Both the position numbers and the translations under genes were made by a program. Positions 1 to 60,695 of a stretch of DNA of 60,695 bases are shown here, piece by piece. The stretch is taken from positions 1-60,695 of the forward strand of contig JACVJF010000004.1 in the NCBI GenBank assembly GCA_015711855.1, given 5' to 3'. How positions within the stretch are numbered: the stretch's first letter is position 1; every line of letters begins with the position of its first letter. This DNA comes from Candidatus Solincola quzhuomuensis. Its GTDB lineage: Bacteria; Actinomycetota; Geothermincolia; Geothermincolales; RBG-13-55-18. The notes under the pieces were generated by a model, which saw only the letters and a program-made list of their open reading frames with translations, did not search any database and was not told the origin of the DNA.

Positions 1-1
1 C

Positions 2-805
2 GATTTCATAGTCAGGATAAGGGAGGATCTGGTGGATAGGGTGTCCGCCGTAGCCCGGGTCTTCGGGTACGGCGAGGTATTGCTGGAAACGGCGGAGGAT
101 GAGCCGTATCCTTGGCGCCGCTTGATGGTGAGGCACCCCTATTCCGTTCCCCTGTGGAAGGCCGACCTCCTGGGGACCGTGGAGGCCTTCGAGGGGGTGG
201 ACATGTGGATAGAGGGTGAGGAGGTGCAGGAGAGCGTCCACCGATTGCGCGTCTTTCCGGCCGAGCATCCTGTGGATTTAAAAGGCAGGCTGAAACGGAG
301 GAAGAGATACGATTTCCGGGCGGGGGACATCGAGCATGAGAGGTGTTCCTCCTGCGGTATTCCCACCGTTGTCTCCTCCTATCGATGGGATATGGAGCGC
401 GGGATCATCACCGCTTCGGACACCGGGAGAAGGGTGGCCTTCTTCGGCCCGCTGGCACTGGATGCGGTCTTCGACTATCTAGCCGCGGAACACGGGCAGA
501 AACTCTCCCGGGCCGTGGTGGAGGCGCACCGGCTTTTCATCCGTGAGATGGTGGATGCCGATCTGGTCTCCAAGATAAACTCCATGCTCAAGATGCATCT
601 TGCGCGCAGGGGCCTGGGCTATCTGGAGTCCTTAAGAGCTGATAGGAAGAAATTGGAATTGAATGTTTATAATGCCTGCCTGGAGCTCTTCATGGTGGGC
701 ATGACCCAAGCCTTCTTCGAGATCGCCACCGGGAACGAGAGGACCGTGGCGGAGTGGGAACTCGACGACCGGGGGAACCTCTCCATATCCATAAGTGCCG
801 CCTGA
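2..805 (+). CDS. 5'-truncated hypothetical protein, possibly V4R/XylR-N-like small-ligand-binding fold
   Basis: Frame is open from base 2 (DFIVRIREDLVDRV...), so the gene starts upstream of the window. It has a CxxC (RCSSCG), and the C-terminal half (W..ERGII...GRRVAFF...GLG...NAC...G) resembles the V4R-type layout. Confidence 0.55.
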   Translation, partial: DFIVRIREDLVDRVSAVARVFGYGEVLLETAEDEPYPWRRLMVRHPYSVPLWKADLLGTVEAFEGVDMWIEGEEVQESVHRLRVFPAEHPVDLKGRLKRRKRYDFRAGDIEHERCSSCGIPTVVSSYRWDMERGIITASDTGRRVAFFGPLALDAVFDYLAAEHGQKLSRAVVEAHRLFIREMVDADLVSKINSMLKMHLARRGLGYLESLRADRKKLELNVYNACLELFMVGMTQAFFEIATGNERTVAEWELDDRGNLSISISAA

Positions 806-1032
806 TCCGCGGATGCCGAGGGCATGCGCCCGCATTCCCCATCCCCCTCCCGGCGATAGCCCGCGTTCCGACGTCCGGCCGGAAAACGTCATCTGATGAT
901 AGGCAGGGAATTAAGGATGAGCGTTCTGTTATCATGGGGCGGGCAAGGATCCTTCTCCGGAAAGAACGGGGGCACGGCCCGGGGCGGACTTGGAACGGTA
1001 TCCGGCCGATGGACGGCAGGGGGAGACGAGGT

Positions 1033-1935
1033 TTGGAAAGGGAAGAGGAAAGGGAGAAAGCCGGTCTGGACTACATCCTCATAGCCGGTGCCGCCATCCT
1101 TTGGGGCTCGGTGGGGGTGTTCCTGCGCTGGGTGGAGCTGCCGGGCAAAGAGCACTTCGTGGTCTTCATCCGCTCGGTCATGGGTGCGGCTTTCCTGGCG
1201 GGTTTGATCACCGCACGAGGCAAGCGGGACGAGCTCTATCCCGGCAAACACCCCTTGCTGCTCTTGGGCAGCGGGGTACTGCTAGCCCTGCACTGGGTCC
1301 TCTTTCTGAAGGCCCTCAACAACCTGCCCATCGGGGACGCCGAGTTCATCACCTACTTGGCCCCTGTCCTGGTGGCCCTTCTTTCCCCCGTGATCCTCAA
1401 GGAAGGGCTGGAGGGGACGACCCTTCTAGCTTTGGGCTTAGCCCTGGCAGGGATGGCCCTCATCTCCCTGACCGGGCAGGAAGGGGGGACGGGATCCACG
1501 ACGGCGGGCATCGTCTTCGCCCTCTCGGCGGCGGTCTCCTACGCCCTTCTGCTCTTCATCCTCAAATATTTAAGGGAGGACACCCCCACCCTTACGGTCA
1601 GCTTTTATCAGCTGGCGGTGAACGCCCTGGTCCTTTCTCCCTTCTGCGCTTTCAGGGACTTCTCCGTTTCCGCACGGGGATGGGCCTCTCTCGCCGTCCT
1701 GGGTATGTTGCATACCGGTCTGGCGGGGGTGGTCTACGTGTATGCGGTGAAGAGGGTGAAGGCTCAGCACGTGGGGATCATCGCTTATCTGGAACCGGCC
1801 AGCGCCATGCTCTTCGGGTTTCTCTTCCTCGAGGAGATCGTGGGCTGGCAGGACCTGCTCGGAGGGTTTCTTATCGTCGCCGCCGGGGCCATGGTCATCC
1901 GTCGCGCCTGGGAGAGACCCCGGCCCTCCGTTTAG
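1033..1935 (+). CDS. DMT/EamA family transporter
   Basis: About 10 hydrophobic segments in two EamA-like repeats (ILWGS, YLAPVLVALLSPVILKE, YLEPASA...LFLEE). Likely TTG start at 1033 after GGAG; the ORF extension back to 754 looks non-coding. Confidence 0.9.
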   Translation: MEREEEREKAGLDYILIAGAAILWGSVGVFLRWVELPGKEHFVVFIRSVMGAAFLAGLITARGKRDELYPGKHPLLLLGSGVLLALHWVLFLKALNNLPIGDAEFITYLAPVLVALLSPVILKEGLEGTTLLALGLALAGMALISLTGQEGGTGSTTAGIVFALSAAVSYALLLFILKYLREDTPTLTVSFYQLAVNALVLSPFCAFRDFSVSARGWASLAVLGMLHTGLAGVVYVYAVKRVKAQHVGIIAYLEPASAMLFGFLFLEEIVGWQDLLGGFLIVAAGAMVIRRAWERPRPSV

Positions 1936-3272
1936 AACATCTCCTGCTCCACCCACCGGGTGTGATACCTGCCCGCGATAAAATCCGGGTTGGAAAGCAA
2001 GCGCAGGTGGAAGGGGATCAGGGTGGACACCCCCTCGATCTCGAATTCCAGAAGGGCCTGGCGGAGGATGCGGAGCGCCTCCTCCCGATGGCTTCCGTGG
2101 ACGATGAGTTTGGCCAACAGCGAGTCGTAGTTGGGGGATACGTGGTATCCCTGGTAGCAGTGGGTGTCCACGCGGACGTGGGGCCCGCCCGGCGGAGACC
2201 ACTTCTCGATGATCCCGGGGGTGGGCAGGAAATCTCGGTGGTAGTCCTCGGCGTTGATGCGGCATTCGATGGCGTGGCCGTTTACGCCGATGTCCTCCTG
2301 GCGCAGGGTGGTGGGTTCGCCCATGGCGTTGCGTATCTGCTCCACGACCAGATCGACCCCGGTTATCATCTCCGTGACCGGGTGTTCCACCTGGATGCGG
2401 GCGTTGAACTCCATGAAGTAAAAATTGCCCTCCTCGTCCAGCAGGAACTCCATGGTCCCCGCGGAATCGTACCCTATGCTCTTCGCTCCCCGCACGGCCG
2501 CTTCCCCCATGCGCCGGCGCAACTCCGCATCGACGGCCGGTGACGGCGCTTCCTCCACCAGTTTCTGGTTCCTTCTCTGGATGGAGCATTCCCTTTCGTT
2601 CAGATGGACAACGTTCCCGTGGCGGTCCCCCAGGACTTGGATCTCCACGTGGCGGGCCCGGCGCAGGAATTTCTCCAGGTAGATCTCCTCGGATCCGAAG
2701 GCATGCCTGGCCTCCGCCTTGACCAGAGGCAAGGCCTTGACCAGCTCCTGGCGGTCGTGGACCACGCGCATGCCCTTCCCGCCCCCGCCCAAAGAGGCCT
2801 TGATGAGGACGGGGTAACCCAGTTCGTCGGCGACCTTGAGGGCGGTGGACTCGTCCAGGTCGGCGGAAGTGAGACCCGGCAGCACGGGCACCCCCGCTTC
2901 GGCCATGGTCTCCCGAGCCCGGGCCTTGTGGCCCATGAGGGCCAGGGCCTCCGGGGAGGGCCCGATGAAGACCAAGTCGTTCTCCAAGCAAGCCCGCGCG
3001 AACTCCTCGTTTTCCGCCAGGAAGCCGTAACCCGGGTGGACGGCGTCGGCCCCGCTGATCTCCGCGGCGCCGATGATGTTCCGGATGTTCAGGTAGGACT
3101 CGCCGCTGGCGGCCGGACCTACGCAGACCGCTTGGTCCACGTATTTTAGGTGGGCCGCGTCGACGTCTGCCTGGGAGTAGACGCCCACCGTCTCCAAGCC
3201 CAGGAGCTTGCAGGCCCGCAAAATGCGCAGGGCTATCTCGCCGCGGTTGGCGATGAGCACACGCTTGAACAA
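1932..3272 (-). CDS. accC: Biotin carboxylase (AccC-like; probable pyruvate carboxylase subunit A)
   Basis: ANRGEIA, HPGYGFLAEN, GGGGKGMR, ERECSIQRRNQK and RIQVEHPVTE motifs. Confidence 0.95.
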   Translation of the reverse strand: MFKRVLIANRGEIALRILRACKLLGLETVGVYSQADVDAAHLKYVDQAVCVGPAASGESYLNIRNIIGAAEISGADAVHPGYGFLAENEEFARACLENDLVFIGPSPEALALMGHKARARETMAEAGVPVLPGLTSADLDESTALKVADELGYPVLIKASLGGGGKGMRVVHDRQELVKALPLVKAEARHAFGSEEIYLEKFLRRARHVEIQVLGDRHGNVVHLNERECSIQRRNQKLVEEAPSPAVDAELRRRMGEAAVRGAKSIGYDSAGTMEFLLDEEGNFYFMEFNARIQVEHPVTEMITGVDLVVEQIRNAMGEPTTLRQEDIGVNGHAIECRINAEDYHRDFLPTPGIIEKWSPPGGPHVRVDTHCYQGYHVSPNYDSLLAKLIVHGSHREEALRILRQALLEFEIEGVSTLIPFHLRLLSNPDFIAGRYHTRWVEQEMF

Positions 3273-3276
3273 GTCC

Positions 3277-5121
3277 CTACCCTCCCGAGGGCTCTATCTC
3301 CATGATCACTTCGTCGTACTCCACGCCCTTGCCGTGTTCGGCCAGGATGCGCTTCACCCGGCCGTTCACCGGGGAGGGTATCTCGTTGAAGAGCTTCATG
3401 ACCTCGATGAGGCAGAGGGTTTGCCCTTCCCGGACCTCATCTCCCTCCTCCACGAAGGGGGGTGCGCCGGGGGAGGGGGTGCGGTAGAAGGTGCCCACCA
3501 TGGGGGACCTCACCTGCACCAGCCCCAATTCCTCCTTTTCCAGTTGGGCTACCGGCGCTCGCCGAGAGGGGGTCGAGGCCGTTTCCGCTTTTAAGGCTTG
3601 GCTCCCCAGGCTTATGGTCACGGAAAGGTTTTGCAGGGCCCTGCTCACCCCCTCGCTGACCACGTTGGCCAGCCTCTCCGAGAGTTCCTCCAGGTAGGTA
3701 CCGTCCAGCATGGCCCGTTCCCGCCTCTCCATAGCCTTCTGCGGGGGCTCCTCTTCTTCGTCGATCACGGGGTTCTTCCTCCACTGGAAGAACTTGAGGG
3801 CCACATCCGGGAAGATGGCGTAAGATATGTAGTCTTCTTCCTTCTCCACCAAGGAGGGATCCAGCTCCTTCTTGGCCTTGGGGAGTTCCGGCTCCAGGAG
3901 GTCCGCGGGACGGCAGGTGATAGGCTTTTCTCCCTTGAGCGCCTTCTCCATGAGCTCCTCGCTTATGGGCCCGGCCGGCTTGCCGTAATAGCCTTTTACG
4001 TAGTTCACGATCTCGCGAGGGATGATCTTGTACCTCTCTCCGAGAAGCACGTTGAAGACCGCTTGTGTGCCCACCAACTGGCTGGTGGGGGTGACCAGCG
4101 GAGGATAGCCCATGTCCTTCCTCACCCTGGGAATCTCTTCCAGGACCTCCTCCATCCGGTCCAAGGCGTTCTGTTGCTCCAGCTGGGCTATGAGGTTGGT
4201 GGCCATTCCCCCGGGTATTTGGTGGGAGATCACCGTGATGTCGATGAGGGGCTGTTCGGCGCCCATGAGCTTGCGCTTCTTGGACACCACCTCGAAATAT
4301 TCCGACACGTCGCGGATGGCCTCGAAGTCCAGGTCCAGCTCGTATTCTGTGTCCTTGAAGGAGGCCACCAGGGTCTCGATGGCCGGTTGGCTGGTGTAGA
4401 GGGCGAGAGGGGCCGCCGCACAATCCACGATGTCCGCGCCCGCTTCGATGGCCTTCAGATAGGAGGTGGTGGCCATCCCCGTGGAGGCGTGGGAATGGAG
4501 TTGTATGGGCACCTCCACCGCTTCCTTGAGTCGCTTGACCAACTCGTAGGCCACATAGGGGGCGAGGATCCCGGACATGTCCTTGATGCAGATGGAGTCG
4601 GCGCCCATATCCACCAGGGTCTTGGCCGTCTCCACGTACCCCTCGATGGTGTGCACCGGGCTGATCGTATAACAGATGGTGCCTTGGGCGTGGGCGCCCT
4701 CGCGCTTGGTGACCTCTATGGACTTCTGCATGTTGCGCACGTCGTTGAGGGCGTCGAAGATGCGGATGATGTCGATCCCCCCGGCCACCGCCCTCTTGAT
4801 GAACTCCTCCACCAGGTCGTCGGCGAAGTTGCGGTAGGCCACCAGGTTCTGTCCGCGCAGGAGCATCTGGAGCTTGGTGCGCTTGAACCTCTCCCGGATG
4901 CGGTAGAGACGGTCCCAGGGGTCTTCGTGGAGGTATCTCATACAGACGTCGAAGGTCGCCCCACCCCAGACCTCCACGGAATGGTAACCCACCTCGTCGA
5001 TGCGTTCGGCGATGGGAAGTATGTCCGTTAGATGCATGCGGGTAGCCCACAATGATTGATGGGCGTCCCGAAGCGTGGTGTCGGTTATCCTCACCCGCTT
5101 TTTCTTCCTTTCCATGCTCAC
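3277..5121 (-). CDS. pycB: Pyruvate carboxylase subunit B / OadA-type carboxyltransferase with C-terminal biotin carrier domain
   Basis: LRDAHQS, EVWGGATFD, IKDMSG, LHSH, PGGM and VTPTSQ motifs; C-terminal biotinylation motif EVMKLFNEI. Confidence 0.88.
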   Translation of the reverse strand: MSMERKKKRVRITDTTLRDAHQSLWATRMHLTDILPIAERIDEVGYHSVEVWGGATFDVCMRYLHEDPWDRLYRIRERFKRTKLQMLLRGQNLVAYRNFADDLVEEFIKRAVAGGIDIIRIFDALNDVRNMQKSIEVTKREGAHAQGTICYTISPVHTIEGYVETAKTLVDMGADSICIKDMSGILAPYVAYELVKRLKEAVEVPIQLHSHASTGMATTSYLKAIEAGADIVDCAAAPLALYTSQPAIETLVASFKDTEYELDLDFEAIRDVSEYFEVVSKKRKLMGAEQPLIDITVISHQIPGGMATNLIAQLEQQNALDRMEEVLEEIPRVRKDMGYPPLVTPTSQLVGTQAVFNVLLGERYKIIPREIVNYVKGYYGKPAGPISEELMEKALKGEKPITCRPADLLEPELPKAKKELDPSLVEKEEDYISYAIFPDVALKFFQWRKNPVIDEEEEPPQKAMERRERAMLDGTYLEELSERLANVVSEGVSRALQNLSVTISLGSQALKAETASTPSRRAPVAQLEKEELGLVQVRSPMVGTFYRTPSPGAPPFVEEGDEVREGQTLCLIEVMKLFNEIPSPVNGRVKRILAEHGKGVEYDEVIMEIEPSGG

Positions 5122-5423
5122 CCCTTAAACGGAATCGGATTTCGGTTACATTCTAACTTTTTTCCAGCCCCGTGCCCACCGGCGTATACCTGCGGTTCCT
5201 CGGTTTTCGGCTCTGACCGGCGAAGATATCGAAAAACCGCATTACCGTCCTTCTCGGGCCGCTTGCCCACCGGCATCCTTGGTTACCTGGTCCAGACTGG
5301 AGGACGGACCTTGAGTTCCATCCTGGTTTCTCGATCCTTTAACCCGAGTGCTCCGTGGCCTCGGCAGGCTACTTCCGCCCTCGTCTCAAGGCCTCTAGAA
5401 AGGCTTCGCCGCAACCCCCACCT

Positions 5424-6023
5424 TCAGGCGTTTCGCAGTCCTTTGGGGACGAGGGGGGCGAATGCCGCCGCCGCTGCGGCCTTGGCTAGGTCGACCAGGA
5501 TGAAGGGTTTAACCCCCAGTCTCCAAGCTAACGCGGCATTCTTCCCCTGCATGGAGAGCCACGTCCCGAGCCAGGTGGCCCCACAGGCGTATACGGCTGC
5601 CAGTCCGGCCAGGCAAGCCAGCGGCACGGAGAGCTTCCCCGGGAGACGCCGCCACCCTCGACCCGATAGGTTTCTCGAGATCCAGCCCGTGCAGCCCGCC
5701 GCCAAAATGAAGCCCCAGAGATACCCGCCCGTGGGGCCGAAAAGCACCAGAGGACCGGCGTGAGGAGGGGCGGCGAAGAAGGGAGCGCCACAGAATCCCA
5801 TGAGAAGGTAGACGGCTTGGCTGACCATTCCCCAAAAAGGCCCGAGCACTAGACCGGATAGGATGACGAAAAATAGCTGCATGGTCACCGGGACCGGGGA
5901 GAGGGGGATTCTGATCATGGCGCCTAGACCGGTGAGGGCGGCGAAGAGCACCGCCGTGGCGATCACCTCCGCGTCAATGGAGGAGGCTTTCGCCGGAACG
6001 CGTTTGGTCGATGAGATTTGCAT
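5424..6023 (-). CDS. bioY: BioY biotin transporter (ECF S-component)
   Basis: PVPVTMQ, YLLMG..GAP.F, GPTGGYLWGF and PFI..DLAK motifs; adjacent to biotin genes. Confidence 0.93.
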   Translation of the reverse strand: MQISSTKRVPAKASSIDAEVIATAVLFAALTGLGAMIRIPLSPVPVTMQLFFVILSGLVLGPFWGMVSQAVYLLMGFCGAPFFAAPPHAGPLVLFGPTGGYLWGFILAAGCTGWISRNLSGRGWRRLPGKLSVPLACLAGLAAVYACGATWLGTWLSMQGKNAALAWRLGVKPFILVDLAKAAAAAAFAPLVPKGLRNA

Positions 6024-6049
6024 GGGTTTTCTCCTTCCGGGTTTGTTAT

Positions 6050-6078
6050 ATTCTTAAGGAAAAAGGTGGTCATGTCAA
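6050..6078 (-). promoter_or_regulatory. Putative sigma70-type promoter for bioY
   Basis: TTGACA on the minus strand at 6078-6073, with an imperfect -10 (TAAGAAT) 16-17 nt downstream in an AT-rich divergent intergenic region. Confidence 0.45.
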
Positions 6079-6157
6079 GGGTTTTTCAGGATATAACTTT
6101 AGAAAAAGTGAACTTTTCTAAGGGCCGTTTCCAGCTTCCGTGAAAGGCGGCCGAAAG

Positions 6158-6925
6158 ATGGGAGCTTGGGATATTAGGGAATACGAGGTTCTGGATTCCA
6201 CCAACCTGGAGGCCCGTCGCCTACTCCTCGCCGGAGCTGGTGAGGGTCTGGTGGTGACCGCGGGACATCAAACCGCCGGGCGGGGAAGGTTGGATAGATG
6301 CTGGCTGGATCAACCGGGAAAAAGCCTGCTGGTCAGCATCGTTTTCGGCGACAGGGGCCTTTTTCTCGTTTCCGCCCTGGTGGGCTTGGCGGCCAGAGGG
6401 GCCATACGCGCCCTCGGAGGTGAGGGTCCCCTCCTGAAGTGGCCCAACGACCTGGTCTACGGAAGGCGGAAAGTGGGGGGGATCCTCAGCGAGGACTTCT
6501 CGGTAGGAGCTCGACGCTTCGTTATCGTGGGGTTGGGGATAAATCTGGGATATCTCCCCGGTGAGCTGCGGATTTCCGGAAAACTGGCCCCCACTTCCGT
6601 CCTAGTGGAAGAAGGGAGGATTTGGAAAAAGGAAGACGTGTTAAGCGTTTTTCTTCGAGAGGTTGAGGCGCGTTCCGTATTGATGGCGCAGGATCTATGG
6701 GCGGAATACGAAAAATGCTTGGCATACGTGGGGGAGACGGTGGAGGTGGAAGATTACGCTTTGTTTAACCGAAACGACTTTCCGAACCGGACTGGCAAGA
6801 AGCAGAGCGGCGGCGTCATCAAGGGGGTGCTCTTGGGGGTGGACGGGGAAGGCAACATGGTCATCCGGACGGAAAGCGGCCTTCATCGCGTGGCTTCCGG
6901 AGACCTGATCCCGCCGCCGGATTGA
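6158..6925 (+). CDS. birA: Biotin--protein ligase without N-terminal HTH (group I BirA)
   Basis: DSTN, QTAGRGR, KWPND, KVGGIL and GLGIN motifs; no DNA-binding domain. Confidence 0.93.
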   Translation: MGAWDIREYEVLDSTNLEARRLLLAGAGEGLVVTAGHQTAGRGRLDRCWLDQPGKSLLVSIVFGDRGLFLVSALVGLAARGAIRALGGEGPLLKWPNDLVYGRRKVGGILSEDFSVGARRFVIVGLGINLGYLPGELRISGKLAPTSVLVEEGRIWKKEDVLSVFLREVEARSVLMAQDLWAEYEKCLAYVGETVEVEDYALFNRNDFPNRTGKKQSGGVIKGVLLGVDGEGNMVIRTESGLHRVASGDLIPPPD

Positions 6926-6998
6926 ACCGTGGTGGCGCGGTGCGCTTGCCGTTCGCGTTTTAAGCGTTCGGGAGCGTGAGTACAACCGCCCGTGGGCC

Positions 6999-7346
6999 TT
7001 AGGATGAGGGAGAGGACCTTTCCAAGCGGACGATTTGTCGCTTCTTCACACGGATATAATCGTTCAGGGAGTCGAGGTTGAGGCATTGGTTTAGATACGA
7101 GAGGTCCTTGAGCAAGGACCTGGACTGGGCTGTGTCGCCTGAGGAGATGGCCTCCTCCAGTCTACGTGTGATCTCCCGGGCGGTCTCCTCGATCTCATCC
7201 CGCATTTCCTGGCGGTCGCAGATCACCGGGTTACCGCAACGGGGGCATTCCCGGAAGACGAGCGGTCCGCAACACATGACGTTGCCGATGTGCCGGAACT
7301 CGTCGCCCTCACCCCGGTAACCGCATCGGTCGCAGGTTACTACCAT
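6999..7346 (-). CDS. MasE/delta-like rubredoxin-type small protein with C-terminal helical extension (paralogue 3)
   Basis: ATG at 7346 after AAGGAG. MVVTCDRCGYRGEGDEFRHIG...RECPRCGNPV matches the CxxC-x~24-CPxC pattern of the two proteins at 9949-10356. Confidence 0.65.
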   Translation of the reverse strand: MVVTCDRCGYRGEGDEFRHIGNVMCCGPLVFRECPRCGNPVICDRQEMRDEIEETAREITRRLEEAISSGDTAQSRSLLKDLSYLNQCLNLDSLNDYIRVKKRQIVRLERSSPSS

Positions 7347-7708
7347 GGCCTTTCTCCTTCCGCCCGCGGGCAAGTCGCCCACCCCGTCGCTCTCCGGGTC
7401 GGTGCCGGGTTCCCGACTCGAATCGAACAACTTTCTCCCCATACCGTCAGGTGAAGGGTGGCGGTAAGCTCCCGTGGGGCGGCTTCCATGATCCGGTCAC
7501 CGAGCCCTCACCGACCGAACCAAATGGGCAATACTTCTTTTCGAAAGGACCGCGTAAGAAATCGCCGGCCCAAGCGAATCATTAAAAGATAGGTGGCGTT
7601 TAAGGTTCCCATCCCTTCGGAGAAAAGGAACGACGCTTTTCAAATAACCGGGCACGGACCACCGTACCTTGTCGGGACGGGCGAGGCGTGCACCGTTCTT
7701 GATCGTTC

Positions 7709-7864
7709 TCAGCGCGCCTCGAAGTTCTCGCACTCGGCGTCATCGGCATTGTGCGGCTTGGCCGTGTAATACTCGCTCTTTCCGTCCGACTCGCGCCGCA
7801 CGCAGTCCCCCCGGCTGGGGTCCTCCTCAAGGGGAAAGAACCACTTGCAATCTCCACAACTCAT
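7709..7864 (-). CDS. assC: Fumarate-adding enzyme gamma subunit (BssC/AssC/MasC-like), 51 aa
   Basis: Not in the ORF track. GGAGGT RBS then MSCGDCKWFFPLEEDPSRGDCVRRESDGKSEYYTAKPHNADDAECENFEAR*. The CxxC-FFP...GDCV...KP...C..F pattern is typical of BssC-type gamma subunits. Confidence 0.88.
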   Translation of the reverse strand: MSCGDCKWFFPLEEDPSRGDCVRRESDGKSEYYTAKPHNADDAECENFEAR

Positions 7865-7994
7865 GTTCCACCTCCTGCCCGTTTCGACGAAGTCAACCGA
7901 TTAACTCTCTTTTTCCTCCTGCCGCCATCTCGCGATCACACGGTACCGGTGACCGGTAAAGAACCGGCTATGCCGACCCCTATCGACGCGCGGA

Positions 7995-8924
7995 TCAGCC
8001 GCCCACGGTGACCGTGAGGCTCCGCGAGGTGAAGATGTCCACGATTCCATACAGCTTTTCTTCAGGATATCCCGCGCCTTCGGGGAAGGGATATTCGAGG
8101 CCGAATATTCGATACTTGGCGCCCGCGTAAGGATGATAGGGGAGGATGTCCACCTCGCATTCCCGGCCGTTGCGGCACAAACCCCGGATGAAGTCGGCGG
8201 TACGGGAGAGGTTTTCCTCCCCGTCGTTGAACCCGGGGATGATGGGGATGCGGAAACGCAGCTCTCGGGCGTATTCCGCCAGCCGCCTGGCGTTCTCCAG
8301 GATGATCTCGTTGGAGGCGCCGCAGTGGGAGCGGTGCGCGGCGGAGTCCATGTGTTTGAGGTCCAACAGAAAGTAATCGGTAACCTCGATCATCCTCTCC
8401 AACGTTTCCCAGGCGGCGAAACCGCAGGTGTCCAAGGCCGTATTGAGTCCGCGCCCCTTGGCCTCCGCCAAAAGGTCGTAGGTGAACTCCGGCTGGGCCA
8501 GAGGCTCACCTCCGGAAACGGTCAGCCCTCCCCCCGAATGCTTATAGAAAGGCTTGTCCTTCTCCACCTCCGCAAGGACCTGGTCCACTGTCATCAGCTT
8601 GCCCCAGACCACGAGGGCCTCTTCCGGGCAGGCTTCGGCGCAGCGGAAACAGTCGATGCACCGTTCCCGGCGTATGCGGGGGAGACGAGGACCCTCCATC
8701 TCGACGGCTCCGGCGGGACATACCTCCAGGCATTTACCGCAACCCGTGCAGTTGTTGCGGTAGGGAAGAACTTCCGGGAATCGCCGGTTGCCCTCGGGAT
8801 TGTGGCACCAACGGCAGTTGAGCAGGCAACCTTTTAGAAACACCGTGGTCCGAATCCCCGGCCCGTCGCAGAGAGAATAGAACTGTATGTCGTTGACGTA
8901 TCCCGCCGTGTCCCTTCTTCCCAT
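7995..8924 (-). CDS. assD: Glycyl-radical enzyme activating enzyme (second copy, AssD-like)
   Basis: DGPGIRTTVFLKGCLLNCRWCHNPE radical SAM motif, two ferredoxin CxxCxxCxxxC insertions, SGGEP. Confidence 0.9.
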   Translation of the reverse strand: MGRRDTAGYVNDIQFYSLCDGPGIRTTVFLKGCLLNCRWCHNPEGNRRFPEVLPYRNNCTGCGKCLEVCPAGAVEMEGPRLPRIRRERCIDCFRCAEACPEEALVVWGKLMTVDQVLAEVEKDKPFYKHSGGGLTVSGGEPLAQPEFTYDLLAEAKGRGLNTALDTCGFAAWETLERMIEVTDYFLLDLKHMDSAAHRSHCGASNEIILENARRLAEYARELRFRIPIIPGFNDGEENLSRTADFIRGLCRNGRECEVDILPYHPYAGAKYRIFGLEYPFPEGAGYPEEKLYGIVDIFTSRSLTVTVGG

Positions 8925-8933
8925 CCTTCACCC

Positions 8934-9872
8934 TTATCCGCCGATAGTGGTGGCCAGACCTTGTTCTTCCAGGATGTCCTGCAAGTCGGCGATCTCGCTA
9001 GCCGCCAGGCTTTCCACGTCACGGTATTCCCATTCCCTTCCCAACCAGCGGTATTTGTCCTGGCACCAGTTGTGGAAGGGAAGGAGGTCTACCTGGATGA
9101 TGGAGGGACCCAGCCCGGCGAGGAAGCGGGCCACCTGCTCCATGTGTTCCGGGGAATCGTTGAAACCCGGGATGACCGGTATGCGCACGATCACGTCTGC
9201 GCCCACCTCCGCCAGGCGCCGGAGGTTGGCCAGGATGGGTGAGTTGTTCACCCCTGTACGCAGTAGATGCTGCTTGCCGCTGAGGCACTTGATGTCGTAG
9301 AGGAATATGTCCGTGTAGGGACGCATGGAATCCAGGATTTCCCATTCGCAAAAACCGCTCGTGTCCAAACAGTTGTGAATGCCCCGTTCCTTGGCCCCGC
9401 GCAGCAGCTCCCGGGTGAATTCGGGGAAGGCGGTCGGTTCTCCCCCCGTCAGGGTCATGCCTCCGCCGGAATTGATGTAGAAGGGCATGTCCCTTTCCAC
9501 CTCGTCGAGGATCTCCTCTACCGTCTTGGGTTCCCCGACGCGCACCAGTGCGCCGTAAAAGCAGGCCTCCACGCACTTCATGCAATGGTCGCAGCGGGTG
9601 AGGTCTATCTTGTAGTAGTGCTCGTCTTCCTCGTCACCGCGCAAGGCTATGGGTGGCTGGATGGCTCCCCGGGCACAGGAGTCGAAACACATCCCGCACT
9701 GCCTGCACAGTGAGGGTTTCCAGTATATCTCCGGATAGAAATGTATGCACTCCGGGTTGTGGCACCAGGCGCAGTTCAGCCTGCATCCCTTGACGAAAAC
9801 CGTGGTGCGGATGCCCGGGCCGTCGTTTATGGAATAGCGCTGGATGTTGGTGATCAAGACCTGTTGAGACAT
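8934..9872 (-). CDS. assD: Glycyl-radical enzyme activating enzyme (first copy, AssD/MasG-like)
   Basis: DGPGIRTTVFVKGCRLNCAWCHNPE, two ferredoxin-like cysteine clusters, TGGEP, LLPFH. ATG at 9872 after GGGAG. Confidence 0.9.
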   Translation of the reverse strand: MSQQVLITNIQRYSINDGPGIRTTVFVKGCRLNCAWCHNPECIHFYPEIYWKPSLCRQCGMCFDSCARGAIQPPIALRGDEEDEHYYKIDLTRCDHCMKCVEACFYGALVRVGEPKTVEEILDEVERDMPFYINSGGGMTLTGGEPTAFPEFTRELLRGAKERGIHNCLDTSGFCEWEILDSMRPYTDIFLYDIKCLSGKQHLLRTGVNNSPILANLRRLAEVGADVIVRIPVIPGFNDSPEHMEQVARFLAGLGPSIIQVDLLPFHNWCQDKYRWLGREWEYRDVESLAASEIADLQDILEEQGLATTIGG

Positions 9873-9948
9873 TAAAGGACTCCCTTTTCCTTCCTTCCTG
9901 CGCCGAGGCCGCCACGATGTGCCGTGCGGATAACCGGTGTCGCGCACG

Positions 9949-10128
9949 TCAGGCGTTCTCTCTCTGCAGTTGCTTCTCGGCCCTCTCCTCCTCCAGCTCG
10001 TTCACCACCACCCAGGCATAGCACTGCGGGCACTCGCGGTACGCGGTCTCCGCATCCAAGGTGGTGTTGTAGAGGTAGCGAAAGTCGGACTTCACTCCCT
10101 CATATCCGCAGTTCTCGCACTTGACCAC
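9949..10128 (-). CDS. masE: MasE/delta-like rubredoxin-type small subunit (paralogue 2), 59 aa
   Basis: Not in the ORF track. GTG start after GGAGGT: MVKCENCGYEGVKSDFRYLYNTTLDAETAYRECPQCYAWVVVNELEEERAEKQLQRENA*. The CxxCG...FRYxYN...RxCPxC...V.EL pattern resembles MasE as I recall it. Confidence 0.8.
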   Translation of the reverse strand: MVKCENCGYEGVKSDFRYLYNTTLDAETAYRECPQCYAWVVVNELEEERAEKQLQRENA

Positions 10129-10131
10129 GGC

Positions 10132-10356
10132 TCATACCTCCCTGTTCTTACCGCTGAATTTCCTACCCCATATGTCGCTCAGGCCCCATGGTCTTTCGTC
10201 TTCGCTTTCTCCGTCTCTCTGCTCCAGTTCGTCCACGGGAAACGGGTTGAGGCAGATGGGGCACCGACGAATGGTGACGGGTCCCACCTCTGCCTGGGCC
10301 ACGAGTTGGAACTCCCCCAGAGACCCGTAGCGACCGCATCTCGGACAGACGACCAT
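10132..10356 (-). CDS. MasE/delta-like rubredoxin-type small subunit (paralogue 1)
   Basis: MVVCPRCG...EF...RRCPICLNPFPVDELE...PWG; packed between the beta-like gene and paralogue 2. Confidence 0.72.
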   Translation of the reverse strand: MVVCPRCGRYGSLGEFQLVAQAEVGPVTIRRCPICLNPFPVDELEQRDGESEDERPWGLSDIWGRKFSGKNREV

Positions 10357-10372
10357 GATGCTCGTGAGAAGG

Positions 10373-10672
10373 CTATTTCTCCTCTATCTGCCTCTGCGGA
10401 CGGAATTGAGGATCCCACATGAACTCGCTGGTATCCGTCCGGACCCGGTCGATCTCCTTGTAATGCGGGCAGTCGCTGGCATCGGTGTTGTCGAAGACCG
10501 GCTTGTTCTTCTCCCCGATCTTGATGGCCGTGCACAACCCGTCGCCTGCCGCCGATGCGGAGTTCTGCCGGAAGTTACTGCACATGGCGCAAGCCTTCTC
10601 CGGCATCTCCCGGCGTCCCTTGGAGATGGCTCCCTGGAGCCACTGCTGCCGCAGCTGTTCCCAATCGCTCAT
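10373..10672 (-). CDS. assB: Fumarate-adding enzyme beta-like Fe-S small subunit (AssB/MasB-like)
   Basis: 99 aa with four Cys (CAMC...GDGLC...DCPHY) spaced like FAE small subunits; immediately downstream of the alpha-subunit gene. Confidence 0.75.
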   Translation of the reverse strand: MSDWEQLRQQWLQGAISKGRREMPEKACAMCSNFRQNSASAAGDGLCTAIKIGEKNKPVFDNTDASDCPHYKEIDRVRTDTSEFMWDPQFRPQRQIEEK

Positions 10673-10736
10673 CGCTCTACCCCCTTCTCAAGCGGCCATG
10701 ATCGTGCGAGCCGCGACGATTCCAGGCTGACCCCGT

Positions 10737-13226
10737 TCAAACGCCGAGCTCCTGCACGTTGCGGGCGATGATGGTGTCCTGGGTCTTCTTGTTCAGGTCC
10801 ACGAAGTGGGCACTGTATCCGGCGATACGCACGATGAGCTCGGGGTACTTTTCGGGTTCCCTCTGGGCGGCCTTCAGGGTCTCGTTATCCACCATGTTGA
10901 ACTGCACGTGGTCGATCCCCAGCTCGGCCCAGGTCTTGATGTAGGAGTGCCAGATGTGGAAACCCTTTTCGCCGGCCAACTGCTGCGGGGACAGCCTTTG
11001 GTTGAGCAGGGTCGCCCGCACGTCTCCTATGTGGTCGATCTTGGCCACCGAGCGCAGGACGGCCGTGGGCCCTTTCTTGTCCAGGCCCGCTCCGGGAGAG
11101 CAGCCGCCGTCGTACAGGGTATCGCCCAGCCTCCTGCCGTTGGGCAGGGCCCACACCTTGGTGGCGTTGGTCACGTAAGCCGCGATGTTCTCCGGCAGCG
11201 GAGGCCAGGGGTTCCCGGTGGGATCCTTAATCTCCCAGGAGTGCTTGGCCACGTCGCGGTGGCAACGCACGTGTATCTGATCCACGTAGTCGTCGTCGTT
11301 GCCCCACTTGGGAGCGCGCACGAAATCCATGCGCATCTCCTCGTACCCCTCCCAGTTGTTCCTGAGGGCCTCGATGAGCTGGGCCATGGTGTACTTCTTC
11401 TCGTCGAAAACCAACTTCTTTACCGCGGCCAAGCTGTCGCCCGTCTCCATCCAGGCGAAGAAGGTGATCCAGGAATTGCCGCGTTCCGAGGGATGGGAGG
11501 AGTCCACCCCCAGCTCCACGCACCGTTCGTACAGGCCCGAAAGTAGCGGCCTGGGATCCAGGAATTGGGCCATGTAACGGCCTCCGTTGGTCAGCTTGAC
11601 CAGCGTGTCCATCATCCACTTGACCTGGGTGTACCAAGCCTGATAGAGCTCCTCGAAGGTCTCGAACTTGGAGGCGTCACCGGTGTGGGGCCCGAACTGC
11701 ATCTGGAGCACGTTGTCGTAACCGTCGAAGAGTGCGTATTCGATGGCCTTGGCGGCGATGATGGTGGCGTTGGCCATGCGGAAGGGCTGGCACCCCAGCT
11801 TGGTGTCCGGGCAGGGAGACATGCAGGCCTGGTGCACCCAGCGCCGCGCCTCCCGCAGGGGATGCTTGTGCCAGTGCATGGCGTTGGTGATGAGGATGGG
11901 GTCGTTGCGCATGGACGGATACCCCAAGCCCTGGCGAATGCACTCGAACACCTCCCGGAGCGTCTTCATCCTCACGTTCGGATGGTAGCGGAAGGCGAAG
12001 GTGGGGTTGGCCACCCTGACCAAGCGGGCCGCCTCCAAAAGGCAGTCGGTCATGTCGTTGCAGGCGTCGGTGCCGTCCTCGTTGACCCCTCCTATAGTCC
12101 ACACCCAGGTCCCGGTGATTCCCTGCAGGGTATCGCGGGCCAGCATCAGCCAGAACCACCCTACCTCATAGCAGCGGATGAGAAACTCCCCGGTGAGGTC
12201 CAGGGCTTCTTCGTGGGTGAGGACTTTATCCTGGTTGACGTCCTTGTCGTAGAAAGGCCCGTGCCAGTAATCGGGGCGGGCGGGCCAGGCTCCCTCGCAG
12301 GCCTCGTAGCGGCAGGCGATCTGGATGAAGTGGTCGAACTGGAGGGACTCGTGAAGGTGCTCCGGGGGCTTGGCAGGAACCTTCCAGCAGACCTCGGCGA
12401 TGCGCAGGAGCTCTTCCTTGCGCTTGGGATCGGTCTCGAAGTTCTCCGCGATTATCTTGGCCAGGCGGCTGTAACGTCGGGCCCAGCGAATGACCGCCTC
12501 CAGCACCACCTTCATGGACTTCCAGACGTCGAGTTTCTCGTAATAAGGAAGGTCTTCCGGGTCGGGGACCTTGTTGTAGATGCGGTCCTCCGCCTCCTTT
12601 ATGCGCTCGTCGATCTCGGCGATTATTCCCTCCAGACCCAGTCGGAACATGTAATCCCACTGCTTGGTGGCGTATCCTATGCGGGAGATGGGAAGACCCC
12701 AGCCTATGACCCCGGTGAGGAGCTTCACGATCTCCTCGGGCGGCACCAAGTTGAAGACCTTGGCCCCTGTGGTCTGAGGGTTCCAGTAATCGCAGAGCTC
12801 TCGGATGAGCTTCAGGTTCTCGTCCACCGGTTCAGGTATGACCGTCCGGTCGTTGTAGAGGTCCTCGTTGAGTAGGAAGAGGATCTCCGGGTGCCAGACG
12901 ATGGTGTGGGGCCGGGAGCCCAAGTACCCCATTATCTGGGCATGGTCCTGGATGAATATGGTGATGTTGTCGAAGACGTTGGCAAGGGCCTTGGCGTAGC
13001 GCATGCGCAGTGAGTCGTGTTCGTTCGCCTTAAAGGCCTCGGTGAACAGGACCGCTCGCTCAAGGTCGACCTTTACCCCAGGCTGATAGCCCGATCCCTT
13101 GGCTCCCTTCTTCCATACCGCCTTGCGCAGGTAATCCAGCCTTTTGGACCTCTTGTGTTCCGCCCACCACCACCATTGTCCGCTCTTTTCGATCTCCTCG
13201 ATGGTTCTCGTTTCCACCGCAGCCAT
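10737..13226 (-). CDS. assA: Alkylsuccinate synthase alpha subunit (AssA/MasD), glycyl-radical fumarate-adding enzyme
   Basis: About 829 aa PFL-family protein. Cys loop HQACMSPCP is followed by PFRMA (position of the fumarate-binding Arg). Gly loop is VRIAGYSAHF. N-terminal WWW.AE..RSKRLDYLRK.VWKKG is AssA/MasD-like rather than BssA-like. Confidence 0.92.
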   Translation of the reverse strand: MAAVETRTIEEIEKSGQWWWWAEHKRSKRLDYLRKAVWKKGAKGSGYQPGVKVDLERAVLFTEAFKANEHDSLRMRYAKALANVFDNITIFIQDHAQIMGYLGSRPHTIVWHPEILFLLNEDLYNDRTVIPEPVDENLKLIRELCDYWNPQTTGAKVFNLVPPEEIVKLLTGVIGWGLPISRIGYATKQWDYMFRLGLEGIIAEIDERIKEAEDRIYNKVPDPEDLPYYEKLDVWKSMKVVLEAVIRWARRYSRLAKIIAENFETDPKRKEELLRIAEVCWKVPAKPPEHLHESLQFDHFIQIACRYEACEGAWPARPDYWHGPFYDKDVNQDKVLTHEEALDLTGEFLIRCYEVGWFWLMLARDTLQGITGTWVWTIGGVNEDGTDACNDMTDCLLEAARLVRVANPTFAFRYHPNVRMKTLREVFECIRQGLGYPSMRNDPILITNAMHWHKHPLREARRWVHQACMSPCPDTKLGCQPFRMANATIIAAKAIEYALFDGYDNVLQMQFGPHTGDASKFETFEELYQAWYTQVKWMMDTLVKLTNGGRYMAQFLDPRPLLSGLYERCVELGVDSSHPSERGNSWITFFAWMETGDSLAAVKKLVFDEKKYTMAQLIEALRNNWEGYEEMRMDFVRAPKWGNDDDYVDQIHVRCHRDVAKHSWEIKDPTGNPWPPLPENIAAYVTNATKVWALPNGRRLGDTLYDGGCSPGAGLDKKGPTAVLRSVAKIDHIGDVRATLLNQRLSPQQLAGEKGFHIWHSYIKTWAELGIDHVQFNMVDNETLKAAQREPEKYPELIVRIAGYSAHFVDLNKKTQDTIIARNVQELGV

Positions 13227-13607
13227 TTTCAACCCCCTTATCTCTCGTCTTTCTTACGGGAATCGTCAGCTGGCTTTGCCGGCACGAAAAGGCTCCGTGA
13301 TCGTTTCCCCCAAAGCCGCTTACCGCCATCCCCCCTCTCCTCTCCGTCGGTCCCGCGTGACCTCTCCAAGTAAAGCGTCGAAGAAAAGCCCTTTGGACAA
13401 CTCTCCGTTGCTGCGTTGCGGCGATGCCTTGTGCGGACCTTTTCTCGTGCTGGGGTGCGTCTGCTGCGAAGAAAGGTAGATGCTGTGCAAGAAATTGTTC
13501 GATCGTCGCTTACCTACTCATTCCCTCAAAAAATTCAACTTGTATTTAGTAACCAGTTCTTAATTTTTATTATATTTCCTAATAAACTGGTATGTTAATT
13601 TGCCTTA

Positions 13608-13636
13608 ATTTTAGTAAAAGTGCACTAAATTTTCAA
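13608..13636 (-). promoter_or_regulatory. Putative sigma70-type promoter of the ass operon
   Basis: Minus strand TTGAAA (13636-13631), 17-nt spacer, TAAAAT (13613-13608), inside a strongly AT-rich island. Confidence 0.6.
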
Positions 13637-13860
13637 GGGGTTTTTCAATCTTTTTGGTGAGTTTTTTCCCGGGAGGGACGAGTTGCCACGACCAATTCGC
13701 TGGCAGTGCTCCAAAGCATGAGACTCGGAACCTGGGAGGGGGATTATCGAAAGGCACCTGCTCGCGGGCATGGCGTCGCCTCGTCGCGCCTTATCGGCAG
13801 AATCGCCCTTTTTAGCGAATATGGCCGCTCTTCCGCTCTTTTGCAGGAGGAAGGCCGGCC

Positions 13861-14661
13861 CTAACGCCCCTTGAACACGGGATCCCGCTTCTCTCGAAAA
13901 GCCGCCAAACCCTCCCTGGCGTCCTCGCTGGCCAGAGCTCGTCCCATCACGGCGTTGGCTTCCTCGCGTTCCTCCTCGGTCAGCGCCCGTGGCTGGGAGA
14001 TCATCTTGAGCAGTCGCTTGTGACCGGCCAGGGACAGGGGGGCGTTGGAAGCCAGGCGGTGGGCCAGATTCTCGGTGAAAGCCTCCAGTTCCTCATCGGG
14101 GACGAGATAGTCCAGCATCCCCATCTCGAATGCTTCCCGGGCCTCGAAGAGCTCGGCGGTGAGGAACACCTTCTTCGTGCGGGCCAGCCCCAGATTGCGT
14201 AGGAAGCGGTGTAGACCTTCCGGCGGGTAGACAATGCCCAGGCGAGCCGGGGGCATGCCCATGCGGCAGTTCTCCGACCCCACCCGCAGGTCGCAGGCCA
14301 TGCTGGTCTCGCATCCGGCCCCCACGCAGTAGCCCCTGATCATGGCGATGACCGGGAAGGGGCAGTCCTCGATGGCCTCCAACCCGTACTGCAGGGGACC
14401 CTTGGCCTCTATCTGCTTCTGGACCTCCTCGGGGATGCCCTCGGGCACGGCAGAGAGGTCCATACCGGCGGAAAAAGCCTTATCTCCGGATCCTCGAAGC
14501 ACGGCGCAGCGTACCGTCCCCCTCTCGGCCAAGTCCTGCAGGGCCCGAGCCAGGGAAATGAGTAGGGGGACGGATAGCGCGTTCCTGCGCTTCGGCCGGT
14601 TGATGGTCAGGAAAGCCAGCGGTTCCCTGATGTCCACCAGAAGCTCTTCGGCATCGCTCAT
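13861..14661 (-). CDS. Crotonase-superfamily protein, ScpB/methylmalonyl-CoA decarboxylase-like
   Basis: NRPKRRNAL, FSAGMDL, GAGCE and EG..AFREKR.P.F motifs. The second catalytic Glu position reads PPARLGIVY. Confidence 0.85.
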   Translation of the reverse strand: MSDAEELLVDIREPLAFLTINRPKRRNALSVPLLISLARALQDLAERGTVRCAVLRGSGDKAFSAGMDLSAVPEGIPEEVQKQIEAKGPLQYGLEAIEDCPFPVIAMIRGYCVGAGCETSMACDLRVGSENCRMGMPPARLGIVYPPEGLHRFLRNLGLARTKKVFLTAELFEAREAFEMGMLDYLVPDEELEAFTENLAHRLASNAPLSLAGHKRLLKMISQPRALTEEEREEANAVMGRALASEDAREGLAAFREKRDPVFKGR

Positions 14662-15098
14662 GGCCGCACCTCCCGTCTTTATTCTCTTATCTGTCTTTTT
14701 GCCGTCGGTTCACCCCTCTTGTCCCCGGGAAAAGATACGGAAGCAAACTGTACCTAAAAAGCACTCAGGCGACCGTCCAGGCCATTTAAAAATATTAACA
14801 CCAAGATCCCTCGCCCGCTTTGTGGTTCGCCCCTCGCTCCTTCCCCGCCCGGCCTTTCCCTCCGCGGCACCCGCCGAGGAGGGAAATCGTTTTTTCCTTT
14901 CGGGCACTTCCCTTGAGTGGCCGATAGCTCCTATGGCGGTCGAAAGGGAGCGCCTTTCACGCCCCTCTTTTACCGCTTCCGAGCGGGGGTCACGAGGACG
15001 TCGCGCTCGCTTTGCGATTCACGAGGGCATAACGGAGGGGAAGGCTCGGTGGTTCCCCGTCCGCATGCCCCCCTCGGGCGGCTGCCGGGGACGATCCC

Positions 15099-16646
15099 TC
15101 AGGAAGAGGCCCCGCCGTAGAGCTTGCGCAGTTCCTTCTTCAGGATCTTGCCGGTGAGGGTGCGGGGGATGGCCTCCACGAAGGTTATCTTCTTGGGTAT
15201 CTTGTAGCGGGCGAGCTTCCCCTCGCAGAAGGCCTCCATCTCCTCCATGGTGAGGGGGTCATCCGGGTTCTCCAGAAGGATCAGGGCGTGACCCACCTCA
15301 CCCCATTTCTCGTCCGGCATGCCGATGACCGCCACGTCCTTGACCTTGGGGTGCTCCATGAGCACCTTCTCCACCTCGGCGGGATAGATGTTCTCTCCGC
15401 CGGAGATGATCATGTCCTTCTTGCGGTCCACGACGTAGATGTACCCGTCCTCGTCCACGGTGGCCAGATCCCCGTAGTGGAACCATCCATCTTTCATCGC
15501 CTCCGCGGTCTCCTCGGGCATGTTCCAATAGCCCAACATCACGTAAGGGCCGCGGGAGCATATCTCCCCCACCTCGCCGGACCCCGGCCTCACCTCCGTG
15601 CCGTCCTCCTTGAGCACCTTCACCTCGGCGTGGAACATGGGGATGCCCGCGCTGCCGATCTTTTCCATGTTGGAACAGGAAAGCACGATGGAAGTCTCCG
15701 TGCACCCGAAGACCTGGATGAGGAGGGGCACCTTCATCTTCTCCACGATGCGGTCCAGTAGCTCCCGGGAGGCGGGAGCACCCCCTATCCCCACCCCCTT
15801 GAGGGAGGAAAGGTCGTACTGGGAGAAGCTGGGGACGTCCAGCATCATCTGGAGCATGGTGGGCACGGCGCCGAAGTGGGTGACCCGGTGGCGGTCGATG
15901 ATCTGTAGGGCCTCCTCCGGGTTCCAGAATCTCTGGAATATTATGGTACCTCCGATGTAGAAGGTGGGCATGGTGATGATGTTCAGGCCCCCGGAGTGAA
16001 AGAGGGGTATGGAGACCAGGGAGACGGCGTTGATGTCGAAAAGCAGCTCCAGGGTGTCGTTGAAGGTGTTCCAGAAGGTCTTGCGGTGGGGGAGCACAGC
16101 CCCTTTGGCCCGGCCGGTGGTCCCGGAGGTGTACATGATCATCTGGGGGTCCTCCATGTCTGGCGGTTCGGGTACCGCGGGTTCCTCTTCCCCGAAACCG
16201 GCCAACCACTCCTCGTAGGGGCGGCTGAAGTCGGGGACCGGGTCCCCCGCCGTGGCCAAGATCTCTATGGGTTCGCGGTAGAGCTCCCTCAGCTGACCAA
16301 CCGTGCCCGCAAACTCCGGGTGGAAGAAGAAGGCCCGGGGGTTGGTGTCCTTGAAGACGTACTCCAGTTCTTGGGGTGTGAGGCGGAAGTTGAGGGGGAT
16401 GAAGATGAACCCCGTCTTCGCACAGGCGAAGTACACCTCCATGAACTCGATGCTGTTGAAGAAGAGGGCGGCCACCCGGTCTCCTTTCTTCAGGCCCGCC
16501 TGGAGGAGCCCGTTGGCCACCTGGTTTACGCGTCCGTTGAACTCCGTATAGGTGAGAGCGCGATCCCCGGCTATGAAGGCCGTCTTGTCCTTGGTGAGAG
16601 GAAAGACAGCCCTCTTTAAAGCCCAGTTGCCCACGTTCACGATCAT
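15099..16646 (-). CDS. Acyl-CoA synthetase (AMP-forming; AssK-like candidate)
   Basis: YTSGTTGRAKG, FGCTET, GDL, DRKKDMIISGGENIYPAEVE and GKILK adenylation motifs. Confidence 0.92.
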   Translation of the reverse strand: MIVNVGNWALKRAVFPLTKDKTAFIAGDRALTYTEFNGRVNQVANGLLQAGLKKGDRVAALFFNSIEFMEVYFACAKTGFIFIPLNFRLTPQELEYVFKDTNPRAFFFHPEFAGTVGQLRELYREPIEILATAGDPVPDFSRPYEEWLAGFGEEEPAVPEPPDMEDPQMIMYTSGTTGRAKGAVLPHRKTFWNTFNDTLELLFDINAVSLVSIPLFHSGGLNIITMPTFYIGGTIIFQRFWNPEEALQIIDRHRVTHFGAVPTMLQMMLDVPSFSQYDLSSLKGVGIGGAPASRELLDRIVEKMKVPLLIQVFGCTETSIVLSCSNMEKIGSAGIPMFHAEVKVLKEDGTEVRPGSGEVGEICSRGPYVMLGYWNMPEETAEAMKDGWFHYGDLATVDEDGYIYVVDRKKDMIISGGENIYPAEVEKVLMEHPKVKDVAVIGMPDEKWGEVGHALILLENPDDPLTMEEMEAFCEGKLARYKIPKKITFVEAIPRTLTGKILKKELRKLYGGASS

Positions 16647-16831
16647 CACCCCCGTCAATCCCTGCTTCTCCGGACCCTGGCGAAGGCTTTCATGGCGGGC
16701 AGGCCGGAAAGAGGACCTAATATTGGGAGCTTCATGTCTCGCCTCTTTCTTCCCCGGACCGCACTTCCGCGGTAGGGAGGACGCGAATCCGAGGATCCGG
16801 TTTTGCCCAGCTCCGACAGCCCACGGGCAAA

Positions 16832-16926
16832 ATTATGGTATAAGGTTCACCTGATGTAAAGTATTAAAGTTCATAATCACTAAAATAGTTATTATGGAAA
16901 ATTGTCCCATAATATCGTATTTATGG
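16832..16926. promoter_or_regulatory. Divergent promoter region with alternating ATTATGG/CCATAAT boxes
   Basis: Boxes at 16832, 16872, 16891, 16907 and 16920. Minus-strand TTTACA (16860-16855)-N17-CATAAT (16837-16832) fits a promoter for the ligase. Confidence 0.55.
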
Positions 16927-17177
16927 CTTAAATAATATAAAATTCTACCTAATGAATATTTCTTTACACCGCCTTTTTTCTCTGATAACATACCCTGCAA
17001 AAGGGGTGGATGCGAGGCATCGGCAGCATTGCGGTTCTCACGCTACGATCGAGATAAAAACGGAGAATGCCGGGGGCGAACCGCCTTCCCCGTCGTCCGC
17101 TCCTTTCGGCGTTGAATGTCAAGCGGAACACGCACTGTTGCAGGAGGATCCGTAACGCGTATCGAGGGGGGATGGGT

Positions 17178-18539
17178 ATGAACGAGTTGGCGGAGGTGGG
17201 AAAGTTCGTCTGCGGGCTGAGGTACGAGGACGTTCCGGGCGAGGTGATGGAAGCGGCGAAGCTTCCCGTCATCGACTGCCTCGGGGTGACGGTGGCCGGC
17301 CTTGAAGACGAGGGATCGCGCATCGTGGCCGAATGGGTGGATTCCGTAGGCGGCAGGGAGGAGGCTACCGTTTTCTACGGGTTCAGGAGGAGCGCTGCGC
17401 CTCTGGCGGCTCTGGCCAACGGCACCGCCGCTCATGCCCTGGATTACGACGACGTGAGTTTCCGCATGATGGGACATCCTTCCGTGGCCCTGGTTCCGGC
17501 CGTCGTGGCCCTAGGGGAGGTGCTGGGCTCGTCAGGGAAGGATTTCCTGCTGGCCTACGTGGCCGGGCTGGAGGTGGCCGCAAAGGTGGGAGCGGCCCTG
17601 GGCGGCAACTCCTACATGCTCGGATGGCACCATACCAGCACCTTGGGAGTCCTGGGCGCCGCCGCTTCAAGCGGGAAGTTGCTGGGGCTGGACGAGGAGA
17701 AGATGACCCACGCTCTGGGCATCTCCTGCTCCATGGCCATGGGCATCCGGGCCAACTTCGGGACCATGACCAAACCTCTTCACGCAGGAGCCGCGGCCAT
17801 GAACGGGGTCATCGCCGCTCAGCTCGCCGACCGTGGGTTTACCGCCAATCCCGACGCCCTCTACGGCGAGAACGGTTTCGCGCGTGCCTTCACCTCAGAC
17901 CTGGAAAAGGCGGAGGAACTGCTTAAAAGCCTAGGAGAGCCCTACGAGCTCACGGATCCCGGCCTCTCCTTCAAGCCTTATCCCTGCTGCCGGGGACCGC
18001 AGGGGGCCATCGACGCAGCTTTGGCGGCCAGGGAGGAGTGGAAGAAAAAGGGGAAGATCGATCCCTCGGATGTGGAGAGAGTGGAATGCCGGGTGCCCTC
18101 CTGGTTGAGGTCGGTACTCGTATATCACGAGCCGAAGACCGGCACGGAAGGGAAATTCAGCCTGGAGTTCTGCGTGGCCGCCGCCCTCCTGGAAGGCAAG
18201 GTGGGCGTGGGCCAGTTCAGGGACGAGGTGGTGACCTCGGAGCCGGTGGCGGAGCTCATACGCCGCTTTGACTGGCAGGACCTGGAAGGGGAGATCACCA
18301 GTCCCTTCGCCTCCGAGGTGGTGGTCCATCTGAAGTCGGGGGATAAGGCGACGGGCAAAGCGGAGAGACCCCTGGGCGAGCCGGGCAATCCCATGAGCCA
18401 GGAGCAAATTCACGACAAGTATCGGGAATGCGTGGGGAGCATCCTGGGCTACGCGGTCGCCGACTCCACCTTGGAGATGCTGCGGAACCTGGAGAGGCTG
18501 GACGACGTGAACAGCCTGGTACGCGCCTACCGGGGATGA
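17178..18539 (+). CDS. MmgE/PrpD family protein (iminodisuccinate-epimerase-like)
   Basis: ANGTAAHALDYDD, GHPS, Y..GWH, KPLHAG, KPYPCC and GEPGNPMS motifs. Confidence 0.92.
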   Translation: MNELAEVGKFVCGLRYEDVPGEVMEAAKLPVIDCLGVTVAGLEDEGSRIVAEWVDSVGGREEATVFYGFRRSAAPLAALANGTAAHALDYDDVSFRMMGHPSVALVPAVVALGEVLGSSGKDFLLAYVAGLEVAAKVGAALGGNSYMLGWHHTSTLGVLGAAASSGKLLGLDEEKMTHALGISCSMAMGIRANFGTMTKPLHAGAAAMNGVIAAQLADRGFTANPDALYGENGFARAFTSDLEKAEELLKSLGEPYELTDPGLSFKPYPCCRGPQGAIDAALAAREEWKKKGKIDPSDVERVECRVPSWLRSVLVYHEPKTGTEGKFSLEFCVAAALLEGKVGVGQFRDEVVTSEPVAELIRRFDWQDLEGEITSPFASEVVVHLKSGDKATGKAERPLGEPGNPMSQEQIHDKYRECVGSILGYAVADSTLEMLRNLERLDDVNSLVRAYRG

Positions 18540-18587
18540 GACGCGGCCCTTCCCCCCCGCCTTTAGCGGAGCGGCCGCGGGGCGAAC

Positions 18588-19004
18588 CTAAGAAGACGTC
18601 CCCAAACGGGTGCGTATGAAATCCGCCACCTGCGAGATGTAGGTCCCGGAGACGAAGACCTCGGCCACCCCCATCTCCTTGAGCTTGGGGATGTCCTCGG
18701 CCGGGATGATCCCGCCCACGAGGACCATCTTGTCCTCCACGCCCTTTTCCCGGAGGAGGGACATGATCCGACGCACTATGCTCAGATGGGCTCCGGAGAG
18801 GATGGATAGACCGATCACGTCCACGTCCTCGTCCACGGCGGCGTTGACGATCTCCTCCGGGGTGCGCCTCAAGCCGGTGTAGATCACCTCGAATCCCTCG
18901 TCCTTCAGGCCGTAGGCGATGACCTTGGCCCCTTGGTCGTGCCCGTCCAGGCCCGGTTTGGCTATGAGCACCCGGATAACCTTTCCACCCGTTTTGGCTT
19001 CCAT
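18588..19004 (-). CDS. Acyl-CoA mutase cobalamin-binding small subunit
   Basis: [12 protein letters not shown] (DxHxxG), SILSGAH and GGIIP motifs. Confidence 0.95.
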
Positions 19005-19018
19005 GATTTACCTCCCCG

Positions 19019-21043
19019 TCAATCCATCACCGTCTCGCACCTCAGGAGCTCCACCTTAAGGCCCGTTTCCCTGGCGATATCGAGGTATGCCCGACCGGTT
19101 AGGTCCCTTCCCCAGCGGCTGAGATGGAAGGGGGAGGAGGGAATGATCACCAGGTCGGGCTTCTCGCCGTGTTTTTCCATCCATTCTTGGAGGTGGTCTA
19201 TGTAGTCCTTCACCACCAGCAGGTCTCCGAGCATTATGTTTCCCCCGAAGAAGCGATTCTCCGGAACGCTCAGTCGCAGTTCCGAGCCCTCCGGGAGGTT
19301 GATCGGGTTTTCCTCCAGCAGCTGTTCCAGGGTGGGGCGGACAAGACGCGAGGTGAGGAGAAGGACCAGGCGTGCCTCCGATCGGCGCACCATGCCCTCC
19401 AGGACCCGGAGGTAGGAGACTCGCAGACCGCTCCCCATGAAGGCCACCCCCAAGTGGGTTCCGGTGTGAAAGTCGAAAGGATAAGAGTACCGGCGAGTCT
19501 CTCCGCCTAGCTCCACCGCTTTGCCATCCCTTCTCACCAGGAGAGAGACCTTTTCCTCCCCGCTATTCTGAAGCAGGGTTAGCAAGTCGCGGGCCTGGGG
19601 ACGGTTGAGCACGTTGATCCCGTTAATCCGAAGGATGACGTCTCCCGGTCTGAGTCCCCAGGATTTTGCCGGAGAGTTGGGTACCAGCCCGATCACCTCC
19701 GGAAGGTTCTTTCGCTCCCGGGTGAGGTTCTCCTCGTAAAGCGCGGGGCTCAACACCAGAGGGCAGGGAAGGTCGCTGCGCATTTCCCCTACCAGCCGTA
19801 CCACGGCGCCCCATACCTCCTCGGTGTCGAAGAGCGGTGTCGAGGAGAAGAACCTAGAGTAACCGGGAAGGTTGACCTGAACCAGCCGCGCCCCGCAGCC
19901 CGCGGCGTAGGCGCAGGTCCTCTCCAAGTCCCGCAGCATCTCCTCCAAGGAGGGTTCCGGCCAGGCCACCACGGTGACGGCGAAGGGAATGGCCGCATCC
20001 GCCAGCCTGGGGAGAGAGTGGATGGCCGTCTCGGGTCTCCGGTCCCCCATGAGGAAGGAGCGCCGGGCGGGGTCGGAGCTGTTGAGGGAGACGTCCAGAA
20101 AGAGAGGGGCTAGGCCTGCCAGCTCCTCGACGAAAGCCTTATCCAGGCGGCAGCCGTTGGTGGCCAGACGGAAGGGCGCGTCGGTCCTCTCCCGCAGGCG
20201 GCGGAGCAGAGGTATGATGCGCGGATGGGCCAGCGCCTCACGGGGTCCGCCGAAGGTGGGGAAAAGACCTCGCCGCGCCAGAGGGCGGTAGTGGGCGATC
20301 CTGGCTTCCAGTCTCTTCCAGTCGCTTACCGGGTCGGCTGGCGGCTGCATGAGGGAGGGGAGGGATCCTCGGTGATAACAGAACCGGCATCGACAATCGC
20401 ACCGGTCGGCGGCATGGAGTATCACGTCCTCCGCGCTGTCCACCGGGGCGTCCGTCCAGTCGGAAAGGCGGCGCAGCCGGAACCCGTCCACCTCCACCGG
20501 CTGGCCCTCGCGCTCCAGCTGCACCAGCGAGAGCAGGCTCTCCAGCTGGCGGGCCAGGAAGTCCAGGCGGGGCTCGTAGAGGGCCGCGTTGGCCCGACTC
20601 AGGAAAGGCGGGACCGGATACCCCCGGGAGTTGGCCCTTTTCGACGGGCCGGCTATGCAGGAGCGCTCCTGGGGAGGACTTATAATTCTCGGTCGTGCTT
20701 GGCGATTTTCGTCCGCCTCGTAGGATTCGGTTACCGAATCGTTTTTCGAAGTGGGATATATGTCGTGCACCGCCCCGTCCGGGCCCAGAAAGCGGAAGCC
20801 GTCCACCTCCACCTCCCTACCTCCCTCCAGGAGGCGTATCACGGACAAGAGGTTGCGGAGTTGCTCGCGTATCAGCTGCACGTGAGGATCCGGTCCCCGC
20901 GACCCGCCTCCGGCTTGTCGCAAGGGATAGCGGAAAAGAGCCCCTTCGACCTCCTCCGCCCCCGTTGTCGCAGCGGGGGCGGTATTTCGGGCCGCCGACT
21001 CGCGCTCCGCCGAGAGCCGCTGACGTTCCATCCTCGTCACCAC
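19019..21043 (-). CDS. Radical SAM protein with PDZ-like and C-terminal DUF512-like domains
   Basis: CDCRCRFC motif; PDZ-like SPA...GLRPGDVILRING; DUF512-like ENRFFGGNIMLGDLL...D. Start position uncertain. Confidence 0.75.
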   Translation of the reverse strand: MVTRMERQRLSAERESAARNTAPAATTGAEEVEGALFRYPLRQAGGGSRGPDPHVQLIREQLRNLLSVIRLLEGGREVEVDGFRFLGPDGAVHDIYPTSKNDSVTESYEADENRQARPRIISPPQERSCIAGPSKRANSRGYPVPPFLSRANAALYEPRLDFLARQLESLLSLVQLEREGQPVEVDGFRLRRLSDWTDAPVDSAEDVILHAADRCDCRCRFCYHRGSLPSLMQPPADPVSDWKRLEARIAHYRPLARRGLFPTFGGPREALAHPRIIPLLRRLRERTDAPFRLATNGCRLDKAFVEELAGLAPLFLDVSLNSSDPARRSFLMGDRRPETAIHSLPRLADAAIPFAVTVVAWPEPSLEEMLRDLERTCAYAAGCGARLVQVNLPGYSRFFSSTPLFDTEEVWGAVVRLVGEMRSDLPCPLVLSPALYEENLTRERKNLPEVIGLVPNSPAKSWGLRPGDVILRINGINVLNRPQARDLLTLLQNSGEEKVSLLVRRDGKAVELGGETRRYSYPFDFHTGTHLGVAFMGSGLRVSYLRVLEGMVRRSEARLVLLLTSRLVRPTLEQLLEENPINLPEGSELRLSVPENRFFGGNIMLGDLLVVKDYIDHLQEWMEKHGEKPDLVIIPSSPFHLSRWGRDLTGRAYLDIARETGLKVELLRCETVMD

Positions 21044-21161
21044 CTCACTTCAGCCGGTGCGCCGTTCGGGTGGGCTCGCGCTCTGCGCAACCCGGTTTTT
21101 CACGGCCGGCGATAACCGTATGCCAGGGGACGGAAGGGATTCCCTTCACCGTCCCCCAGGG

Positions 21162-22925
21162 TCAGAAGGGGGACACGGCCTGGTATTCCCCGAAGACCTC
21201 CCGCAGCACGTCGCATATCTCCCCCTCGGTCACGTAGGCCTTCACGCACTGGATGAGGTGAGGGAGCAGGTTCTCCTCCTCCTTCCGGGCCAAGTCTTCC
21301 AGCTCCTTCAGGAGGCGAGCCACCTCCCGGCCGTCGCGGTTCCTCTTGATCTCCGCCAGGCGGGCCTTCTGCCTCTCCTCCGCGCGCTCCCTCCTCTCTG
21401 GGTCGTAGGGGTTGGGGACCAGGCGGTTGGTGGTCACCTCCAGCTCGTGCTCGCCGGTGAAGCAGTTGACCCCCACCACCAGGCGTTCGCCCCGCTCTAT
21501 GGCTCGCTGCCGCTCATAGGCGCTGCGGGATATCTCCCTCTGCATGTACCCGTTTTCTATGGCCGCCACCGCTCCGCCCATCTTCTCGATCTTCTCCAGT
21601 TCCTCCCAGGCGGCGTTCTCGATCTCGTCGGTGAGGGACTCCATGCAGTAGGAACCGGCGAATGGATCGGTGTACTCCAGGAGGCGCGCCTCGCAGGCGA
21701 TGATTCTCCCCGCGTCCTGGGCCAGCTGCAGGGCTTCCATGCTCCACCCCAACCCCAGGGGCTCGTCGTAGGGCGGGAAGGGGAGGGGCCGTCCTCCGGA
21801 GAGGGCGCTGGCCACCGCCCCGATGACCGCCCGGGTGAGGTTGTTCAGCGGCCGTTGCAAGGTGGTGGAGGAGGGCCCGATGTGAGCCCCGATGGCCTGG
21901 CGGATGCGCATGCTCCGCTCGTCCCGGGCCCCGAAGCGCTCCTTGAGTATCCGGGCGTACATGCGGCGGGCCGCCCGCTGGAAAGCGATTTCCTTGAGCA
22001 TCTCCATGGAGCCCCCGAAGGCGTTGAAGGTGAAGCGGGGGGCGAACTCGTCCACCTCGAGTCCGGCTTCCACCCCCACCTTGAGATATTCCACGGCGAT
22101 GGCCATGGAGAAGGCCAGGTCCTGCTCCCGGGTGGCTCCGGCCTCCCTTATGTGGTAGCCGCCTATGCTGGTGATGTTCACGTTGGGCATGTGCCTGGTT
22201 ATGAAGACCAGGCTGTCCCGGAAGAGGCGCAGGGCGTGTCTCGGCGGGAAAATGTAGGTGCCGCGGGCGATGTATTCCTTGAGGATGTCGTTCTGGGGGG
22301 TGGCCCGCAACTTATCCAGGGGGATGCCCCGCTTCTCGGCCAGGGCGGCGTACATGGCGATGATCACGTTGGCCGGGGCGTTGATGGTGAAGTTGGAGGC
22401 GATGCGGTCGAGGTTTAAATCCCCCTGATAAGGCTCGTAGATGATCTCGAAGTCGGCCAGGGTGTCCACGCACACCCCCACCTTGCCCACCTCCCCCTCG
22501 GCCAGGGGATGGTCGGAGTCGTAGCCGCACTGGGTGGGGAGGTCGAAGGCCAGGTTGGGGCCCCCTCGGCTCCCTTGCTCGAGAAGACCCTTGTAGTAAT
22601 CGCGGGTGTCCTCCGGGGTGCCGTATCCGGAATAGATGGCGGCGCGGGTCTGCCCTCCGGCTCCGGGGATCTCCCCCTTTCCCCCCGCCAGAGAGGCCAG
22701 TCGAGCCAGCCCGGCCATGGGTTCTATGGGAAAGGTACCGGCGGTGAAGGGATAGGTGCCCGGGAAGCCCACCTTCTCCAGGAAGTCGAAGGGCTCGATG
22801 TCCAGAGGGGTGAAGAAGCGGCTGCTCTCCTTGTTCAGGTAGGGAAACTTCTGAATGGCTTTGGCCAAGGGCCCTTCCTCCCAGGCGCGCCGCGCCTCGC
22901 TTATCTTTTCCAGATACTCGTTCAT
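21162..22925 (-). CDS. Acyl-CoA mutase large subunit, divergent methylmalonyl-CoA mutase family
   Basis: PGTYPFT.G, AFDLPTQCGYDSD, GEVGKVGV, QNDILKEYIARGTYIFPP, GYHIREAG, DPFAGSY and VVGVN motifs. ATG at 22925 after AAGGGG. Confidence 0.93.
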   Translation of the reverse strand: MNEYLEKISEARRAWEEGPLAKAIQKFPYLNKESSRFFTPLDIEPFDFLEKVGFPGTYPFTAGTFPIEPMAGLARLASLAGGKGEIPGAGGQTRAAIYSGYGTPEDTRDYYKGLLEQGSRGGPNLAFDLPTQCGYDSDHPLAEGEVGKVGVCVDTLADFEIIYEPYQGDLNLDRIASNFTINAPANVIIAMYAALAEKRGIPLDKLRATPQNDILKEYIARGTYIFPPRHALRLFRDSLVFITRHMPNVNITSIGGYHIREAGATREQDLAFSMAIAVEYLKVGVEAGLEVDEFAPRFTFNAFGGSMEMLKEIAFQRAARRMYARILKERFGARDERSMRIRQAIGAHIGPSSTTLQRPLNNLTRAVIGAVASALSGGRPLPFPPYDEPLGLGWSMEALQLAQDAGRIIACEARLLEYTDPFAGSYCMESLTDEIENAAWEELEKIEKMGGAVAAIENGYMQREISRSAYERQRAIERGERLVVGVNCFTGEHELEVTTNRLVPNPYDPERRERAEERQKARLAEIKRNRDGREVARLLKELEDLARKEEENLLPHLIQCVKAYVTEGEICDVLREVFGEYQAVSPF

Positions 22926-23522
22926 CTCATCCCCCTTTCCCCGCTCGCATGGTCCGTATTGACCCGTTACGTAGGTTATAGGCGATTCCGCAAGGACGGC
23001 TCCGCGTAGGGTAGCGCAAGACGCAGCCACCACCAAGATTATAATCACCCTCCGGGCTTATGGCCTCCGCAACGTCCCGAGCACCCGTCGACGTCTACGT
23101 GCTCCGGGTTGCGGGACGGCGTGGATTTACCTCGCCCCCGGGACGAGCGCTCGTAGCCCCCTTTTTCCCGCCTCGGGCGGGACTCCGTAGCCTCTAACCT
23201 TCGGCGGAAGCCTTGCCGTTCCGATTGGCACGAAGCGGGAGCAGCGGCCGAAACGCTCGCGCGCCAAACCCCCTCCTCCCTAGGCCGTATGCAGCCGGGC
23301 GTTCGTGGTCAGCAAATGTTCACTTCTACTAAAGTTATTACATATCGGACCTTATGGCAAGAAGCGAGGATGTACGATCAATCCGCCACCGGTATACTCC
23401 GCGAGATAATGAAACCGTTTGGAAGCTGCCTTAAGCAACCTTTACCCGGAGGCAACAGATTCTTAACGCTTATGGCCGATAATGGGAGAGGATGTCGGAT
23501 GGACCCGGAGGGAGGATCGGGG

Positions 23523-25040
23523 ATGGGCTTGCGGTTCAGGAGCAGGGAAGGACATGAGCCCAAGGAGGCGGGGCGGAGAGACTTCGGGACGGTCCTTTGC
23601 GGATATCCCTTAGGGCCGGCATACTTAAAAAGGCGGAGTGACGGTGGTGTGAGGGATGAGGGAACGCGTTTTCGGGCTGTGGCGAGGGAGGATGCGGACG
23701 AAGGGCGCGGTACAGTAACACGACCGCCTCTCGGCGGCAACCGCCAAAAGGACGCGCTCAATAGACGGACCAAGGGGCTTTTCTCCCTCCTGGTTATCCT
23801 GGCGCTTCTCCCGCCGCTCGTCGGTTGCGGCGGAGGGCGGACGAAGGAGGCGGGAGGGTCCTCGGGATGGACTATAGAGCGAATAGGTACCGGTTCCTTC
23901 CCCCGTTGGTCTTGGGCTCGAGACCTCATAACCTACACCGACCTGGTGGACGGGCAGTACGAGGTCTTCGTCTGCCGCCCGGATGGGAGCGAGGCCCTCT
24001 GTCTCACCGCGGACAAAGAAGCGCTGCGAGGTTGCGGCCACCGAGGGCAATCCGCCTGGCACCCCAGCGGTGAGTACATAGTCTTCACCGCGGAGAACGC
24101 CGCCTATCCCCGGCTGGGCCACGGAGCGTCCGCCCGTCCCGGCTGGGGACGAAACCATGACGTGTGGATCATGAACGCGGACGCTTCCGGATTCTGGAGG
24201 ATCACCGATTACCCGGAGAACTGGGCGGTCATGGAGCCCTCCTTCTCCCACGACGGGAGCAAGATATTCTGGTGCGAGGAGTATTCTATGGAAAAATATC
24301 CCAACGGGAAGGAGGGGGACCTCCTGCTTCCGGGGGACCGACCCACCGGCCCTCCCTACGGGCACCCGGGCGCTTACCATTCCGCCTTGCAGTTCACCTA
24401 CCGGGTAGGAGAGGAGATGTTGGCTTGGAGGATAGTCAGCGCGGACATCGCTTTCGGTCCCGATGGGCCGGTGCTCTCCAATATTAGGAAGTTGGAACCG
24501 CCCGCCGGTTACACCTTGAACGAGGCCAACGGTTTCCTGCCCGGGGACGACGGCTTCATAGGATGCTACTCCATACTTGCGGAGACAAACGGGAGGGCCG
24601 TCGCCGGAGAGCTGCTGGCCACCGATTTAGGGGGCCGGCCGGAGAGGAGGCTCACGGATACCGCATGGCTCCACGACGAAGATCCCTGTTTTTCCCCCGA
24701 CGGATCGCTTATAGCTTTCAAGGAGACCGGGGGCATCGTGGGACACGAGGACGAGATATACCTCATGCGCGCCGACGGCACGGGAAAGACCAGGCTCACC
24801 CACTTCACCGAGCCGGGGTACCCGGAATACGATCCTGTTTATGAGATGGAGGACGCTGAGAGATATGCATACCGTCCGTCCGGGACTCAGATAACGGAGA
24901 TGTGTTTCAGTCCGGACGGAAGGAGGTTGGTCTTCGGGCGCTGCCGACCGACCGGGGATCCCCTGGAGTCGGCTCTGGAAATACACTCCTATCTCTATGT
25001 CCTCACCCTGCCCGAAACCTGTCTTTCGGGGGTAGAATGA
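23523..25040 (+). CDS. TolB-like/PD40 beta-propeller putative lipoprotein
   Basis: Repeated P.(W/F)SPDG-type motifs (WHPSG, FSHDG, FSPDG twice) and hydrophobic LLVILALLPPLVGC. True start uncertain. Confidence 0.75.
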   Translation: MGLRFRSREGHEPKEAGRRDFGTVLCGYPLGPAYLKRRSDGGVRDEGTRFRAVAREDADEGRGTVTRPPLGGNRQKDALNRRTKGLFSLLVILALLPPLVGCGGGRTKEAGGSSGWTIERIGTGSFPRWSWARDLITYTDLVDGQYEVFVCRPDGSEALCLTADKEALRGCGHRGQSAWHPSGEYIVFTAENAAYPRLGHGASARPGWGRNHDVWIMNADASGFWRITDYPENWAVMEPSFSHDGSKIFWCEEYSMEKYPNGKEGDLLLPGDRPTGPPYGHPGAYHSALQFTYRVGEEMLAWRIVSADIAFGPDGPVLSNIRKLEPPAGYTLNEANGFLPGDDGFIGCYSILAETNGRAVAGELLATDLGGRPERRLTDTAWLHDEDPCFSPDGSLIAFKETGGIVGHEDEIYLMRADGTGKTRLTHFTEPGYPEYDPVYEMEDAERYAYRPSGTQITEMCFSPDGRRLVFGRCRPTGDPLESALEIHSYLYVLTLPETCLSGVE

Positions 25041-25471
25041 GAAAACGCTCAAGCCTTAAGTCGGAAGCGGTTCGTCGGATACGCCTTATCCTGTTCTTCG
25101 AGACCCTGCTGGTCGTGGGAAGCGTGGTCGCCGCCTACTTGCTGCAATGGCGCATCCCACTGCCCGTCTGGCTCGCGGTACCCGCCGGGCTTCTGCTGTG
25201 GCTTGGAGGGTTGATGTTTACCTTGAACCGGCGGAGGAGATGGATGGCGCAAAACGGGGTGAGATCGCGAAGGGGAGGGCGGAATGGCTACCCCCTGGTT
25301 AAGGCCAGGGGGATCATGCACCTGGGAGTGGCCCTCGGCTTCCGTTCCTGGCCCACTTTGGCCTTAGCGGCGGTCCTCTTCGCGTTGAACCTGATCCTGG
25401 CCATGCGGACAAGACGCCTCATGCCGGAGAGACCGTGGAGACGGAGGGATACCTCGCCCGTCAACCCTTAA
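25037..25471 (+). CDS. Small hypothetical membrane protein
   Basis: ATGA overlap with the upstream gene; three to four hydrophobic segments. Confidence 0.65.
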   Translation: MRKRSSLKSEAVRRIRLILFFETLLVVGSVVAAYLLQWRIPLPVWLAVPAGLLLWLGGLMFTLNRRRRWMAQNGVRSRRGGRNGYPLVKARGIMHLGVALGFRSWPTLALAAVLFALNLILAMRTRRLMPERPWRRRDTSPVNP

Positions 25472-25571
25472 ATCGTTTATGGAAGGCAATCGCCGAGCCG
25501 TGCATGGGACCGAGGATTGCTGCTCTCTCCATCGTACGGTGACGATCCTCTTTGCCCGGTCCCGATTCAGG

Positions 25572-25600
25572 TTGACAAGGGCACGGCGCGTTAACAAAAT
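25572..25600 (+). promoter_or_regulatory. Putative sigma70-type promoter
   Basis: TTGACA (25572-25577)-N17-CAAAAT (25595-25600). Confidence 0.5.
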
Positions 25601-25846
25601 TACCTCCCGAAAGAGCTGTTTTGCAGAGGTTTTATTCGTAAAAAAGGGAGACCTTGAGAGGTAAACGGAAATACCTTCCATTCTCAATGGCTGAAGGGCC
25701 GGAGATGAAGGAGACGAGGCGAGCGGCATTGAGGAGCGCCGTTAGGGTTTTTCCGGATCCGCGGGTCGAAGGACCGTAAAACGGCCGAAAGCCTCGAGTA
25801 AAAGCCAAGGCCACGGGAAGGAAAAGGGTTTGGAGGAGGGAGGAGG

Positions 25847-26350
25847 ATGGCGGATCCCGAGCACTTGGAGATACTCAAACAGGGGGTCAAAGCCTGGAAC
25901 GAATGGAGGAGGCAAAACGTTTATCTGGTGCCTGACCTGTACGGCGCCGACCTGCGGGGTTTGGATCTGCAATACGTTCACTTCATGCGCGCCAACCTCG
26001 GGGAGGCCAACTTGGCGGGATGCAACCTCCGGAAGTCCTACCTGGTGGGGGCTTACTTGCACGGGGCCGACCTCTCCGGATGCGACCTGGAAGGGGCGGA
26101 CATGCGCGGTTGCCACCTGAGCGGGGCAAAGCTGCGCGGCGCACGCCTGGTGGGGGCGGTGCTCAACAAGGCTTTGGCCGTGGGTGTGGATTTCACCGGG
26201 GCGGACATGAGGTCGGCCATGATGCTGGGCACCAACCTGGAGAACTCCGATTTCACCGGTGCGGACATGGAGGACGTGGACCTGACGGACGCCAAGCTGA
26301 AGGGCGTCAAGACGGAGGAAGTGAGAGGTTACCGCTTCCCAAGGCGGTAA
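25847..26350 (+). CDS. Pentapeptide repeat protein
   Basis: Tandem A(D/N)Lxx repeats after a ...GVKAWNEWR N-cap; strong GGAGG RBS. Confidence 0.93.
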   Translation: MADPEHLEILKQGVKAWNEWRRQNVYLVPDLYGADLRGLDLQYVHFMRANLGEANLAGCNLRKSYLVGAYLHGADLSGCDLEGADMRGCHLSGAKLRGARLVGAVLNKALAVGVDFTGADMRSAMMLGTNLENSDFTGADMEDVDLTDAKLKGVKTEEVRGYRFPRR

Positions 26351-26351
26351 C

Positions 26352-27194
26352 TCAGTAGACCCAGCCCGGGAAGGTACACACGCCGGCCGGCTCCCTGGCC
26401 CGATACATCTCTATGCCCCTCCAGGGCTCTCCCAAGATGCCGTCGTGTATGGCCCAGGCCCTCCCCCGTACCGACTTCTCCATGCCCGGACGGCGGAAAG
26501 GGGTGCTCCCGTCCAGCTTCTCGTACAGTTCACCGCCCGGTTGGAAGCCGGCGTGGATCTCCTCCATCCTTCGCTTCCCCCTTATATAGTTGAAGCCGTA
26601 ATACTCGAAGATTATGGCGGTGTTGTAGGTGAGAGGCTCGGCGATGACCATGTCCTGACCCATGGCGATGACGAAGTCGCGGGCCAGGGGCACGAAATCT
26701 TTGAGCAAGCGGAGGCCCCGGCGGACCTGGCCGGGGGCCAAGCCCGCCTCCATGGCCCTGATCTCCTCGGGGATGTTGCGTCGCACGGTGGCGAACTTGG
26801 TACGCCTACCCGTCTCGTCCACGTCGGTGTCGAAGCGGGGACTGCGGGGATCGTTGATGATGAGGAAGTTGATCTCGATCTTAAAGAAGGGGGTGTCCTC
26901 GATCTCCAGGTAGAAGATGCAGTCCCGGTCGTCGGGGTTCTCCCGCACCTCGATGACGGCGAAGGTGGACTGGGGATGAGCGGTTATCTCCACCACCCGC
27001 TCGCCCTTCGGGTTTTGGAAGGTCTCCGGGTCGATGCCGAAGAGACCGAAGACCTTGTCCGGTACGAGCATCCCGTAAAGCCTGTCCTTGACCTCCTTTT
27101 CCAGTTGGTTGAGATCGTGGATGTTGCGGTGGGGGGCGTTTCCCGCGAGGGCACGGAATCTTTCCGCAAATTCCTCGGACACCCGATCATCCAT
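26352..27194 (-). CDS. Conserved hypothetical protein (possibly GNAT-like fold)
   Basis: Well-formed globular 280-aa ORF overlapping the GMC gene stop; function not recognised. Confidence 0.7.
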   Translation of the reverse strand: MDDRVSEEFAERFRALAGNAPHRNIHDLNQLEKEVKDRLYGMLVPDKVFGLFGIDPETFQNPKGERVVEITAHPQSTFAVIEVRENPDDRDCIFYLEIEDTPFFKIEINFLIINDPRSPRFDTDVDETGRRTKFATVRRNIPEEIRAMEAGLAPGQVRRGLRLLKDFVPLARDFVIAMGQDMVIAEPLTYNTAIIFEYYGFNYIRGKRRMEEIHAGFQPGGELYEKLDGSTPFRRPGMEKSVRGRAWAIHDGILGEPWRGIEMYRAREPAGVCTFPGWVY

Positions 27195-28740
27195 GTTCCG
27201 AGCCCTTTTTCCCGTCCGGCGAGAGCCTCTCGTCTATGAATCCGGCGATGCGCACGGCCATGGCCATTATGGTCAACTGGGGGTTCACTCCCGGCGAGGA
27301 GGGCAAGATGCTCCCGTCGCATATGTAGAGGTTCTCCACGTCCCAGGTCTCGCCGGTGGGACGGACCACCGACCACTCCGGGTCGTCTCCCATGCGGCAG
27401 GTGCCCAAGGGATGGTAGGCGCTCATACCGTAGAAGTCGGTGACCTTCACTCTGGATCGCTCCAGGCGGCGGAGGTCCCTAACGCCGTTCAGTTCGTAGT
27501 GCCCGGCGATGGGGGTGAAGACCTTGCGGGCCCCTGCAGCGAACCATATCTCCGCCATGAGCACCACCGCCTCCTTGGCCTTCTGCACGTCACGCCCGCG
27601 CAGGAGATAAAGAACGGTGGGGCGGTCCCCCGGCCGCCGCAGGTCCAGCACCCGTCCCTGCGAATCGCTCTCGGACACCATACCCCCGAATATACCCATG
27701 TTGGGATATTTTTCCATAAGGTTGGCATGCTTCCTGCCGGCGAAGGGCAGGGCTAGGGCGTGTATCTCGGGGGGGACCGTACCCCCCTCCAGCATTATGC
27801 CCTCGCCCCGGAACTCGTCCACGTAGCAGGCCTGCGGTATACCCCGCGGCGGTCCGAGGTTCTCCTCGAAGAGGGCTACCGTCTGGACCGCGGGATGGAT
27901 CTGCAGGTTGCGGCCGACCTGGCCGCTGGAATTGGCTAAACCCAGGCGCAGCAAGAGATAGGGAGTGTAAACGGCCCCGCAGGCCAGGACCACCACCCTG
28001 GCCGCCACGCGGAGCCTTCGGCCGGTTGGCGCTCCGGAGGCGGGGTCCAGGAAGAACCCCGATACTCCGACGGCGCGCCCTCCGTCGACCTCTATGCGGT
28101 CGATGCGGCATCCGGAGTATACGTCTGTCCCGAAGCGGACCGCGTCGGGGATGAAGGAGACGTCCACGCTCTGCTTAGAACCTGAAGGACAGCCGAAGAC
28201 GCACGACCCGAAGCCCTCGCATTCCTTGGCGTTGCGAGGTAGCCATCCGCAGGATAGCCCCAGCCTTTCCGCTCCGGCGAGGAAGGTGGTAGCCACCTTG
28301 CCCGCCACCTCGGGGTCGGCTCTCTTGACGAAGAGATATTCCTCCAGATGCCCGTAGATGAGGTTGAGCTCGTCCTCGGTCACCTCCCGGAGACCGTAAG
28401 TCATCTGCCATTTCTTGAGCACCGGCCGGTAAATGCGCAGGGCGGTCCCCGAGTTGATGGTGGTCGTGCCGCCTACGGTCTTTCCCAGAGGGAGGATTAT
28501 GAAGGGGAGGCCTAAGGTCACCGTCTGTCCGGCATCGCGGTACATCCTGATGTAAGCCTCGGAAGGACGGAGATTGAAGTCATCGCGGGTGAAGTAATCC
28601 CCTTCTTCCACCACCACCACCGAGTGGCCCTCGGAGGACAGTTCGCGCGCCAGGGGTCCGCCTCCCGCTCCGGAGCCGACGATAACCACGTCTACGGCGC
28701 GGTCCACGTCCGATAAGACCTCCCGGGAGCGGAAGATCAT
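27187..28740 (-). CDS. GMC family FAD oxidoreductase
   Basis: GSGAGG, GGTTTINSG, C.G.G.C.FGC..G.KQS, HPLGTCRMG and GVNPQLTIMA motifs. Confidence 0.92.
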   Translation of the reverse strand: MIFRSREVLSDVDRAVDVVIVGSGAGGGPLARELSSEGHSVVVVEEGDYFTRDDFNLRPSEAYIRMYRDAGQTVTLGLPFIILPLGKTVGGTTTINSGTALRIYRPVLKKWQMTYGLREVTEDELNLIYGHLEEYLFVKRADPEVAGKVATTFLAGAERLGLSCGWLPRNAKECEGFGSCVFGCPSGSKQSVDVSFIPDAVRFGTDVYSGCRIDRIEVDGGRAVGVSGFFLDPASGAPTGRRLRVAARVVVLACGAVYTPYLLLRLGLANSSGQVGRNLQIHPAVQTVALFEENLGPPRGIPQACYVDEFRGEGIMLEGGTVPPEIHALALPFAGRKHANLMEKYPNMGIFGGMVSESDSQGRVLDLRRPGDRPTVLYLLRGRDVQKAKEAVVLMAEIWFAAGARKVFTPIAGHYELNGVRDLRRLERSRVKVTDFYGMSAYHPLGTCRMGDDPEWSVVRPTGETWDVENLYICDGSILPSSPGVNPQLTIMAMAVRIAGFIDERLSPDGKKGSEHG

Positions 28741-29177
28741 GGCCTCCCCTCCCGGGGTGGAAGTGGGCGGTCCCTGGTCACCACGCGGAGGTTAGCCTCC
28801 TCCTTGAGTGCCCGAGGGTCGAAACCGAGGGGCACGGAGACCTCCGGGCGCCGGTAATAGGACATGTAGAGGGGCATTCCCGCAAGCAAGGCCACGCCGC
28901 GGAGGAGCGGGTTGCGGGAGCCCATCAGGCGATTGAGAAGCTCTTGCCTCCTTTCCGGTGACAGCCGGGAGAAGGTCCTACCCGTGCGGATGACGGAAAG
29001 TACGCGGAGGGTTAGGAGGCAGACCCGATAAAGCGGCATCAGTTCCGGAGCTCCCGCGCGGAAGTATACTTCCAGGAAGGAGAGCTGTTCCTCCAGGTCG
29101 GGAGGGGGAAGCGAGGTGGAATCGCCCAAGAAAGCCTCCGCGATCTCCCGGATCCCGGATGGGGGAAAGGAGCTCAC
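28737..29177 (-). CDS. Small partner protein of the GMC oxidoreductase (gluconate 2-dehydrogenase subunit 3-like)
   Basis: F..LS.ERR..LL and YY..PEV...LG motifs; 4-nt overlap with the GMC gene. Confidence 0.65.
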   Translation of the reverse strand: MSSFPPSGIREIAEAFLGDSTSLPPPDLEEQLSFLEVYFRAGAPELMPLYRVCLLTLRVLSVIRTGRTFSRLSPERRQELLNRLMGSRNPLLRGVALLAGMPLYMSYYRRPEVSVPLGFDPRALKEEANLRVVTRDRPLPPREGRP

Positions 29178-29645
29178 CGCCGACTCACCACCTCACCGTA
29201 AGCATCGCCCGGCGTATGTCCCTCAAGCGGCACGTTTCCTTCCTCCTCACCGACGACCCTAACGGCGTACGGTCGCGCTCTCTTCCGGCGATCTGTGGGA
29301 AGGACTCGTCGCCTTGCGTACATGGAATCGTGGCCGCGTGGACCGTGGTCCTCAATCCCGTTCGATTCAGAAAATCATTCTACCATATCGAGTGTCCTCG
29401 AGGCCGCTACGGGAGCGGGCTTGCGACCGCGCCGTTCAAGAGAGCGCAGGATTAAAGCGGGGTTGCGGCTCCATGCGGTAGGGTCGGGTTTTTCGAGTCC
29501 TATGTCTTGCCGTGATACCGCGAACCGGAAGTTAACCCTCGCCGCAGGCGGGCTTTATACTGTAGGAGAATCGAAGTTCTTGGCGTGAAGCGGGAAAGTT
29601 TTCCGCTCCCAGAGTAAGGAGCGGGGATGTGCGGATGAGAAGGGG

Positions 29646-30569
29646 GTGTTCTCCTTGACCGGAGAGAGGGGCAGAGGCGGCTCGTTCGCCAGGACGGATC
29701 ATCGTTTCCGGGTGGGCAGGCTACGTTGTGCCGCCTGGTTGTACGTTCCGGAGGGAAAGACGCGGCCGCCGGTGGTGGTCATGGCCCATGGTTTCGGGGC
29801 CCAGAGGGATTTCGGTCTGCAACCCTACGCCGAGAGGTTCGTCTCCGAGGGTATGGCCGTTTTCCTCTTCGACTACAGGAATTTCGGGGCCAGCGAGGGA
29901 AAACCCAGGAACTTGGTCAACCCTTGGCGTCATCTCCGCGACTGGAAGCACGCCGTCTCCTACGTGCGTTCCCTGAAGGAGGTGGACGGCGGCCGGATAG
30001 CTCTCTGGGGCTCCTCTTACAGCGGAGGGCACGTGATGGTCACCGCTTCCCGGGACCCGGAAATCCGTGCCGTCTGCGCCCAGGTCCCCTTCGTGGACGG
30101 CATCTCCTCGGCCGCTTACACCGGATGGAGACATGCCTGGCAGGCCACGGTAGCCGGTCTTCGGGACCTGGGTAGGGCTATTACTTTCCGGGAACCTTAC
30201 AAGGTGCCCATAGTCTCCGACCCGGAAACCTTCGGTATAATGAACACCCCGGAGAGCAAGCCGGGATACCTGGCATTGGTCCCGGAGGGGAGCGACTGGA
30301 AAAACGAATGCCCCGCACGTGCGGTCCTCGAGCTCCTGTTTTACCGGCCGGCGACCCGGACGCGTGAGGTGCGATGCCCGGCGCTGATCGTCCTCGGGGA
30401 GAAGGATTCCCTTATCCGGCCCAGGGCGGTGGAAAAAGCGGTCTCCCGGATGCGGGAGGTGACCATCGTCCACCTTCCCGTGGGGCATTTCGACGTCTAT
30501 ACCGGCGAATGGTTCAATAGGGTGGTCGCCATGCAGGCGGATTTCCTCCGCCGCCATCTGGAAGGCTGA
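29646..30569 (+). CDS. Alpha/beta hydrolase
   Basis: HGFG, FDYRNFGASEG, nucleophile motif WGSSYSGG and C-terminal GHF. Confidence 0.9.
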   Translation: MFSLTGERGRGGSFARTDHRFRVGRLRCAAWLYVPEGKTRPPVVVMAHGFGAQRDFGLQPYAERFVSEGMAVFLFDYRNFGASEGKPRNLVNPWRHLRDWKHAVSYVRSLKEVDGGRIALWGSSYSGGHVMVTASRDPEIRAVCAQVPFVDGISSAAYTGWRHAWQATVAGLRDLGRAITFREPYKVPIVSDPETFGIMNTPESKPGYLALVPEGSDWKNECPARAVLELLFYRPATRTREVRCPALIVLGEKDSLIRPRAVEKAVSRMREVTIVHLPVGHFDVYTGEWFNRVVAMQADFLRRHLEG

Positions 30570-30788
30570 AGTCCGCTGCCTTCTGCGTGGATTTTTCGCC
30601 GGACGGCGGCGGCCCGGCGGTCGTGCGGCGAGGCGTTGTTTCCGAACCGAGCGATTGGCCTCCCGTGTGGAAAAAAGCGATGCGCGGAGAGACCCTTCGG
30701 GTCGTGCCCGTATAGAGCCGCCGATCGGGAGTAGGCATGGACCCCGAGATTCTTTACAGGGGAGGGGAAACCCCTTAAAATACGAACG

Positions 30789-30804
30789 GAATGACATGTC
30801 ATTC
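30789..30804. promoter_or_regulatory. Perfect 16-bp palindrome, probable TetR operator
   Basis: GAATGACATGTCATTC, 60 nt upstream of the TetR gene. Confidence 0.7.
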
Positions 30805-30864
30805 AGTTTATTGGATAGGACCATACCGCTTCATAGCATGTGTCCACGGCTGCAGGAGGGGTGA

Positions 30865-31476
30865 ATGGCGGATAGAACCCTGGTCGATCGAAGGCGCAGC
30901 GAGATCATCGAGGCAGCCCTGGAAATATTTGCCGAAAAGGGTTATCACGCGGCCAAGATAGAGGATATAGCCGCCAGGTTGAAAATAGGCCACGGGACTT
31001 TCTATCGCTATTTCAAGAACAAGCTGGACATCTTCAACCACGTGGTGGAGGACATCATCGCCCGGGCCACGGAGTTCGTGTCGGACATCGATCCTCGAGA
31101 GCCGGATACGCTGGAAGAATATCGCGAGCAGCTGGAACTTATAGGGGACCGGCTCTTCAGCCTCTTCAAGAGCTACCCGCAGATCTCACGGGTGCTCTTC
31201 TACGAGGCCTTCGGCATAGACGACGCCTATATGCAGAAGAGGATAAGGGAGATATTCGACCTTTTCGGCGATTTCACCGCCATGTATCTGGAGAACGGAG
31301 TGCGCAAAGGTTATCTGCGAGGGGACCTGCATATCCGGGAAACCGCTCTGGCGGTCAACGCGGCACTCTTCGAGGCCTGCCGGAGGGTGGTCTCCTCGCC
31401 GGACCCGGAGCGGGCGGTGGTGATATGGAAGGAGACGGTCATTAACCTCATGCTGGAAGGGATCAAGGCGCGGTGA
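30865..31476 (+). CDS. TetR/AcrR family transcriptional regulator
   Basis: IIEAALEIFAEKGY...IA......GTFYRYFKNK HTH. Confidence 0.95.
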   Translation: MADRTLVDRRRSEIIEAALEIFAEKGYHAAKIEDIAARLKIGHGTFYRYFKNKLDIFNHVVEDIIARATEFVSDIDPREPDTLEEYREQLELIGDRLFSLFKSYPQISRVLFYEAFGIDDAYMQKRIREIFDLFGDFTAMYLENGVRKGYLRGDLHIRETALAVNAALFEACRRVVSSPDPERAVVIWKETVINLMLEGIKAR

Positions 31477-31638
31477 GGGAACGGCTTGCCGTCTCGGGGA
31501 GAAGGGTACATGGGGTTGGGTTCGGAGCGGTAGGACGGCAAACCGGGCGCTTTCCGTGGCCGGAGGCGCGGAAGGGAGTACCCCTTAGATACGCCCGAGC
31601 TATATAGGTTCGGCCATCGACATGACGGGAGGTGGAAG

Positions 31639-32757
31639 ATGGTACAGGTGGACGTTTTCTGGAGCTACGGGATCGGTTCCAGTTTTGCCTTGGCCGCGTT
31701 CCGGCAGCTCCGGAGGCTGAAGGTGGAAAACGAGGTCCGGCGGTGGAAGCTGGGGTGGAAGGAGTGGCCGGAGGTACCCGAGGGGGGAGATGCCCCGGAG
31801 GCGGAGCTGATGCCGGCGGGCCTCAGTCGAGAGAACCACGTTGCTTTCCAGGAACTGGTAAAGGAACTCAAGGCCAACGGGCTGCGTCCCGGCAAGGTGA
31901 CCTTTAGGGACCTGGGGAAGGTGGTAAAGGTGGTGAGGGGCTGGGCGGAGAGGTACAGCGACGCCTTTCATAACGAGTATTTCCTCAAGAACCTGCTCTT
32001 CCTCTCGCTGCTCTTCGTACCCTCGGGAGCGGTCCTCTTGTGGTCCAATCCCAACTGGGAGACCATGCAGGTAGGGAGCTATGAAACCATTCCTCAATGG
32101 CTGGTGGGCATATTCACGACCACCAACGTGACGCAGGGGATCCTGGGTTTCCTGGTCACCTACGAGCTCCTCATGAAAGGTAAATATTACCAAGCAGCCT
32201 TACAGACCGTTCTGGCCTACCTGGGGTTTTTCTTCATCCTCGCCAATGGCTGGGACAACCGGGGATACCAGCGCTTCTTCTCCAAGAACCGGGAGGCCTT
32301 CGAGGACTGGAAGTGGACCAACGCCCTCCGTTGGTTGGGATCGGACGTGGTGGCCATACTCCTTGTTTACGGGGCCGCCTTCCTGCCCCTCATGTACTAC
32401 TGGATAACCAAATGGCTCATGGAGGGGCGGGAACTGGAAAAGGGCGGTGCCGCGGAGGTGGACCTTTTCGAGAGGCTTCCCGAGGCGGCCGAGTTGTTCG
32501 CCTACGAGAACATCTCCATCTTCGGGGGGACCCTGGGGCCGGCGGTCCTGGCCACTTTCCTCATCCGTCGGCTGGGTTGGGGCAAGGGCCTGGCCCTGAC
32601 GGCGGCGGCCACGGGGCTGATGCTCAGCAAGTGGGGCATGGGACCAGCGATGTGCAAGCGTTTGATGGGTGTGGATTCCTTGGAGGACGTCCCCGTGGAG
32701 GAGATGGTGAGGCGAGCCCTGGAGGAAAGCAGGGAACCGGCCCGGGTCGGTTCCTGA
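31639..32757 (+). CDS. Hypothetical integral membrane protein
   Basis: Multiple TM segments, MVQVDVFWSYGIG N-terminus, P.WETMQ and GWD..GYQRF motifs; GGAGG RBS. Confidence 0.75.
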   Translation: MVQVDVFWSYGIGSSFALAAFRQLRRLKVENEVRRWKLGWKEWPEVPEGGDAPEAELMPAGLSRENHVAFQELVKELKANGLRPGKVTFRDLGKVVKVVRGWAERYSDAFHNEYFLKNLLFLSLLFVPSGAVLLWSNPNWETMQVGSYETIPQWLVGIFTTTNVTQGILGFLVTYELLMKGKYYQAALQTVLAYLGFFFILANGWDNRGYQRFFSKNREAFEDWKWTNALRWLGSDVVAILLVYGAAFLPLMYYWITKWLMEGRELEKGGAAEVDLFERLPEAAELFAYENISIFGGTLGPAVLATFLIRRLGWGKGLALTAAATGLMLSKWGMGPAMCKRLMGVDSLEDVPVEEMVRRALEESREPARVGS

Positions 32758-33055
32758 GCGGCGCGGCCACGGAGTCGGCTTCGAGCTGGCCGAATCGGTA
32801 CCCGGCCGGCGGAGAGGGTTACGAATGGAGGAGGGATGGCGCTCTTGCGCCTTCCCTCCTGCATTTTCTCCACCTTGATCCGAGAGGTAAAGCGGGCCCT
32901 TACACCCGGCTTATCGACGCGCTGCGTCCGGAAGTCGTGCAAACCGATCGGTGGCGTGGATAAAATGGAGGCGTAGAAAACTCGTGTTCAAGCTTTCAGG
33001 CGATTTTGCGGTACGGGAAGAACGCCTCATGACATCGATGCCGGGGTGAGAGGTC

Positions 33056-33970
33056 ATGGATTGCTGGGGAGAATTCACGGCGCGCCTCAGATGGCGGCGA
33101 GCGTGGATGGTACTTCTGCCCGTCTGGGTGATCGTCTTTTGTTCCCTTTTTTTGGCCGGGCCTCCCCGTAAGGAGCCGTCAGCCCTTTCGGTTTCCGGAC
33201 CGGGAACCCGGACGTCTGTATGTGCCGGCGACCGGGAGGAGGCGGGTTCCATTTCCGGGGAATCGCTGGAGGGGGCATCGACCGCGGCCGATCATACCCT
33301 TACCGGCATATACGCTTTCTCGGGTACCGGAGGGGGGACGAACGTTGAGGACGTTCGGTCTCGGGAAGAGGCGGGGACAGGGGTCGATAAGAACCGGACG
33401 CTTATGGAAGACTTTCTCCAGCCCGGGGACATACTTCTCGGAAGGTGTCGCCTGAGCCTGGTTCCCTCCATCAGTCCGGGTCGGGGCTGGACCCACGCCG
33501 CCATATACGCTGGAGACGGGAAGATCGTGGTGGCTTCCAACCCCTTACAGGACGTGTTGATGACTTCGGTTCGATCGTGGGAGTATCCCCACATGACCTG
33601 GGTAACCTGCCTCCGGGTTACCTCCGCCACGCCGGAGGAAAGGAGGAAGGCGGCCGAGTTCGCCAAGGGTAAGGTGGGAGCTCCCTACGACCTTAACTGG
33701 TTTTCCGCGCAGGAAGACGGGCCTTCATGGTACTGCAGCGAGCTGGTATGGGCCGCCTATGTGCAGGCCACGGACGGACGGGTGAATCTGGAGCCCGGCT
33801 TGGGTGCCTTCGGCGTCTCTCCGGACGATATCTACAACCATCCCCAAACGGCGGTCGTGGGGGGACATTACGAGAGTAAACCGGATACCATCGTATCCCT
33901 GTTGGCCAAGGCGTTCACGCTTTGCGCCATGTTCGGCACGGCTACGGTGATCCTGGGCAGCCGAGGCTGA
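33056..33970 (+). CDS. YiiX/YebB-like permuted papain-like (NlpC/P60) protein
   Basis: LQPGDILL, HAAIY, G.PYD and YCSELVW.AY motifs; N- and C-terminal hydrophobic segments. Confidence 0.82.
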   Translation: MDCWGEFTARLRWRRAWMVLLPVWVIVFCSLFLAGPPRKEPSALSVSGPGTRTSVCAGDREEAGSISGESLEGASTAADHTLTGIYAFSGTGGGTNVEDVRSREEAGTGVDKNRTLMEDFLQPGDILLGRCRLSLVPSISPGRGWTHAAIYAGDGKIVVASNPLQDVLMTSVRSWEYPHMTWVTCLRVTSATPEERRKAAEFAKGKVGAPYDLNWFSAQEDGPSWYCSELVWAAYVQATDGRVNLEPGLGAFGVSPDDIYNHPQTAVVGGHYESKPDTIVSLLAKAFTLCAMFGTATVILGSRG

Positions 33971-34010
33971 GTCGAGGCGGAAGGAGGAGAAGTCGCGGAA
34001 AGGAGCGCCC

Positions 34011-34787
34011 ATGCAGGTCGAGGTGGAAAAAAACGGCAAGGTCTTCACGGTGATCATAAACCGGCCGGAGGTCAAGAACGCCATAGATTACCGGACCTCC
34101 CGCATGCTTGCCGACGCCTTCCGGGCTTTTGAGGCCGACGAGGGCGCACGCGTCGCCGTTCTGTGGGGTGCCGGAGGCACCTTCTGCGCCGGGGCGGACC
34201 TCAAGGCCCTGGCCACCGATCCCCTACAAGAAGCACTGCGTTTGAACGAGGACATGAGTGCCGATGGTCCCCTGGGACCCACGCGCATGCTCCTCGGAAA
34301 ACCGGTAATCGCCGCCATTTCCGGATATGCGGTGGCCGGTGGGTTGGAATTGGCCATATGGTGTGACCTTCGCGTGGCGGAGGAGGATGCCGTCCTGGGC
34401 ATCTTCGAGAGGCGCTTCGGCGTGCCCCTCATCGACGGCGGGACCCAGAGGCTCCCGCGCCTCATAGGCATGAGCCGGGCGCTGGATCTCATCTTGACCG
34501 GCCGTCCGGTGACCGCGGAGGAAGCTCTGTCCATGGGCCTGGTGAACCGCGTGGTTCCCAAGGGGCGGGCCCGGGAAGAGGCGGAGAGGCTTGCCGCCCA
34601 GCTGGCCGAGTTCCCCCAGGTGTGCATGCGTAACGACCGGCTGGCGGTATATCGTGGGATAGGCCTGACCTTCGAGGAAGGTTTAAAGCTGGAGTTCCGT
34701 CTGGGTCTGCAGACCTTGGAGAGCGGGGAGTCCGTTGAGGGAGCCACCCGCTTCACGCGAGGGGAGGGAAAGCACGGAGAATTCTGA
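34011..34787 (+). CDS. Enoyl-CoA hydratase/isomerase
   Basis: FCAGADLK, AGGLELA.WCDLR and FGVPLIDGGT.RLPRLIG motifs. Confidence 0.93.
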   Translation: MQVEVEKNGKVFTVIINRPEVKNAIDYRTSRMLADAFRAFEADEGARVAVLWGAGGTFCAGADLKALATDPLQEALRLNEDMSADGPLGPTRMLLGKPVIAAISGYAVAGGLELAIWCDLRVAEEDAVLGIFERRFGVPLIDGGTQRLPRLIGMSRALDLILTGRPVTAEEALSMGLVNRVVPKGRAREEAERLAAQLAEFPQVCMRNDRLAVYRGIGLTFEEGLKLEFRLGLQTLESGESVEGATRFTRGEGKHGEF

Positions 34788-34823
34788 GGGTCGCGGGCGG
34801 GCCTTGCCGCGGCGGTCGCCGTC

Positions 34824-37148
34824 TTAGGGGATAGTGGCCGTGTCCCCGTGCAAGGTGACCTGCGTCCCCAGCGATGCGGATAGGGAAGCTATCTGGCGGA
34901 GCCAGGAATTAGCCTCGGTGCCGGTCATGGGTGTGGGCCTGCCATTCAAGATGCGGATGGGATAGATGATCGCGCCCATGAACCCGCCGCATCCCAGGGT
35001 GGCCAACAGCAGCGCGCTGTAAGTGCCCTGAACGCTTCCTGGGTTGAAGGCGAAGTTGCCCAGGCTGTAAGCGATGAGCCTGTCCTTGTATATCTCCAAG
35101 CCTTGAACCACGTGGGGGTGGTGACCGACCACCAGATCCGCCCCGCTGTCCACGGCCAGATGGGCCAGAAAACGCTGGCGGGAGGTGGGGGTATACTCCT
35201 TCTCGATCCCCCAGTGGAAGGAGACCACCACCAGATCCGCGCGCTCCCGCGCCGAGGAGATCTCGGCGACCAGGCGTCCCGCGTCCGAGGCGTCCGCCAC
35301 GCCCGGATAACCGGGTCCGGCCGGCCATCCGTAATAATTCACGTCGCTGTAGGCCAGGAAGGCCACCCGCAGCCCTCGCGCCGTCAGGAAGGCGGGGGAA
35401 CGCGCCTCTTTGTGGTCGGCACCCGAACCGCAGTGGGCTATCCCGTTGGCGTCCAGATAGGCGAGGGTGTCCACCAGCGCCTCGCCCCCATAGTCGCGGG
35501 AGTGGTTGTTAGCGTGGGAGACCACGTCGACGCCCGCCTCGCGCATGGTGGGGAGGGCGGCCGGGCTGCCGCGGAAGGTGAAGCCCTTGCCCGGCACCGG
35601 GCTTCCCCGCCAGGAAACGGCGCATTCCAGGTTGGCGAAAGCCAGGTCCGCCGACCTCAACCATCCGGCCACCGCGGTCCAGGGATAGTCGTATCCGTAG
35701 CCCATGTCGAACTGATCGAGATCCAGATTGACGTCGCCCACGGCGGCTACGTTGGCCCTGGACATGGGCATGTAGGAGAAGTACAAGGGTCTTTCCGCCA
35801 CCAGGGGGAGGTTGGAGGAGAGTCGGGTGGAGAACTCCTTTCCCGGACCCACCACGTCCCTGGCGTCGAGGGTCAGGCGGGTCCTGGGAGCCAGGACGTA
35901 ATGGCTTTCGGTGGTGTTTCCGAGAGAATCCATGAAGGTCACCCTCATCTCGGCCGCCTGGTGATGGGGGTTTACGACGCAGAGGAAATCGTGGAAACCC
36001 TCCAGGGTACAGCCCTCCGCGAAGAACATCTCCCGCACGGGCTCAGCCATGCCGGCGGTGATGTGACCTCCGAGGACGCCTCCCGGAAGGACGAAGTACA
36101 AGGGGCGCTCCACGACCAGGGGGGCGGAGGAAGCGACCTCGCAGGAGACGTCCAGGCCCTCGCCCGCCGCCTCGTTTACGTATACCGTGAAGCGACGCGA
36201 GGCGGGTATGGCGATCTCCAGCTCCTTCGACTCCCCCGTATCGGTCATGAAGTGAATACGGGCCAGAGCGTCCTCCCTACCGGGATTGAGGAGGCACAGC
36301 CAGGTATCGAACCCTGGCCGGGTGCAGCCCTCGGCAAAGTACCAACTGGTGGAGGGTGCCGTAGTCCCCAGGGCGACGTGCCCGCCGTCCCATGTTCCGC
36401 GGTAGACGAAGTATATGGGGCGCTCGGCCACTATGGCTTGCTGGGAGGCGACAACCATGGAGACGTCCACGGATGGGGGGACGTAGTCGTTCACCCGCAA
36501 GGTGCAGCGGGTTCCCGGGGCCAGGTGAAGAAGAGCGGAGGAGTTGTCCCCCTGCCCGGACCCGAGAAGGAAGTCCACCCGCACCTCGCTGGACAGGGGT
36601 TGGGGGTTGGCCAGGCACAGCCAGGTATCGAACCCCGGCCGGGTGCAGCCCTCGGCAAAGTACCAGTTCGTGGAGGTAGCCGTGGAGCCTTGTTCGCAAT
36701 GCCCGCCCGCCCAGCCTCCCGTGCCGTAGCGGAAGTAGATGGAGCGCTCCGCGACAACGGGGATCCTCGATTCAACGATCACGGAAACGTCCTGGTCGCT
36801 CCCGACCGCGTGGTTGACGTACAGGGTGAGGCGGCTGTGGGGCGCGACGGGAGCTCTTAAGGGAGTTCCCTCCCCCGCAGGGAGCAGGAAGCGGAAGGTG
36901 ATCTCATCCCTTTCATCCGCTTGGTTGAGGACGCAGACCCACTCCTCGAAACCGGGTCTGGTGCATCCCTCGGCAAAGAACCACGTGGTGGAGGCCGCAG
37001 GCACGGGCGCCGCGCAGTGCCCGCCTTCCCATTCCGCGCTGGAAGGTACCGGGCGGAAAAGGAGAGCAAAGAGAGAGAGGAGCAAGAAGACGGCCGGCGC
37101 CAACAGGTATCGACGTCTCCCGTCCCGCAGTCTAGCGGCTACCTTCAT
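34824..37148 (-). CDS. Secreted CapA/PgsA-family metallophosphatase with four N-terminal W(Y/F)FAEGCT repeat modules
   Basis: Signal peptide, four ~105-aa repeats, then VGDV, NLEC, ANNH, HWG.E, GHHPHV and YSLGNF CapA motifs. Confidence 0.88.
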   Translation of the reverse strand: MKVAARLRDGRRRYLLAPAVFLLLSLFALLFRPVPSSAEWEGGHCAAPVPAASTTWFFAEGCTRPGFEEWVCVLNQADERDEITFRFLLPAGEGTPLRAPVAPHSRLTLYVNHAVGSDQDVSVIVESRIPVVAERSIYFRYGTGGWAGGHCEQGSTATSTNWYFAEGCTRPGFDTWLCLANPQPLSSEVRVDFLLGSGQGDNSSALLHLAPGTRCTLRVNDYVPPSVDVSMVVASQQAIVAERPIYFVYRGTWDGGHVALGTTAPSTSWYFAEGCTRPGFDTWLCLLNPGREDALARIHFMTDTGESKELEIAIPASRRFTVYVNEAAGEGLDVSCEVASSAPLVVERPLYFVLPGGVLGGHITAGMAEPVREMFFAEGCTLEGFHDFLCVVNPHHQAAEMRVTFMDSLGNTTESHYVLAPRTRLTLDARDVVGPGKEFSTRLSSNLPLVAERPLYFSYMPMSRANVAAVGDVNLDLDQFDMGYGYDYPWTAVAGWLRSADLAFANLECAVSWRGSPVPGKGFTFRGSPAALPTMREAGVDVVSHANNHSRDYGGEALVDTLAYLDANGIAHCGSGADHKEARSPAFLTARGLRVAFLAYSDVNYYGWPAGPGYPGVADASDAGRLVAEISSARERADLVVVSFHWGIEKEYTPTSRQRFLAHLAVDSGADLVVGHHPHVVQGLEIYKDRLIAYSLGNFAFNPGSVQGTYSALLLATLGCGGFMGAIIYPIRILNGRPTPMTGTEANSWLRQIASLSASLGTQVTLHGDTATIP

Positions 37149-37473
37149 GGTCTATGCCCCTATCCCTCGAATTGTCCCGGTGCGGGTTTGTGGCTTATGC
37201 CTCCTTAATCGGTCTCCTTTATGGGCTATGTCCCACCTACGGCGTGCGACGGATAACGGCCTCTTCTGCGCGGCGCAGAACCCGGAGCCTGCGTTGCGGG
37301 GACGGCGCCGGGCATTACTAGTTAAAATTTCCCTATCCTCGTCCCCTTCCCTGCAAAAGGGCGGACGACTTAGGGAGGCTTCACGCTCGATGGAGGCCGG
37401 CGAGGCGCAGGACGTAAGACGGACCGCGAGGGATTTCCGACACGGCGAGGGAAGGGATGTGCCTGGCCGGCGT

Positions 37474-38577
37474 TCAGACCAGATCGGTGTCCGCCCAGGT
37501 GATGATCCAGTTATCCAAGTTGCAGACATATTCCCGGTCCACCTCTTCGTCGTAAACCCGTATGCTGACGTTGAGCGTCCGCGGAAGAAAGCGATTGGGC
37601 ACTCTCACGAAACCGAGGCTTTTCAATGCTCTGGTATAGGCGTTCCTGCCGGTCATCATGCAGGTGACGGCCTCCACCTCCCGGGTCCGGAACCAATCGA
37701 CGGCCCGGGACAGAAGGTATCTGATCGTCCGGAACCTTGGGGGATCCGCCAGGAGGTCCACGACGAACCCGAGCTTGAAGCCCCCGTACTCCATGACGGC
37801 GAGGGCGGCATATCCAGTGGGTCCCTCCGCCTCCGGTTTTGGTTTCAGGATAAAAAGAGCGTATTCCCTTTCCGGGTTGTCGTCGAACCTCCATCGGAGG
37901 AAAGCCGCGTCGCGTTTGAAGTAAATACCGCAGCCCTGGCGCCGGAAATCGGCGCCCTCGGGCAGAAGCTCTGCGAACCTGTTTCCCACCTCGTGGTCGA
38001 GGTCCCGGTCCGGCAAGACGGGTATGTCCAGCAGGTAGTAAATGGCGCTTAGGATGAAGTTGGCCCAAATGATAAGGAAACGGGGGACGGATCTCCATCC
38101 CCACGCGCGGAAAAGCGATCCCGCGTCGGTAAGCCGCCAGTAGACGGGGGCTTCATCCACGAAGTGGGGGCCCTTCTTGTAGGTGATGGGGGTGGAGTTG
38201 GGGTTGGGGAAGGAGACGTGCAGGGAACAGCGCTCCGCGAGGTGTTTCCGGGAGGCGTCTATGAGCAGGCCTCCGATACCCCTCCTCTGGAGGTCGGGAC
38301 GGACCATGAAGTCCACGCGCAGCGCTCCCTCGATCTCCTTTCCCCGAAAGACCACGGTGAAGGGCAAAGAAGCGTAATGTCCGCACAGCGCGCCGTCCTC
38401 GTCCTTGACCAAGATGATGTGCTCCGTGGCCCCCGGAAGCCCCTCGTATCTCCAGCGCCAGGCCTCCAGGCCTCTCTCCTGGCCGAAGGCCTGTCGGAAC
38501 AGCTCGAGGATGGCCTGCTCGTCGCCCGGTTGGTAATAGGAAACGGCGAGTTCGCCCCGAGCCCCTTCCGCTCTCAC
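37474..38577 (-). CDS. GNAT family N-acetyltransferase (two-domain)
   Basis: DFMVRPDLQRRGIG acetyl-CoA motif, FPN and RDAAFLRWRF. Confidence 0.85.
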   Translation of the reverse strand: MRAEGARGELAVSYYQPGDEQAILELFRQAFGQERGLEAWRWRYEGLPGATEHIILVKDEDGALCGHYASLPFTVVFRGKEIEGALRVDFMVRPDLQRRGIGGLLIDASRKHLAERCSLHVSFPNPNSTPITYKKGPHFVDEAPVYWRLTDAGSLFRAWGWRSVPRFLIIWANFILSAIYYLLDIPVLPDRDLDHEVGNRFAELLPEGADFRRQGCGIYFKRDAAFLRWRFDDNPEREYALFILKPKPEAEGPTGYAALAVMEYGGFKLGFVVDLLADPPRFRTIRYLLSRAVDWFRTREVEAVTCMMTGRNAYTRALKSLGFVRVPNRFLPRTLNVSIRVYDEEVDREYVCNLDNWIITWADTDLV

Positions 38578-38745
38578 TCCTTTTCCTCCACTCCGCTTTC
38601 CGATTTTAAACCTCGGCCTTGTCGAGGGCGCCGCTCAAATCCCCGTCCTTGGCCTCTGCTCGCGCCGTATCCGAAAAGTTCGCTTTCCGAAGCCCATAGC
38701 GGTCCATCCACTACCGCGGAGCCGCAACTTGCCGCCAATGCCCCC

Positions 38746-39954
38746 TTAAAAGCGGGGTGGGCTTTCGAAGCGGGCGGCCAGACGCCTCACTTCGGCGGTA
38801 AGGTTTTTCGGGGGCTTGCCCAGGTAGACGGAAGCTATCCAGCCGCCTATGCGTTCCATCTCCTCGGTTCCCATGCCCGATCGGGTCACCTCCGCGGTGC
38901 TCGACCTACCCCAGACATCCACGAAGATGCCGTATCCTTCCAGGCTCCGGCACAGCGAATTAGCCCTCTTCGCGTCCAGGTCCAGAAGAACCTGGTGGGA
39001 TGCCGTGAATCCCCTTTCCTTGAAGCGTACCGGAACGCCCGCCGCTTGCAAAGCCCCGGCCAGCGCCTTGGCGTTCTCCACCACCCGGAGGCCGTATCCC
39101 GGGTCGGAACGCAGTTCCTCCAGGGCCGTCCCGAGGGCGGCGATACGGTTCAGGTGGGGATTGTCCACCAGGCCGATGCCCTCTTCCAGGTCCAATTCCA
39201 GGAATTTCCTCAATTGCCCCGCGATCACCCCGCTGTCGGTGAGGATGAGGCCGCCCTGTGGTCCGAAGAGGGATTTGTGCGTGCTCCCCATAAGGACGTC
39301 CGCGCCTTCCCGCAAGGGATCCTGGAAAACGCCGCAGCCTATGAGGCCCAGGACGTGGGAACCGTCGTATGCCAGGAGGCATTCCCAGCCCGCCCTCCGG
39401 AGGCCCTCGCGTATTTTGGCCACGGGATGGGGAAAGGGAAGGAAGGAGGTGCCCAGAAAGGCCACCCTCGCCCTTTCGCGAAGCAAGGTCTCGATGGTTT
39501 CCTCCGCGTCTATATCCAGGGTATCCGGATCGACGCGGATCCAGGCGGGACGGCGATGGAATTTCTCCGCTCCGAAGGGGTTTCCGCCTGCCGAGAAGGG
39601 GATGAGGCCCACGGCGTCACCGGGGGAGGTGAAGGCGAAGAGGACGGCCAGGACGCACATGTTCCCGGAAAGCGGAGAGACCAGGGCGTGTCCGGCTCCG
39701 AAAACCTCCCGGGCTAGACGCTCGGTCTCCGCCACCACTTGCCGGGCATTGAGGGAACCGCCGTAACCCCGCGCTTGGTAGCGGCCGGCGAGGTCGCTCG
39801 CCAGGGCGCGGAGGGCGGAGGGAGGCAGCCGGTTCTCCGAGGCCATCAGGTTGATGCCTGTCCGGCGCCACCTCTCGTGCTCCTCCAGGAGGCGAGCCAG
39901 CCTTGAGCCCCCGTTTTCCTCCTCGCCATACGCTTCCAGTAACGGTTCGAGCAA
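38746..39954 (-). CDS. Archaeal-type serine hydroxymethyltransferase-like PLP enzyme (divergent)
   Basis: INLMASEN, PLSG, YDGSHVLGLI..G.FQDPLREGAD, GSTHKSLFGPQGG and SHQV motifs. Confidence 0.82.
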   Translation of the reverse strand: MLEPLLEAYGEEENGGSRLARLLEEHERWRRTGINLMASENRLPPSALRALASDLAGRYQARGYGGSLNARQVVAETERLAREVFGAGHALVSPLSGNMCVLAVLFAFTSPGDAVGLIPFSAGGNPFGAEKFHRRPAWIRVDPDTLDIDAEETIETLLRERARVAFLGTSFLPFPHPVAKIREGLRRAGWECLLAYDGSHVLGLIGCGVFQDPLREGADVLMGSTHKSLFGPQGGLILTDSGVIAGQLRKFLELDLEEGIGLVDNPHLNRIAALGTALEELRSDPGYGLRVVENAKALAGALQAAGVPVRFKERGFTASHQVLLDLDAKRANSLCRSLEGYGIFVDVWGRSSTAEVTRSGMGTEEMERIGGWIASVYLGKPPKNLTAEVRRLAARFESPPRF

Positions 39955-40543
39955 CGTCTCCAGCTCCGCCTAGGTCTAAAAGACGCTTTCCGAGCCTCGT
40001 AAGCTCCTCGTCTTTACCGAGCCTTTCCCTCAACCCCGAGGCGCTCCAAGCGTTCAGGGCCCTTATCCTGGAAGCCGCCTCCTTGACCGTCGCCTGCAGT
40101 TCCTCCGATAGTTCCTCGACCTCCGTTCGCCGCTGCGCTTCGCCGGAAGCGTCCTCGCCTCTCCGCCTCTTATCCCGGGCGGAAACGCGGCAATCGGCGT
40201 AAACGCGCAGGAGTCGGCGGTACAGTCGGGGTAGGCGGTGAAAACCCTCGGGTAAACGGGAAAGCCTCTCCAACCCGTCTATTTCTTTCAAGCGTACGTC
40301 GAATTCCGACGGAGCGCGGTCATACGGTACTCGTTCCAATGGGTCCTCGGAACGTTCCTCACGAAAAACCGCTCCGGCGTCGTCGGACAGCCTCTCCAGC
40401 GGCTCGGCGTGGAGCCTCTCCGCGTCCTCCTGCGCCTTGCGGCGCAAGGTGAGCTTGTGGGAGAGAATGACCGCCAGCACACCCCCACCCGCCAATATAC
40501 CCAAGACGCTTAGTACCAGGTTTTCCCAGTTCATATACCCCAT
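39617..40543 (-). CDS. Membrane-anchored helical hypothetical protein, probably frameshifted near 39970
   Basis: N-terminal TM segment and charged helical body. The frame runs 338 nt into the SHMT-like gene, and the sequence is low quality after 39970. Confidence 0.45.
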   Translation of the reverse strand: MGYMNWENLVLSVLGILAGGGVLAVILSHKLTLRRKAQEDAERLHAEPLERLSDDAGAVFREERSEDPLERVPYDRAPSEFDVRLKEIDGLERLSRLPEGFHRLPRLYRRLLRVYADCRVSARDKRRRGEDASGEAQRRTEVEELSEELQATVKEAASRIRALNAWSASGLRERLGKDEELTRLGKRLLDLGGAGDVARTVTGSVWRGGKRGLKAGSPPGGAREVAPDRHQPDGLGEPAASLRPPRPGERPRRPLPSAGLRRFPQCPASGGGDRASSPGGFRSRTRPGLSAFREHVRPGRPLRLHLPR

Positions 40544-40906
40544 TCCCTTAACGCGACGCCATGCCATCCTCGAGCCCATCCTCCCCCGTGGCTTGTCTTT
40601 TGGAGCGGAACGCATTAACCGGCTTCCAAGCTCAATATAAACGAAGTCCTCTTCCACTTCGTCAAAGCGACGGGCAGGGGGGCGGTAGATGTCGGGTAGG
40701 AGTAGGATGTCTGAGGGGATTTGGAGGTCGGGGAAGTGCGGTCCGGCGATGGGCCCAAGGACGCCAATGGGTTTCAGTCCGATTTACTGAAAAGGATATG
40801 ATTTGAGAAGCAGGGGACGGCCGCGGAATGGCAAGAGGGGCTCTTCCTCCGCCGCTTGATTGAAGGGTAGAGCCCTTCACACGAGGGTATTCCTTTGGAG
40901 GTGCAG

Positions 40907-41977
40907 ATGAACCGAAGAGTGGAGATAGTGGGAGCCGGGCTGGCCGGGCTGACGGCGGCGATCACCCTCGCTCGCCGCCGCTTTCAAGTGACCGTTTACG
41001 AGGGAAAGGAAAGGGTGGGCGGGGATATGTCCTACGCCGACTCCACCCTCATGGACCGAGAGGCCCTGCGGACCGAGCTGGGCCTGGACTTCGGGGAGGC
41101 CCTCGAACCCTGGACGCTCACCAGGGCTTGGGCTTACGGGAAGCGGTACGAGTTCGGCCTGCCGCAGGGCGTGGAGGGTTATACCGTGGAGAGGGGGAGA
41201 AGGGAGCATTCCCTGGAGAACGTCCTCTACCGCCGGGCGCTGGAGGAAGGGGTGGAGGTGATCCTGGGGAGGAGGCTGTCCAAGGAGGAGCTGAGAAGCC
41301 TTCCGCCAAAGTCCGTCTTGGCCACCGGATTGGACCGCGAGGGCTTCGAGGCCCTGGATGTGCCCTGCCGTCCCTTTTTCTGTCACTTGGCCTCGGGGAG
41401 AGGTGATCCCTCCCGGCCCAGCGTGATCATCTACCTCGACCGTTTCACGCGCGAGTTTGGCTATTATTTCCAGAAAGGGGAGGTGGCCGGCGCCTTGGTC
41501 TTCGGGCTCCAGCGCCCACTTACCGACGGCGAGAAGGAGGAGTTCAAGCAGAAGTTGGCCGAAAACGACGGCATCGAGTTCGACGGTTGGCATGACCGAA
41601 TCGCCTCCTGGGCGGCCTGGCCTATGGGTTCTTGGAGGGGGCCCCGCCTCTTCCAAGGGGAGAGAATACTGGCCGGGACCCTTGCCGGTGTGGTGAGCCC
41701 AGTGCTTCTTTTCGGGGTGAACGGCGCCCTGGTTTCCGGAAGGGTGGCCGCCCTGGCCGTGGAGGATCCCGATGAGGCGCGGAAGGAATTCCGGCGTCTG
41801 GCACCCCTTTTCTGGCCCCAGTTCCTCTTCCGCAAAATGCGGGAATACCTGCCCCATGCCCTTCTCCGGCCCCTCACTCGGGCCATCCTTTACACCTATG
41901 ACCCTGACTCCTTTCCCTACGCGGTGCTCTTCGTCCTCCTGCCGCCGGGATATCGCAGGGGTTCAGCTGGGCCCTAA
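40907..41977 (+). CDS. NAD(P)/FAD-dependent oxidoreductase (geranylgeranyl-reductase-like)
   Basis: IVGAGLAGL..A...E Rossmann motif, ATG, and AG..AG..P...G...AL.SG. Confidence 0.8.
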   Translation: MNRRVEIVGAGLAGLTAAITLARRRFQVTVYEGKERVGGDMSYADSTLMDREALRTELGLDFGEALEPWTLTRAWAYGKRYEFGLPQGVEGYTVERGRREHSLENVLYRRALEEGVEVILGRRLSKEELRSLPPKSVLATGLDREGFEALDVPCRPFFCHLASGRGDPSRPSVIIYLDRFTREFGYYFQKGEVAGALVFGLQRPLTDGEKEEFKQKLAENDGIEFDGWHDRIASWAAWPMGSWRGPRLFQGERILAGTLAGVVSPVLLFGVNGALVSGRVAALAVEDPDEARKEFRRLAPLFWPQFLFRKMREYLPHALLRPLTRAILYTYDPDSFPYAVLFVLLPPGYRRGSAGP

Positions 41978-42157
41978 AGGGTGGATGGCGGAAGGATGTG
42001 TTGGCCCGAGTGTACGAGGCGGCTCGAGTATAGGTTGCAGATACGGTTTATCCCCATATAGGGGCCGCTGGTTCAGAAGGTGCGTCCCGGCGAGTAGCCG
42101 GGCCGGATGGACTCCTGTGTGTCCGTTCGGGATCGCGCGGCGCCAGCGGGGGTTCGT

Positions 42158-42204
42158 GGCGGAGTACCCGGGCGGCCGATCGGAGGGAGCCCGGGTACTC
42201 CGCC
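42158..42204. terminator. 16-bp perfect stem-loop between convergent genes
   Basis: GGCGGAGTACCCGGGC (42158-42173) pairs with GCCCGGGTACTCCGCC (42189-42204); no U-tract. Confidence 0.6.
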
Positions 42205-42221
42205 GTGACACGGTGCTTGGT

Positions 42222-42713
42222 TCAGTCTATCTTCTTGAACATCTTCCGGGGAGCGCCGCAGATGGGGCATTTCTCGGGCGCTTCCCTCTCCACGGTGTTC
42301 CCGCACACCTGGCATACGTAGTAGTCCACCTCCTCGTTTTTCCCCAGGTTGTCCAGGGCCTTCCGGTAGAGGCCGGCGTGGATCTCCTCCACGGCGTTGG
42401 CGTTGGCGAAGGACATGTAGGCGGCGTCGTTTCCCTCCGCCTTGGCCTCCTCCATCATCCTGGGGTACATGGAGCGGAACTCCGCCGTCTCTCCCTCGAT
42501 GGCCGAGCGGAGGTTCTCCTCCGTGGATCCTATACCCCCCATGACCCTGAGGTGGGCGTGGGCGTGCACCGTCTCCGCCTCGGCGGCGGCGCGGAAGAGC
42601 TTGGCCACCTGGGTATATCCCTCCTCCTCGGCTTTCTTGGCGAAGGCCAGGTACTTGCGGTTGGCCTGGGATTCTCCCGCAAAGGCCTCCTTCAGGTTGT
42701 CCATGGTACTCAT
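42222..42713 (-). CDS. rbr: Rubrerythrin
   Basis: AFAGESQA..KY, two E..H diiron motifs and C-terminal CQVCG...CPICG. Confidence 0.95.
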   Translation of the reverse strand: MSTMDNLKEAFAGESQANRKYLAFAKKAEEEGYTQVAKLFRAAAEAETVHAHAHLRVMGGIGSTEENLRSAIEGETAEFRSMYPRMMEEAKAEGNDAAYMSFANANAVEEIHAGLYRKALDNLGKNEEVDYYVCQVCGNTVEREAPEKCPICGAPRKMFKKID

Positions 42714-42908
42714 ACGCCAACCTCCTTTTCGACGTTTAAATCTGAACAAACCGTTGCGAGTGGCGCTTTAGAGCTACGCGCTTTTACACCGGCGACCAAC
42801 ACTCATTTGCCGACGAGGAGAATATACAAACATGTCGGCTAGCGATTCAACCATGACCAAGCTCATACGGGCTTGAAGCGGGCGGGCGAAGCAAGTGAGG
42901 AAGTTTAA

Positions 42909-45662
42909 CTAAACGGAACCCTTGAAAGCCACCATCCCGTCGAGATTGCCCCAACCCGATCCCCCCACCGCCCATATGTGGGTGGCGTCCAGGATGTCGA
43001 TATCGTTTATATCCCCTTCGTAATTCTCGTCGGGGTATTGAACTTCCCAGTCGGAGCCGTTCCAGAAAAAGATGACCCCATACCACCTGCCGGTCCAGAC
43101 GGCGGCGGGAGCCAGCCCGGCCACGCTGCATAAGCCCTCGGTCCAGCCGGTCCCGATGGTCGTCCAGGTGGAACCGTTGAAGTGATAGAGGTTCACTCCC
43201 AGGATCCAGACGTTGTTCGCGTCCTTCACCCAGACGTCAGTCAGGTAGTCGTTGTTGGGAGGGATTCCGGTTATCTTGCTCCAGGTGGAGCCGTTGTAGC
43301 GGAGGACGGTCCCGCCGGCCCCCACCACCCAGACGTTTCCCGGGCCCGTCCCCTCCACTCTGTACAGGTCGACAGTGGTGCCGCTCTCCTGATGGGTCCA
43401 GTAGGTGCCGTTCCAGTAGACGATGCTCCCCTGGTCGCCTACCGCCCAAACGTGAGTGGCATCGGCGGCGTATACGCCGTTCAGGTCGCGGCCTTCCTGA
43501 CCGCTGTCCTGTTCCTTCCAGGAGGTCCCGTCGTAGTAGAGCAGTATTCCTTCATAGCCTACCGCCCACACCCGGTTGGCGGCCGCCGCGGAGACGTCGT
43601 ACAGATGTTTGGTGGTGCCGGAGTTCTGCGCAGTCCAAGAGGAGCCGTTGTAGAAAAGGATTGTCCCGCCGGCCCCCACCGCCCAGACGTGACCGGCGTC
43701 CAAGGCATCCACTCCGTAGAGGGTCTCCGCACCCGAGAGTTGCACTTCCCAGCCTCCCGCGGATCCCCCGCCGCCGGTCACGGTGAAGGGCTTTGCGTTG
43801 GAGGTCACCTTGATGGTGACGGGCCCCCACTTATGGAAGACGTGGGTCACCTTGACCTCCACGGTTCCCGTGACGCTCGCCGGTACCTTGCATTTGATCG
43901 TCTTGTCGGACCAAGAGACGTATTCCTCCGCCCTCACGTCCCCGAACTTCACGAAGGAATCGTTCTCCCGTGTAACGCCGAAGCCGTAGCCGTTTATGGT
44001 AACTAAGGTGCCCGCGGGGCCCGTTTCCGGAGAGAGGGAGGTGACGCCCACGTCGCTGGCCAAGAGCATCTCCCATTCGAGGAGGCCGTCGAACTTCTTG
44101 TCCAGGAAGGTCTTGGTCCACAACATGGTCCTGACCTGCACTATCACCCCCAAGTCCAGTTCCACGCCCACGAAGACCTCCCAGTGGGGCGTGTTCACCA
44201 GGTCCACGCCGAGGCGCACGTAGGGCTCGATGTTCACATAGGGACCGGCGATCCTATAGAACTTCAATCCTATCTGGGGCCCGGCGTAGGCCTTGAACTC
44301 CGCTTCGGCCACCGGTTTCGGGTAGGTCCAATCGAAGGAAAAGCTCTTGTCGGCGATGGGGCTCCACTCACCATTGTCGTAAGAGGCTCCCGTGGTCACG
44401 CTCCCGGATTGGGTGGCTCCGCAGGAAACGCCCACCGCTACGTTGCCCTTTATCCCCACGTGGAGGTTGACGTAGGGGGAGAGGACTATGGGGACACCGG
44501 CAACGGTGAAGGTTATGTCGTTGAAGCGGTGGTATACGAGCTCTTTCTCCTTATCGATATTCAATATGTCGTACGCCGCGGTCGCGCTGACCTCCACGTT
44601 CTCGAAGAAGGTGGTGCTGAAGGAGAACTTCTTGAGCGACCATTTCTTTATTTGCAGCTCCACGGACATGGTGATGCCCAGGGTGACCTCGCCGTCCAGC
44701 TCCACCCAGGCGTTTCCCATCTCCAGGCGAGTGTCGTCGAAGTTGTAGGTGAAGTCGAGGGTGGTCTCCGCGGCCGGCTGGAAGTTGGTCTCCCCCGCTG
44801 AGGGACGGAAGCTCACCGATTCGTCGAGGATGGTGGTGGAGGCCAGCTGGGAAGCGCTCAGGGGTATGATGGCCTGGAGGCGGCCGCTCTCTATGGCCTC
44901 CTCGATGGCCGCACCAACCGTCTCCAGGGTCACCTTACCGGCGGCCTTAGTGATTTTGGTCACCTTGAGGAGGAGCCCTCCAGGCGCCTGTGAGGATTTA
45001 CCGCTGACGATAACGTCGCCGAGCGCCAGGCCATCGATGACCGGGTTTCCGGCGGCGAAGGTGAGGATGATTTTGTCCTCCGTCTCCTGCGAGCCGAGCA
45101 GGTTGCCCATCTCCTCCTGACCGAGCACCTTGGTCGTCTCCGGGATGACGGGGGGCTCGTACTTGGCCCCCAGCGAGTCGTGGCCCCCGGACTTGCCGTA
45201 ATAGCTGAAATACATGGCCCTCTCCACCATGACCGGCGCGGTGCTCACCACCTTGGTGGACACGTCGGTGTTGGAGAGGCCGGGGAGCCCGTCCAGCTGG
45301 ATGGAGGAGCGCGTCCCCGCCGGGAGGTCGAACTCGTAGTCGGGCGCGGAATGACCCGGCGGGAGCTGGAACTTGAGGGTCACGTGGGCGGAGGTGCTCC
45401 CCGGGTTCTGCACCAGGACGTAGGTGTCGAACTGGCCCCCGGTGTAGCCCTCGGCCAAGTACCAGGTCTGGGCTTCTCCATAGGAGGTAGCGGAGGCCCC
45501 GGTGACCGTGCCTTCGCTGGTAGGTTCTGGAGAGGCTTCGGCTCTTATACCTGCGGCGCAAACGCCCGGAGATACGGCTGCGAATAGGCTTAGCATAAAG
45601 AGAAAGGAGGCGGTAAAGATAAAAATGCGGTTTCCCATGCTCTTTATTCCTGGATGGAGCAT
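42909..45662 (-). CDS. Large secreted protein with one WYLAEGYT module, an IPT/TIG domain and a C-terminal beta-propeller
   Basis: Signal peptide, SLSP..GPAGT.VTI.G.GFG...WSD..I.C.VP (IPT) and repeated VWAVG..G.IL.Y.G..W blades. Confidence 0.85.
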   Translation of the reverse strand: MLHPGIKSMGNRIFIFTASFLFMLSLFAAVSPGVCAAGIRAEASPEPTSEGTVTGASATSYGEAQTWYLAEGYTGGQFDTYVLVQNPGSTSAHVTLKFQLPPGHSAPDYEFDLPAGTRSSIQLDGLPGLSNTDVSTKVVSTAPVMVERAMYFSYYGKSGGHDSLGAKYEPPVIPETTKVLGQEEMGNLLGSQETEDKIILTFAAGNPVIDGLALGDVIVSGKSSQAPGGLLLKVTKITKAAGKVTLETVGAAIEEAIESGRLQAIIPLSASQLASTTILDESVSFRPSAGETNFQPAAETTLDFTYNFDDTRLEMGNAWVELDGEVTLGITMSVELQIKKWSLKKFSFSTTFFENVEVSATAAYDILNIDKEKELVYHRFNDITFTVAGVPIVLSPYVNLHVGIKGNVAVGVSCGATQSGSVTTGASYDNGEWSPIADKSFSFDWTYPKPVAEAEFKAYAGPQIGLKFYRIAGPYVNIEPYVRLGVDLVNTPHWEVFVGVELDLGVIVQVRTMLWTKTFLDKKFDGLLEWEMLLASDVGVTSLSPETGPAGTLVTINGYGFGVTRENDSFVKFGDVRAEEYVSWSDKTIKCKVPASVTGTVEVKVTHVFHKWGPVTIKVTSNAKPFTVTGGGGSAGGWEVQLSGAETLYGVDALDAGHVWAVGAGGTILFYNGSSWTAQNSGTTKHLYDVSAAAANRVWAVGYEGILLYYDGTSWKEQDSGQEGRDLNGVYAADATHVWAVGDQGSIVYWNGTYWTHQESGTTVDLYRVEGTGPGNVWVVGAGGTVLRYNGSTWSKITGIPPNNDYLTDVWVKDANNVWILGVNLYHFNGSTWTTIGTGWTEGLCSVAGLAPAAVWTGRWYGVIFFWNGSDWEVQYPDENYEGDINDIDILDATHIWAVGGSGWGNLDGMVAFKGSV

Positions 45663-45691
45663 TGTTACCCCCTTTACTAAAGGGCGGAAGC

Positions 45692-45721
45692 CTTTCAAGC
45701 CATATTCTTTCAAGCCATATT
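45692..45721. repeat. Perfect 15-bp tandem direct repeat
   Basis: CTTTCAAGCCATATT twice (45692-45706, 45707-45721), overlapping the palindrome GCCATA-N5-TATGGC. Confidence 0.85.
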
Positions 45722-46170
45722 ATATATGGCGGGCATATTATACGGCGATATATGACGATGCGATTTTTAAAAAGCCTCAAAGGCCGGCGATTTGCGGTTA
45801 AGGGTAGAACATGCCCTTGGCGGAACGGAGATGTATCGGTGTAGGACACCGGCGGTCTTAACGGAAAGGGGAAGCTGCGGAGACCGTAGGCATGGTTCCG
45901 CTGACTCGAGCGTGAGCTCTTCCCTTCGACCTTACCTGGCCTTGTTCCCGAAAACGCTCTCCGTCTTCTCGCAGGACCTTGGAAACTTGGCTTAAGGGCG
46001 GGGGACGTCGGAGACATCGAGGAAAGACAAGCTGTGGGATGAAGGCAATAGGTTATTACCCATGGCGAAAGAAGACGGGTTATCTTCGGTTGAAGACGGA
46101 ACGGCTGCGTATGGAGTCGAACGCGCCCCGGTAGGTTTACTACGCGCTCGGAAGTGCCGAACCCTTTACC

Positions 46171-48300
46171 TTACGACGACGCGTTACCGCCGAAGGTTCT
46201 TCCGCGCGGCGAAGAGGAGGTTCCGCCGCGGTCCTTACCGTGAAGTATTTCGGAAATAGTTTCCAAACCATATCTTTCCAGAACGGCGGGCTTGGGAAAA
46301 CCGCGCTCGTCGAGCCCTCTCAGTCGGTAGAACTCCTCGAGCATGTAGTCGAGGTCCACGCGGCCGCCGTCCGGTTCCCCGGAGCGGGCGGCGCGGGTTC
46401 TACGGAAACCCCCAACCGAGGGTAGGAATTTTGCGGCTAGGTTTATTATCCGAAAGGTGTGACGCAGTGTAACGCGACGGTTGAACTCCTTCGCCAGGCG
46501 TAGGACCTTCTCGTTCTTCATCCTCCCCAGCAGCCGGTTGGTCGACCTGAGGAGGGGGTTGAGGGCGCCGAGGAGATAGGCGGCCTCCCCCTCGAGGTGA
46601 GGTTCGATTATCCTCCGCGGAACCCGGTCGTCCTCCCGAGTGCTCCCGCAGAGGTTGCCGAGCGCTCTCTTCAGGTACCAGATGCGATTACCGGTCTCCA
46701 TGAGTTCATCGAGGGTAAGTCCGTATCCGGTCACGGCGTTGAGCATGTCCCTGAGCATGGCCAGTTCGGAGCCTGCCCCCTTCCAGGCGAAGAGGCAGAT
46801 GACGGCCGCATCGCAGAGAGAGGCCACGGCTTGGGAGTGTATGGTCATCTCGGCCTTGCCCTCCATGCGCTGCGGAAGGGTCCTCGGAAACCCTATCTCC
46901 TCCAGGCTGTCCATCCCCATCTCCAGGCCCAGGTTGGTGTCCCGGTTATGGCATCCCCCTCGGATGCTGGTGGCATAACCCAGGGCCATGGACCACAGGG
47001 CACGCGGGTCGTGCATGGGGCATTCCAGGCCCTTGACCTGGATGGCGAATTCATCCCCGCCGTACTTTGCGGCAAGGGCGCGTGATCCCTCCGCGAGCTC
47101 GTCGCCGAAGCCCTCACGGCGGGCGATCTTGGGGATGAGCTCGACCAGGAGACCAGGCTTGTTCCAGTCCAGTTCCATGCCCCCCGTGGTCGTCGCGTCG
47201 ATGAGTCCCGCTCGGAAGGCCTCCACGGCGTAGGCCAAAGTTCCCCCGGTGGAGATGACGTCCATGCCGAAGTGGTTGCAGAGTGCATTGGCCGTGGCCA
47301 CGGCCAGGAGGTCGTCGATCTTGAGCAGGAAACCCAGTGAGCCCACGCCCTCGTATTCCGGTCCCGGGCCGTCGGACATGGTACAATCTCCTATATCTAT
47401 TTTGACCACGCGCTTGCAGGCGATGGGGCAGGCATGACAGGAGCGCCTGCCGACCAGGATGGTGTCGGCCATGTGCACGCCGGAGAGGTTTTCCATCCCC
47501 TCTATCCATTGAGGCTCCCTCCAGTTCTTGACCGGGATGTCGCATATGGCCGAGGAGAGGTCCACCCCTCCCGCTGTGCCGAAGAGTCGGAGACCTTCCG
47601 CGAAGGGGCTTCTATCGATTTTCTCCAGGGCCTTCCGGCGCACGGCCTTGAAGGACTGGGGGTCGGCGGGCTCGGATTCGAGGTTTCCCCTGACGGCCAC
47701 CGCCTTAAGCTTCTTGGAGCCCATCACCGCCCCCATGCCCGACCGCGCTGCCAGGTTTCCCCGATCGCAGACGATGCTGGCATATTTTACCATATTCTCT
47801 CCGGCCGGTCCGATACCGGCCACCGCGGTCCTTCGGTCGCCGACCTCTTTCTTGATGGCTTCTTCGGCCTCGAAGGTTCCCATGCCCCAAAGATGGGAGG
47901 CGTCGCGCAATTCCCCGCCACTCTCGGTCAAAAGGAGGTATACGGGGTGCTCCGAGGCCCCGGTGAAGACGACCCCTTCGTAGCCTGTGCCCCGCAGTTG
48001 GCGAGCGAAGGGGCCGCCCATACTGGACTCCCCCCATATACCCGTCTGGGGAGAACGTCCCCCTATGGAGAGGCGGGAACAGCCGGGGAGGCTGGTTCCG
48101 GATAAGGGACCATTGAGGAAGATGAGGGGATTCCCGGGGGAAAGAGGAGGGACCTCCCACCCTCTCAGCTGGAAGAAGATGTAAGCCGCCATTCCAGATC
48201 CGCCCAGGAACTTTCGGCATGCCTCTTCCTCCAACCGACGTTCGGATATCTCTCCTGCGGCGAGGTCCACGAACAGCAGTTTTCCCCCTTCACGGGACAT
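46171..48300 (-). CDS. Aldehyde:ferredoxin oxidoreductase family (tungstopterin) protein
   Basis: SPQTG..GESS.GG, GPAGE, AARSGMGAVMGSKKLKA, CHACPIAC, PEYE, GMDVIS.G, HDPR and RGGCH motifs. Confidence 0.92.
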   Translation of the reverse strand: MSREGGKLLFVDLAAGEISERRLEEEACRKFLGGSGMAAYIFFQLRGWEVPPLSPGNPLIFLNGPLSGTSLPGCSRLSIGGRSPQTGIWGESSMGGPFARQLRGTGYEGVVFTGASEHPVYLLLTESGGELRDASHLWGMGTFEAEEAIKKEVGDRRTAVAGIGPAGENMVKYASIVCDRGNLAARSGMGAVMGSKKLKAVAVRGNLESEPADPQSFKAVRRKALEKIDRSPFAEGLRLFGTAGGVDLSSAICDIPVKNWREPQWIEGMENLSGVHMADTILVGRRSCHACPIACKRVVKIDIGDCTMSDGPGPEYEGVGSLGFLLKIDDLLAVATANALCNHFGMDVISTGGTLAYAVEAFRAGLIDATTTGGMELDWNKPGLLVELIPKIARREGFGDELAEGSRALAAKYGGDEFAIQVKGLECPMHDPRALWSMALGYATSIRGGCHNRDTNLGLEMGMDSLEEIGFPRTLPQRMEGKAEMTIHSQAVASLCDAAVICLFAWKGAGSELAMLRDMLNAVTGYGLTLDELMETGNRIWYLKRALGNLCGSTREDDRVPRRIIEPHLEGEAAYLLGALNPLLRSTNRLLGRMKNEKVLRLAKEFNRRVTLRHTFRIINLAAKFLPSVGGFRRTRAARSGEPDGGRVDLDYMLEEFYRLRGLDERGFPKPAVLERYGLETISEILHGKDRGGTSSSPRGRTFGGNASS

Positions 48301-48787
48301 GGTACGTCACCTCTACTTCACTGAGTTACGCACACCATGGTCGTCCCCCAGTTTTCCCCTCCCCGTGTAAGAACGGCGTTTCACTGCTCGAGCGAGCATG
48401 TAGCTCGCAAGCCTTGTGCCGGTCCGGGGTCTTCCACGGCGTGCCTCGTCCCCTGTTCCGATTCGTCGGGTCGCCGCCGGCATGGCTACCGTGAGTTGTA
48501 CACCGTTTCCCTCCTGGGCAGGCCGGTTCGGCGTTCCTCATCCCCTCGCGAGAGAGCTTTCCCGAGCCGAACGGACCATGTTTCGCCTGACGCCGCTCGT
48601 CCCTCCTCTTCCCCCTCTCTTTTTGGGACGCCGTTCGAGGCCCCTTCCGCCTCGCGGGGATCGTGCTGCGTGGATGGTCCGCCCCAATTTCAGGACGCCG
48701 GAGATGAGCGGCCTCACCCTCGCACCCCTGCTCCCGAGCGACGGAAACCCGGGAGATGCCCCGGCACAAACCCCTGATTTCGATGAC

Positions 48788-49756
48788 TCATCCTTGTCTC
48801 CTCTCCCGCAGGCGGGGGAAGAGCTCCCTCGCATTGCGGTGAAAAACCGCCTCCCGGGCGCTCTCGTCGAAGCCCGGGTACTCGTTCAAGGCGGCAATGG
48901 TGGCCACGGCGGCCAGTTCCGGAGCGAAGGGGAAATCGCTGCCGAAGAGGATGTGCGAATCATCCACCAGCTCCTGCAGGGAGCGCAGGGCGAAGGGCGC
49001 TGCGGCCAGGGCGGTGTCGTAATAAAGGCGCTGCAGGTAGGCGATGACCCCCTTTGGCACGTGCTCCTGGAGGCCGGGCCAGAACTGCCCCAGGCCGAGC
49101 CTGAGGGCTATGAAAGGGACGGTGCCCCCGGCGTGGGGAAGGATGATCCTCACGTGGGGACACCTTTCCAGGATGCCGTTAAAGAGCAGGGTGGCCACGG
49201 CGCGCGTGGTCTCGAAGACGAACTCGATGAGGGAAGGGGGCAGGCCGGTGCCCGGGAGGTCGCTCTCCTCGGGCGTGTGCGGGTGCATGAAGACCACCGC
49301 TTCCCGGCGGTCCAGCTCCTCGAAGAGTGGCTCATAAGAAGGATGCCCCATATAGCGACCGTCCACGCTGCTCAACAGTCCGATGCCGTCCAGCTTCAAC
49401 CGGTCAAGGGCGTAGGCCGCCTCTTCCAGTGCGGCTTCCACGTCCGGCAAGGGCAGTACGGCGAAGGCGCCGAAGCGGCTCGGGTTCTCGCCAACCAGCT
49501 CGGCGAGGTATTCGTTGCAGGACCGTGCCAGCTCCCTGGCCAGAGAGAGGTCGCCTATGAAGACACCGGGCGCGGAGACGGAGAGGAGCGCCGTCTCTAT
49601 GCCCTGCCGGTCCATGAAGGCCAGGGTCTCCTCCAGGTCCCAGGCGGGAATGGGGCGCCCTCCAACGCTCTCCACGCCCCGCGCGGCCAGGGCGGATCGG
49701 TATTCGGGCGGAGCTATGTGGTGATGCACATCGATCTTCGGCATGGCCATCTCCAT
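48788..49756 (-). CDS. Amidohydrolase_2 family protein (ACMSD/decarboxylase-like)
   Basis: IDVHHH, FMHP, HAGG, YYDTA and FGSDFPF motifs. Confidence 0.9.
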   Translation of the reverse strand: MEMAMPKIDVHHHIAPPEYRSALAARGVESVGGRPIPAWDLEETLAFMDRQGIETALLSVSAPGVFIGDLSLARELARSCNEYLAELVGENPSRFGAFAVLPLPDVEAALEEAAYALDRLKLDGIGLLSSVDGRYMGHPSYEPLFEELDRREAVVFMHPHTPEESDLPGTGLPPSLIEFVFETTRAVATLLFNGILERCPHVRIILPHAGGTVPFIALRLGLGQFWPGLQEHVPKGVIAYLQRLYYDTALAAAPFALRSLQELVDDSHILFGSDFPFAPELAAVATIAALNEYPGFDESAREAVFHRNARELFPRLRERRQG

Positions 49757-49892
49757 CCCTCACCTCGGTTATCCTCGTCCCCGGTCCGGGATGCGAACCT
49801 CTGCCCCGCATGGAGGCCGTAGTGCCGAGTTCATGCGGCATGTGGAGATCCGAAGGCGGCCGTCCGGGGTGGCCTTCCAAGCGTTGCCGCCG

Positions 49893-50177
49893 TCATCCAT
49901 GCTCGATGACCACCCCGGTGCCCCCCGCCGGGTAGGAGAAGTCGATGGCCTCCATGGGGCAGATCTCCCAACAAGCCGCGCATTCCAGGCACAGTTCCTG
50001 GTATCGCGGAGCTAGGCGAGCCTTGCCCTCCTTCAGCGACCACAGGTTGAAGGAGCAGACCTTGGTGCACAGGCCGCAGCCGTCGCACTTGCTCTCGTCG
50101 TAACGGATGAAGTCGCCGGTTTTGTCGACATCCACCCTCTTCACCAGCTTGGTGAATTCCAGCTTTATCTCCTCCAT
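49893..50177 (-). CDS. FixX-like 2x[4Fe-4S] ferredoxin
   Basis: CDGCGLCTKVC and CLECAAC...C, with the C-terminal YP.GG.GV...G typical of FixX. Confidence 0.85.
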   Translation of the reverse strand: MEEIKLEFTKLVKRVDVDKTGDFIRYDESKCDGCGLCTKVCSFNLWSLKEGKARLAPRYQELCLECAACWEICPMEAIDFSYPAGGTGVVIEHG

Positions 50178-50222
50178 CTCCCTTACCTCCTCGTCGCACC
50201 CTCTCGCGCGCATACTCCTCGC

Positions 50223-51719
50223 TTACCTTTTTCTTCCTGCCCTGCTCCTCTCGAAGACCTCCCGGGGCACGGGTGCTTCCTGGTTTATGCTCGGGTCTAG
50301 ATAGGGGGCCAAAGACTTGGAAAGTTTTGCCATCAAGCGCAGGAAGGTGTTGTCCGGGAGCTTACCCAGTATCGGGATCCTGGGCTTCACCGAGAGCAGG
50401 ATCCTCTTCACGTTCTTGGGCCATATGCCCCGAGCCAAGGGAGCCAGGTAGGTGCGGCCGAAGTCGGCGAACTGCGGGGCCAGGTCCAAGAGGTGTTCCA
50501 GATGTTGGTTGAAGCAGTCGATGTGTGCGTCGCCCCAGTCGAAGACCACGGAGAAGGGATGGAGCATGGAGAACTCCAGGAGGAGCTGTATCTGCCGGGC
50601 CATGAGCTTGGGATCGAAGATGGTGCTGTTCCAGAGGTCCACGAACTCCGGCCCGAACTCGTGCTCCTTGCCCAGGGGGGAGGCCTTCCAGCGGCGTTCA
50701 TACTCGGCAAGGGCCTTCTCCGATGCGTCTCCCTTGGAGATGGCCCAAGCGGCGGTCTCCGCGGCGATCTTCCCGGAGGTGAGGGCGTGCCAGATCCCTT
50801 CCGCCTCCAGGGGGCAGGGGAAGCCGGCGGCGTCCCCCACCAGCATCATGCCCCCGGTGTAGGTCTTGGGAGGCTTCTTCAACCAGGGGAGGAGGTGAGC
50901 CTGGTACTCGCGCGGTTTGGCCTCTATGGCTCGGCACATGGCCTGGAAGGCCGGGAACTGCAGCACCTTCTTCACCATGTCCGTGGGCCTCTCGTCCCAG
51001 TCCTCCCGCAGCCATTGGCCGGCGCCGATGTGGAAACCGTCACGGAAGTTGACCTGGTAGGCCCCGTAGAGGGCACCGAACCACACCCACTCCGCATTGC
51101 CGATGACGTCGTCCATCTTCTCCGGGTCGGCGGAGAAGTCCAGTTGAGGAACCAGGGTGCAGCCGCCGCCCCAGCGGTTGCGCATCCCCGACTTGCGGGC
51201 CATGGTGGACATGGCGCCGTCGGCGGCGATGACCACCTCGGCGTAGAAGGGCTCGCCCTTCTCCGTGCGCACTCCCTTCACCTGGCCGTTCTCCATGATC
51301 ACGTCGCTGACCAGGGTGGAGGTGCGCAGTTCGGCCCCCGCCTTCACCGCCAGGTCGGCGAGGAAAGGGTCCAGGTCTCGGCGGTAGATGCTGATGCCGT
51401 CCATGCCGTGCGGCCAGCGGTTGGCGCAGAGATCCGACCCCGTGGTCCCGCAGCGGTAGCGCAGGCGGTTGTTCTCGTCCACGAGGTTTATGACCACCAT
51501 CTCCACCTTGCGCACGGAGGGCAGCCCCTGCAGGGCCTCCATGATCTCCGGGAAGTCCCGCCACCAGCGCTGCCCCAAGCCGCATCCGGAGGAGTTCTTG
51601 TCCCCTGGCCTGCGACCCCTCTCGAAGAAGATCGTTTTCAGCCCCAGCTCGGCCGCGGTCTTGGCGGCGTAAGAACCGCCGGGTCCGGCTCCCACCACCA
51701 CCACATCCCACTTTTCCAT
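50223..51719 (-). CDS. FixC/geranylgeranyl-reductase family flavoprotein
   Basis: VVGAGPGG, ERG..PG.KN.SG, R..LD..LA..A..AGA, ADG and VGDAAG motifs; followed by a FixX-like gene. Confidence 0.85.
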   Translation of the reverse strand: MEKWDVVVVGAGPGGSYAAKTAAELGLKTIFFERGRRPGDKNSSGCGLGQRWWRDFPEIMEALQGLPSVRKVEMVVINLVDENNRLRYRCGTTGSDLCANRWPHGMDGISIYRRDLDPFLADLAVKAGAELRTSTLVSDVIMENGQVKGVRTEKGEPFYAEVVIAADGAMSTMARKSGMRNRWGGGCTLVPQLDFSADPEKMDDVIGNAEWVWFGALYGAYQVNFRDGFHIGAGQWLREDWDERPTDMVKKVLQFPAFQAMCRAIEAKPREYQAHLLPWLKKPPKTYTGGMMLVGDAAGFPCPLEAEGIWHALTSGKIAAETAAWAISKGDASEKALAEYERRWKASPLGKEHEFGPEFVDLWNSTIFDPKLMARQIQLLLEFSMLHPFSVVFDWGDAHIDCFNQHLEHLLDLAPQFADFGRTYLAPLARGIWPKNVKRILLSVKPRIPILGKLPDNTFLRLMAKLSKSLAPYLDPSINQEAPVPREVFERSRAGRKR

Positions 51720-52439
51720 CCGCAGTCACCTCCCTCAAAGGTCGTCGCTCACGGTCTATGCCGACTTGGCGTCCCCCGTCCGTTTATGGTCCGGACATGG
51801 CTTGCACGCCGCTCCGGCGCTTCTCTCTATAGCGGCCACGTCCATTTCCCGAATCCCGTTTCCCGCGATCCCGTTCGCGAACCCCGACCGTGTCTCCCGT
51901 CGATCCAATCGCCCTTTTGCCCGCCACAAGCCCGGTTTCTCCTATCGGAAAAGGAAATCCCGACTCCGGAGACCGAAACTCCGGAGCCGCCGGGGAAGCG
52001 CCGCCAAGATCGCCGCATCCCGCGACGCTCCCTTTGCGCCGCGTCGCCCGCCCTGCTTTTCGAGCGGTTCCCGTGGCATGGAAACCACCTTGCGGGGCAT
52101 CGTCGCCCCGCGCTTATAAAGGCCTTGGCCCGGGACCGGGTTGACCTTGAGCCCGGTTAAACATCTTCCCGCACCCGGAAAAGGATTTGCTTCACACGGC
52201 GGAAGCGTCCCCCCGGTCCTTGAGGTTCGTCGGGCTGCGATAGCTGCGATGGGTAGGATATGGGAAGTGCCTAGAGACGCGGGCGAGATCGTGCCGTTTT
52301 CCTCCTCGAAAAAGCCTTCTCCCGTCATCCGTCCGACGGATACCAGTTCGCAAGGTTCGGTAGCCCACTCAATGGCGCACTTCTTCGCGCAAGGGGAAAC
52401 CGTAAAAGGCGTTCCCCTCCTTGCCGTTGGCGGCGGCCC

Positions 52440-54113
52440 TCAGGACGGAGGACCCTCTTCCGTCCAGCGGAACTTTTCCGTGAGCCGGTCCAGTTTCGCC
52501 TTCAATTCCGGCTCCACCTTGGAGAAGTCGAAATCGATCTCGTCACAATACATCCCGGTGTCTGCGGCCCGGTTGGCGTCCAGCGCGCCGGACAGCTTCT
52601 TCTGCCACTCGTTGTAGTGTCCCATCAAGGGGCTAACCAGCTTGCGCAGTCTGGCGTCCGTGGCCGAAAGGGGTTCCATGCACTTCTCGATGGCGGCGAT
52701 GGAGAACTCGATGAACATGGGCTCCAAGGAGGCCAGGTGTTTGGGGTCCCGGGCGTCGTACTGGAAGATCTCCTCGCAGTGGGCCCACATATTGCTCTCG
52801 TAGAGGGCCATGAAGGGGTTGTCGGCCAGGTCGTCCAGGATGCCGCCCCTCTCGATCCATTTGCGCTTGATGGATTCCCCGATCTCCGCCCAGTCCAGCT
52901 GGGTGTCCCAGGTGTCGTTCCGGTCCAGGGCGGTGGAGAAGAGGCCGCCCATGCGGAAGACCATGGGGATGGCCGTCACCCGGAAGAAGTTCATGAAGAC
53001 CATGGAGCCTATGGCCGGGACTCCCATGGCCTCGATAGAGAGACCCTCGTGGTCGGCCAGGATGCGGCGCAGCACGGCGTCTTGGTAATCGATCTCCTCC
53101 TCCGAGGCGCCCACCAGCATGATGACGAAGCCCCACTTGGTTCCCTTGCTCAATACGTCCCGCAGGTTGCTGGTTCCGGCTATGCGCCGCAGGAGGTGGG
53201 GGGCGAAGGTGTAGATGAAGGCGGCCACCGCGGTGCGCGTGGCCAGGTATCCGATCTCCGCTTCTCCTATGCGGTATACCGCGTCGGCCAGCCGATTCCG
53301 GTCGGGAAAGAAACAGAGGTGGAAACGCACGTTCTCCGGGATCTCCGCCTTGGCGTCCAAGAGGAGCCCACGGATTCTCACCCGGGAAGGCCCTGGCCAG
53401 GGGTAAAGTTTGAGGGCGCATTTGGTAAATATTCCCAGGCCGGAAAGCGCCCCCGTGGATCCGCGCATCAGCCCCCTCAGGGAAGGACCTGGTCCGTCGG
53501 GGGAGAACCACCCCAGGCCCGAGTCGCTGGATCCCACGCGAAGGAGTTCGCCGTCCGGGAGCACCCATTCCGCCCCCAGGAGGTTGCGGTGCCCGTAGCT
53601 CATGTATATACCGTCCCATCCCACTCCCCACCCGGAGGTGGCGCTGGCCAGGGGAGAGCAGGCGGGACCGGCGCCGATGATGTGGCAGTTGAGGCCCCGT
53701 TTCATGGCCTCCGCCTGGAGCTGCGCACCGCAGACATAGGGTTCCACCAGCGCGTACATGTTCCGCTCGTCGATGTCCAGGATCCGGTTCATGCGCCGCA
53801 GGTCGATCTGGACCACGTTGTCGTAGGTGGGTCCGGAATAGACCCCCCAACCGGTGGAGAAGGCCTTGAACTTCAGCCCGTGCCGGTTGCATATCCGTAC
53901 CACCTCCTGCACCTCCTCGGTGGAGGAGGGAAGGACCACGGCCACGGGACGCTTCACCCACTTGGCCGGGTCGTCGTTGATGGTTGGTTGCCAGGCGTAT
54001 CCGTCCAGGACCGCCGGTTCCCGGGACACGTTCTCTGTGCCCACCACATTTTCCAGATCCTGGTATGCGGCTTCCGATATCTCCTTCCAGGTATCGAGAG
54101 TCGCGGTGGTCAT
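52440..54113 (-). CDS. FAD-binding oxidoreductase (VAO/PCMH/GlcD family)
   Basis: P.AVVLP.STEEVQ.VV, IDLRRMNRIL.ID...A.VEP and G.EWVLPDG motifs. Confidence 0.88.
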   Translation of the reverse strand: MTTATLDTWKEISEAAYQDLENVVGTENVSREPAVLDGYAWQPTINDDPAKWVKRPVAVVLPSSTEEVQEVVRICNRHGLKFKAFSTGWGVYSGPTYDNVVQIDLRRMNRILDIDERNMYALVEPYVCGAQLQAEAMKRGLNCHIIGAGPACSPLASATSGWGVGWDGIYMSYGHRNLLGAEWVLPDGELLRVGSSDSGLGWFSPDGPGPSLRGLMRGSTGALSGLGIFTKCALKLYPWPGPSRVRIRGLLLDAKAEIPENVRFHLCFFPDRNRLADAVYRIGEAEIGYLATRTAVAAFIYTFAPHLLRRIAGTSNLRDVLSKGTKWGFVIMLVGASEEEIDYQDAVLRRILADHEGLSIEAMGVPAIGSMVFMNFFRVTAIPMVFRMGGLFSTALDRNDTWDTQLDWAEIGESIKRKWIERGGILDDLADNPFMALYESNMWAHCEEIFQYDARDPKHLASLEPMFIEFSIAAIEKCMEPLSATDARLRKLVSPLMGHYNEWQKKLSGALDANRAADTGMYCDEIDFDFSKVEPELKAKLDRLTEKFRWTEEGPPS

Positions 54114-54303
54114 GCCTCACTCCCCCTCTCAGACTTCATGAGCCGCGTCAACGGCTCGTCGGCGAGTTCCTGCCGCGGCCGCCCTCCTCGCCCGGGCCGC
54201 GGGTCGTGACGCACTTCGTCACCCTCGGCGGAGGGATTCTCTGCGCTCCAGCCGACGGCGGAAAGGCCGGCTCTACCGCAAGTCCGTTCCTTTATAGCCG
54301 CTT

Positions 54304-55584
54304 TCACACCCTCTCTTTCTCGGCGATCCCGGCCGCCTGCAACGCCAGGTCCACGAGGTCGTAGACCGGGAGCTCCGCCCGCATTTCTCGGGAAGCGTCA
54401 CGCAGGACGCGCACGCACCAGGGGCAGGCGGTGGCCAGCGCCTCCGCTCCCGTGGCCAGGGCCTCCTCGACCCTCTCCCGGGCCGTCCAGGAGGAGAACT
54501 CGGGGAAGGCCTCGTGGACCCCTCCTCCCGCTCCGCAGCACCAGGAGTATTCCCTTATGCGCTCCATCTCCACAAGCCCTGCCCCGGGCAGTGCCTGGAT
54601 GAGGTTGCGGGGGGCCTCATAAACCCCTTTTCTGCCCGCCCTCTTCAGGGACATGGGCCGCTGCAGCTTGTCTCCCTTCCAGTCCCCGAGGTAGGGTTCC
54701 CCCATCCTCCCCAGGTGGCAGGGGTCGTGGTAGGTGAAGAGGAGGGGGAACTGCTCCCGGAAGCGCAGCCTCCCCTCCCGGACCAACCTGTCCAGGAGTT
54801 GGGTCATATGCAGGATCTCGCAGGGAAGCTCCTTGCCCATGCGCGGGTAGAGGTAGCGAAAGTGAGCATAGCCGTCGGCGCAGGGGGTGACCAGGATCCG
54901 CGCACCCGAGGCCTTCACCCTGGAGAGCAGGTCCTCGGCGTAGTTCTCCGCCTCTCCTCGGTAGCCCAGTTCGTACGCCCTCCCCCCACAGCAGGACTCC
55001 TCGGCCCCGGCGATGCCCACGTCCAGACCGGCCTCGAGAAGCAGAAGGGCCGCCCCTCGCACCGTGCCCCGAAGGTCGGGATCGTAAGAATAGCGGCAGC
55101 CCGCATGGAAGAGGACCTCGCATCTCTCTCGGTTGATGTCCTTCAAGGGCAGCCCTTCCGCCCACTCCCCTCGCTTGGCCTTGGGCTCCCCCAACACGTT
55201 GTCCTCCCGCTTGAGGGCGTCGATCATCGCCATGTGCTCCACCATGAGGAAGCCCTGTTCCACGCAGTGGGCGCGGAGCTCGAGGAGCACCTCGGTCAAG
55301 TCTATGTCGTCTCGGTAGACCTTGCAGGCGGTGTCGCAGGCACCGCACAGCTGGCATTTGTAGACGATCTCCGCCACGTTATCGTTGAGCTCCGAGCGGC
55401 CGGTGAGCAGGGAGAGGCCGATGATCATGCGCCCGGATCCGGAATAGGCATGGAAGTTGTAGCGGCAGATGGAGGGGCAATTCTTGGCGAACCGCCAGCT
55501 CTTGATCTGGTTGAAGGGGACCCATTTACAGGAGGAGCATCGGGAGCAGCCCTCCATGTCCCTCTGGTAATCGGAAAGGGCCAT
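54304..55584 (-). CDS. Fe-S protein with 4Fe-4S dicluster and two CCG domains (HdrD/GlpC/GlcF-like)
   Basis: CSRCSSC...CP, CQLCGAC...C, CCGG, HDPCHLG, CCGAGG and ACPWC motifs. Confidence 0.9.
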   Translation of the reverse strand: MALSDYQRDMEGCSRCSSCKWVPFNQIKSWRFAKNCPSICRYNFHAYSGSGRMIIGLSLLTGRSELNDNVAEIVYKCQLCGACDTACKVYRDDIDLTEVLLELRAHCVEQGFLMVEHMAMIDALKREDNVLGEPKAKRGEWAEGLPLKDINRERCEVLFHAGCRYSYDPDLRGTVRGAALLLLEAGLDVGIAGAEESCCGGRAYELGYRGEAENYAEDLLSRVKASGARILVTPCADGYAHFRYLYPRMGKELPCEILHMTQLLDRLVREGRLRFREQFPLLFTYHDPCHLGRMGEPYLGDWKGDKLQRPMSLKRAGRKGVYEAPRNLIQALPGAGLVEMERIREYSWCCGAGGGVHEAFPEFSSWTARERVEEALATGAEALATACPWCVRVLRDASREMRAELPVYDLVDLALQAAGIAEKERV

Positions 55585-57063
55585 CTAGGACACCTCCTCG
55601 GGCGTGAAGCACAGTTTTCCTCGGTTCAGCACCTGGTCGGGGTCGAGCATCTCCTTGACCTTGCGCAGGACGCGCACCGTGTCCGGGCAGCGAGCGTAAG
55701 CCAGCTCGGACCATATCCCGTAGGGGCGGGAGAAGAAGGCCCCCGCCTCGGAAAGGGCTCGGGAGGCCGCCTCGTACAGCTCCCTCCCCTTGCCCCGGTC
55801 CTCGGGGCTGAAGTAGACGGTGAACTCCAGGTGGACGTTCCTCCCCTGCTGGATGGGCTGGATATACACCCCTATCCGGTCCCGGGGATACCCGAACTCG
55901 GAGGCCACGTCCTCCATGACGGAGATGAAACCCGGAACCCGGTCCAAGGTGGTGAGGAAGAAGATGTCCAGGAAGTCCCCCTTGGGCCTCGTCTTGTAGT
56001 AGGGTTCGGGCGAGGGGGCGGCGAGGATCCTTTCCATCTTTTTCCATGAGCAACCCGGGACCTCGGAGACCGGGATGACCCCCGCCTGCTGGGCGTGGCG
56101 GGAGAGGTCCCGCTCTTGATAGGCCACCCTCTCCTCCGGCAGATACTCGTATCCGGACACCCCGTAGATCACCGTCCAGGGAGCTTGTTCCTTGGCCAGC
56201 TCGGGGATCTCTTGCCCGTTTTCGGTGATCATCGTGGCCAGCGCATAGGCGTTAAGTATGAGCCACTCGTCCCCGAGGCGCGGCCGCAGGGACCGGTAGG
56301 TGAAGTCGATGAGGCGCTCCAGCTTATGGTCGGGGACGAACCATATCTTATGTATGCGGGGTTTCACCTCCAGCTTGAGGGAGCACCAGGTCACCGCGGC
56401 CATGGTCCCCTGGGATCCCTGGACCACGCGTACGAAGTCGGTCTGAGCGGGCCCCATGGGGTTTTTCTGGGCCGCCCCCGCTGCCCACTGCTGTTCCAGG
56501 GTGCCCGGCCCGGCGGCCGATCCGGTGCGGAAGAGGTCCCCGGTGCCGAAGACCAGCTCAGTGCAGAGCATGGGGTCGGTCATGTCCCAGTGGTACTTGG
56601 GTATGATTATGGGTTCCCGCTCGAGACAGGAGGCGAGGACGGACTTGCCCCGCTTGGGCAGGAGGGGCATGAGGACCTTCAGGCCCAGTTTGTCCACCTC
56701 GGGAATGAGTCTCTCGTAGGTAACCCCGGCCTCGATGAGGGCCACTTTGTTCCGGCGATCCAGGCGGACGATCTTGTCCATCCTGGACATGTCCACGATG
56801 ATCCCCTCGCCTCGGGGCACGGAATCCCCCCGCAGGCGGGGTGGGGCGGAAGAGGAGAAGACCAAATTGTACTTCTCGGCGCGGGCCAGCTTGATGAGCT
56901 CCCGCACCTCCTTGGTGCTTCCCGGGCGGATCATGGCCAGGGGCTCTCCTCCCTCCACGGCTCCTCCTCGCCGGTAGGTGGAGAGGAGCCCCTCGTCGTC
57001 TGTGACGTTCTCCCTTCCCACCACCGAGGCCAATTTCTCCAGAAGGGCGCTTTTCTCCGTCAT
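55585..57063 (-). CDS. FAD-binding oxidoreductase (VAO/PCMH/GlcD family), second copy
   Basis: VDMSRMDKI..D......IEAGVT, ELVFGTG, GSQGTM and C-terminal K..LDP..VLN.GKL. Confidence 0.87.
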   Translation of the reverse strand: MTEKSALLEKLASVVGRENVTDDEGLLSTYRRGGAVEGGEPLAMIRPGSTKEVRELIKLARAEKYNLVFSSSAPPRLRGDSVPRGEGIIVDMSRMDKIVRLDRRNKVALIEAGVTYERLIPEVDKLGLKVLMPLLPKRGKSVLASCLEREPIIIPKYHWDMTDPMLCTELVFGTGDLFRTGSAAGPGTLEQQWAAGAAQKNPMGPAQTDFVRVVQGSQGTMAAVTWCSLKLEVKPRIHKIWFVPDHKLERLIDFTYRSLRPRLGDEWLILNAYALATMITENGQEIPELAKEQAPWTVIYGVSGYEYLPEERVAYQERDLSRHAQQAGVIPVSEVPGCSWKKMERILAAPSPEPYYKTRPKGDFLDIFFLTTLDRVPGFISVMEDVASEFGYPRDRIGVYIQPIQQGRNVHLEFTVYFSPEDRGKGRELYEAASRALSEAGAFFSRPYGIWSELAYARCPDTVRVLRKVKEMLDPDQVLNRGKLCFTPEEVS

Positions 57064-57077
57064 CCCCTCCACCTCCC

Positions 57078-57620
57078 TCAAGCCGCTCTCCGTGACCGGG
57101 AGACCATCGACCTCATCCTCTCGGCGAGGGAGGGAGGGGCCTCCCCGGTGAGGGTCCTCTTTATGCTCTCCGCCATCCTACGGGCCATGAGGGCCTGGAC
57201 CTTGGAGATGGAGAGCAGCTTGTCCGCCAGCCGCATGAGCCGGTCGTTATTCAGGTACTTGAGGAAGGGACCGGCTCGATCCAGGAGGCGGTCGACCTTC
57301 ATGACCGTCTCCTCCTTGGCCTCGTCCATGCGGTTAAGGAGGTCTCCCATGTCCGCACCCGTCTCCTCCATGACCAGTTCCAGGGCCCTCCCCTGCACCT
57401 GCATGAACTTGTCCAGCACGCCGTTTCGGTAGGCGCACTGCATGACCCAAAAGACCTCCTGGGGATCGATGGGCAACTCACTCACCTCCCGTAAAGCCGA
57501 GGGTCTCCGTCCGACCGAGGTCCGGACCTTGCCCGGCGGGCGGTTACCTGCGGCACTCCCTCCGCCGGGGGCGTCCTGTCCGTGTAGACCCACACCTTCG
57601 CCAATTTCCGTTCCCTTCAC
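57078..57620 (-). CDS. Hypothetical helical protein
   Basis: Sits in the operon between etfB and the flavoprotein gene; amphipathic helical C-terminal two thirds; start uncertain. Confidence 0.6.
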   Translation of the reverse strand: MKGTEIGEGVGLHGQDAPGGGSAAGNRPPGKVRTSVGRRPSALREVSELPIDPQEVFWVMQCAYRNGVLDKFMQVQGRALELVMEETGADMGDLLNRMDEAKEETVMKVDRLLDRAGPFLKYLNNDRLMRLADKLLSISKVQALMARRMAESIKRTLTGEAPPSLAERMRSMVSRSRRAA

Positions 57621-57660
57621 CGGTTTTCTTTAAACCCACAAGGCCCTTTTATTTGATTGC

Positions 57661-58458
57661 TCAGACGACCTTGTCCTCCCATAGCAACTGGGCCAACCTC
57701 TCTCCCGCCTCCGCCGGGGTGTCCGCTTCCACCATCCGACAGGATCTCTCCCGCCGGGGGGGCGCCAGGGACACCGTTTCCACCCAGGCCTCTATCGGTA
57801 AAGAGATCTCCAGGTCCTGCAATCTCACGATCCTTTGCGGCAGCTCCTTGGCCGCCCGGATGGCTTGCAGGCTGGGATAGCGCAGGTCCCCGACCTCCCC
57901 GCTCACCGTGACCAGGGCGGGTAGGGGGCATTCCACCACCTCGTAGCCGTCGGAGAGGACCCTCTCCACCATAACCCTTCCGTCCGCGACCTCCACCTTC
58001 TGGGCCAGGGTCACGGCGGGCAGGCCCAGGAGTTGGGCCACTCCCAGCCCCACCACCCCGGCGTTGGTGTCCGAGGCTTGGCGTCCGCAAAGGACCAGGT
58101 CGAAAGGTTCCAGCGTGCGCAGGGCGGCGGCCAAGAGGACCGCCGTGGATCTGGAGTCGAGTAGCGCCTGGTCCAGGGAGTCCTCCTCCACCAGCACCGA
58201 GGCGTCGGCTCCCGCGGCCACGGCCTTGAGTATCACCGCGCGGGAGAGATTCCTTCCCAAGGAGAGAAGGGTGATGCTCCCACCCGCCCTCTCCTTTATG
58301 CGTATGGCCGCCTCCAGGGCGTTCTCGTCGAAGGGGTTTATGACCGGCGGCAGGCCCCTTACCGCCACCCTCTTCTCCTCGGAGCGGACCTCGAAGGAGG
58401 AAGGAGGTCCTTCGGGATCGGGCACCATCTTGGCCAGGACGACGATGTGCAGGCCCAT
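57661..58458 (-). CDS. etfB: Electron transfer flavoprotein beta subunit
   Basis: K.VPD, INPFDENALEAA, CGRQASD...G and LPALVTV...RYPSL motifs. Confidence 0.93.
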   Translation of the reverse strand: MGLHIVVLAKMVPDPEGPPSSFEVRSEEKRVAVRGLPPVINPFDENALEAAIRIKERAGGSITLLSLGRNLSRAVILKAVAAGADASVLVEEDSLDQALLDSRSTAVLLAAALRTLEPFDLVLCGRQASDTNAGVVGLGVAQLLGLPAVTLAQKVEVADGRVMVERVLSDGYEVVECPLPALVTVSGEVGDLRYPSLQAIRAAKELPQRIVRLQDLEISLPIEAWVETVSLAPPRRERSCRMVEADTPAEAGERLAQLLWEDKVV

Positions 58459-58473
58459 TTTTCCCGCCTCCTT

Positions 58474-59460
58474 TCACGCCGAGGCCAGTTCTCTCAGCTT
58501 GGAGAGGAAGGCGGGGAGAACTTCCCGCCAGTCCCCCACCACGCCGTAATCGGACACCTTGAAGATATAGGCCTCGGGGTCCTTGTTGATGGCCACGATC
58601 TTCCCGGAATCGCCCATGCCCGACAGGTGCTGGCTGGACCCCGATATGGCCACGGCGACGTAGAGTGCGGGGGCCACCACCTTACCCGTGATACCCACCT
58701 GGCAAGTGGAGGGAACCCAGCCAGCGTCCACCGGGGGGCGAGAGGCCCCCACTGCTCCACCCAGCAAGCGGGCCAGCTCCCGCAGGACCTCGAAGCCCTC
58801 CTCCCCGCCCATACCTCTTCCTCCGGAGACCACCACTCGGGCCTCCTCCAGGGGGCATTCACCGGCCTCCAGGTAGTGCCTGTCCTTTACCGTCAGCCTG
58901 GTCTCCTGCGGGGGGTCCTGGTCAATGGGAATCAGCTCTCCGCCCGGGCTTGAGGGAGGGAGGGCCTCCCCCACCCTGGCCCGCACCGTGGCCAGCGCCA
59001 GGGGGGTGAGCACCTTAATTCCGGCGACGGCGTTTCCACCGTAAACGGGTTTGGTGAACAGGAAACTCCCGTCCCAGCGAATCTCCACGCAGTCGGTTAC
59101 CAGCCCCGCTCCCAAGGAGAAGGCCAAGCGGGGGAGCAGATCCTGTCCCAGGCTGGTATGGCCGGCCAGCATCAGGGAGGCGGGGTTACGGCGCAGGAGG
59201 GATTCCAGGAGCGTGGCCCATACCTCCGGGTTGTAGCGGGAAAGAGCCGGGTTGTCCAGGAAATAAACGAGGTCCGCCCCCCTCTCCGCCAGCTCCCGTG
59301 ATGCGATATCCGCGCCCTCGCCCAGGACCACCGCCCCCACCCTGCCGTTGTTCTCGGCCGCGAGCCTCCTTCCCAGGCCCAGGAGCTCGAGGGTGAGTCG
59401 GGTGGGGCTTTTATCGTCGGTCTGCTCGGAAATCACCAAGATGTCCATGGAATCTTTCAC
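58474..59460 (-). CDS. etfA: Electron transfer flavoprotein alpha subunit
   Basis: VSGGRG, GASRPPVDAGW, QVGITG, ISGSSQH..GM and AINKDPEA.IF motifs. Confidence 0.95.
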   Translation of the reverse strand: MKDSMDILVISEQTDDKSPTRLTLELLGLGRRLAAENNGRVGAVVLGEGADIASRELAERGADLVYFLDNPALSRYNPEVWATLLESLLRRNPASLMLAGHTSLGQDLLPRLAFSLGAGLVTDCVEIRWDGSFLFTKPVYGGNAVAGIKVLTPLALATVRARVGEALPPSSPGGELIPIDQDPPQETRLTVKDRHYLEAGECPLEEARVVVSGGRGMGGEEGFEVLRELARLLGGAVGASRPPVDAGWVPSTCQVGITGKVVAPALYVAVAISGSSQHLSGMGDSGKIVAINKDPEAYIFKVSDYGVVGDWREVLPAFLSKLRELASA

Positions 59461-59810
59461 CTTTCGTTCCCTCCCTGCTCGGTTTCATGCCACGCGGCTC
59501 AAGATCTAGGATTGACCGGAAAGCGGGTTTATACGGCTTTAAAACCCCCTTAAATTCTCCGCGATCTCGGTTCTCGTCGGAGCACCGCACCATCCCACAG
59601 CCGTTATCCCCAAGGCCTTCGAGGGGTTTTCCCTTCTTCCCAGGTCTTTCCAGACAGGGTTAAGCGGGACTCCCCCTTTAACCGGGCCGGGCACCCCGGT
59701 GCCGTAAAAACGTCCCGTTCCGCTTAACATTCGGACGCCGGAATGCCGGCCTCACCCGAAAGAAGCCGATCGTCGCCACCCTCTCGCCCATGCGGCGGGA
59801 AAATACCCAT

Positions 59811-59833
59811 AAATGTGACAAGCGGTCACATTT
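59811..59833. promoter_or_regulatory. Palindromic operator-like site in the etfA/ferritin divergent region
   Basis: AAATGTGAC-AAGCG-GTCACATTT, perfect 9-bp arms. Confidence 0.6.
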
Positions 59834-60082
59834 TAACATCGAAGGGGGGATCAGTCAAATATGATGTTTTTGTTCAGTAGCCGGTGGGAATAATTTCCCC
59901 ATCTTTTTATAAAAGGTCAGGTCGGAGGTGGATAGGCTTCACGGGACGGGTCAACTTCCGGCCTCGGGACTGCTCCTTGTGAAGCGCATCATACCCTTAG
60001 GAGGGAAGGAAGATAGTATAGTAATGGAGGGAGAGAACGAGGAAGGCAAATGACCACTTCGGAAAGGAAGGAGTGAAGTAGG

Positions 60083-60598
60083 ATGCTTTCGGAGAGGATG
60101 CAGGAAGCGCTGAACGACCAGATGAAGTGGGAGTTCTACTCCGAGTTCCTGTACTTGGCCATGGCCGGTTACTTCAAGTCCCGCAGCCTGGACGGCTTTG
60201 CCAATTGGATGACCGTGCAGGCCGAGGAGGAGCGGACCCACGCTCTCATGTTCTTCAACTACATAGCCGAAGCCGGAGGACGTCCCCAGATCAGGTCTTT
60301 CGAGCAGGTGGAGAACGAATACCCCTCGGTTACCGATGTCTTCCGGACCACGGTCGAACACGAGAAGCTGGTGACCAAACGCATCAACGACCTCATGACC
60401 CTGGCCCAGGAGGAAAAGGATCACGCCACGGCCAACTTCCTGGCCTGGTTCGTCAAGGAGCAGGTGGAGGAGGTGGCCTCCGCCCAGAAGATCTTGGACC
60501 AGCTGGAACTGGTCAAAGAGGACGGCCACGCCCTCATGATGCTCGACCGCGAGCTGGCCCAGAGGGTCTTCACCCCACCTGCCGCGGCGGCGGAATGA
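60083..60598 (+). CDS. ftnA: Non-haem ferritin
   Basis: LN.Q...E.YS..YL.M, QAEEE..HA, HE..VT..I and FL.WFV.EQVEE ferroxidase motifs. Confidence 0.93.
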   Translation: MLSERMQEALNDQMKWEFYSEFLYLAMAGYFKSRSLDGFANWMTVQAEEERTHALMFFNYIAEAGGRPQIRSFEQVENEYPSVTDVFRTTVEHEKLVTKRINDLMTLAQEEKDHATANFLAWFVKEQVEEVASAQKILDQLELVKEDGHALMMLDRELAQRVFTPPAAAAE

Positions 60599-60695
60599 CG
60601 AGGTGGGCCGAGCCTCGGGGTGTGGTCTCCCAACCTCGCATCTGGTATAAATAATTAAGCCCTAGGCGGCGGCTGTCCGGTCCTCCGCCGCGATG

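What the first reader, a model, noticed from the sequence alone, without database searches (positions are those of the whole stretch)
6999..10356. Three divergent MasE/delta-subunit paralogues, one missed by ORF calling
Seen: three small proteins (10132-10356, 9949-10128, 6999-7346) share MV(V)xCxxCG(Y/R)xGxxx(E/D)F(R/Q)-x~13-R(E/R)CPxC. The second keeps FRYxYN and the first keeps VDEL...PWG, both features I recall from the single MasE of characterised alkane-activating enzymes. Established: MasE is a rubredoxin-like subunit specific to alkylsuccinate synthases and implicated in oligomer assembly. Inference: the delta subunit has been triplicated and sub-functionalised, implying a heteromeric delta scaffold or swappable subunits, a composition I do not know to be described.
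Basis: partly seen in the sequence, partly recalled or inferred. Interest (0 to 1): 0.85.

Follow-up and report, generated by a model that had tools for sequence, protein, structure and literature searches.

The report
Three MasE-like proteins, alkane enzyme operon
An operon for the enzyme that lets bacteria attack alkanes without oxygen carries three related copies of its small iron-binding delta subunit, and these turn out to be three old, widespread gene families rather than a local oddity.

Summary
On the minus strand an Actinomycetota MAG carries a full alkylsuccinate synthase operon: alpha, MasB-like beta, d1 (10132-10356), d2 (9949-10128), two activases, MasC-like gamma and d3 (6999-7346). 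For all three small proteins the best solved-structure match is MasE, the delta subunit of MASS (9o8u_D): 0.025, 1.7e-10 and 0.015 as single sequences, 1.6e-12 and 6e-8 for the d1 and d3 family profiles.

This is not a local triplication. In a tree of 55 MasE-like proteins from 27 ass loci the copies fall into three old clades: S/E (d2, a tail-less orthologue of canonical MasE), T (d1, tail-bearing) and L (d3, with a C-terminal three-helix bundle). 21 of 27 delta-bearing loci hold two or three such genes, across at least five phyla. 14 of the 15 genomes with a match, among 41 of the window's class, hold exactly three.

All three are under purifying selection. Tail-less S goes with T in 13 of 14 loci. 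The second activase paralogue occurs only with T (6 of 6).

L-type genes in other phyla carry an in-frame TGA followed by a hairpin where the window has Cys-Cys, so they are probably selenoproteins.

I found no paper describing these paralogues. Binding and function remain untested.

The parts
10737..13232 (-). Alkylsuccinate/(1-methylalkyl)succinate synthase alpha subunit (glycyl radical enzyme), 831 aa
   Evidence: 1118 bits to MasD 9o8u_A against 569 bits to benzylsuccinate synthase alpha. Pfam PFL-like and Gly_radical.
10373..10672 (-). Beta subunit, MasB-like, 99 aa
   Evidence: E 4e-10 to 9o8u_B MasB. Weak HPIP_like match.
10132..10356 (-). d1: T-clade MasE paralogue, 74 aa. Rubredoxin-like knuckles plus a PWGLSDIWGRKF tail.
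   Evidence: E 0.025 to 9o8u_D alone; family profile E 1.6e-12. The AF2 model's top PDB match is 9o8u_D, rmsd 1.2 A over 45 columns, and the tail has pLDDT about 50. dN/dS 0.23-0.39. T clade in the tree.
9949..10128 (-). d2: S-type orthologue of canonical MasE (delta), 59 aa, GTG start, FRYLYN core, no C-terminal tail
   Evidence: E 1.7e-10 to 9o8u_D. S+E clade 98/91. dN/dS 0.02-0.12. Starts 3 nt after the d1 stop, behind AGGGAGG.
8934..9872 (-). Activating enzyme AE1 (radical SAM). This is the type found in every activase-bearing locus examined.
   Evidence: TIGR02494 E 1.4e-101. 50-87% identical to the activases of the 18 other activase-bearing loci.
7995..8924 (-). Second activating-enzyme paralogue AE2, 43.5% identical to AE1
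   Evidence: TIGR02494 E 6.7e-100. Orthologues occur only in L015, L017, L064, L024 and L026, all of which also hold a T-type gene.
7709..7864 (-). Gamma subunit, MasC/BssC-like, 51 aa
   Evidence: Pfam BssC_TutF E 6.6e-14. E 1.4e-11 to 9o8u_C.
6999..7346 (-). d3: L-clade MasE paralogue, 115 aa. N-terminal rubredoxin-like ribbon with a Cys25-Cys26 pair in the inter-knuckle loop, then a three-helix bundle.
   Evidence: E 0.015 to 9o8u_D alone; family profile E 6e-8. AF2 pLDDT 86 with helices 45-69, 72-89 and 92-111. L clade 100/98. dN/dS 0.07-0.26. Cys25 aligns with the in-frame TGA of relatives.

Best explanation
SHOWN. The window holds a complete alkylsuccinate synthase (ASS/MASS) operon of an Actinomycetota MAG. 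Its three small Cys proteins are genuine homologues of the delta subunit MasE. They represent three old paralogue families that travel with ass operons in several phyla:
- S/E: d2 is the orthologue of canonical MasE but lacks the tail.
- T: d1 is fast-evolving and carries a W-G...(W/R)G(R/Q)xF basic tail.
- L: d3 joins a rubredoxin-like ribbon to a three-helix bundle. It carries a vicinal Cys-Cys in the loop where other lineages encode TGA, probably selenocysteine.

INFERRED MECHANISM.
- d2 docks like the rubredoxin domain of MasE on alpha/beta.
- d1 is made in step with d2 by translational coupling. It supplies the charged tail that in MASS lies on the glycyl radical domain, at the surface where the activase must dock. 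So d1 and d2 together do what the single tailed MasE does. d1 is also functionally tied to the extra activase AE2.
- d3 is not a redundant copy. It is a redox-active or metal-binding accessory of the same machinery that uses its Cys-Cys (elsewhere Sec-Cys) pair.
For: Identity
- Alpha, beta and gamma match the MASS chains.
- 9o8u_D is the top PDB sequence hit for all three small proteins.
- The family profiles hit it at 1.6e-12 (T) and 6e-8 (L).
- hhalign gives T against S/E 99.3% and L against S/E 97.7%.
- The d1 model's best PDB fold match is 9o8u_D.

Age and spread
- Tree clades are L 100/98, T 93/78 and S+E 98/91.
- 21 of 27 delta-bearing loci hold at least two paralogues.
- 14 of the 15 genomes with a match, among 41 searched in the window's class (window's own genome included), have exactly three matches.
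- The whole family is small: 78 clusters at E <= 1e-3 among 1.84 billion representatives.

Selection: dN/dS is 0.02-0.12 (d2), 0.07-0.26 (d3) and 0.23-0.39 (d1).

Split-delta idea
- 13 of 14 loci with tail-less S also hold T, and the 14th is a 4.5-kb contig. Only 2 of 10 loci with tailed E hold T.
- T and S genes abut or overlap in Actinomycetota, L067 (Peptococcaceae) and L066.
- The MasE tail makes electrostatic contacts with the glycyl radical domain (PMC12358834, passages).
- The d1 tail is charged and is predicted to be disordered when alone.

T-AE2 link
- AE2-type activases occur in 6 loci, and all 6 hold T.
- The 3 Actinomycetota loci with one activase have T genes whose PWG tail has diverged.

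d3
- 13 of 13 L-type genes that are split by a stop have TGA at the column where the Cys-forms have Cys.
- A hairpin follows the UGA in 11 of 11 UPA-type Sec forms, mean -13.0 kcal/mol, against -5.5 in 7 Cys-forms.
- selB scores over its cut-off in 4 of 5 Sec-form genomes.
Against: - No binding, metal or expression data exist for any of the three.
- T also co-occurs with tail-bearing E in L024 and L026. There it sits beside the activases, not beside E. So T is not simply a replacement tail.
- In L016, L018 and L060, S is tail-less and T has lost the PWG motif, which the split-delta model does not explain.
- The T clade has only 93/78 support, from 90 alignment columns.
- The co-occurrence counts come from related, non-independent loci, many of them cut by contig ends.
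- dS is mostly above 1, so the dN/dS values are rough.
- The Foldseek match of the d3 N-domain to 9o8u_D is weak: rank 11, E 0.91.
- 2 of 7 Cys-forms keep the hairpin.
- Rfam found no SECIS at gathering score.
- The window's own genome has selB, yet its d3 uses Cys.
Confidence: 0.55

Rival explanations
1. One reading: the single delta gene was triplicated in this lineage and the copies then sub-functionalised.
For: The three are homologous. The MasE hallmarks are divided between d1 and d2.
Against: Each copy is closer to genes of other phyla than to its neighbours. The L, T and S+E clades each span several phyla. The same families co-occur in Peptococcaceae, Dehalococcoidales, Desulfatibacillaceae and other loci.
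Confidence: 0.07
2. d1 (T) is not a resting-state subunit. It is an adaptor or partner of the second activase AE2, a delta look-alike that holds or releases the glycyl radical domain during activation. d2 alone is the delta subunit.
For: AE2 occurs only with T (6 of 6 loci). T lies directly beside the activases in L024, L026, L086 and the window. The T tail diverges where AE2 is absent (3 of 3 Actinomycetota loci). MASS delta occupies the activase docking region (PMC12358834 abstract).
Against: T occurs with a single AE1-type activase in L086. T-S translational coupling and the tail-less state of S point to joint action with S. The sample is small and the loci are related.
Confidence: 0.25
3. 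The paralogues are alternative, swappable occupants of the one delta site, serving as isoforms for different states or conditions.
For: All share the knuckle geometry and the F16/R30 core. The solved complex is asymmetric, with delta on only one alpha (PMC12358834 abstract).
Against: They sit in one operon, and d1-d2 are coupled, which argues for co-production rather than alternation. The FRYLYN surface is invariant only in S/E.
Confidence: 0.1
4. The extra copies are decaying duplicates or chance zinc ribbons with no role.
For: d1 evolves fast, at 42-53% identity among close relatives whose alpha subunits are 90-98% identical. Single-sequence E-values to MasE are marginal for d1 and d3.
Against: dN/dS is below 0.4 for all three. 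The trio is kept in 14 of 15 matching genomes of the class, spread over 6 genera. Profile E-values are 1.6e-12 and 6e-8. No further copy exists elsewhere in the genome.
Confidence: 0.03

Closest known systems
MasE / MASS delta subunit of (1-methylalkyl)succinate synthase, Azoarcus sp. HxN1 (PDB 9O8U chain D; PMC12358834)
   Same: The four-Cys rubredoxin-like knuckles sit at the same positions. The genes lie in an operon with the alpha, beta, gamma and activase genes. d2 shares the FRYxYN core (E 1.7e-10). d1 shares VDEL...PWG and has a predicted fold at rmsd 1.2 A.
   Different: HxN1 has one 71-aa protein that combines core and tail. Here the core (d2, 59 aa, no tail) and a tail-bearing copy (d1) are separate genes. 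A third copy (d3) replaces the tail with a three-helix bundle and adds a Cys-Cys pair.
Canonical single 'MasE-like protein' of Smithella and Desulfobacterota ass operons (PMC13685792, PMC7180275; passages read)
   Same: Same family and same operon context. These are the E-type sequences in my survey, with FRYLYNARIDA and a PWGKSAGIE tail.
   Different: Those papers mention one MasE-like gene per operon in the passages I read. My survey finds an L-type gene next to E in 6 of 10 E loci, and a T-type gene in 2 of 10.
BSS beta subunit of benzylsuccinate synthase
   Same: A small metal-binding accessory that restrains the glycyl radical domain. This is the proposed functional analogy in PMC12358834.
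   Different: It has a HiPIP-like [4Fe-4S] fold and is not homologous. Pfam BssB_TutG does not match d1, d2 or d3.
Bacterial selenoproteins with Cys-containing homologues and UxxC, CU or UC redox motifs (general knowledge, recalled)
   Same: L-type relatives have TGA aligned to Cys, a Cys within 1-3 residues, a hairpin after the UGA, and selB in the genome.
   Different: No known selenoprotein family was matched. The window's own copy is the Cys-Cys form. The fold is a zinc-ribbon/rubredoxin type, not thioredoxin-like.

Membership tests
MasE / MASS delta | Four Cys in two CX2C knuckles at positions equivalent to MasE Cys3/6/32/35 | tested here: met
   C4, C7, C32 and C35 (d1 numbering) are invariant in all three proteins and in 20 family members, and they align to the MasE Cys.
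MasE / MASS delta | Significant sequence similarity to the solved MasE chain | tested here: met
   d2 scores 1.7e-10. d1 (0.025) and d3 (0.015) are marginal alone, but 9o8u_D is still their top hit. The T profile scores 1.6e-12 and the L profile 6e-8.
MasE / MASS delta | Rubredoxin-like fold | tested here: inconclusive
   The d1 model's top PDB match is 9o8u_D (prob 1.00, rmsd 1.2 A over 45 columns) but E is only 0.029. The d3 N-domain matches 9o8u_D at rank 11, E 0.91. d2 was not modelled.
MasE / MASS delta | C-terminal tail of about 20 residues (PWGKS) that lies on the glycyl radical domain | tested here: not met
   d2 ends about 12 residues after the second knuckle region and has no PWG. 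d3 has a helical bundle instead. Only d1 has a PWG-containing tail. Contact with the domain itself could not be tested.
MasE / MASS delta | Encoded with the alpha, beta, gamma and activase genes of an alkylsuccinate synthase | tested here: met
   Operon map of the window and 26 other loci. 18 of 19 activase-bearing loci hold at least one delta-family gene.
MasE / MASS delta | Binds one Fe ion and binds alpha next to beta and the glycyl radical domain | not testable with these tools
   This needs purification, metal analysis or a structure.
Alkylsuccinate synthase (alkane-type X-succinate synthase) alpha | Closer to MasD than to benzylsuccinate synthase alpha, with a glycyl radical domain | tested here: met
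   1118 against 569 bits. Gly_radical E 2.7e-28. The substrate was not tested.
Selenoprotein (applies to L-type relatives, not to the window's d3) | In-frame TGA aligned to Cys of homologues, a downstream hairpin, and Sec machinery in the genome | tested here: met
   13 of 13 are TGA. The hairpin is present in 11 of 11 UPA-type forms. selB is over its cut-off in 4 of 5 genomes. No Rfam SECIS was found. Selenium incorporation is untested. The window's d3 has TGT-TGC (Cys-Cys).

The most novel reading that the evidence does not exclude
The L-type paralogue (d3 here) defines an undescribed selenoprotein/Cys-protein family dedicated to anaerobic alkane activation. A Sec-Cys (here Cys-Cys) pair on a MasE-like ribbon, held by a three-helix bundle, would act chemically on the glycyl radical enzyme or its activase, for example by reductive protection, quenching or repair of the radical site. 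Together with a split d1+d2 delta, the enzyme would then be a six-component system (alpha, beta, gamma, S, T, L), not the four-component one just solved.
Probability: 0.3. Interest if true: 0.85.

Novelty: new variant of a known kind. Interest (0 to 1): 0.66.

Why it matters
The delta subunit of alkane-activating glycyl radical enzymes was first seen in a structure in 2025, and its role was called enigmatic. According to the passages I read, it sits where the activase must dock.

This work shows that most ass operons encode two or three delta-family proteins. One lineage splits the core and the tail between two coupled genes. A third family carries a probable selenocysteine. That gives concrete handles on three open problems:
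- How the glycyl radical is installed and guarded.
- Why heterologous expression of these enzymes gives poor, unstable complexes.
- Which small genes must be included when reconstituting alkane activation for bioremediation or biocatalysis.

It also flags small ORFs that gene callers truncate or split at TGA.

Tried and rejected
Complex prediction. Alpha + d2 + d1, each with its own alignment and d1 as partner, returned 'no answer' (score 0.00, controls not run). I do not use it either way.

Expression. No RNA holder was listed for window:6900-13300.

Rfam at gathering score found no SECIS in the 8 Sec-form loci, only a 5S rRNA in L086.

Pfam and NCBIfam gave only sub-threshold zinc-ribbon hits for d1, d2 and d3. 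No curated family exists for them.

A plasmid search with alpha found only unrelated glycyl radical enzymes at about 30% identity. I therefore could not inspect an annotated ass cluster of a named isolate. HxN1 and AK-01 themselves were not examined. The Desulfatibacillaceae genomes are unnamed.

The word-based search with d2 alone gave 10 close relatives and no names of use. With alignment A2 it gave 83 proteins, nearly all labelled 'hypothetical'.

Literature. No paper holds 'selenoprotein' together with 'alkylsuccinate synthase'. The search on selenoprotein / Desulfatibacillum / selenocysteine gave nothing relevant. The searches on masE, assB, assC and assF gave papers that mention a single MasE-like protein in the passages I read. 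Supplements were not seen and may list more genes.

Rejected readings: chance zinc ribbons, pseudogenes and a lineage-specific triplication (see rivals).


Full report
WHAT IS THERE

On the minus strand of 6999-13232 lies a complete operon for an alkane-type X-succinate synthase.
- The 831-aa glycyl radical enzyme (10737-13232) scores 1118 bits to MasD of the solved MASS complex (9o8u_A), against 569 bits to benzylsuccinate synthase alpha.
- It is followed by a 99-aa MasB-like beta (E 4e-10 to 9o8u_B).
- Then come d1 (10132-10356, 74 aa) and d2 (9949-10128, 59 aa, GTG start).
- Two radical-SAM activases follow, AE1 (8934-9872) and AE2 (7995-8924) (TIGR02494 E 1e-101 and 7e-100).
- Next is a 51-aa MasC/BssC-like gamma (Pfam BssC_TutF 6.6e-14; 1.4e-11 to 9o8u_C).
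- After a 362-nt gap comes d3 (6999-7346, 115 aa).
- The flanks fit the fumarate-addition pathway. They encode a biotin transcarboxylase subunit, BioY, biotin ligase, enoyl-CoA hydratase, an AMP-forming ligase, MmgE/PrpD, and a B12-binding protein with a methylmalonyl-CoA-mutase-type protein.
- The closest public contigs are Actinomycetota MAGs, with alpha 90-98% identical. One d1 relative is labelled Candidatus Solincola sp. by its source.

CHECK OF THE OBSERVATION

The three small proteins share two CxxC knuckles and 12 invariant columns. Pairwise BLASTP E-values are 4e-8 to 5e-11. A profile of the three finds only these three in the 2.69-Mb genome; the next hit has E 0.014.

In the abstract and passages I read of PMC12358834, masE encodes MASS delta. 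[quoted passage not shown] Its C-terminal tail of about 20 residues makes many electrostatic contacts with the glycyl radical domain, in the region where the activase must dock.

Against all PDB sequences, 9o8u_D is the top hit of each protein.
- d2 scores 1.7e-10 over the FRYLYN core.
- d1 scores 0.025, with the alignment running through VDEL and PWG.
- d3 scores 0.015.

The family profiles remove the doubt.
- The T-type profile scores 1.6e-12.
- The L-type profile scores 6e-8.
- hhalign gives 99.3% and 97.7% probability against the S/E profile.

The AF2 models agree with this.
- The d1 model (pLDDT 72.5, tail about 50) has 9o8u_D as its best PDB match, rmsd 1.2 A over 45 columns, E 0.029.
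- The d3 model (pLDDT 86) is a ribbon plus a three-helix bundle. Its ribbon matches 9o8u_D only at rank 11, E 0.91.

NOT A LOCAL TRIPLICATION

I fetched 72 AssA loci from species-representative genomes. I scanned their six-frame ORFs, together with the first 24 kb of the window, using an iterated profile.
- 46 of the 73 stretches have no delta-family gene. These are mostly short contigs or extra alpha copies without an activase.
- 18 of 19 activase-bearing loci have at least one delta-family gene.

After merging ORFs split by TGA, 27 loci hold delta-family genes: 8 hold three, 13 hold two and 6 hold one.

A maximum-likelihood tree of 55 proteins gives three clades.
- L: 16 rows, support 100/98.
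- T: 15 rows, support 93/78.
- S+E: 24 rows, support 98/91, with the canonical tailed E type nested inside at 100/97.
- One truncated row was dropped and one row was trimmed before the tree was built.

The window's d3, d1 and d2 fall in L, T and S respectively. Each groups with genes from other phyla: Bacillota, Chloroflexota, Thermodesulfobacteriota and unclassified MAGs.

Further counts point the same way.
- Of 41 genomes of the window's class (the window's own included), 15 have matches, and 14 of those have exactly three.
- In the Desulfatibacillaceae, 10 of 12 species genomes have 2-5 matches. The two 6.5-Mb genomes have two loci each.
- The family is small overall: 78 clusters at E <= 1e-3 among 1.84 billion representatives.

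The papers I could search speak of a single MasE-like protein. I did not see their supplements.

ARE THEY FUNCTIONAL?

Pairwise dN/dS among Actinomycetota orthologues is 0.02-0.12 for d2, 0.07-0.26 for d3 and 0.23-0.39 for d1. dS is mostly above 1, so these values are rough. d1 was computed on 4 of 7 orthologues.

The d1 tail PWGLSD(I/V)WGR(K/R)F recurs in metagenomic relatives.

HOW IT MAY WORK (INFERENCE)

Tail-less S goes with T in 13 of 14 loci, and the exception is a 4.5-kb contig. Tailed E goes with T in 2 of 10 loci. T and S abut or overlap in three phyla. I therefore favour a two-gene delta. d2 would be the docking core. d1 would carry the charged tail for the glycyl radical domain.

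A second pattern complicates this.
- AE2 is a distinct activase paralogue, 43.5% identical to AE1.
- It is present in only 6 loci, all of which hold T.
- The three Actinomycetota loci with one activase have T genes that lost PWG.
- In L024 and L026, T lies beside the activases although a tailed E is present.

So T may instead, or also, be the partner of AE2. These counts are small, and the loci are related to one another.

d3 AND SELENOCYSTEINE

In 13 of 13 L-type genes that a stop splits, the stop is TGA. It lies at the column where the Cys-forms have Cys. A Cys always lies within 1-3 residues, in the motifs U-P-A-C, C-U, U-C and U-P-A-T-G-C. The window has Cys25-Cys26.

In the 11 UPA-type forms a hairpin of 5-10 base pairs starts a few bases (about 6-9 nt) after the UGA.
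- Its mean energy is -13.0 kcal/mol.
- The same stretch in 7 Cys-forms gives -5.5 kcal/mol, and 5 of those 7 lack the hairpin although they encode much the same peptide, G(E/A)SD(L/M)R or GASELR.
- selB passes its cut-off in 4 of 5 Sec-form genomes, and also in the window's genome.
- Rfam saw no SECIS.

This argues that the L loop is chemically active rather than purely structural.

VERDICT

The homology to MasE is confirmed. 'Triplicated here' is wrong. A heteromeric or staged use of delta paralogues is plausible but untested. The paralogue families and the probable selenoprotein appear to be undescribed in the literature I could search.

Noticed in passing
L026:13480-13821, L034:11620-11970, L037, L041, L066, L071, L073, L086 and L087-L091; aligned to window 7269-7274: L-type MasE paralogues in Thermodesulfobacteriota, Chloroflexota and other MAGs carry an in-frame TGA exactly where the window's d3 has Cys25. 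A hairpin follows the UGA and selB is present in the genome. This is a probable undescribed selenoprotein family.
   Followed up: partly
window 7995-8924 (AE2) against 8934-9872 (AE1): The operon has two activase paralogues, 43.5% identical. AE2-type orthologues occur only in loci that also hold a T-type delta gene (6 of 6). Three related loci that lack AE2 have T genes with diverged tails.
   Followed up: partly
L056, L057, L065, L066, L080, L082, L083 and others: Several MAGs carry tandem arrays of two to four alpha-subunit paralogues. Most have no activase or delta genes of their own beside them.
   Followed up: no
window 10132-10356: The public protein collection stores d1 as a 56-aa product from an internal start (P0079). 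That call removes the first CxxC knuckle.
   Followed up: partly
window 7347-7708: A 362-nt non-coding gap separates gamma from d3. The gap is 348 nt in L015 and 162 nt in L017, and is absent in L016. d3 may have its own promoter.
   Followed up: no
window 19019-21043: A 674-aa radical-SAM protein with a PDZ domain lies between the B12-binding protein and the mutase genes of the ass island.
   Followed up: no
P0103 (1355 aa) and P0137 (1916 aa): Two very long proteins match the delta-family profile in 20 and 14 separate stretches. They probably hold arrays of unrelated zinc ribbons.
   Followed up: no
window 3277-6925: A transcarboxylase/oxaloacetate-decarboxylase-type biotin enzyme, BioY and a biotin ligase sit directly downstream of the ass operon. 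This fits fumarate regeneration.
   Followed up: no

Follow-up and report, generated by a model that had tools for sequence, protein, structure and literature searches.

The window, a 60,695-nucleotide stretch of the Candidatus Solincola quzhuomuensis genome, encodes on its minus strand a 266-amino-acid crotonase with an ATG start (13861..14661), which we consider a candidate (2-methylalkyl)malonyl-CoA decarboxylase. The first-pass annotation had placed this gene directly upstream of assA, and the two are indeed adjacent on the same strand, 628 bp apart. The assA product (10737..13232, minus strand, 831 aa) is the catalytic glycyl-radical subunit of (1-methylalkyl)succinate synthase, AssA/MasD, matching MasD (9o8u_A) at 1118 bits and BssA (4pkc) at 569 bits, with Pfam PFL-like and Gly_radical domains. 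Two sigma-70-like promoter matches, which are consensus matches only, lie in the gap on the minus strand (13569..13636), one at 13598-13569 (11/12 matches) and one at 13636-13608 (10/12), with 2 observed against 0.5 expected. The gap showed no terminator-like site, and an Rfam search over 7000-24000 returned no RNA family. Among sequencing runs, none of RNA is listed as containing this sequence, and one DNA run contains a fraction of 0.22 of the sampled words.

Further minus-strand genes extend beyond assA. These encode a small Cys-rich MasB/AssB-like subunit (10373..10672; 9o8u_B, E = 4e-10), a 74-aa CxxC...CxxC protein with a weak MasE-like match (10132..10356; 9o8u_D, E = 0.025), a 59-aa MasE-like small subunit (9949..10128; 9o8u_D, E = 1.7e-10), an AssD-like glycyl-radical activating enzyme (8934..9947) and a second such enzyme (7995..8924), both with Radical_SAM and Fer4 domains. 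The same side of the locus holds, by Pfam, a biotin-protein ligase (6140..6925, plus strand), BioY (5424..6023, minus strand) and a pyruvate-carboxylase-like pair (1932..5121, minus strand), made up of a biotin carboxylase (1932..3272) and an HMGL/PYC_OADA/biotinyl subunit (3277..5121). In related genomes the pair shows synteny with the ass genes, and BioY and the ligase are likewise syntenic in relatives.

On the other side of the crotonase gene lies an AssK-like, AMP-forming acyl-CoA ligase gene (15099..16658, minus strand; AMP-binding 295 bits; PRK06187 510.6 bits, above its cut-off), which adjoins the crotonase gene in all related loci that reach far enough. It is followed by a gene for an MmgE/PrpD-family protein by Pfam (17067..18539, plus strand), whose closest solved relative is iminodisuccinate (IDS) epimerase (2hp0, 228 bits), with IRG1/CAD next; it scored 44.7 bits against the PrpD equivalog, whose cut-off is 950. 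An acyl-CoA mutase completes the set, with a B12-binding small subunit (18588..19004, minus strand; TIGR00640 169.8 bits, above cut-off) and a large subunit (21162..23048, minus strand; MM_CoA_mutase 462 bits) that is closest to 2-hydroxyisobutyryl-CoA mutase (4r3u, 356 bits), followed by methylmalonyl-CoA mutases (309 bits). Between the two subunit genes sits a radical-SAM/PDZ/DUF512-like gene by Pfam (19019..21043, minus strand), a position that is kept in Actinomycetota, Desulfobacterales and Peptococcaceae loci.

Active site and affiliation of the crotonase

The protein is a member of the crotonase superfamily (Pfam ECH_1, 170.1 bits over residues 13-265, cut-off 27). Canonical enoyl-CoA hydratases carry two catalytic glutamates, in the motifs G-G-G-x-E and P-E..LG. 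The crotonase contains ...CVGAGCETS..., with Glu118, and ...GMPPARLGIVYPPEG..., and alignment with E. coli PaaF and paralogues from its own genome puts Pro138 in the column of the second glutamate. Both observations were made in the first-pass annotation (the first Glu in GAGCE, the second motif replaced by PPARLGIVY) and are borne out, except that the first position is Asn in 16 of the 36 unique context-linked relatives that we compared.

The same annotation had likened this pattern to ScpB, the methylmalonyl-CoA decarboxylase of E. coli, as lacking the second Glu and bearing a Tyr. In the HMMER alignment with PDB 1ef8, 'gmpparlgivyppeg' of the crotonase stands opposite 'smtpvnlgvpynlvg', so that Tyr145 falls on the active-site Tyr of ScpB, Tyr140, and Pro138 on the ScpB Pro at the Glu column; likewise, 'gagce' stands opposite 'ggafe'. 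In the segment 'fsagmd', opposite 'fsaghd', Met67 replaces the ScpB His, His66, whose backbone amide serves the oxyanion hole; this position is Met in 11, Tyr in 21 and Phe in 4 of the 36 relatives. Tyr145, Ser64 and Met136 are shared with ScpB, unlike PaaF and one canonical paralogue from the same genome, and each of them, like Pro138, is found in 36/36 relatives. Since Pro138 and Tyr145 are also nearly invariant in a 62-sequence alignment (A2, in which no stretch was sufficiently conserved for a metagenome scan, so that the 18-sequence alignment A3 served for this), the motif is no chance feature. The oxyanion-hole motifs (F-x-x-G-x-D, and G-x-G before the first Glu) are kept, with F63, G66, G110 and G114 invariant or nearly so in A2 and A3. 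All 36 relatives have a basic residue at position 140 (Arg in 13, Lys in 23), where ScpB has Asn, and no second conserved acid/base residue beside Tyr145 is evident among them.

The resemblance of the C-terminus to ScpB, also put forward in the first-pass annotation, is real; its specificity is not, because the S-E-D..EG..AF.EKR.P.F.G ending recurs in the alignments of 3kqf, 5zai and 6lvp. The second Glu is also missing from the structural-genomics protein 4k2n, whose C-terminal segment is similar, but 4k2n differs in having no Tyr at the aligned position ('isvvmaype').

In a careful tree (LG+C20, 63 rows), a 52-row clade with 98/98 support took in ScpB together with two smaller clades, that of the window (10 rows, 100/99) and the mutase/ass-linked one (18 rows, 98/92), and PaaF, PaaG, CaiD, MenB and the Glu/Glu paralogues fell outside it. 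In the phylogenetic comparison with ScpB and hydratases, a check suggested at the outset, the crotonase thus falls apart from the canonical hydratases and is a member, with ScpB, of a well-supported Tyr-bearing clade. Within it, no branching order was supported among ScpB, the window's clade and the ass-linked clade of Desulfobacterota, and monophyly of the crotonase with the Desulfobacterota members was not rejected by the AU test (p = 0.44). In quick trees, the crotonase and the 'enoyl-CoA hydratases' of Desulfatibacillum alkenivorans and Smithella formed one clade (SH-aLRT 95; 86). The AlphaFold model of the crotonase superposed best on ScpB structures, with a Z margin over the MenB rows of only about 1.2, and in this predicted monomer the C-terminal helical domain is folded back on its own subunit and superposes full-length on 1ef8.

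Profile scores set a limit on this likeness. Against PRK11423 (ScpB/YgfG, MMCD), the crotonase scored 183.8-184.3 bits, under the cut-off of 257, compared with 487.2 for E. coli ScpB; it is nevertheless the best match to this model in its own genome (runner-up 146 bits). Its two highest-scoring models are PRK06127, at 211.4 bits (cut-off 291), and PRK06144, at 198 (cut-off 272); since it falls under every NCBIfam cut-off, it does not qualify as an ScpB equivalog. For the crotonase and for 5/5 ass-linked crotonases of other phyla, PRK11423 is one of the three best NCBIfam models; PRK06127 is the top model for all six and the second-best for ScpB. PRK06127 and PRK06144 are 'enoyl-CoA hydratase' subfamilies, and we know of no characterised function for either. 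The ScpB-like designation of the first-pass annotation thus stands on motif, clade and model, and fails on the equivalog score and on His66. ScpB itself (PDB 1ef8, 1ef9, 6n92) is 33.6% identical to the crotonase, lies in a different subclade, acts on methylmalonyl-CoA and is partnered with a true methylmalonyl-CoA mutase, whereas the crotonase is paired with a 2-hydroxyisobutyryl-CoA mutase (HCM)-like enzyme and its presumed substrate is a long, branched alkylmalonyl-CoA. In mammals, ECHDC1 is a crotonase-fold, biotin-independent ethylmalonyl-CoA decarboxylase that acts on substituted malonyl-CoAs in metabolite repair.

These features bear on whether the protein hydrates or isomerises enoyl-CoAs in the beta-oxidation of the 4-methyl-branched acyl-CoA. 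Its database name is enoyl-CoA hydratase, its top PDB sequence matches are, by a hair, the hydratases 3kqf (136 bits) and 5zai (134.9 bits), and Glu118 is present; canonical hydratases (crotonase, PaaF) also share the fold, the oxyanion-hole glycine motifs and the C-terminal EKR.P.F motif. However, they have both catalytic glutamates and no Tyr145, and their C-terminal domain points elsewhere (rmsd about 18 Å in Foldseek). The second Glu is Pro in 36/36 linked relatives, in addition to the Asn at the first position in nearly half of them, and the protein stands apart from PaaF, PaaG and the Glu/Glu paralogues in the tree. Canonical Glu/Glu crotonases are encoded elsewhere in the same genome, and the D. 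alkenivorans and Smithella loci hold a separate type of crotonase (L050 at 20067; L094 at 20212). We regard hydratase or isomerase activity as very improbable.

Linkage to AssA and to a B12-dependent acyl-CoA mutase

Gene context is the strongest evidence for the candidate decarboxylase. We searched its genome and 40 relatives, of which 15 of the 41 encode a true AssA (at least 84% identity); co-occurrence with assA, a further check named in the first-pass annotation, was complete, as a crotonase of at least 65% identity is found in 15/15 of these AssA-positive genomes, and in 11 of them the two genes lie on one contig no more than 1.8 kb apart. A Tyr-type crotonase without the second Glu occurs in 18 of 76 AssA loci taken from other genomes, and 13 of these 18 also hold a mutase gene.

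The mutase is the more constant companion. We define the ass-island/mutase-linked Tyr-crotonase clade by the motif M-P-P-A-[KR]-L-G-x-x-Y together with a neighbouring acyl-CoA mutase and/or AssA gene, and the crotonase of the window has both the motif and such neighbours. A mutase gene stands beside 21 of 80 metagenomic relatives, and among the 45 with less than 60% identity and at least 3 kb of sequence on one side, the neighbour is a mutase gene for 13 and AssA for only 2. Across phyla, the linkage of the crotonase to the B12-dependent acyl-CoA mutase is tighter than that to AssA. A typical cassette runs mutase large subunit, radical-SAM/PDZ protein, B12 small subunit, (CoA-transferase III), crotonase, and PrpD-like protein or MeaB, an order that echoes scpA-argK-scpB-scpC of E. 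coli. Partnership with such a mutase is an ScpB trait, and it is seen in the window as well as in Desulfatibacillum, Smithella and metagenomic relatives. Near the members of a 23-row sister subclade of Actinomycetota homologues, no mutase gene was found.

The D. alkenivorans AK-01 and Smithella ass-island 'enoyl-CoA hydratase' genes appear without a function in the part of PMC13685792 available to us. The D. alkenivorans orthologue lies at 16491-17360 of locus L050. The products of these genes are 38-45% identical to the crotonase and share the MPPA[KR]LG..Y motif, and the genes have the same neighbours, namely AssA, the AssK-like ligase, the mutase and the PrpD-like gene. They differ in having Asn for the first Glu and Tyr or Phe at position 67, some of their loci additionally hold a carboxyltransferase gene, and their sister relation to the window's clade is without support in the careful tree.

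The crotonase could instead be a short-chain methyl- or ethylmalonyl-CoA decarboxylase like ScpB, serving propionate formation or metabolite repair with nothing specific to alkanes. Clade, motif and fold are common to it and ScpB, many mutase-linked relatives have no AssA within the available flanking DNA, and the gene is kept without AssA in four related genomes (G002, G016, G018 and G022), with homologues in 11 more distant AssA-less genomes. At the homologues of 49-59% identity in AssA-negative relatives, the neighbours are a second crotonase, an NDP-forming acyl-CoA synthetase-like gene and unrelated genes, and these contexts gave no pathway clue. Against such a role, the gene occurs in every AssA-positive genome, mostly adjoining assA, and the partner mutase, nearer to 2-hydroxyisobutyryl-CoA mutase than to methylmalonyl-CoA mutase (356 versus 309 bits), is of the ass-island type that is also present in the D. 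alkenivorans and Smithella loci. Moreover, of the nine crotonase genes in its genome, it alone lies on the same contig as one of the four mutase loci, the other three having no crotonase on their contigs. A short-chain role therefore seems to us improbable.

Carboxyltransferases and the decarboxylation step

Decarboxylation in the alkane pathway is credited to biotin-dependent carboxyltransferases in the portions consulted of PMC6776118 and PMC5756336. These enzymes, of the 12S/PccB/MmdA type (PF01039), are proposed to carry out the same net step, removal of the carboxyl group from (2-methylalkyl)malonyl-CoA, with an unrelated fold and mechanism; they pass the CO2 to biotin, so that the carboxyl group can be conserved. 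Profile searches and tblastn gave no match to a PF01039 carboxyltransferase in the Ca. Solincola quzhuomuensis genome, a 96.28% complete draft in 187 contigs. Among the 15 AssA-positive genomes, eight had no PF01039 match and only two had a near-full-length one, and across the 76 AssA loci PF01039 was present in nine, against 18 with a Tyr-type crotonase. Four loci (L037, L050 from D. alkenivorans, L070 and L076) contain both, so the two enzymes are not simple alternatives, and the role of the crotonase may differ there. The assignment to alkane decarboxylation made in the first-pass annotation accordingly draws strength from the AssA and mutase linkage and from the lack of a PF01039 match in the genome, and is weakened by this co-occurrence in 4/76 loci.

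In the article texts searched, we found no proposal of a crotonase-type decarboxylase in an alkane pathway, and the Ca. Solincola genome paper makes no mention of alkanes or glycyl-radical enzymes. Assignment of the steps that follow fumarate addition (epimerisation, carbon-skeleton rearrangement and decarboxylation) has so far relied on genome inference only. What we add is a conserved, small and soluble candidate for the decarboxylation step that lacks the hydratase residues.

Proposed role in alkane degradation

A decarboxylase reading is plausible in view of the observed fold and motif, the clade membership, the structural resemblance to ScpB and the linkage of the genes. With confidence that is about evenly balanced, we propose that the crotonase is a biotin-independent (2-methylalkyl)malonyl-CoA decarboxylase, the reaction and the substrate being deduced from these features, and that it would act straight after the B12-dependent mutase of the alkylsuccinate pathway. 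In this scheme, AssA and its partners would join the alkane to fumarate, the product would be epimerised, with the neighbouring IDS-epimerase-like MmgE/PrpD protein as the candidate, and the neighbouring AMP ligase would attach CoA, after which the neighbouring mutase would yield (2-methylalkyl)malonyl-CoA. The backbone oxyanion hole of the crotonase would then grip the thioester while Tyr145, and probably also the conserved Arg/Lys140, positions the free carboxylate; CO2 would leave and the enolate would be protonated, giving 4-methylalkanoyl-CoA for beta-oxidation. Because CO2 would be lost and not transferred, fumarate would be refilled by the adjacent pyruvate carboxylase. We infer these residue roles, which are guesses, along with the assignment of the other pathway steps.

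By the mutase linkage, an enzyme working ahead of the mutase is as good a fit as one that follows it. The crotonase might accordingly be an epimerase that reversibly removes and returns the C-2 alpha-proton of (1-methylalkyl)succinyl-CoA by means of the oxyanion hole, converting the diastereomer made by AssA into the one accepted by the mutase. Tight linkage with both the mutase and the CoA ligase suits an enzyme placed just before the mutase, the free carboxylate of the substrate could bind Tyr145 and Arg/Lys140, and most of the evidence for the decarboxylase fits this role too. Such a function would also explain why a carboxyltransferase and a crotonase occur together in L050, L070 and L076, and the pathway epimerase is called unknown in the portion consulted of the MasD structure paper (PMC12358834). 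A two-face proton exchange, however, usually needs two acid/base residues, and Tyr145 is the one conserved candidate, Glu118 being replaced by Asn in 16/36 relatives. The sole characterised relative in the clade is a decarboxylase, and no other decarboxylase candidate was found in the crotonase's own genome. The cassettes offer other candidates for epimerisation as well, including family III CoA-transferase/racemase-type genes (L131, L141 and L162) and the adjacent PrpD-like protein, a candidate by its match to IDS epimerase. We judge the epimerase function unlikely.

Some other crotonase chemistry, such as thioester hydrolysis or alkylmalonyl-CoA epimerisation, or a non-catalytic partnership with the mutase, is to our mind a slim prospect. 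The superfamily is mechanistically diverse and ScpB is the only characterised clade member. The portion consulted of PMC5512728 describes the product stereochemistry of ScpB as mismatched with its own mutase, so that a mutase partner alone does not tell which reaction is catalysed. On the other hand, no specific feature indicates any of these roles, and conservation of the oxyanion-hole glycines and of Tyr145 speaks for an enzyme that is catalytic and forms an enolate.

If the decarboxylase assignment is true, some complete alkane pathways would be missed by marker-gene surveys that demand a carboxyltransferase. The energetics would also differ, because the carboxyl group would leave as CO2, and fumarate would be refilled through ATP-dependent pyruvate carboxylation. 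Since the candidate is present in D. alkenivorans, a cultivated model degrader, and in Smithella, the decarboxylation is directly testable in vitro.

More tentatively, and with rather less confidence than we place in decarboxylation itself, the crotonase may belong to a biotin-independent module, complete in itself, for converting 2-substituted succinates to branched acyl-CoAs. Its parts may be a PrpD protein resembling IDS epimerase, in the role of the long-sought alkylsuccinate epimerase; a ligase or family III CoA-transferase; a B12 mutase of the HCM-like kind, partnered by a radical-SAM/PDZ protein or MeaB; and the Tyr-crotonase as decarboxylase. In the Actinomycetota lineage, pyruvate carboxylase, and not a transcarboxylase, may accompany the module to regenerate fumarate. 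This set of genes occurs alongside AssA in Actinomycetota, Desulfobacterota and Bacillota, and without AssA in many uncultured lineages.

Active-site residues of the crotonase

The window encodes a full-length crotonase-fold protein of 266 amino acids (13861..14661, minus strand, ATG start), whose residues 13-265 match Pfam ECH_1 with 170.1 bits. The protein carries the motifs CVGAGCETS, which contains Glu118, and GMPPARLGIVYPPEG. Alignment with E. coli PaaF and the canonical paralogues of its own genome puts Pro138 in the column of the second hydratase Glu and Tyr145 in the column after the LG turn. In a HMMER alignment to the E. coli methylmalonyl-CoA decarboxylase ScpB/YgfG (PDB 1ef8), Tyr145 falls on the ScpB Tyr ("lgivy" against "lgvpy") and Glu118 on the ScpB Glu, and Met67 stands opposite the ScpB His of "saghd". 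The first-pass annotation had described the second hydratase Glu as gone and a ScpB-like Tyr as present, and Pro138 and Tyr145 bear this out.

Among 36 unique relatives adjoining AssA or a mutase, Ser64, Met136, Pro137, Pro138 and Tyr145 are invariant, and residue 140 is Arg or Lys in every case. Ser64, Met136, Pro138 and Tyr145 also occur in ScpB and set the group apart from the hydratases. Position 67 is Met in 11, Tyr in 21 and Phe in 4 of these relatives, and His in none. The Glu118 column holds Glu in 20 and Asn in 16, so the first Glu, earlier noted as present, is there in this ORF but does not define the group; Desulfobacterota members are without either hydratase Glu. Such variation at the catalytic Glu positions makes a hydratase role unlikely. 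The C-terminal resemblance to ScpB, also pointed out earlier, is real but non-specific: the S-E-D..EG..AF.EKR.P.F.G ending recurs in three ordinary hydratase-family structures and therefore carries no specific weight.

Placement among ScpB and the hydratases

The protein reaches no curated NCBIfam cut-off. PRK06127 leads with 211.4 of the 291 bits required, ahead of PRK06144 (198.4 of 272) and the equivalog model for ScpB, PRK11423 (184.3 of 257). The same three are the top models for five ass-linked crotonases of other phyla, and PRK06127 is the second-best model of ScpB itself. Solved structures are tied by sequence (3kqf 136 bits, 5zai 134.9, 6lvp 134.2, 4k2n 133.7, 1ef8 133.4), and the protein is 33.6% identical to E. 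coli ScpB across 253 residues. An exhaustive HMMER search with the crotonase returned 1227 representative proteins at E <= 1e-30; when the 141 nearest full-length representatives were aligned with the other sequences of this analysis, the most frequent residue patterns combined Tyr in the Tyr145 column with Pro or Ala in the second-Glu column.

Phylogeny against ScpB and the hydratases had been suggested as a check. A 52-row clade (support 98/98) in an LG+C20 tree of 63 rows unites ScpB with the window's clade (10 rows, 100/99), a mutase- and ass-linked clade (18 rows, 98/92) and an ass-linked group from Bacillota; PaaF, PaaG, CaiD, MenB and the Glu/Glu paralogues are not part of it. This tree does not settle the branch order within the 52-row clade. 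Quick trees joined the window's clade to the Desulfobacterota ass-linked clade with SH-aLRT values of 95 and 86, and the AU test did not reject their union (p = 0.44).

Two further crotonase types were observed at AssA loci of other genomes. A Tyr-bearing group with the motif LVK[LI]GRIYYY and Asp at the first-Glu column forms its own clade (100/99) and occurs in Peptococcaceae (L037), a "Deltaproteobacteria" MAG (L089) and Desulfotomaculum (L102). A second, unrelated type lies downstream of the ligase in Desulfobacterota loci (L050, an AssA locus of Desulfatibacillum alkenivorans, at 20067-20852; L094 at 20212-21003; L093, L046 and L077), has G-N-F-P at the four key columns, and finds its best NCBIfam models among short-chain enoyl-CoA hydratases.

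A confident AlphaFold2 model built from 62 sequences (pLDDT 93.2, pTM 0.91) was compared with solved structures by Foldseek. For this predicted monomer the top TM-scores belong to ScpB entries (1ef8_A 0.88/0.91, rmsd 2.4 A; 1ef9 and 6n92 0.87-0.90). Most hydratases have C-terminal helices running in another direction and therefore score only 0.71-0.75, with an rmsd near 18 A. Some further crotonases (EchA6, 3p5m, 3pea) also align over about 245 residues, and the margin of the ScpB entries is small. The protein shares with ScpB the fold, the key Tyr and the partnership with a mutase, and on these grounds is best filed with the ScpB kind as a variant of it; it differs in belonging to another subclade, in its presumed substrate, in being without the His and in scoring below the equivalog cut-off.

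Gene neighbourhood and partners

On one side of the crotonase gene lies assA (10737..13232, minus strand), encoding the alkylsuccinate synthase catalytic subunit, which scores 1118 bits against MasD (9o8u_A) and 569 bits against benzylsuccinate synthase. After assA come a MasB-like ORF (E = 4e-10), two small CxxC...CxxC ORFs of 74 and 59 amino acids (9949-10356, minus strand), two glycyl-radical activases and, beyond these, biotin ligase, BioY and a two-subunit pyruvate-carboxylase-like pair (1932-6925). Against MasE of 9o8u, the 59-aa ORF gives E = 1.7e-10 and the 74-aa ORF gives E = 0.025. On the other side are genes for an AMP-forming CoA ligase and, in divergent orientation, an MmgE/PrpD-family protein (17067-18539, plus strand), then the small- and large-subunit genes of a B12 acyl-CoA mutase, which flank a radical-SAM/PDZ/DUF512-like gene. 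Two promoter-like matches lie on the coding strand of the 628-bp gap between the crotonase gene and assA, so "directly upstream of assA", as the first-pass annotation had it, holds for adjacency and not necessarily for co-transcription. Neither a terminator-like site nor a MasC-like ORF was recognised in this gap.

Together, 7995-23048 and 1932-6925 form a complete ass/mas-type alkane-activation cluster in the Actinomycetota lineage Candidatus Solincola, with counterparts among the related genomes G001-G028. A Solincola genome paper (PMC12917137) mentions neither alkanes nor glycyl-radical enzymes.

Within the class we surveyed 41 genomes, the source genome and 40 relatives. A crotonase homologue at E <= 1e-40 is present in 30, with at least 65% identity in 19 of these, and a true AssA in 15 (at least 84% identity, three fragmented copies counted). 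Co-occurrence with assA had been named as a further check: all 15 AssA-bearing genomes have the crotonase, in 11 within 1.8 kb of AssA on one contig, and four genomes (G002, G016, G018, G022) have it without AssA. The gene order kept in related genomes is mutase large subunit, rSAM/PDZ, B12 small subunit, PrpD-like, ligase, crotonase, AssA, AssB, activases, BirA, BioY, PycB and PycA. The biotin block (1932-6925) is syntenic with the ass genes in these relatives; in G018, where ass genes are absent, the crotonase gene directly adjoins it.

Beyond the lineage, 76 loci from other genomes were retrieved with an AssA alignment. Some crotonase occurs in 19 and a Tyr-bearing one without the second Glu in 18, of which 14 belong to the window's motif group, including both D. 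alkenivorans ass loci and two from Smithella; in most of these the gene adjoins an AssK-like ligase. Where at least 20 kb of sequence was available (25 loci), a mutase occurs in 15, a Tyr-type crotonase in 12 (10 with a mutase too) and a carboxyltransferase in 7. A 2026 comparative paper (PMC13685792) lists "enoyl-CoA hydratases", MmgE/PrpD, carboxyl transferase and mutase among AK-01 and Smithella ass-island genes, and there gives the hydratases no function.

The mutase is a tighter partner of the crotonase than AssA. A metagenome scan with the crotonase motif yielded 80 relatives, 21 of them adjoining a mutase gene. For 45 of the relatives, identity is <60% and at least 3 kb of flanking sequence is present on one side; their neighbours were a mutase in 13, the ligase type in 10, a PrpD-like gene in 9, a carboxyltransferase in 3 and AssA in only 2. 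Pfam annotation of four mutase-linked loci gave cassettes such as mutase, rSAM/PDZ, B12 subunit, family III CoA-transferase, crotonase, PrpD-like (L141); B12 subunit, CoA-transferase, crotonase, MeaB (L162); and PrpD-like ... crotonase, ligase, MeaB, mutase, B12 subunit (L186). E. coli scpA-argK-scpB-scpC follows the same logic. The source genome has four mutase loci and nine crotonase genes, and only the crotonase at 13861..14661 shares a contig with a mutase. An exception is a 23-row Actinomycetota subclade with no mutase nearby and a second crotonase adjoining instead. For the window's mutase, 2-hydroxyisobutyryl-CoA mutase is the nearest match (356 bits), ahead of methylmalonyl-CoA mutases (309 bits).

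The radical-SAM/PDZ/DUF512-like protein (674 aa, 19019-21043, minus strand) is likewise encoded between mutase subunit genes in Actinomycetota, Desulfobacterales (L070, L076), Peptococcaceae (L037) and many metagenomic cassettes; in some (L162, L186) MeaB occurs in addition to it or in its place.

Candidate steps after fumarate addition

Fumarate addition must be followed by epimerisation, CoA activation, 1,2-rearrangement and decarboxylation. Homology and gene linkage make the conserved module a candidate for supplying one protein per step: the PrpD-like protein would epimerise, the ligase activate, the mutase rearrange and the Tyr-crotonase decarboxylate. On the same basis, we give an even chance to the crotonase being a biotin-independent (2-methylalkyl)malonyl-CoA decarboxylase. 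By analogy with ScpB, a backbone oxyanion hole would hold the thioester, and Tyr145, plausibly with basic residue 140, the leaving carboxylate; the original ScpB structure paper reportedly assigns the roles of the ScpB Tyr and His. CO2 would be lost, protonation of the enolate would give 4-methylalkanoyl-CoA, and fumarate could be refilled via the conserved neighbouring pyruvate carboxylase, BioY and BirA. A literature search covering main texts found no crotonase-type or biotin-independent decarboxylase proposed for the alkane pathway.

Two papers (PMC6776118, PMC5756336) ascribe this decarboxylation to a carboxyltransferase or propionyl-CoA-carboxylase-type enzyme. The source genome (96.28% complete, 187 contigs) has no match to PF01039 (Carboxyl_trans), hence no acetyl-CoA-carboxylase carboxyltransferase of that family was found there either, and tblastn of this genome with a relative's carboxyltransferase found nothing; the family may truly have been lost, or may fall in a gap of the assembly. 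Across the 15 AssA-positive genomes PF01039 is absent in 8, partial only in 5 and near-full-length in 2 (G008, G017). In four of the five the partial matches are two of half length each, probably AccA/AccD-type. G001, a genome of the same genus, has two half-length matches. Of the 76 loci, nine have a carboxyltransferase within 10 kb of AssA, and four of these (L037, L050, L070, L076) also have a Tyr-type crotonase, so the two are not mutually exclusive.

This co-occurrence, like the linkage to the mutase, would also fit the main rival reading, in which the crotonase is the C-2 epimerase of (1-methylalkyl)succinyl-CoA; against it, the crotonase has no second conserved acid/base residue and the same cassettes hold other epimerase candidates. 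One is the MmgE/PrpD-family protein (17067-18539). Among solved structures its nearest relative is iminodisuccinate epimerase (2hp0, 228 bits), an enzyme whose substrate is a 2-substituted succinate, and the next best is IRG1/cis-aconitate decarboxylase. Since it also reaches just 44.7 of the 950 bits required by the PrpD equivalog model and its gene accompanies mutase and crotonase across phyla, we regard it as a candidate for the alkane-pathway epimerase. The MasD structure paper (PMC12358834) speaks of "an unknown epimerase" in this pathway.

Elsewhere in the source genome, contig C64 encodes a second glycyl-radical enzyme (259-2538, 28% identical to AssA) and, about 2 kb away, a MmgE/PrpD-family gene (4554-5921, 30% identical to the window's), which may represent a parallel pairing of a glycyl-radical enzyme with a PrpD-like protein.

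Follow-up and report, generated by a model that had tools for sequence, protein, structure and literature searches.

The DNA analysed here, referred to below as the window, is a stretch of 60,695 nucleotides from Candidatus Solincola quzhuomuensis. On its minus strand, the gene of a radical SAM protein is placed between the genes for the large and the small subunit of an acyl-CoA mutase (Table 1), and its stop codon is followed after 14 nt, with a GGGGAGG in the gap, by the small-subunit ATG. Both this placement and the domain order, radical SAM, PDZ and then a DUF512-like domain, had been read in a preliminary description of the locus, and are confirmed by the open reading frames and by Pfam searches of the protein. 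The open reading frame call gives 674 residues from a GTG at position 21043; the ATG at 21031, with a GAGGTG about 9 nt upstream, appears to be the likelier start and would give 670 residues, which is also the length of the database copy of the protein (P0002). In the three other mutase pairs of the genome, the large- and small-subunit genes lie 58-230 nt apart by coordinate subtraction, and among all four pairs only that of the window has a 2-kb gene between them. Since the arrangement recurs in relatives, it is not due to chance.

Table 1. Features of the mutase locus and of the radical SAM protein encoded in it (positions in the window).
Feature	Position	Strand	Basis
Radical SAM / PDZ / DUF512-like gene	19019..21043	-	ORF and Pfam
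N-terminal repeat 1, residues ~37-95, one helix and short strands	20759..20935	-	hhalign, predicted secondary structure
Variable low-confidence linker, residues ~99-148, length differing among homologues	20600..20749	-	Alignment; pLDDT <50
N-terminal repeat 2, residues ~150-205	20429..20596	-	Alignment, hhalign
Radical SAM core, residues ~206-440	19724..20428	-	Pfam, alignment, VIA
PDZ domain, residues ~446-515	19499..19708	-	Pfam, alignment, VIA
DUF512-like Rossmann-type putative cobalamin-binding domain, residues ~520-674	19022..19486	-	Alignment, profiles, fold search
Acyl-CoA mutase large subunit, special branch	21162..23048	-	PF01642 MM_CoA_mutase, E 2.4e-138
Mutase small, B12-binding subunit, DxHxxG-type motif	18588..19004	-	PF02310, E 5e-24; TIGR00640
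MmgE/PrpD-family protein, part of recurring module	17067..18539	+	Pfam; nearest solved relative iminodisuccinate epimerase (E 2.2e-66)
AMP-dependent acyl-CoA ligase	15099..16658	-	Pfam
Crotonase-fold (ECH) protein	13861..14661	-	Pfam; methylmalonyl-CoA decarboxylase among best solved matches
AssA-like glycyl radical enzyme (PFL-like and Gly_radical)	10737..13232	-	Pfam, NCBIfam
Two glycyl-radical activating enzymes	8934-9947 and 7995-8924	-	Pfam, NCBIfam

The protein arranges its domains in a new order, in which two N-terminal repeats are followed by the radical SAM core, the PDZ domain and the DUF512-like Rossmann domain. In the core (Radical_SAM, PF04055, residues 213-374, 41.8 bits against a cut-off of 29.5), the three cysteines of the CxxxCxxC motif, C215, C219 and C222, do not vary among the 43 aligned sequences, with Y223 after the third, and many solved radical SAM enzymes are matched at Z 11-14 by VIA, which places the protein in the radical SAM superfamily. 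The PDZ domain (PDZ_6, residues 453-505, 45.4 bits) presents an I-G-L at 451-453, of which G452 is invariant, as well as an invariant helix segment (Q483, A484, R485 and L488), and superimposes on an RseP PDZ domain with Z 12.7 and rmsd 1.9 over 85 aligned residues (VIA). In the C-terminal domain both S565 and L608 are invariant, and a conserved tail stops five residues past the invariant C669.

Approximately 200 N-terminal residues had gone unmentioned in the preliminary description. They hold a duplication, with repeat 1 matching repeat 2 at 98.5 % (hhalign, E 2.4e-15, 34 columns), while many relatives of 520-600 aa have repeat 2 only. An Atlas feature search with this module returned nothing at or above 0.9 (best 0.81); moreover, a model of the N-terminal domain by itself (pLDDT 75.4) reached no more than Z 3.6, with none of 48,161 chains at Z 5 or above. 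As modelled, the duplicated module has no recognised fold, which does not by itself prove that the fold is new. Among 22 longer relatives (685-747 aa, with a search reaching up to 1180 aa) no fusion to a part of the mutase was found, and their N-terminal extensions match no Pfam domain.

The identification of the C-terminal domain as DUF512, the form in which it was first proposed, stands in part. In Pfam, the match to DUF512 (PF04459, residues 556-637) scores 20.0-22.3 bits (E 4.5e-4), below the cut-off of 25, and spans only profile positions 96-171; at the level of the family, with E ≤ 0.01, DUF512 is detected in 35 of the 43 members (best E 1.2e-6) and Radical_SAM_2 in 34 of the 43. On these scores, the window protein appears as a divergent relative and not as a member of PF04459 as curated. 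A relationship to the Mmp10-like domains is, however, brought out by profile and fold. The profile of the C-terminal domain aligns with 26 canonical DUF512 domains at 98.35 % (hhalign, E 1e-14, 122 columns, positions 75-200 of 201), a domain-to-domain comparison being needed, as hhalign of the whole family against one canonical DUF512 protein aligned the PDZ domain only. Its best two PDB matches are 9CG1 and 9CG2 (E 0.022 and 0.17), and Foldseek retrieves 9CG2 at 7.4e-11 and 9CG1 at 8.3e-10. Likewise, the six top VIA rows, covering residues ~200-674 of the model, are 9CG2 (Z 22.1, 315 aligned), four Mmp10 entries (Z 17.2-17.6) and 9CG1 (Z 16.8), followed by an unrelated radical SAM enzyme at Z 14.3. 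A TIGR02494-type (glycyl-radical activase) match is absent for the window protein in NCBIfam, in which both neighbouring activases score 334-339 bits.

The binding of cobalamin by DUF512, also claimed at the outset, is in print, and the same source names as marks of class 2 a lower-axial Leu, a Thr or Ser that bonds to the dimethylbenzimidazole and, between cluster and corrin, an aromatic residue (PMC11659888). In the alignments, from which alone these correspondences are read, L608 falls on L366 of csDUF512, the lower-axial Leu, and on the first L of the T-G-L-L of canonical DUF512 domains, and S565 on the Thr of these domains; Y223 comes after the third Cys, the place taken by F95 in csDUF512. 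The C-terminal Rossmann-like domain is seen by profile and by fold. Sequence and model together thus describe a divergent Mmp10/DUF512 'class 2' cobalamin-type radical SAM enzyme, with predicted cobalamin binding.

The resemblance to characterized proteins has definite bounds. Like the window protein, pfDUF512 of Pyrococcus furiosus (9CG2) and csDUF512 of Clostridium sporogenes (9CG1) have a radical SAM core and then a C-terminal Rossmann-like domain, with an N-x-F-F-G ... G-L-L-type motif that includes the lower-axial Leu, and with an aromatic residue next to the third Cys on its C-terminal side. In contrast, the ~200 extra N-terminal residues with their internal repeat set the window protein apart from both, and the likeness in sequence is marginal, as the Pfam score of 20 bits and the PDB profile E-values given above indicate. 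Moreover, the PDZ domain, N-terminal in csDUF512, lies between core and C-terminal domain in the window protein, and the DDD motif of csDUF512, whose middle Asp binds the unique iron, is missing from the family consensus after the cluster motif. Lacking both the N-terminal barrel-completing PDZ and the DDD motif, the window protein is not of csDUF512 type. Mmp10 (PDB 7QBS-7QBV) has the two-domain fold in common with it over 315-319 residues (model 202-674 on chain 1-376), at 14-15 % identity in the structural alignment; it has neither PDZ domain nor N-terminal repeats, and no Mmp10 chain is found at E ≤ 1 in a PDB sequence search with the family profile. The Mmp10 gene is archaeal and adjoins the genes of methyl-coenzyme M reductase (MCR), its target enzyme, whereas the window gene is bacterial and mutase-linked. 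The window protein is therefore not an Mmp10 orthologue. A canonical PDZ / Radical_SAM_2 / DUF512 protein of 456 aa is encoded in the same genome, on contig C2 beside der and cmk. It combines the same three kinds of domain in another order, the PDZ parts of the two proteins aligning at 87.7 % (hhalign), but scores 163 bits for DUF512 against 20 for the window protein. The canonical type, found in 37 of 121 genomes of the phylum sample compared with 12 of 401 for the mutase-linked gene, has a housekeeping context, whereas the window gene belongs to a mutase operon.

The family is broad: it comprises more than 120 full-length homologues of 41-80 % identity, and 398 representatives at E ≤ 1e-30. 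Full-length similarity and location in operons of an insertion-bearing mutase branch mark it as a mutase-linked rSAM-PDZ family, on which no paper was found in the literature searched. A paper on Candidatus Solincola contains none of the words alkane, assA and mutase. Neighbourhoods of homologues had been proposed as a check on the linkage, and this came out strongly. In the order to which the organism belongs, the gene is present in 15 of 30 genomes, and those same 15 hold an orthologous mutase (at least 81 % identity), while the best mutase match in the 15 gene-free genomes is at most 47 % identical; the genomes counted here are kin and not independent samples. In the phylum sample, gene and orthologous mutase occur together in the same 12 of 401 genomes. 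The mutase is also present in 20 of 25 distant metagenome loci (below 50 % identity, with each flank 4 kb or longer), in four or more gene orders and nearly always on the same strand. Conversely, the three other mutases of the source genome have no such radical SAM gene. The gene thus accompanies, as a dedicated partner, a single branch of split acyl-CoA mutases.

This branch is recognizable from the mutase itself. Specifically, the large subunit carries an insertion of 13-25 residues before the active-site Tyr motif (residues ~108-133 in the window), and insertion and changed motif are present in 34 of 34 linked mutases and in none of the unlinked ones, an outgroup of only four. Tyr and Arg of the MCM type are retained, an indication that the substrate of the branch is succinyl-like and bears a carboxylate. 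The C-terminus of the large subunit was also considered as a ligand of the PDZ domain and was dropped, as hydrophobic tails occur outside the linked branch too: of 36 distinct tails, 35 have F, L, I, V or Y as last residue, and those of the three unlinked paralogues of the genome end in F, A and C. Co-folding of the whole radical SAM protein with the small subunit, in two runs without controls, scored 0.00 and gave no answer.

What the companion does for its mutase is a matter of graded likelihood. The mechanism that we prefer, albeit tentatively and at less than even chances, is that the substrate of the enzyme is the mutase protein, on which it would install a post-translational modification needed by this branch. 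The cluster held by C215, C219 and C222 would cleave SAM, and the methyl group would be carried, as in Mmp10, by cobalamin bound base-off above L608 and S565. Docking of the mutase would fall to the PDZ domain together with the N-terminal repeats. The modification, in the simplest case a C-methylation, might lie in or near the branch-specific loop next to the active-site Tyr. The mutase is suggested as target by the strict linkage of the gene to one mutase branch together with the class 2 fold, and by analogy with Mmp10, a B12-dependent radical SAM arginine C-methyltransferase that methylates MCR, its neighbour enzyme (PMC11659888). Against this, a modification cannot be shown by sequence, and the PDZ domain is no sure sign of a protein substrate, since that of csDUF512 helps to complete the barrel (PMC11659888). 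Furthermore, alkylsuccinate synthase (ass) clusters with other mutases work without the gene. One example is a genome of the sample (G402, 82 % complete) that has the orthologous AssA (88 %), ligase (72 %), ECH (65 %) and PrpD-like protein (61 %), but a different mutase (44 %) and no radical SAM gene; another is Smithella, for which the paper lists a mutase and argK and does not use the wording 'radical SAM' (PMC13685792). Among immediate neighbours within 300 nt in the distant loci, moreover, ECH (22 of 71) and not a mutase subunit (mcmL 13 of 71, mcmS 6 of 71) is the commonest. To our knowledge, no modification of any acyl-CoA mutase has been described. Lastly, a role at the level of the substrate, tuned to this mutase, would account just as well for the co-variation with the mutase branch.

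If the mutase is the target, a possible need for a radical SAM maturase would be indicated for the first time among B12 isomerases. In a bolder form, which we regard as possible but doubtful, an adenosylcobalamin-dependent isomerase would for the first time have a radical SAM/B12 maturase dedicated to it. The protein would either place a post-translational modification in the branch-specific active-site loop of a substituted-succinyl-CoA mutase or rebuild adenosylcobalamin directly, with SAM and cob(II)alamin joined in a radical coupling; the latter route, if true, would do without the ATP-dependent adenosyltransferase. According to the structural study (PMC11659888) and two reviews (PMC13331322; PMC12931638), it is unknown which reactions DUF512-type radical SAM enzymes carry out. 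A branch of the class that follows one branch of mutases narrows the substrates to the mutase, its cobamide or its CoA-ester substrate, and these three candidates are testable with recombinant proteins.

The third of these candidates would make the protein a pathway enzyme, which by radical epimerisation or C-methylation of a substituted succinate or CoA ester would supply the isomer accepted by the mutase branch. We consider this a real but doubtful possibility. The finding in any case touches the steps of anaerobic alkane degradation between alkylsuccinate and the rearranged CoA ester; these steps are described as unassigned, and an epimerase acting after fumarate addition is postulated and unidentified in two papers (PMC13450708, PMC6776118). 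The operons of the gene otherwise hold only pathway enzymes and transporters, namely a ligase or a family III CoA-transferase, ECH, the PrpD-like protein, a TRAP transporter and a carboxyl transferase, and the prevalence of ECH as direct neighbour points the same way. Known radical SAM epimerases use a Cys as hydrogen-atom donor, and C669, invariant in a tail of fixed length, could be such a donor. The genome that has AssA without the gene could dispense with it if its different mutase has another stereo-preference. On the other hand, epimerisation has other candidates in the PrpD-like protein, closest to iminodisuccinate epimerase, and in CoA_transf_3 proteins, a family that includes alpha-methylacyl-CoA racemase, while transport, activation, rearrangement and decarboxylation all have candidates besides this gene. 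In addition, an enzyme acting on small molecules would not usually have a PDZ domain and extra N-terminal repeats, and we know of no methylated intermediate in this pathway.

An unlikely role is the handling of the cobamide, in which the protein would take over the cob(II)alamin of the inactivated mutase and restore an active cofactor, for example by coupling of a SAM-derived 5'-deoxyadenosyl radical, or would load the small subunit. It would be in keeping with the predicted cobalamin-type domain of the protein itself, with the strict linkage to one mutase branch, with the position of the gene directly before that of the B12-binding subunit in several lineages (gaps of 14-28 nt), and with the isolation of csDUF512 with a mixture including adenosylcobalamin (PMC11659888). 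However, radical methylation is what the authors of that study associate with a hydrophobic Leu beneath the corrin (PMC11659888), no such reaction was described in the literature searched, and the three other mutases of the genome do without the gene. The remaining argument concerns MeaB/ArgK, G-protein chaperones that likewise travel as accessory genes in mutase operons, but whose fold is unrelated, the window protein having no GTPase domain. The initial remark that no MeaB is visible is true of the window, and does not extend to the genome, in which MeaB is encoded on contig C44, with two weak matches on C11 and C23. MeaB also accompanies the gene in 7 of 94 loci, all seven among the 80 metagenome loci and with both genes in one operon, as in L029. 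Its absence from the window consequently carries no weight, the usual loading system is present, and a role of the gene as MeaB substitute is ruled out. The idea that the genome has no adenosyltransferase was rejected as well: a CobA-type enzyme (210.9 bits) is encoded directly upstream of another mutase pair, while no PduO-type enzyme scores above cut-off in the genome.

The maturation or modification of AssA, the glycyl radical alkylsuccinate synthase, had been proposed as another function, and is now very improbable and close to refuted. An AssA-like gene does share the cluster in the window and in actinobacterial relatives. However, AssA is found in just one of the 25 well-flanked distant loci, a genome of 91 % completeness (G409) has gene and mutase while AssA was not found in it, the reverse holds for G402, and two ordinary activases are already present for AssA. 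Adjacency by mere chance of a housekeeping radical SAM enzyme, for which the housekeeping-like canonical DUF512 proteins, as the one beside der and cmk, might speak, is the least credible reading and likewise close to refuted, as the gene is patchy in the phylum (12 of 401 genomes), its linkage survives several gene orders in distant loci, and it matches the mutase branch genome by genome.

The radical SAM gene lies between the large- and small-subunit genes of a split acyl-CoA mutase, as the preliminary description had proposed. Open reading frames and Pfam matches confirm that the three genes share one strand and that 14 nt, containing GGGGAGG, separate the radical SAM stop codon from the small-subunit ATG. 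An alternative start, the ATG at 21031, has a better placed ribosome-binding site; the resulting protein of 670 aa is as long as the database copy. Beyond the small subunit are found the MmgE/PrpD-like gene, on the opposite strand, and genes for an AMP-ligase, an ECH protein, an AssA-like glycyl radical enzyme and two activases, with biotin-carboxylase/carboxyltransferase genes in the same stretch of the window. Close homologues of the ass cluster bear the source name Candidatus Solincola; a published Candidatus Solincola paper makes no mention of alkanes, assA or mutases. A GMC oxidoreductase gene is surrounded by four open frames of 121-280 aa (25364-27194 and 28737-29177, minus strand) without a match in Pfam or NCBIfam.

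Coordinates of the radical SAM gene, its parts and its neighbours in the window
Feature	Position	Strand	Remarks
Radical SAM gene, open frame	19019-21043	-	674 codons counted from GTG
C-terminal tail, last six codons of the radical SAM gene	19022-19039	-	
Mutase large-subunit gene	21162-23048	-	PF01642, E 2.4e-138
Insertion and motif region	22623-22727	-	large subunit residues about 108-142
Mutase small-subunit gene, B12-binding	18588-19004	-	PF02310, TIGR00640
MmgE/PrpD-like gene	17067-18539	+	module member
AssA-type alkane-activation cluster	7995-23048		actinobacterial genome

The distribution of the gene coincides with that of the mutase. In the phylum sample, 12 of 401 genomes carry the radical SAM gene, and the same 12 carry the orthologous mutase (E <= 1e-140). 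Within the order the gene occurs in 15 of 30 genomes, exactly those with a mutase of at least 81 % identity, the other 15 reaching at most 47 %. An AssA orthologue (at least 84 %, three as fragments) is present in 14 of the 15 gene-bearing genomes and also in genome G402, and it was not found in genome G409 (91 % complete), where both the radical SAM gene and the mutase are present. The most telling case is G402 (82 % complete). Its ass locus (L106, C2:22000-41000) contains orthologues of AssA (88 %), the PrpD-like protein (61 %), the ligase (72 %) and the ECH protein (65 %), its mutase is of another kind (44 %) with the small subunit preceding the large, and the locus has no radical SAM gene; in other words, G402 is a natural swap experiment.

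Since kin genomes are not independent, distant loci were examined as well. Scanning metagenomes with the family alignment yielded 80 loci, many of them short contigs, and in 41 of these a mutase subunit was detected when the proteins of the window were used as tblastn queries (E <= 1e-8). Among the 25 distant loci (below 50 % identity with the protein of the window, flanked on each side by 4 kb or more), 20 contain a mutase, 18 a PrpD-like gene and 23 an ECH gene, some of the latter matches (24-35 % identity) being perhaps other crotonases; the ligase appears in four and AssA in one. The gene orders seen include ECH-radical SAM-large-small, large-small-MeaB-ECH-radical SAM, large-radical SAM-small and large-ECH-radical SAM-small. 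Pfam searches of seven distant loci also revealed family III CoA-transferases, TRAP dicarboxylate transporters, carboxyl transferases and acyl-CoA dehydrogenases, and the homologues carry source names from Actinomycetota, Thermodesulfobacteriota/Syntrophales, Chloroflexota and Bacillota. A mutase accompanies the gene in all 15 gene-bearing genomes of the order and in most distant loci. AssA, put forward earlier as another target, did not hold up: its presence in a single one of the 25 distant loci, the failure to find it in G409 and its occurrence without the radical SAM gene in G402 make a role of the protein as an AssA factor very unlikely.

Pfam places Radical_SAM at residues 213-374 and PDZ at about 450-511, with DUF512 at 556-637 scoring 20 bits, below the cut-off of 25. 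In an alignment of 43 homologues, C215, C219 and C222 are invariant, as are G452 in the I-G-L loop of the PDZ domain and a fourth cysteine, C669, five residues ahead of the conserved C-terminus. The tail starting at this cysteine (Cys, any residue, Thr/Pro, Ile/Val/Met, aromatic, Asp/Glu) is near-fixed in more than 70 distinct sequences, and this constancy of length points to a structural or catalytic place for the terminal carboxylate or the cysteine. PF04459 is matched by 35 of the 43 members and Radical_SAM_2 by 34 (E <= 0.01). A profile built from the last 160 residues (38 sequences), searched against the whole PDB, returned three chains at E <= 10, of which the best two are both DUF512 structures, 9CG1 (E 0.022) and 9CG2 (E 0.17), and the third is unrelated and weaker (E 0.59). 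When this profile was compared by hhalign with one built from 26 canonical DUF512 domains of Actinomycetota genomes, the result was 98.35 % and E 1e-14 over 122 columns, spanning positions 75-200 of 201. For the full-length AlphaFold model (pLDDT 79.0, pTM 0.76), the top Foldseek matches are 9CG2 (7.4e-11) and 9CG1 (8.3e-10), with Mmp10 at about 5e-6. In the VIA comparison 9CG2 ranks first (Z 22.1, rmsd 3.6, 315 aligned), and four Mmp10 entries (Z 17.2-17.6) and 9CG1 (Z 16.8) complete the best six, all covering model residues about 200-674; an unrelated radical SAM enzyme follows (Z 14.3, 219 aligned). Three cobalamin determinants are named by Wang et al. 2024 (PMC11659888). By alignment, their counterparts are the invariant L608 for the lower-axial Leu, the invariant S565 for the base-bonding Thr/Ser and, for the third, Y223, directly after the third cysteine. 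Because profile, fold and determinants all match, the C-terminus is a divergent DUF512-type domain, the form in which the initial DUF512 assignment stands, and we infer that it would bind cobalamin. Unlike the solved DUF512 proteins, the protein has its PDZ domain after rather than before the core, lacks the DDD motif in the family alignment and possesses additional N-terminal repeats. The latter, within residues 1-200, consist of a roughly 35-residue module present twice (hhalign 98.5 %, E 2.4e-15), the copies being separated by a variable linker of low confidence in the model; many relatives of 520-600 aa have the second copy only. Folded alone (pLDDT 75.4), the N-terminal part gave a best Z of 3.6, with none of 48,161 chains at Z >= 5, and an Atlas search was also without match.

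The nearest solved relative of the large subunit is that of 2-hydroxyisobutyryl-CoA mutase (E 3.4e-105), followed by methylmalonyl-CoA mutases. At two positions, which we take to be Tyr89 and Arg207 of the Propionibacterium enzyme, the linked mutase has Tyr and Arg, as does methylmalonyl-CoA mutase, and HcmA has Ile and Gln. As Tyr and Arg are retained, a succinyl-type, carboxylate-bearing substrate would fit. All 34 linked large subunits have an insertion of 13-25 residues just ahead of the active-site Tyr, together with an altered motif in which Tyr replaces Phe; both are absent from four unlinked mutases (that of G402 and the genome's three paralogues), a small set of outgroups. Among the residues that are invariant and specific to the branch are C174, R135 and R277.

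The module contains candidates for transport, CoA activation, rearrangement and decarboxylation, the last being the ECH protein, which has methylmalonyl-CoA decarboxylase among its best solved matches. The closest solved structure of the MmgE/PrpD-like protein is iminodisuccinate epimerase (E 2.2e-66), making it a candidate alkylsuccinate epimerase; the epimerase of the pathway is shown as unassigned in PMC6776118 and PMC13450708. Biotin carboxylase, biotinyl-domain carboxylase subunit, BioY and biotin ligase genes (1932-6925) flank the ass cluster and may serve a carboxyl-transfer or decarboxylation step. With candidates for all these steps, the radical SAM enzyme is what remains, and its occurrence tracks that of the mutase branch; for these two reasons action on the mutase is preferred. 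The enzyme would act on the mutase itself, as Mmp10 does on MCR, and by this analogy it might install a protein modification, a reading that we hold tentatively. A small-molecule step tuned to the linked mutase is somewhat more doubtful, and handling of the cofactor is improbable. According to PMC11659888, PMC13331322 and PMC12931638, it is not known which reactions DUF512 proteins catalyse. The ass-island orthogroups in PMC13685792 include mutase, argK, MmgE/PrpD and ECH, and the words 'radical SAM' do not occur in that paper; literature searches turned up no publication in which acyl-CoA mutases have a radical SAM/PDZ partner.

Four split mutase pairs are encoded in the genome (2.69 Mb, 96 % complete), and only that of the window is interrupted, the large and small genes of the other three being spaced by 58-230 nt (by subtraction of coordinates). 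Consistent with the earlier remark that the window lacks MeaB, the only MeaB gene of the genome is an isolated one on contig C44, between fdhD and ychF. Its presence, together with the joint occurrence of MeaB and the radical SAM gene in seven loci, rules out the protein as a MeaB substitute, and a CobA-type gene in the genome rules it out as replacing an absent adenosyltransferase. This CobA-type gene immediately precedes the most canonical mutase pair (C79, 1147-3996). A canonical PDZ/Radical_SAM_2/DUF512 protein (456 aa, 163 bits) is encoded between cmk and der (C2 about 42270-43640; L103:802-2172), so that the genome possesses two different DUF512-type enzymes.

Follow-up and report, generated by a model that had tools for sequence, protein, structure and literature searches.

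Which enzyme rearranges the carbon skeleton once an alkane has been added to fumarate? In anaerobic alkane oxidation, the steps that follow fumarate addition continue to rest on guesswork assignments. In passages of previous studies, the enzymes that rearrange the skeleton and decarboxylate the product 'are not conclusively described' (PMC6163223) and the genes for the steps after fumarate addition 'remain unclear' (PMC8163825). Here we analysed a stretch of 60,695 nucleotides from Candidatus Solincola quzhuomuensis (contig JACVJF010000004.1, hereafter the window), in which a divergent acyl-CoA mutase is encoded near an alkylsuccinate synthase. We conclude that this mutase is probably the enzyme, so far uncharacterised, by which the alkane-fumarate adduct is rearranged, and that its family is also found in bacteria without the adduct-making enzyme.

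The mutase large subunit (mutase L, 21162..22925, minus strand) is read from an ATG at 22925 to a stop at 21162 and comprises 587 aa. Starting instead from the in-frame GTG at 23048 would lengthen the protein by 41 aa, but close homologues begin at the equivalent of MNEYLEKI. In profile searches, mutase L scores 462.7 bits against PF01642 (cut-off 22.1) and 486 bits against TIGR00641 (cut-off 303.8). It stays below the cut-offs of NF045497 (IcmF; 176.6 bits, cut-off 1500) and of the strict methylmalonyl-CoA mutase (MCM) equivalog NF006944 (396.8 bits, cut-off 876); the latter model is built on the fused protein (about 720 aa) and penalises a split subunit. The B12-binding small subunit (138 aa) is encoded separately at 18588..19004 on the minus strand; it matches PF02310 (84.9 bits) and TIGR00640 (169.8 bits, cut-off 57.45), and its DxHxxG B12 motif reads DGHDQG. 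The AF2 model of mutase L from a 144-sequence alignment has a pLDDT of 92 and supersedes a poor model from 14 sequences (pLDDT 68) that failed precisely at the divergent strands described below. This model matches HcmA (4r3u) with a TM of 0.85–0.89 and MCM with 0.80–0.83. By domain, fold and shared residues, we place mutase L among the AdoCbl-dependent acyl-CoA mutases (PF01642 + PF02310), with the corresponding activity predicted.

In MCM, a Tyr/Arg pair holds the substrate carboxylate. To compare these residues, we aligned mutase L to HcmA (4r3u), human MCM, the ScpA proteins of E. coli and S. meliloti and three paralogues from the same genome. Y98 and R221 of mutase L occupy the positions of this pair in the E. 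coli, S. meliloti and human enzymes. The segment TRAAIYSGYG pairs with the canonical (T)IRQYAGF, its Tyr being retained; Gln and Arg are retained within TPQNDILKEYIARGTYIFPP, and GGYH is retained as well. Furthermore, Q211, N212, D213, H258, D387 and E388 are conserved in the subfamily and in canonical mutases alike. The alignments to solved mutases and paralogues thus confirm the initial annotation, which had noted that the Tyr of the specificity motif, QNDILKEY and GYH are kept. Mutase L is the sole mutase of its genome that has the Tyr/Arg pair, as the three paralogues lack it. One paralogue carries Phe and Gln at these positions, which is the signature of isobutyryl-CoA mutase and IcmF and is not found in mutase L.

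The same alignments bear out the earlier observation that three barrel strands are altered. Mutase L has FTFNAFGG where canonical mutases have LSFF(W/F)G, and PLPFPPYDEP where the canonical sequence is SLHTNSxDEA, with Asp-Glu retained. The position of the H.QTSG strand is occupied by AIGAHIGPSS; over the longer motif, RQAIGAHIGPSS stands in place of R.H.QTSG, with two extra residues, the Gln lost and the His perhaps kept. A Gly-rich insertion before the first motif, also proposed earlier, is seen as about 15 additional residues ahead of the Tyr motif relative to HcmA. This loop differs in length and sequence among relatives and is the least confident region of the AF2 model (residues 81–90, mean pLDDT 48). 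The frame F[TS]FN[AG]FGG / ..AH[IM]G.. / ..(F/Y)PPY recurs throughout the subfamily clade (86 leaves), in a tree whose named references are the ScpA proteins of E. coli and S. meliloti and whose remaining clades are labelled by motif. The alignment has 29 positions where at least 85% of the subfamily share a residue that differs from the one conserved in 37 canonical LHTN-type mutases; many of these positions sit on barrel strands. Judged by the sequences, the altered motifs are not due to chance, and the altered strands may make room for an alkyl branch. Clustering at 50% gives one full-length representative at 926 bits, followed by 516, 502 and 400 or below, and the top plasmid-borne relative is 40.6% identical. 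Alignments and clustering therefore support the suggestion of a distinct group with Tyr/Arg kept and strands changed, and they point to a tight, unnamed subfamily apart from other mutases.

How does mutase L relate to known mutases? HcmAB shares the split into large and small subunits, and HcmA is the top PDB match both in sequence (356 bits) and in fold (36% identity in the structural match). However, in HcmA the sites of Tyr98 and Arg221 are taken by Ile and Gln, and its H.QT.. and SLHTN.YDE strands are canonical; the 2-hydroxyisobutyryl-CoA mutase signature is thus absent from mutase L. MCM (P. shermanii 1req/4req, human 2xij, E. coli ScpA) has Tyr/Arg, QNDILKE, GYH and DE in common with mutase L, whereas identity is 30–32%, the three strands are replaced, and the extra loop before the Tyr and the separate B12 subunit set mutase L apart from MCM. 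The chemically nearest known reaction, from an alkyl-substituted succinyl-CoA to an alkylmalonyl-CoA, is that of ethylmalonyl-CoA mutase.

That an ass-island mutase acts in the carbon-skeleton step has been proposed before: in passages of PMC13685792, 'mcmLS/hcmAB' is named as the candidate for this rearrangement and set apart from MCM as 'a different mutase'. Such mutases ('mcmLS', 'hcmAB') adjoin the alkylsuccinate synthase operon together with MmgE/PrpD, enoyl-CoA hydratase and ligase genes (PMC13685792, PMC6776118, PMC10766756). The assignments in these passages come from gene context only, and the likeness to the window mutase is by description; we found no residue-level or biochemical account in the main-text passages of the three papers. 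The 'hcmAB' label reflects similarity, not specificity. Relative to the islands described in these passages, the window adds a radical SAM/PDZ gene; in the passages of these papers and of PMC8163825, no such gene is linked to the mutase, and the sole mention of 'radical SAM' is a reference entry in PMC8163825. Literature searches on mutase residue names returned nothing useful, and those on MasD structure returned unrelated papers only. Names of the 'alkylsuccinyl-CoA' type also gave nothing useful, a negative of little weight, since word-start matching misses names printed with brackets and leading digits.

The neighbourhood of mutase L supports the earlier proposal that it is linked to ass genes. 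The catalytic subunit of a (1-methylalkyl)succinate synthase of the MasD/AssA type (10737..13232, minus strand; PFL-like and Gly_radical domains) lies 7.9 kb from mutase L on the same strand and scores 1118.3 bits to MasD (PDB 9o8u_A) compared to 569 to benzylsuccinate synthase. It is accompanied on the minus strand by a Cys-rich MasB-like small subunit of 99 aa (10373..10672; 9o8u_B MasB, E 4e-10), a MasE-like small subunit of 74 aa (10132..10356; a weak match to 9o8u_D MasE, E 0.025) and a third small Cys-rich ORF of 59 aa (9949..10128). With tblastn, the latter has matches of 41–82% identity at L015, L017, L018, L021 and L027; the copies at the first four adjoin MasD, and the stretch of L027 has no MasD match. 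Two tandem glycyl-radical activating enzymes follow (8934–9947 and 7995–8924, minus strand), with 339 and 334 bits to TIGR02494 (cut-off 174). An AssK-like AMP-forming acyl-CoA ligase (15099..16658, minus strand; AMP-binding 295.5 bits) passes the long-chain-fatty-acid--CoA ligase model NF004837 (510.6 bits, cut-off 476). Together with a crotonase, the MasD, MasB-like and MasE-like subunits, both activases, the ligase and mutase L are encoded on one strand between 7995 and 22925. A search of sequencing runs found no RNA run carrying the stretch, and the shares in DNA runs were at most 0.12.

Two further enzymes of the island bear on the chemistry. The crotonase-fold protein (13861..14661, minus strand; ECH_1 170 bits) is a candidate substituted-malonyl-CoA decarboxylase: it is 34% identical to E. 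coli ScpB, scores 133 bits to PDB 1ef8, and carries Pro-Ala, as ScpB carries Pro-Val, where the aligned crotonase 3kqf carries Thr-Glu. The MmgE/PrpD-family protein (17067..18539, plus strand; MmgE_PrpD_N and MmgE_PrpD_C) is nearest to iminodisuccinate (IDS) epimerase, with 228 bits to IDS-epimerase 2hp0, 217 to B. subtilis IRG1 and 163 to cis-aconitate decarboxylase (CAD), compared to merely 22.7 bits for 2-methylcitrate dehydratase.

Could mutase L be an ordinary MCM in function that has diverged in sequence? It would then regenerate fumarate from propionyl-CoA or, with the crotonase, convert succinate to propionate as in the E. coli operon scpA-argK-scpB-scpC, where the mutase is likewise followed by a decarboxylase. 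The Tyr/Arg pair, kept in this genome by mutase L alone, is consistent with such a role, as is the published pathway, which in the passages of PMC7701123 recycles propionate to fumarate via methylmalonyl-CoA. We nevertheless regard an ordinary MCM as distinctly unlikely. The shortfall against NF006944 speaks against it, though that model is the fused 720-aa form, and so do the 29 deviating positions. Neither a carboxyltransferase (PF01039) nor a methylmalonyl-CoA epimerase was found above cut-off in the genome of the window (96% complete) to supply or use methylmalonyl-CoA; an ordinary role would therefore be without its usual partners there. Furthermore, a plain MCM route leaves the IDS-epimerase-like partner without a role.

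If the mutase serves alkylsuccinate degradation, it should be found with MasD. We inspected 301 genomes each of Desulfobacteria and Dehalococcoidia, scoring the best three to four first-look candidates per genome. The subfamily is present in 26 of the 29 MasD-bearing genomes (21/24 Desulfobacteria and 5/5 Dehalococcoidia). Conversely, 26 of the 48 subfamily carriers have a MasD-type gene and 22 do not (4/25 Desulfobacteria and 18/23 Dehalococcoidia). In Fisher tests, which ignore shared ancestry and here include incomplete MAGs, the association has p = 2e-25 in Desulfobacteria (both genes 21, MasD only 3, mutase only 4, neither 273) and p = 2e-6 in Dehalococcoidia (5, 0, 18 and 278, respectively). 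Both genes lie on one contig at most 18 kb apart in 13 of the 21 Desulfobacteria having both, and MasD is found within 10 kb at 9 of 79 related loci. In G001, a complete chromosome of 2.2 Mb, the mutase is present and a MasD-like match is absent at E <= 0.001; this genome is one of eight, among ten checked through their loci, with no MasD match above 38% identity. The co-occurrence is thus strong but one-sided, and the initial annotation of a dedicated alkylsuccinyl-CoA mutase is therefore partly supported: the island and the MasD genomes agree with it, whereas the carriers without MasD show that the link is not exclusive and that the subfamily is in part distributed independently of assA. The same samples speak against the fumarate-regenerating role of an ordinary MCM. 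None of the nine genomes holding only BssA-like enzymes has the subfamily, yet toluene degraders regenerate fumarate too.

In MasD-less genomes, the cassette adjoins GntR and TRAP-transporter genes. Besides DctP/DctQM, these transporter-linked cassettes include an MMCD-like crotonase and a CoA-transferase of family III, a context that resembles the E. coli succinate-to-propionate operon and is thereby a point in favour of the ordinary MCM. It is also compatible with a mutase for short or polar substituted succinyl-CoA, for example methylsuccinyl-CoA/ethylmalonyl-CoA, as in ethylmalonyl-CoA mutase, or a derivative of an imported di- or tricarboxylate; the link to MasD would then be secondary, through promiscuous use or short alkanes. 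The many loci that pair the subfamily with GntR and TRAP transporters fit this explanation, as do the 18 of 23 Dehalococcoidia carriers without MasD and the MmgE/PrpD partner, whose nearest relatives (IDS-epimerase, IRG1, CAD) act on small polycarboxylates. Some genomes carry three to five copies, which suggests a range of substrates. We still consider a short or polar substrate unlikely, as 26 of the 29 MasD-type genomes have the subfamily and the window ligase passes a long-chain model. In addition, MasD-linked clades and their GntR-linked sisters have identical or near-identical pocket strands. Against the reading as a dedicated alkylsuccinyl-CoA mutase stands that MasD-linked members are spread over at least four separate clades, two of them sister to GntR- or TRAP-linked groups (support 95 and 98) with the same or similar pocket strands, which do not tell MasD-linked from transporter-linked members.

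The third companion, encoded between the two mutase subunits, is a radical SAM/PDZ/DUF512-like protein (19019..21043, minus strand; Radical_SAM 41.8 and PDZ_6 45.4 bits). Its ORF starts with GTG at 21043, and conservation sets in near an FRYPL motif. DUF512 matches it with 20 bits, under the cut-off of 25; among 20 relatives, 15 have a DUF512 match at E <= 0.01, and Cys215, Cys219 and Cys222 are invariant in all 20. The protein joins a radical SAM core to a PDZ domain and a C-terminal DUF512-like part and thereby resembles the DUF512 cobalamin-binding radical SAM proteins (csDUF512, pfDUF512, Mmp10), whereas its domain order is RS-PDZ-DUF512 compared to PDZ-RS-DUF512 in csDUF512, with the DUF512 match below the Pfam cut-off. 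PMC11659888 describes DUF512 proteins as cobalamin binders of unknown substrate, and the word 'mutase' appears nowhere in that paper.

The radical SAM/PDZ gene is found at 42 of the 79 related loci, the IDS-epimerase-like gene at 41 and the decarboxylase-like crotonase at 44; these three conserved companions of the mutase are new here. The radical SAM/PDZ gene occurs in 3 of the 25 subfamily-bearing Desulfobacteria genomes and in none of the 276 others. We rejected it as a general partner of the subfamily on account of this low share of carriers, and as a replacement of MeaB, since both genes occur together at 11 of the 79 loci. The window itself has no MeaB, the single copy of the genome being located on another contig. 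The C-terminal tail of mutase L is conserved as [S/T/A]-x-hydrophobic and was considered as a candidate PDZ ligand; loci that lack the radical SAM gene conserve it equally well, and a hydrophobic end is also seen in one paralogue.

Taken together, we favour the reading that mutase L is the substrate subunit for a substituted succinyl-CoA, serves the alkylsuccinate pathway in this genome and forms the core of a portable cassette, a reading we hold to be reasonably probable. Following the pathway as given in passages of PMC7701123, MasD would make (1-methylalkyl)succinate, which the neighbouring ligase would convert to (1-methylalkyl)succinyl-CoA. Mutase L and the B12 subunit (18588–19004) would then move the thioester group of this carbon-substituted succinyl-CoA in an AdoCbl-dependent reaction, presumably in the direction of (2-methylalkyl)malonyl-CoA. 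The decarboxylase-like crotonase may finally yield 4-methylacyl-CoA for beta-oxidation. The cassette would consist of mutase L, mutase S, the crotonase and the IDS-epimerase-like protein, with the radical SAM/PDZ protein, MeaB and the family III CoA-transferase as optional members, and its neighbours would be either MasD or GntR plus a TRAP transporter. Where MasD is missing, the members probably act on substituted succinates that are imported.

A bolder and rather doubtful extension is that a mobile 'substituted-succinate' cassette travels with three dedicated helpers. The radical SAM/PDZ protein would bind cobalamin and mature, repair or modify the mutase, the MmgE/PrpD protein would be the missing epimerase of alkylsuccinate diastereomers, and the ScpB-like crotonase, not a carboxyltransferase, would decarboxylate. 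If true, this would place PDZ-type DUF512 enzymes in a physiological context for the first time. The TRAP-joined cassette in MasD-less Dehalococcoidia and other groups would then imply cross-feeding of alkylsuccinates, or of compounds like them, in anoxic habitats. The companions and the wide spread of the cassette offer testable leads on the servicing of B12 mutases in strict anaerobes and on the sharing of alkylsuccinates between organisms. Lastly, the signature RAAxYSGYG, FTFNAFGG, AH[IM]G and PFPPYDEPLGLGW singles out the mutase accompanying MasD and separates it from MCM, ICM and HCM. It would improve the annotation of alkane degraders, and it names a concrete set of proteins for expression and assay.

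The gene of the mutase large subunit (587 aa) runs from 22925 to 21162 on the minus strand and encodes an MM_CoA_mutase domain, which scores 462.7 bits against PF01642 and 486 bits against TIGR00641 (cut-off 303.8). The equivalog models of methylmalonyl-CoA mutase (MCM; 396.8 bits, 876 needed) and IcmF (176.6 bits, 1500 needed) are not reached. Ranked by sequence among solved structures, the large subunit of 2-hydroxyisobutyryl-CoA mutase (HcmA, 4r3u) comes first with 356 bits, followed by human MCM (309), P. shermanii MCM (272) and IcmF (142). The AF2 model, with 144 sequences as input, is confident (pLDDT 92, pTM 0.92) and superposes on HcmA with a TM score of 0.85–0.89 and on MCM with 0.80–0.83.

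When aligning the active-site motifs to HcmA, human MCM, the ScpA proteins of E. coli and S. meliloti and the paralogues from the own genome, we found all motifs named in the initial annotation, which had described a kept Tyr/Arg pair alongside replaced barrel strands. Tyr98, Arg221, QNDILKEY, GYH and the Asp-Glu pair are retained. The Tyr/Arg pair of MCM holds the substrate carboxylate. Three strands are changed: FTFNAFGG stands at the position of canonical LSFF(W/F)G, RQAIGAHIGPSS at that of R.H.QTSG and PLPFPPYDEP at that of SLHTNSxDEA. About 15 additional residues lie N-terminal to the Tyr motif. As their length differs among relatives and they form the sole long low-confidence stretch of the model, we regard them as a variable loop and not as a motif. 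An alignment of 217 sequences has 29 positions where conservation within the subfamily is 85% or higher and the residue differs from that conserved across 37 canonical mutases. Many of them are located on barrel strands, such as the canonical-to-subfamily changes Ser to Asn (124 and 178), Ile to Pro (210), Ser to Gly (255), Phe to Asn (301) and Asn to Pro (384).

Close homologues share 66–93% identity and occur in Actinomycetota, Deltaproteobacteria/Thermodesulfobacteriota, Bacillota, Chloroflexota and others, the nearest one in Candidatus Solincola tengchongensis; all are named just 'methylmalonyl-CoA mutase (family protein)' in the databases. A library clustered at 50% identity contains the entire group as one full-length representative (926 bits), after which scores drop to 516, 502 and at most 400 bits. 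Plasmid records held no relative above 40.6% identity. In a FastTree phylogeny of the 217 sequences, the 86 subfamily members form one clade. It is nested in a broader radiation of Tyr/Arg mutases that are uncharacterised and vary greatly in their pocket strands, and it lies at a large distance from the clade of canonical MCMs. Some members carry names of archaeal MAGs, Candidatus Methanosuratincola and Candidatus Methanolliviera hydrocarbonicum (homologue P0094, locus L069), reflecting either gene transfer or mis-binning. Large-subunit genes also occur as tandem pairs (loci L042, L057, L066, L067, L072 and L079), where one copy often has changed signature residues, e.g. Tyr-Arg-Ala-His; such pairs may be heteromeric or sub-functionalised enzymes. 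The own genome encodes three other mutase paralogues, each with a small subunit gene immediately downstream and none with the Tyr/Arg pair. One (L081:1390-3078, contig C91) carries Ile in place of the Tyr and Gln in place of the GYH His; another (L082:1405-3087, contig C2) has Phe and Asn, respectively, and adjoins an acyl-CoA dehydrogenase-like ORF.

The alkane island that the initial annotation had assumed around the mutase is real. Downstream of the mutase on the minus strand are a radical SAM/PDZ/DUF512-like gene (19019-21043), which separates the two subunit genes, and the B12-binding small subunit with its DGHDQG motif (18588-19004). An MmgE/PrpD-family gene lies opposite to the mutase on the plus strand (17067-18539), followed on the minus strand by a CoA ligase gene (15099-16658), whose product scores above the cut-off of the long-chain-fatty-acid--CoA ligase model, and a crotonase gene (13861-14661). 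The glycyl radical enzyme (10737-13232, minus) scores 1118 bits to the solved catalytic subunit of (1-methylalkyl)succinate synthase (MasD, PDB 9o8u) versus 569 to benzylsuccinate synthase. Beyond this single MasD gene, a MasB-like and a weakly MasE-like small ORF share the strand of the mutase, and two different glycyl-radical activating enzyme genes stand in tandem (7995-9947, minus). Genes for a two-subunit pyruvate carboxylase (biotin carboxylase and a PycB/OadA-like subunit, 1932-5121, minus) and a biotin ligase (6140-6925, plus) adjoin the island. Elsewhere, a gene run for FAD-binding, CCG-domain and ETF alpha/beta proteins (50223-59460, minus) and a tungsten-type aldehyde:ferredoxin oxidoreductase gene (46171-48300) may be electron-transfer equipment for beta-oxidation.

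In the published route, as outlined in PMC7701123, (2-methylalkyl)malonyl-CoA arises by rearrangement of the CoA ester of (1-methylalkyl)succinate and is subsequently decarboxylated. A mutase with the carboxylate-holding pair and a changed barrel would fit a succinyl-CoA bearing an extra carbon branch, and the neighbouring genes would supply a ligase and, with the crotonase, a plausible decarboxylase. The crotonase shares 34% identity with the E. coli methylmalonyl-CoA decarboxylase ScpB, and both are without the Glu of the 'TE' position in the aligned crotonase 3kqf. We consider it reasonably probable that the mutase is a substituted-succinyl-CoA mutase serving the alkylsuccinate route in the source organism. 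Plain MCM activity with a role in fumarate regeneration appears improbable, since neither a PF01039 carboxyltransferase nor a methylmalonyl-CoA epimerase above cut-off was found in the 96%-complete own genome, and fumarate regeneration may instead be fed by the pyruvate carboxylase of the window. The missing PF01039 domain would likewise imply that an AccD-type acetyl-CoA carboxylase subunit is absent from this genome.

We scanned species-representative genomes, obtained 164 relatives and retained the 80 top-scoring ones (79 loci), whose neighbours were clustered and labels checked by Pfam. The 79 loci include the small subunit (53), crotonase (44), radical SAM/PDZ protein (42), MmgE/PrpD (41), family III CoA-transferase (31), ligase (20), MeaB (15), carboxyltransferase (14), DctP (12), DctQM (12) and GntR (10). 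MasD is near the mutase in seven of the 79 by clustering and in nine by tblastn (identity at least 56%). Two contexts are prominent, one MasD-linked and one GntR/TRAP-linked. On the tree, MasD-linked members split into four or more separate clades (Desulfobacterales-type, Actinomycetota, Bacillota and locus L027), two of which have GntR- or TRAP-linked sister groups (support 95 and 98). Members of the two contexts cannot be told apart by their pocket strands. That a short or polar substituted succinyl-CoA is the true substrate of the family is a minor possibility.

Among ten carriers checked genome-wide, two have a MasD orthologue (66% and 95% identity) and eight have nothing above 38% identity to MasD; one of the eight, a complete 2.2-Mb chromosome, has no match at all. 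Glycyl radical enzymes with 34–38% identity to MasD occur in MasD-less carriers (L086-L089 in genomes G006, G003, G010 and G002). Their Cys loop reads 'GCMRW' or 'NCMVP', without the Glu found two residues after the Cys in two further hits of this comparison (L090 and L092), and in the single genome with both positions known the enzyme is not near the mutase. They could conceivably add fumarate to something.

We then cross-tabulated genomes, mostly incomplete MAGs, scoring the top 3–4 first-look candidates per genome with thresholds chosen in this analysis (Desulfobacteria: MasD-type at least 48% identity, subfamily at least 50%; Dehalococcoidia: MasD-type at least 43%). Among 301 Desulfobacteria, MasD-type enzymes occur in 24 and the subfamily in 25 (both 21, MasD only three, mutase only four, neither 273; Fisher p = 2e-25, shared ancestry ignored). 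Both genes lie on one contig within 18 kb in 13 of the 21, and none of the nine genomes with only BssA-like enzymes (37–40% identity) has a subfamily mutase. Among 301 Dehalococcoidia, the subfamily occurs in 23 (one partial match included), comprising all five MasD genomes and 18 with the mutase alone (p = 2e-6, shared ancestry ignored); here the two genes are never on the same contig. Thus, the proposed tie between the subfamily and assA holds in one direction: 26 of 29 MasD genomes in both class samples carry the mutase, but 22 of 48 mutase carriers are without MasD.

Two companions recur in the cassette. For the MmgE/PrpD protein, iminodisuccinate (IDS) epimerase is the top match (228 bits), and 2-methylcitrate dehydratase gives just 22.7 bits; IRG1/CAD is also far nearer than the dehydratase. 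By sequence affinity, this core member (41/79 loci) is possibly a substituted-succinate (alkylsuccinate) epimerase, which would fit the epimerisation step that a genome paper assigns to alpha-methylacyl-CoA racemase (PMC6776118). In the radical SAM/PDZ protein, Cys215, Cys219 and Cys222 are invariant, and its DUF512 match is sub-threshold yet recurrent (15 of 20 relatives at E of at most 0.01). DUF512 is described as a domain by which radical SAM enzymes with unknown substrates bind cobalamin (PMC11659888), and that paper nowhere mentions mutases. Many of the 42 loci with this gene, from several phyla, place it between the mutase subunit genes. Only three of the 301 Desulfobacteria have it, all subfamily carriers with the gene adjoining the mutase. 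Since 11 of the 79 loci have both this gene and MeaB, it does not replace that chaperone; its role may lie in cofactor handling or in mutase modification.

Thermophilic actinobacteria that activate alkanes have been reported (PMC8878594). The enzymes of the post-activation steps are called 'not conclusively described' (PMC6163223) and their genes 'remain unclear' (PMC8163825) in parts of the literature. Genome papers list 'putative mcmLS' among these genes (PMC6776118, PMC10766756), and PMC13685792 presents 'a different mutase' from MCM as candidate for the carbon-skeleton rearrangement; the candidate pathway role is thus already in print. In the literature searched, we did not find the residue signature of the subfamily, its tight separation from other mutases, its frequent presence next to TRAP transporters in the absence of MasD, its radical SAM/PDZ companion or the resemblance of its MmgE/PrpD partner to IDS epimerase. 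What the initial annotation observed is confirmed, and its interpretation is supported in part. We conclude that the mutase is a so far uncharacterised variant in specificity among the acyl-CoA mutases, with a pathway role earlier proposed from gene context. Its significance would grow should the companions turn out to be dedicated helpers or the MasD-less carriers live on alkylsuccinates.
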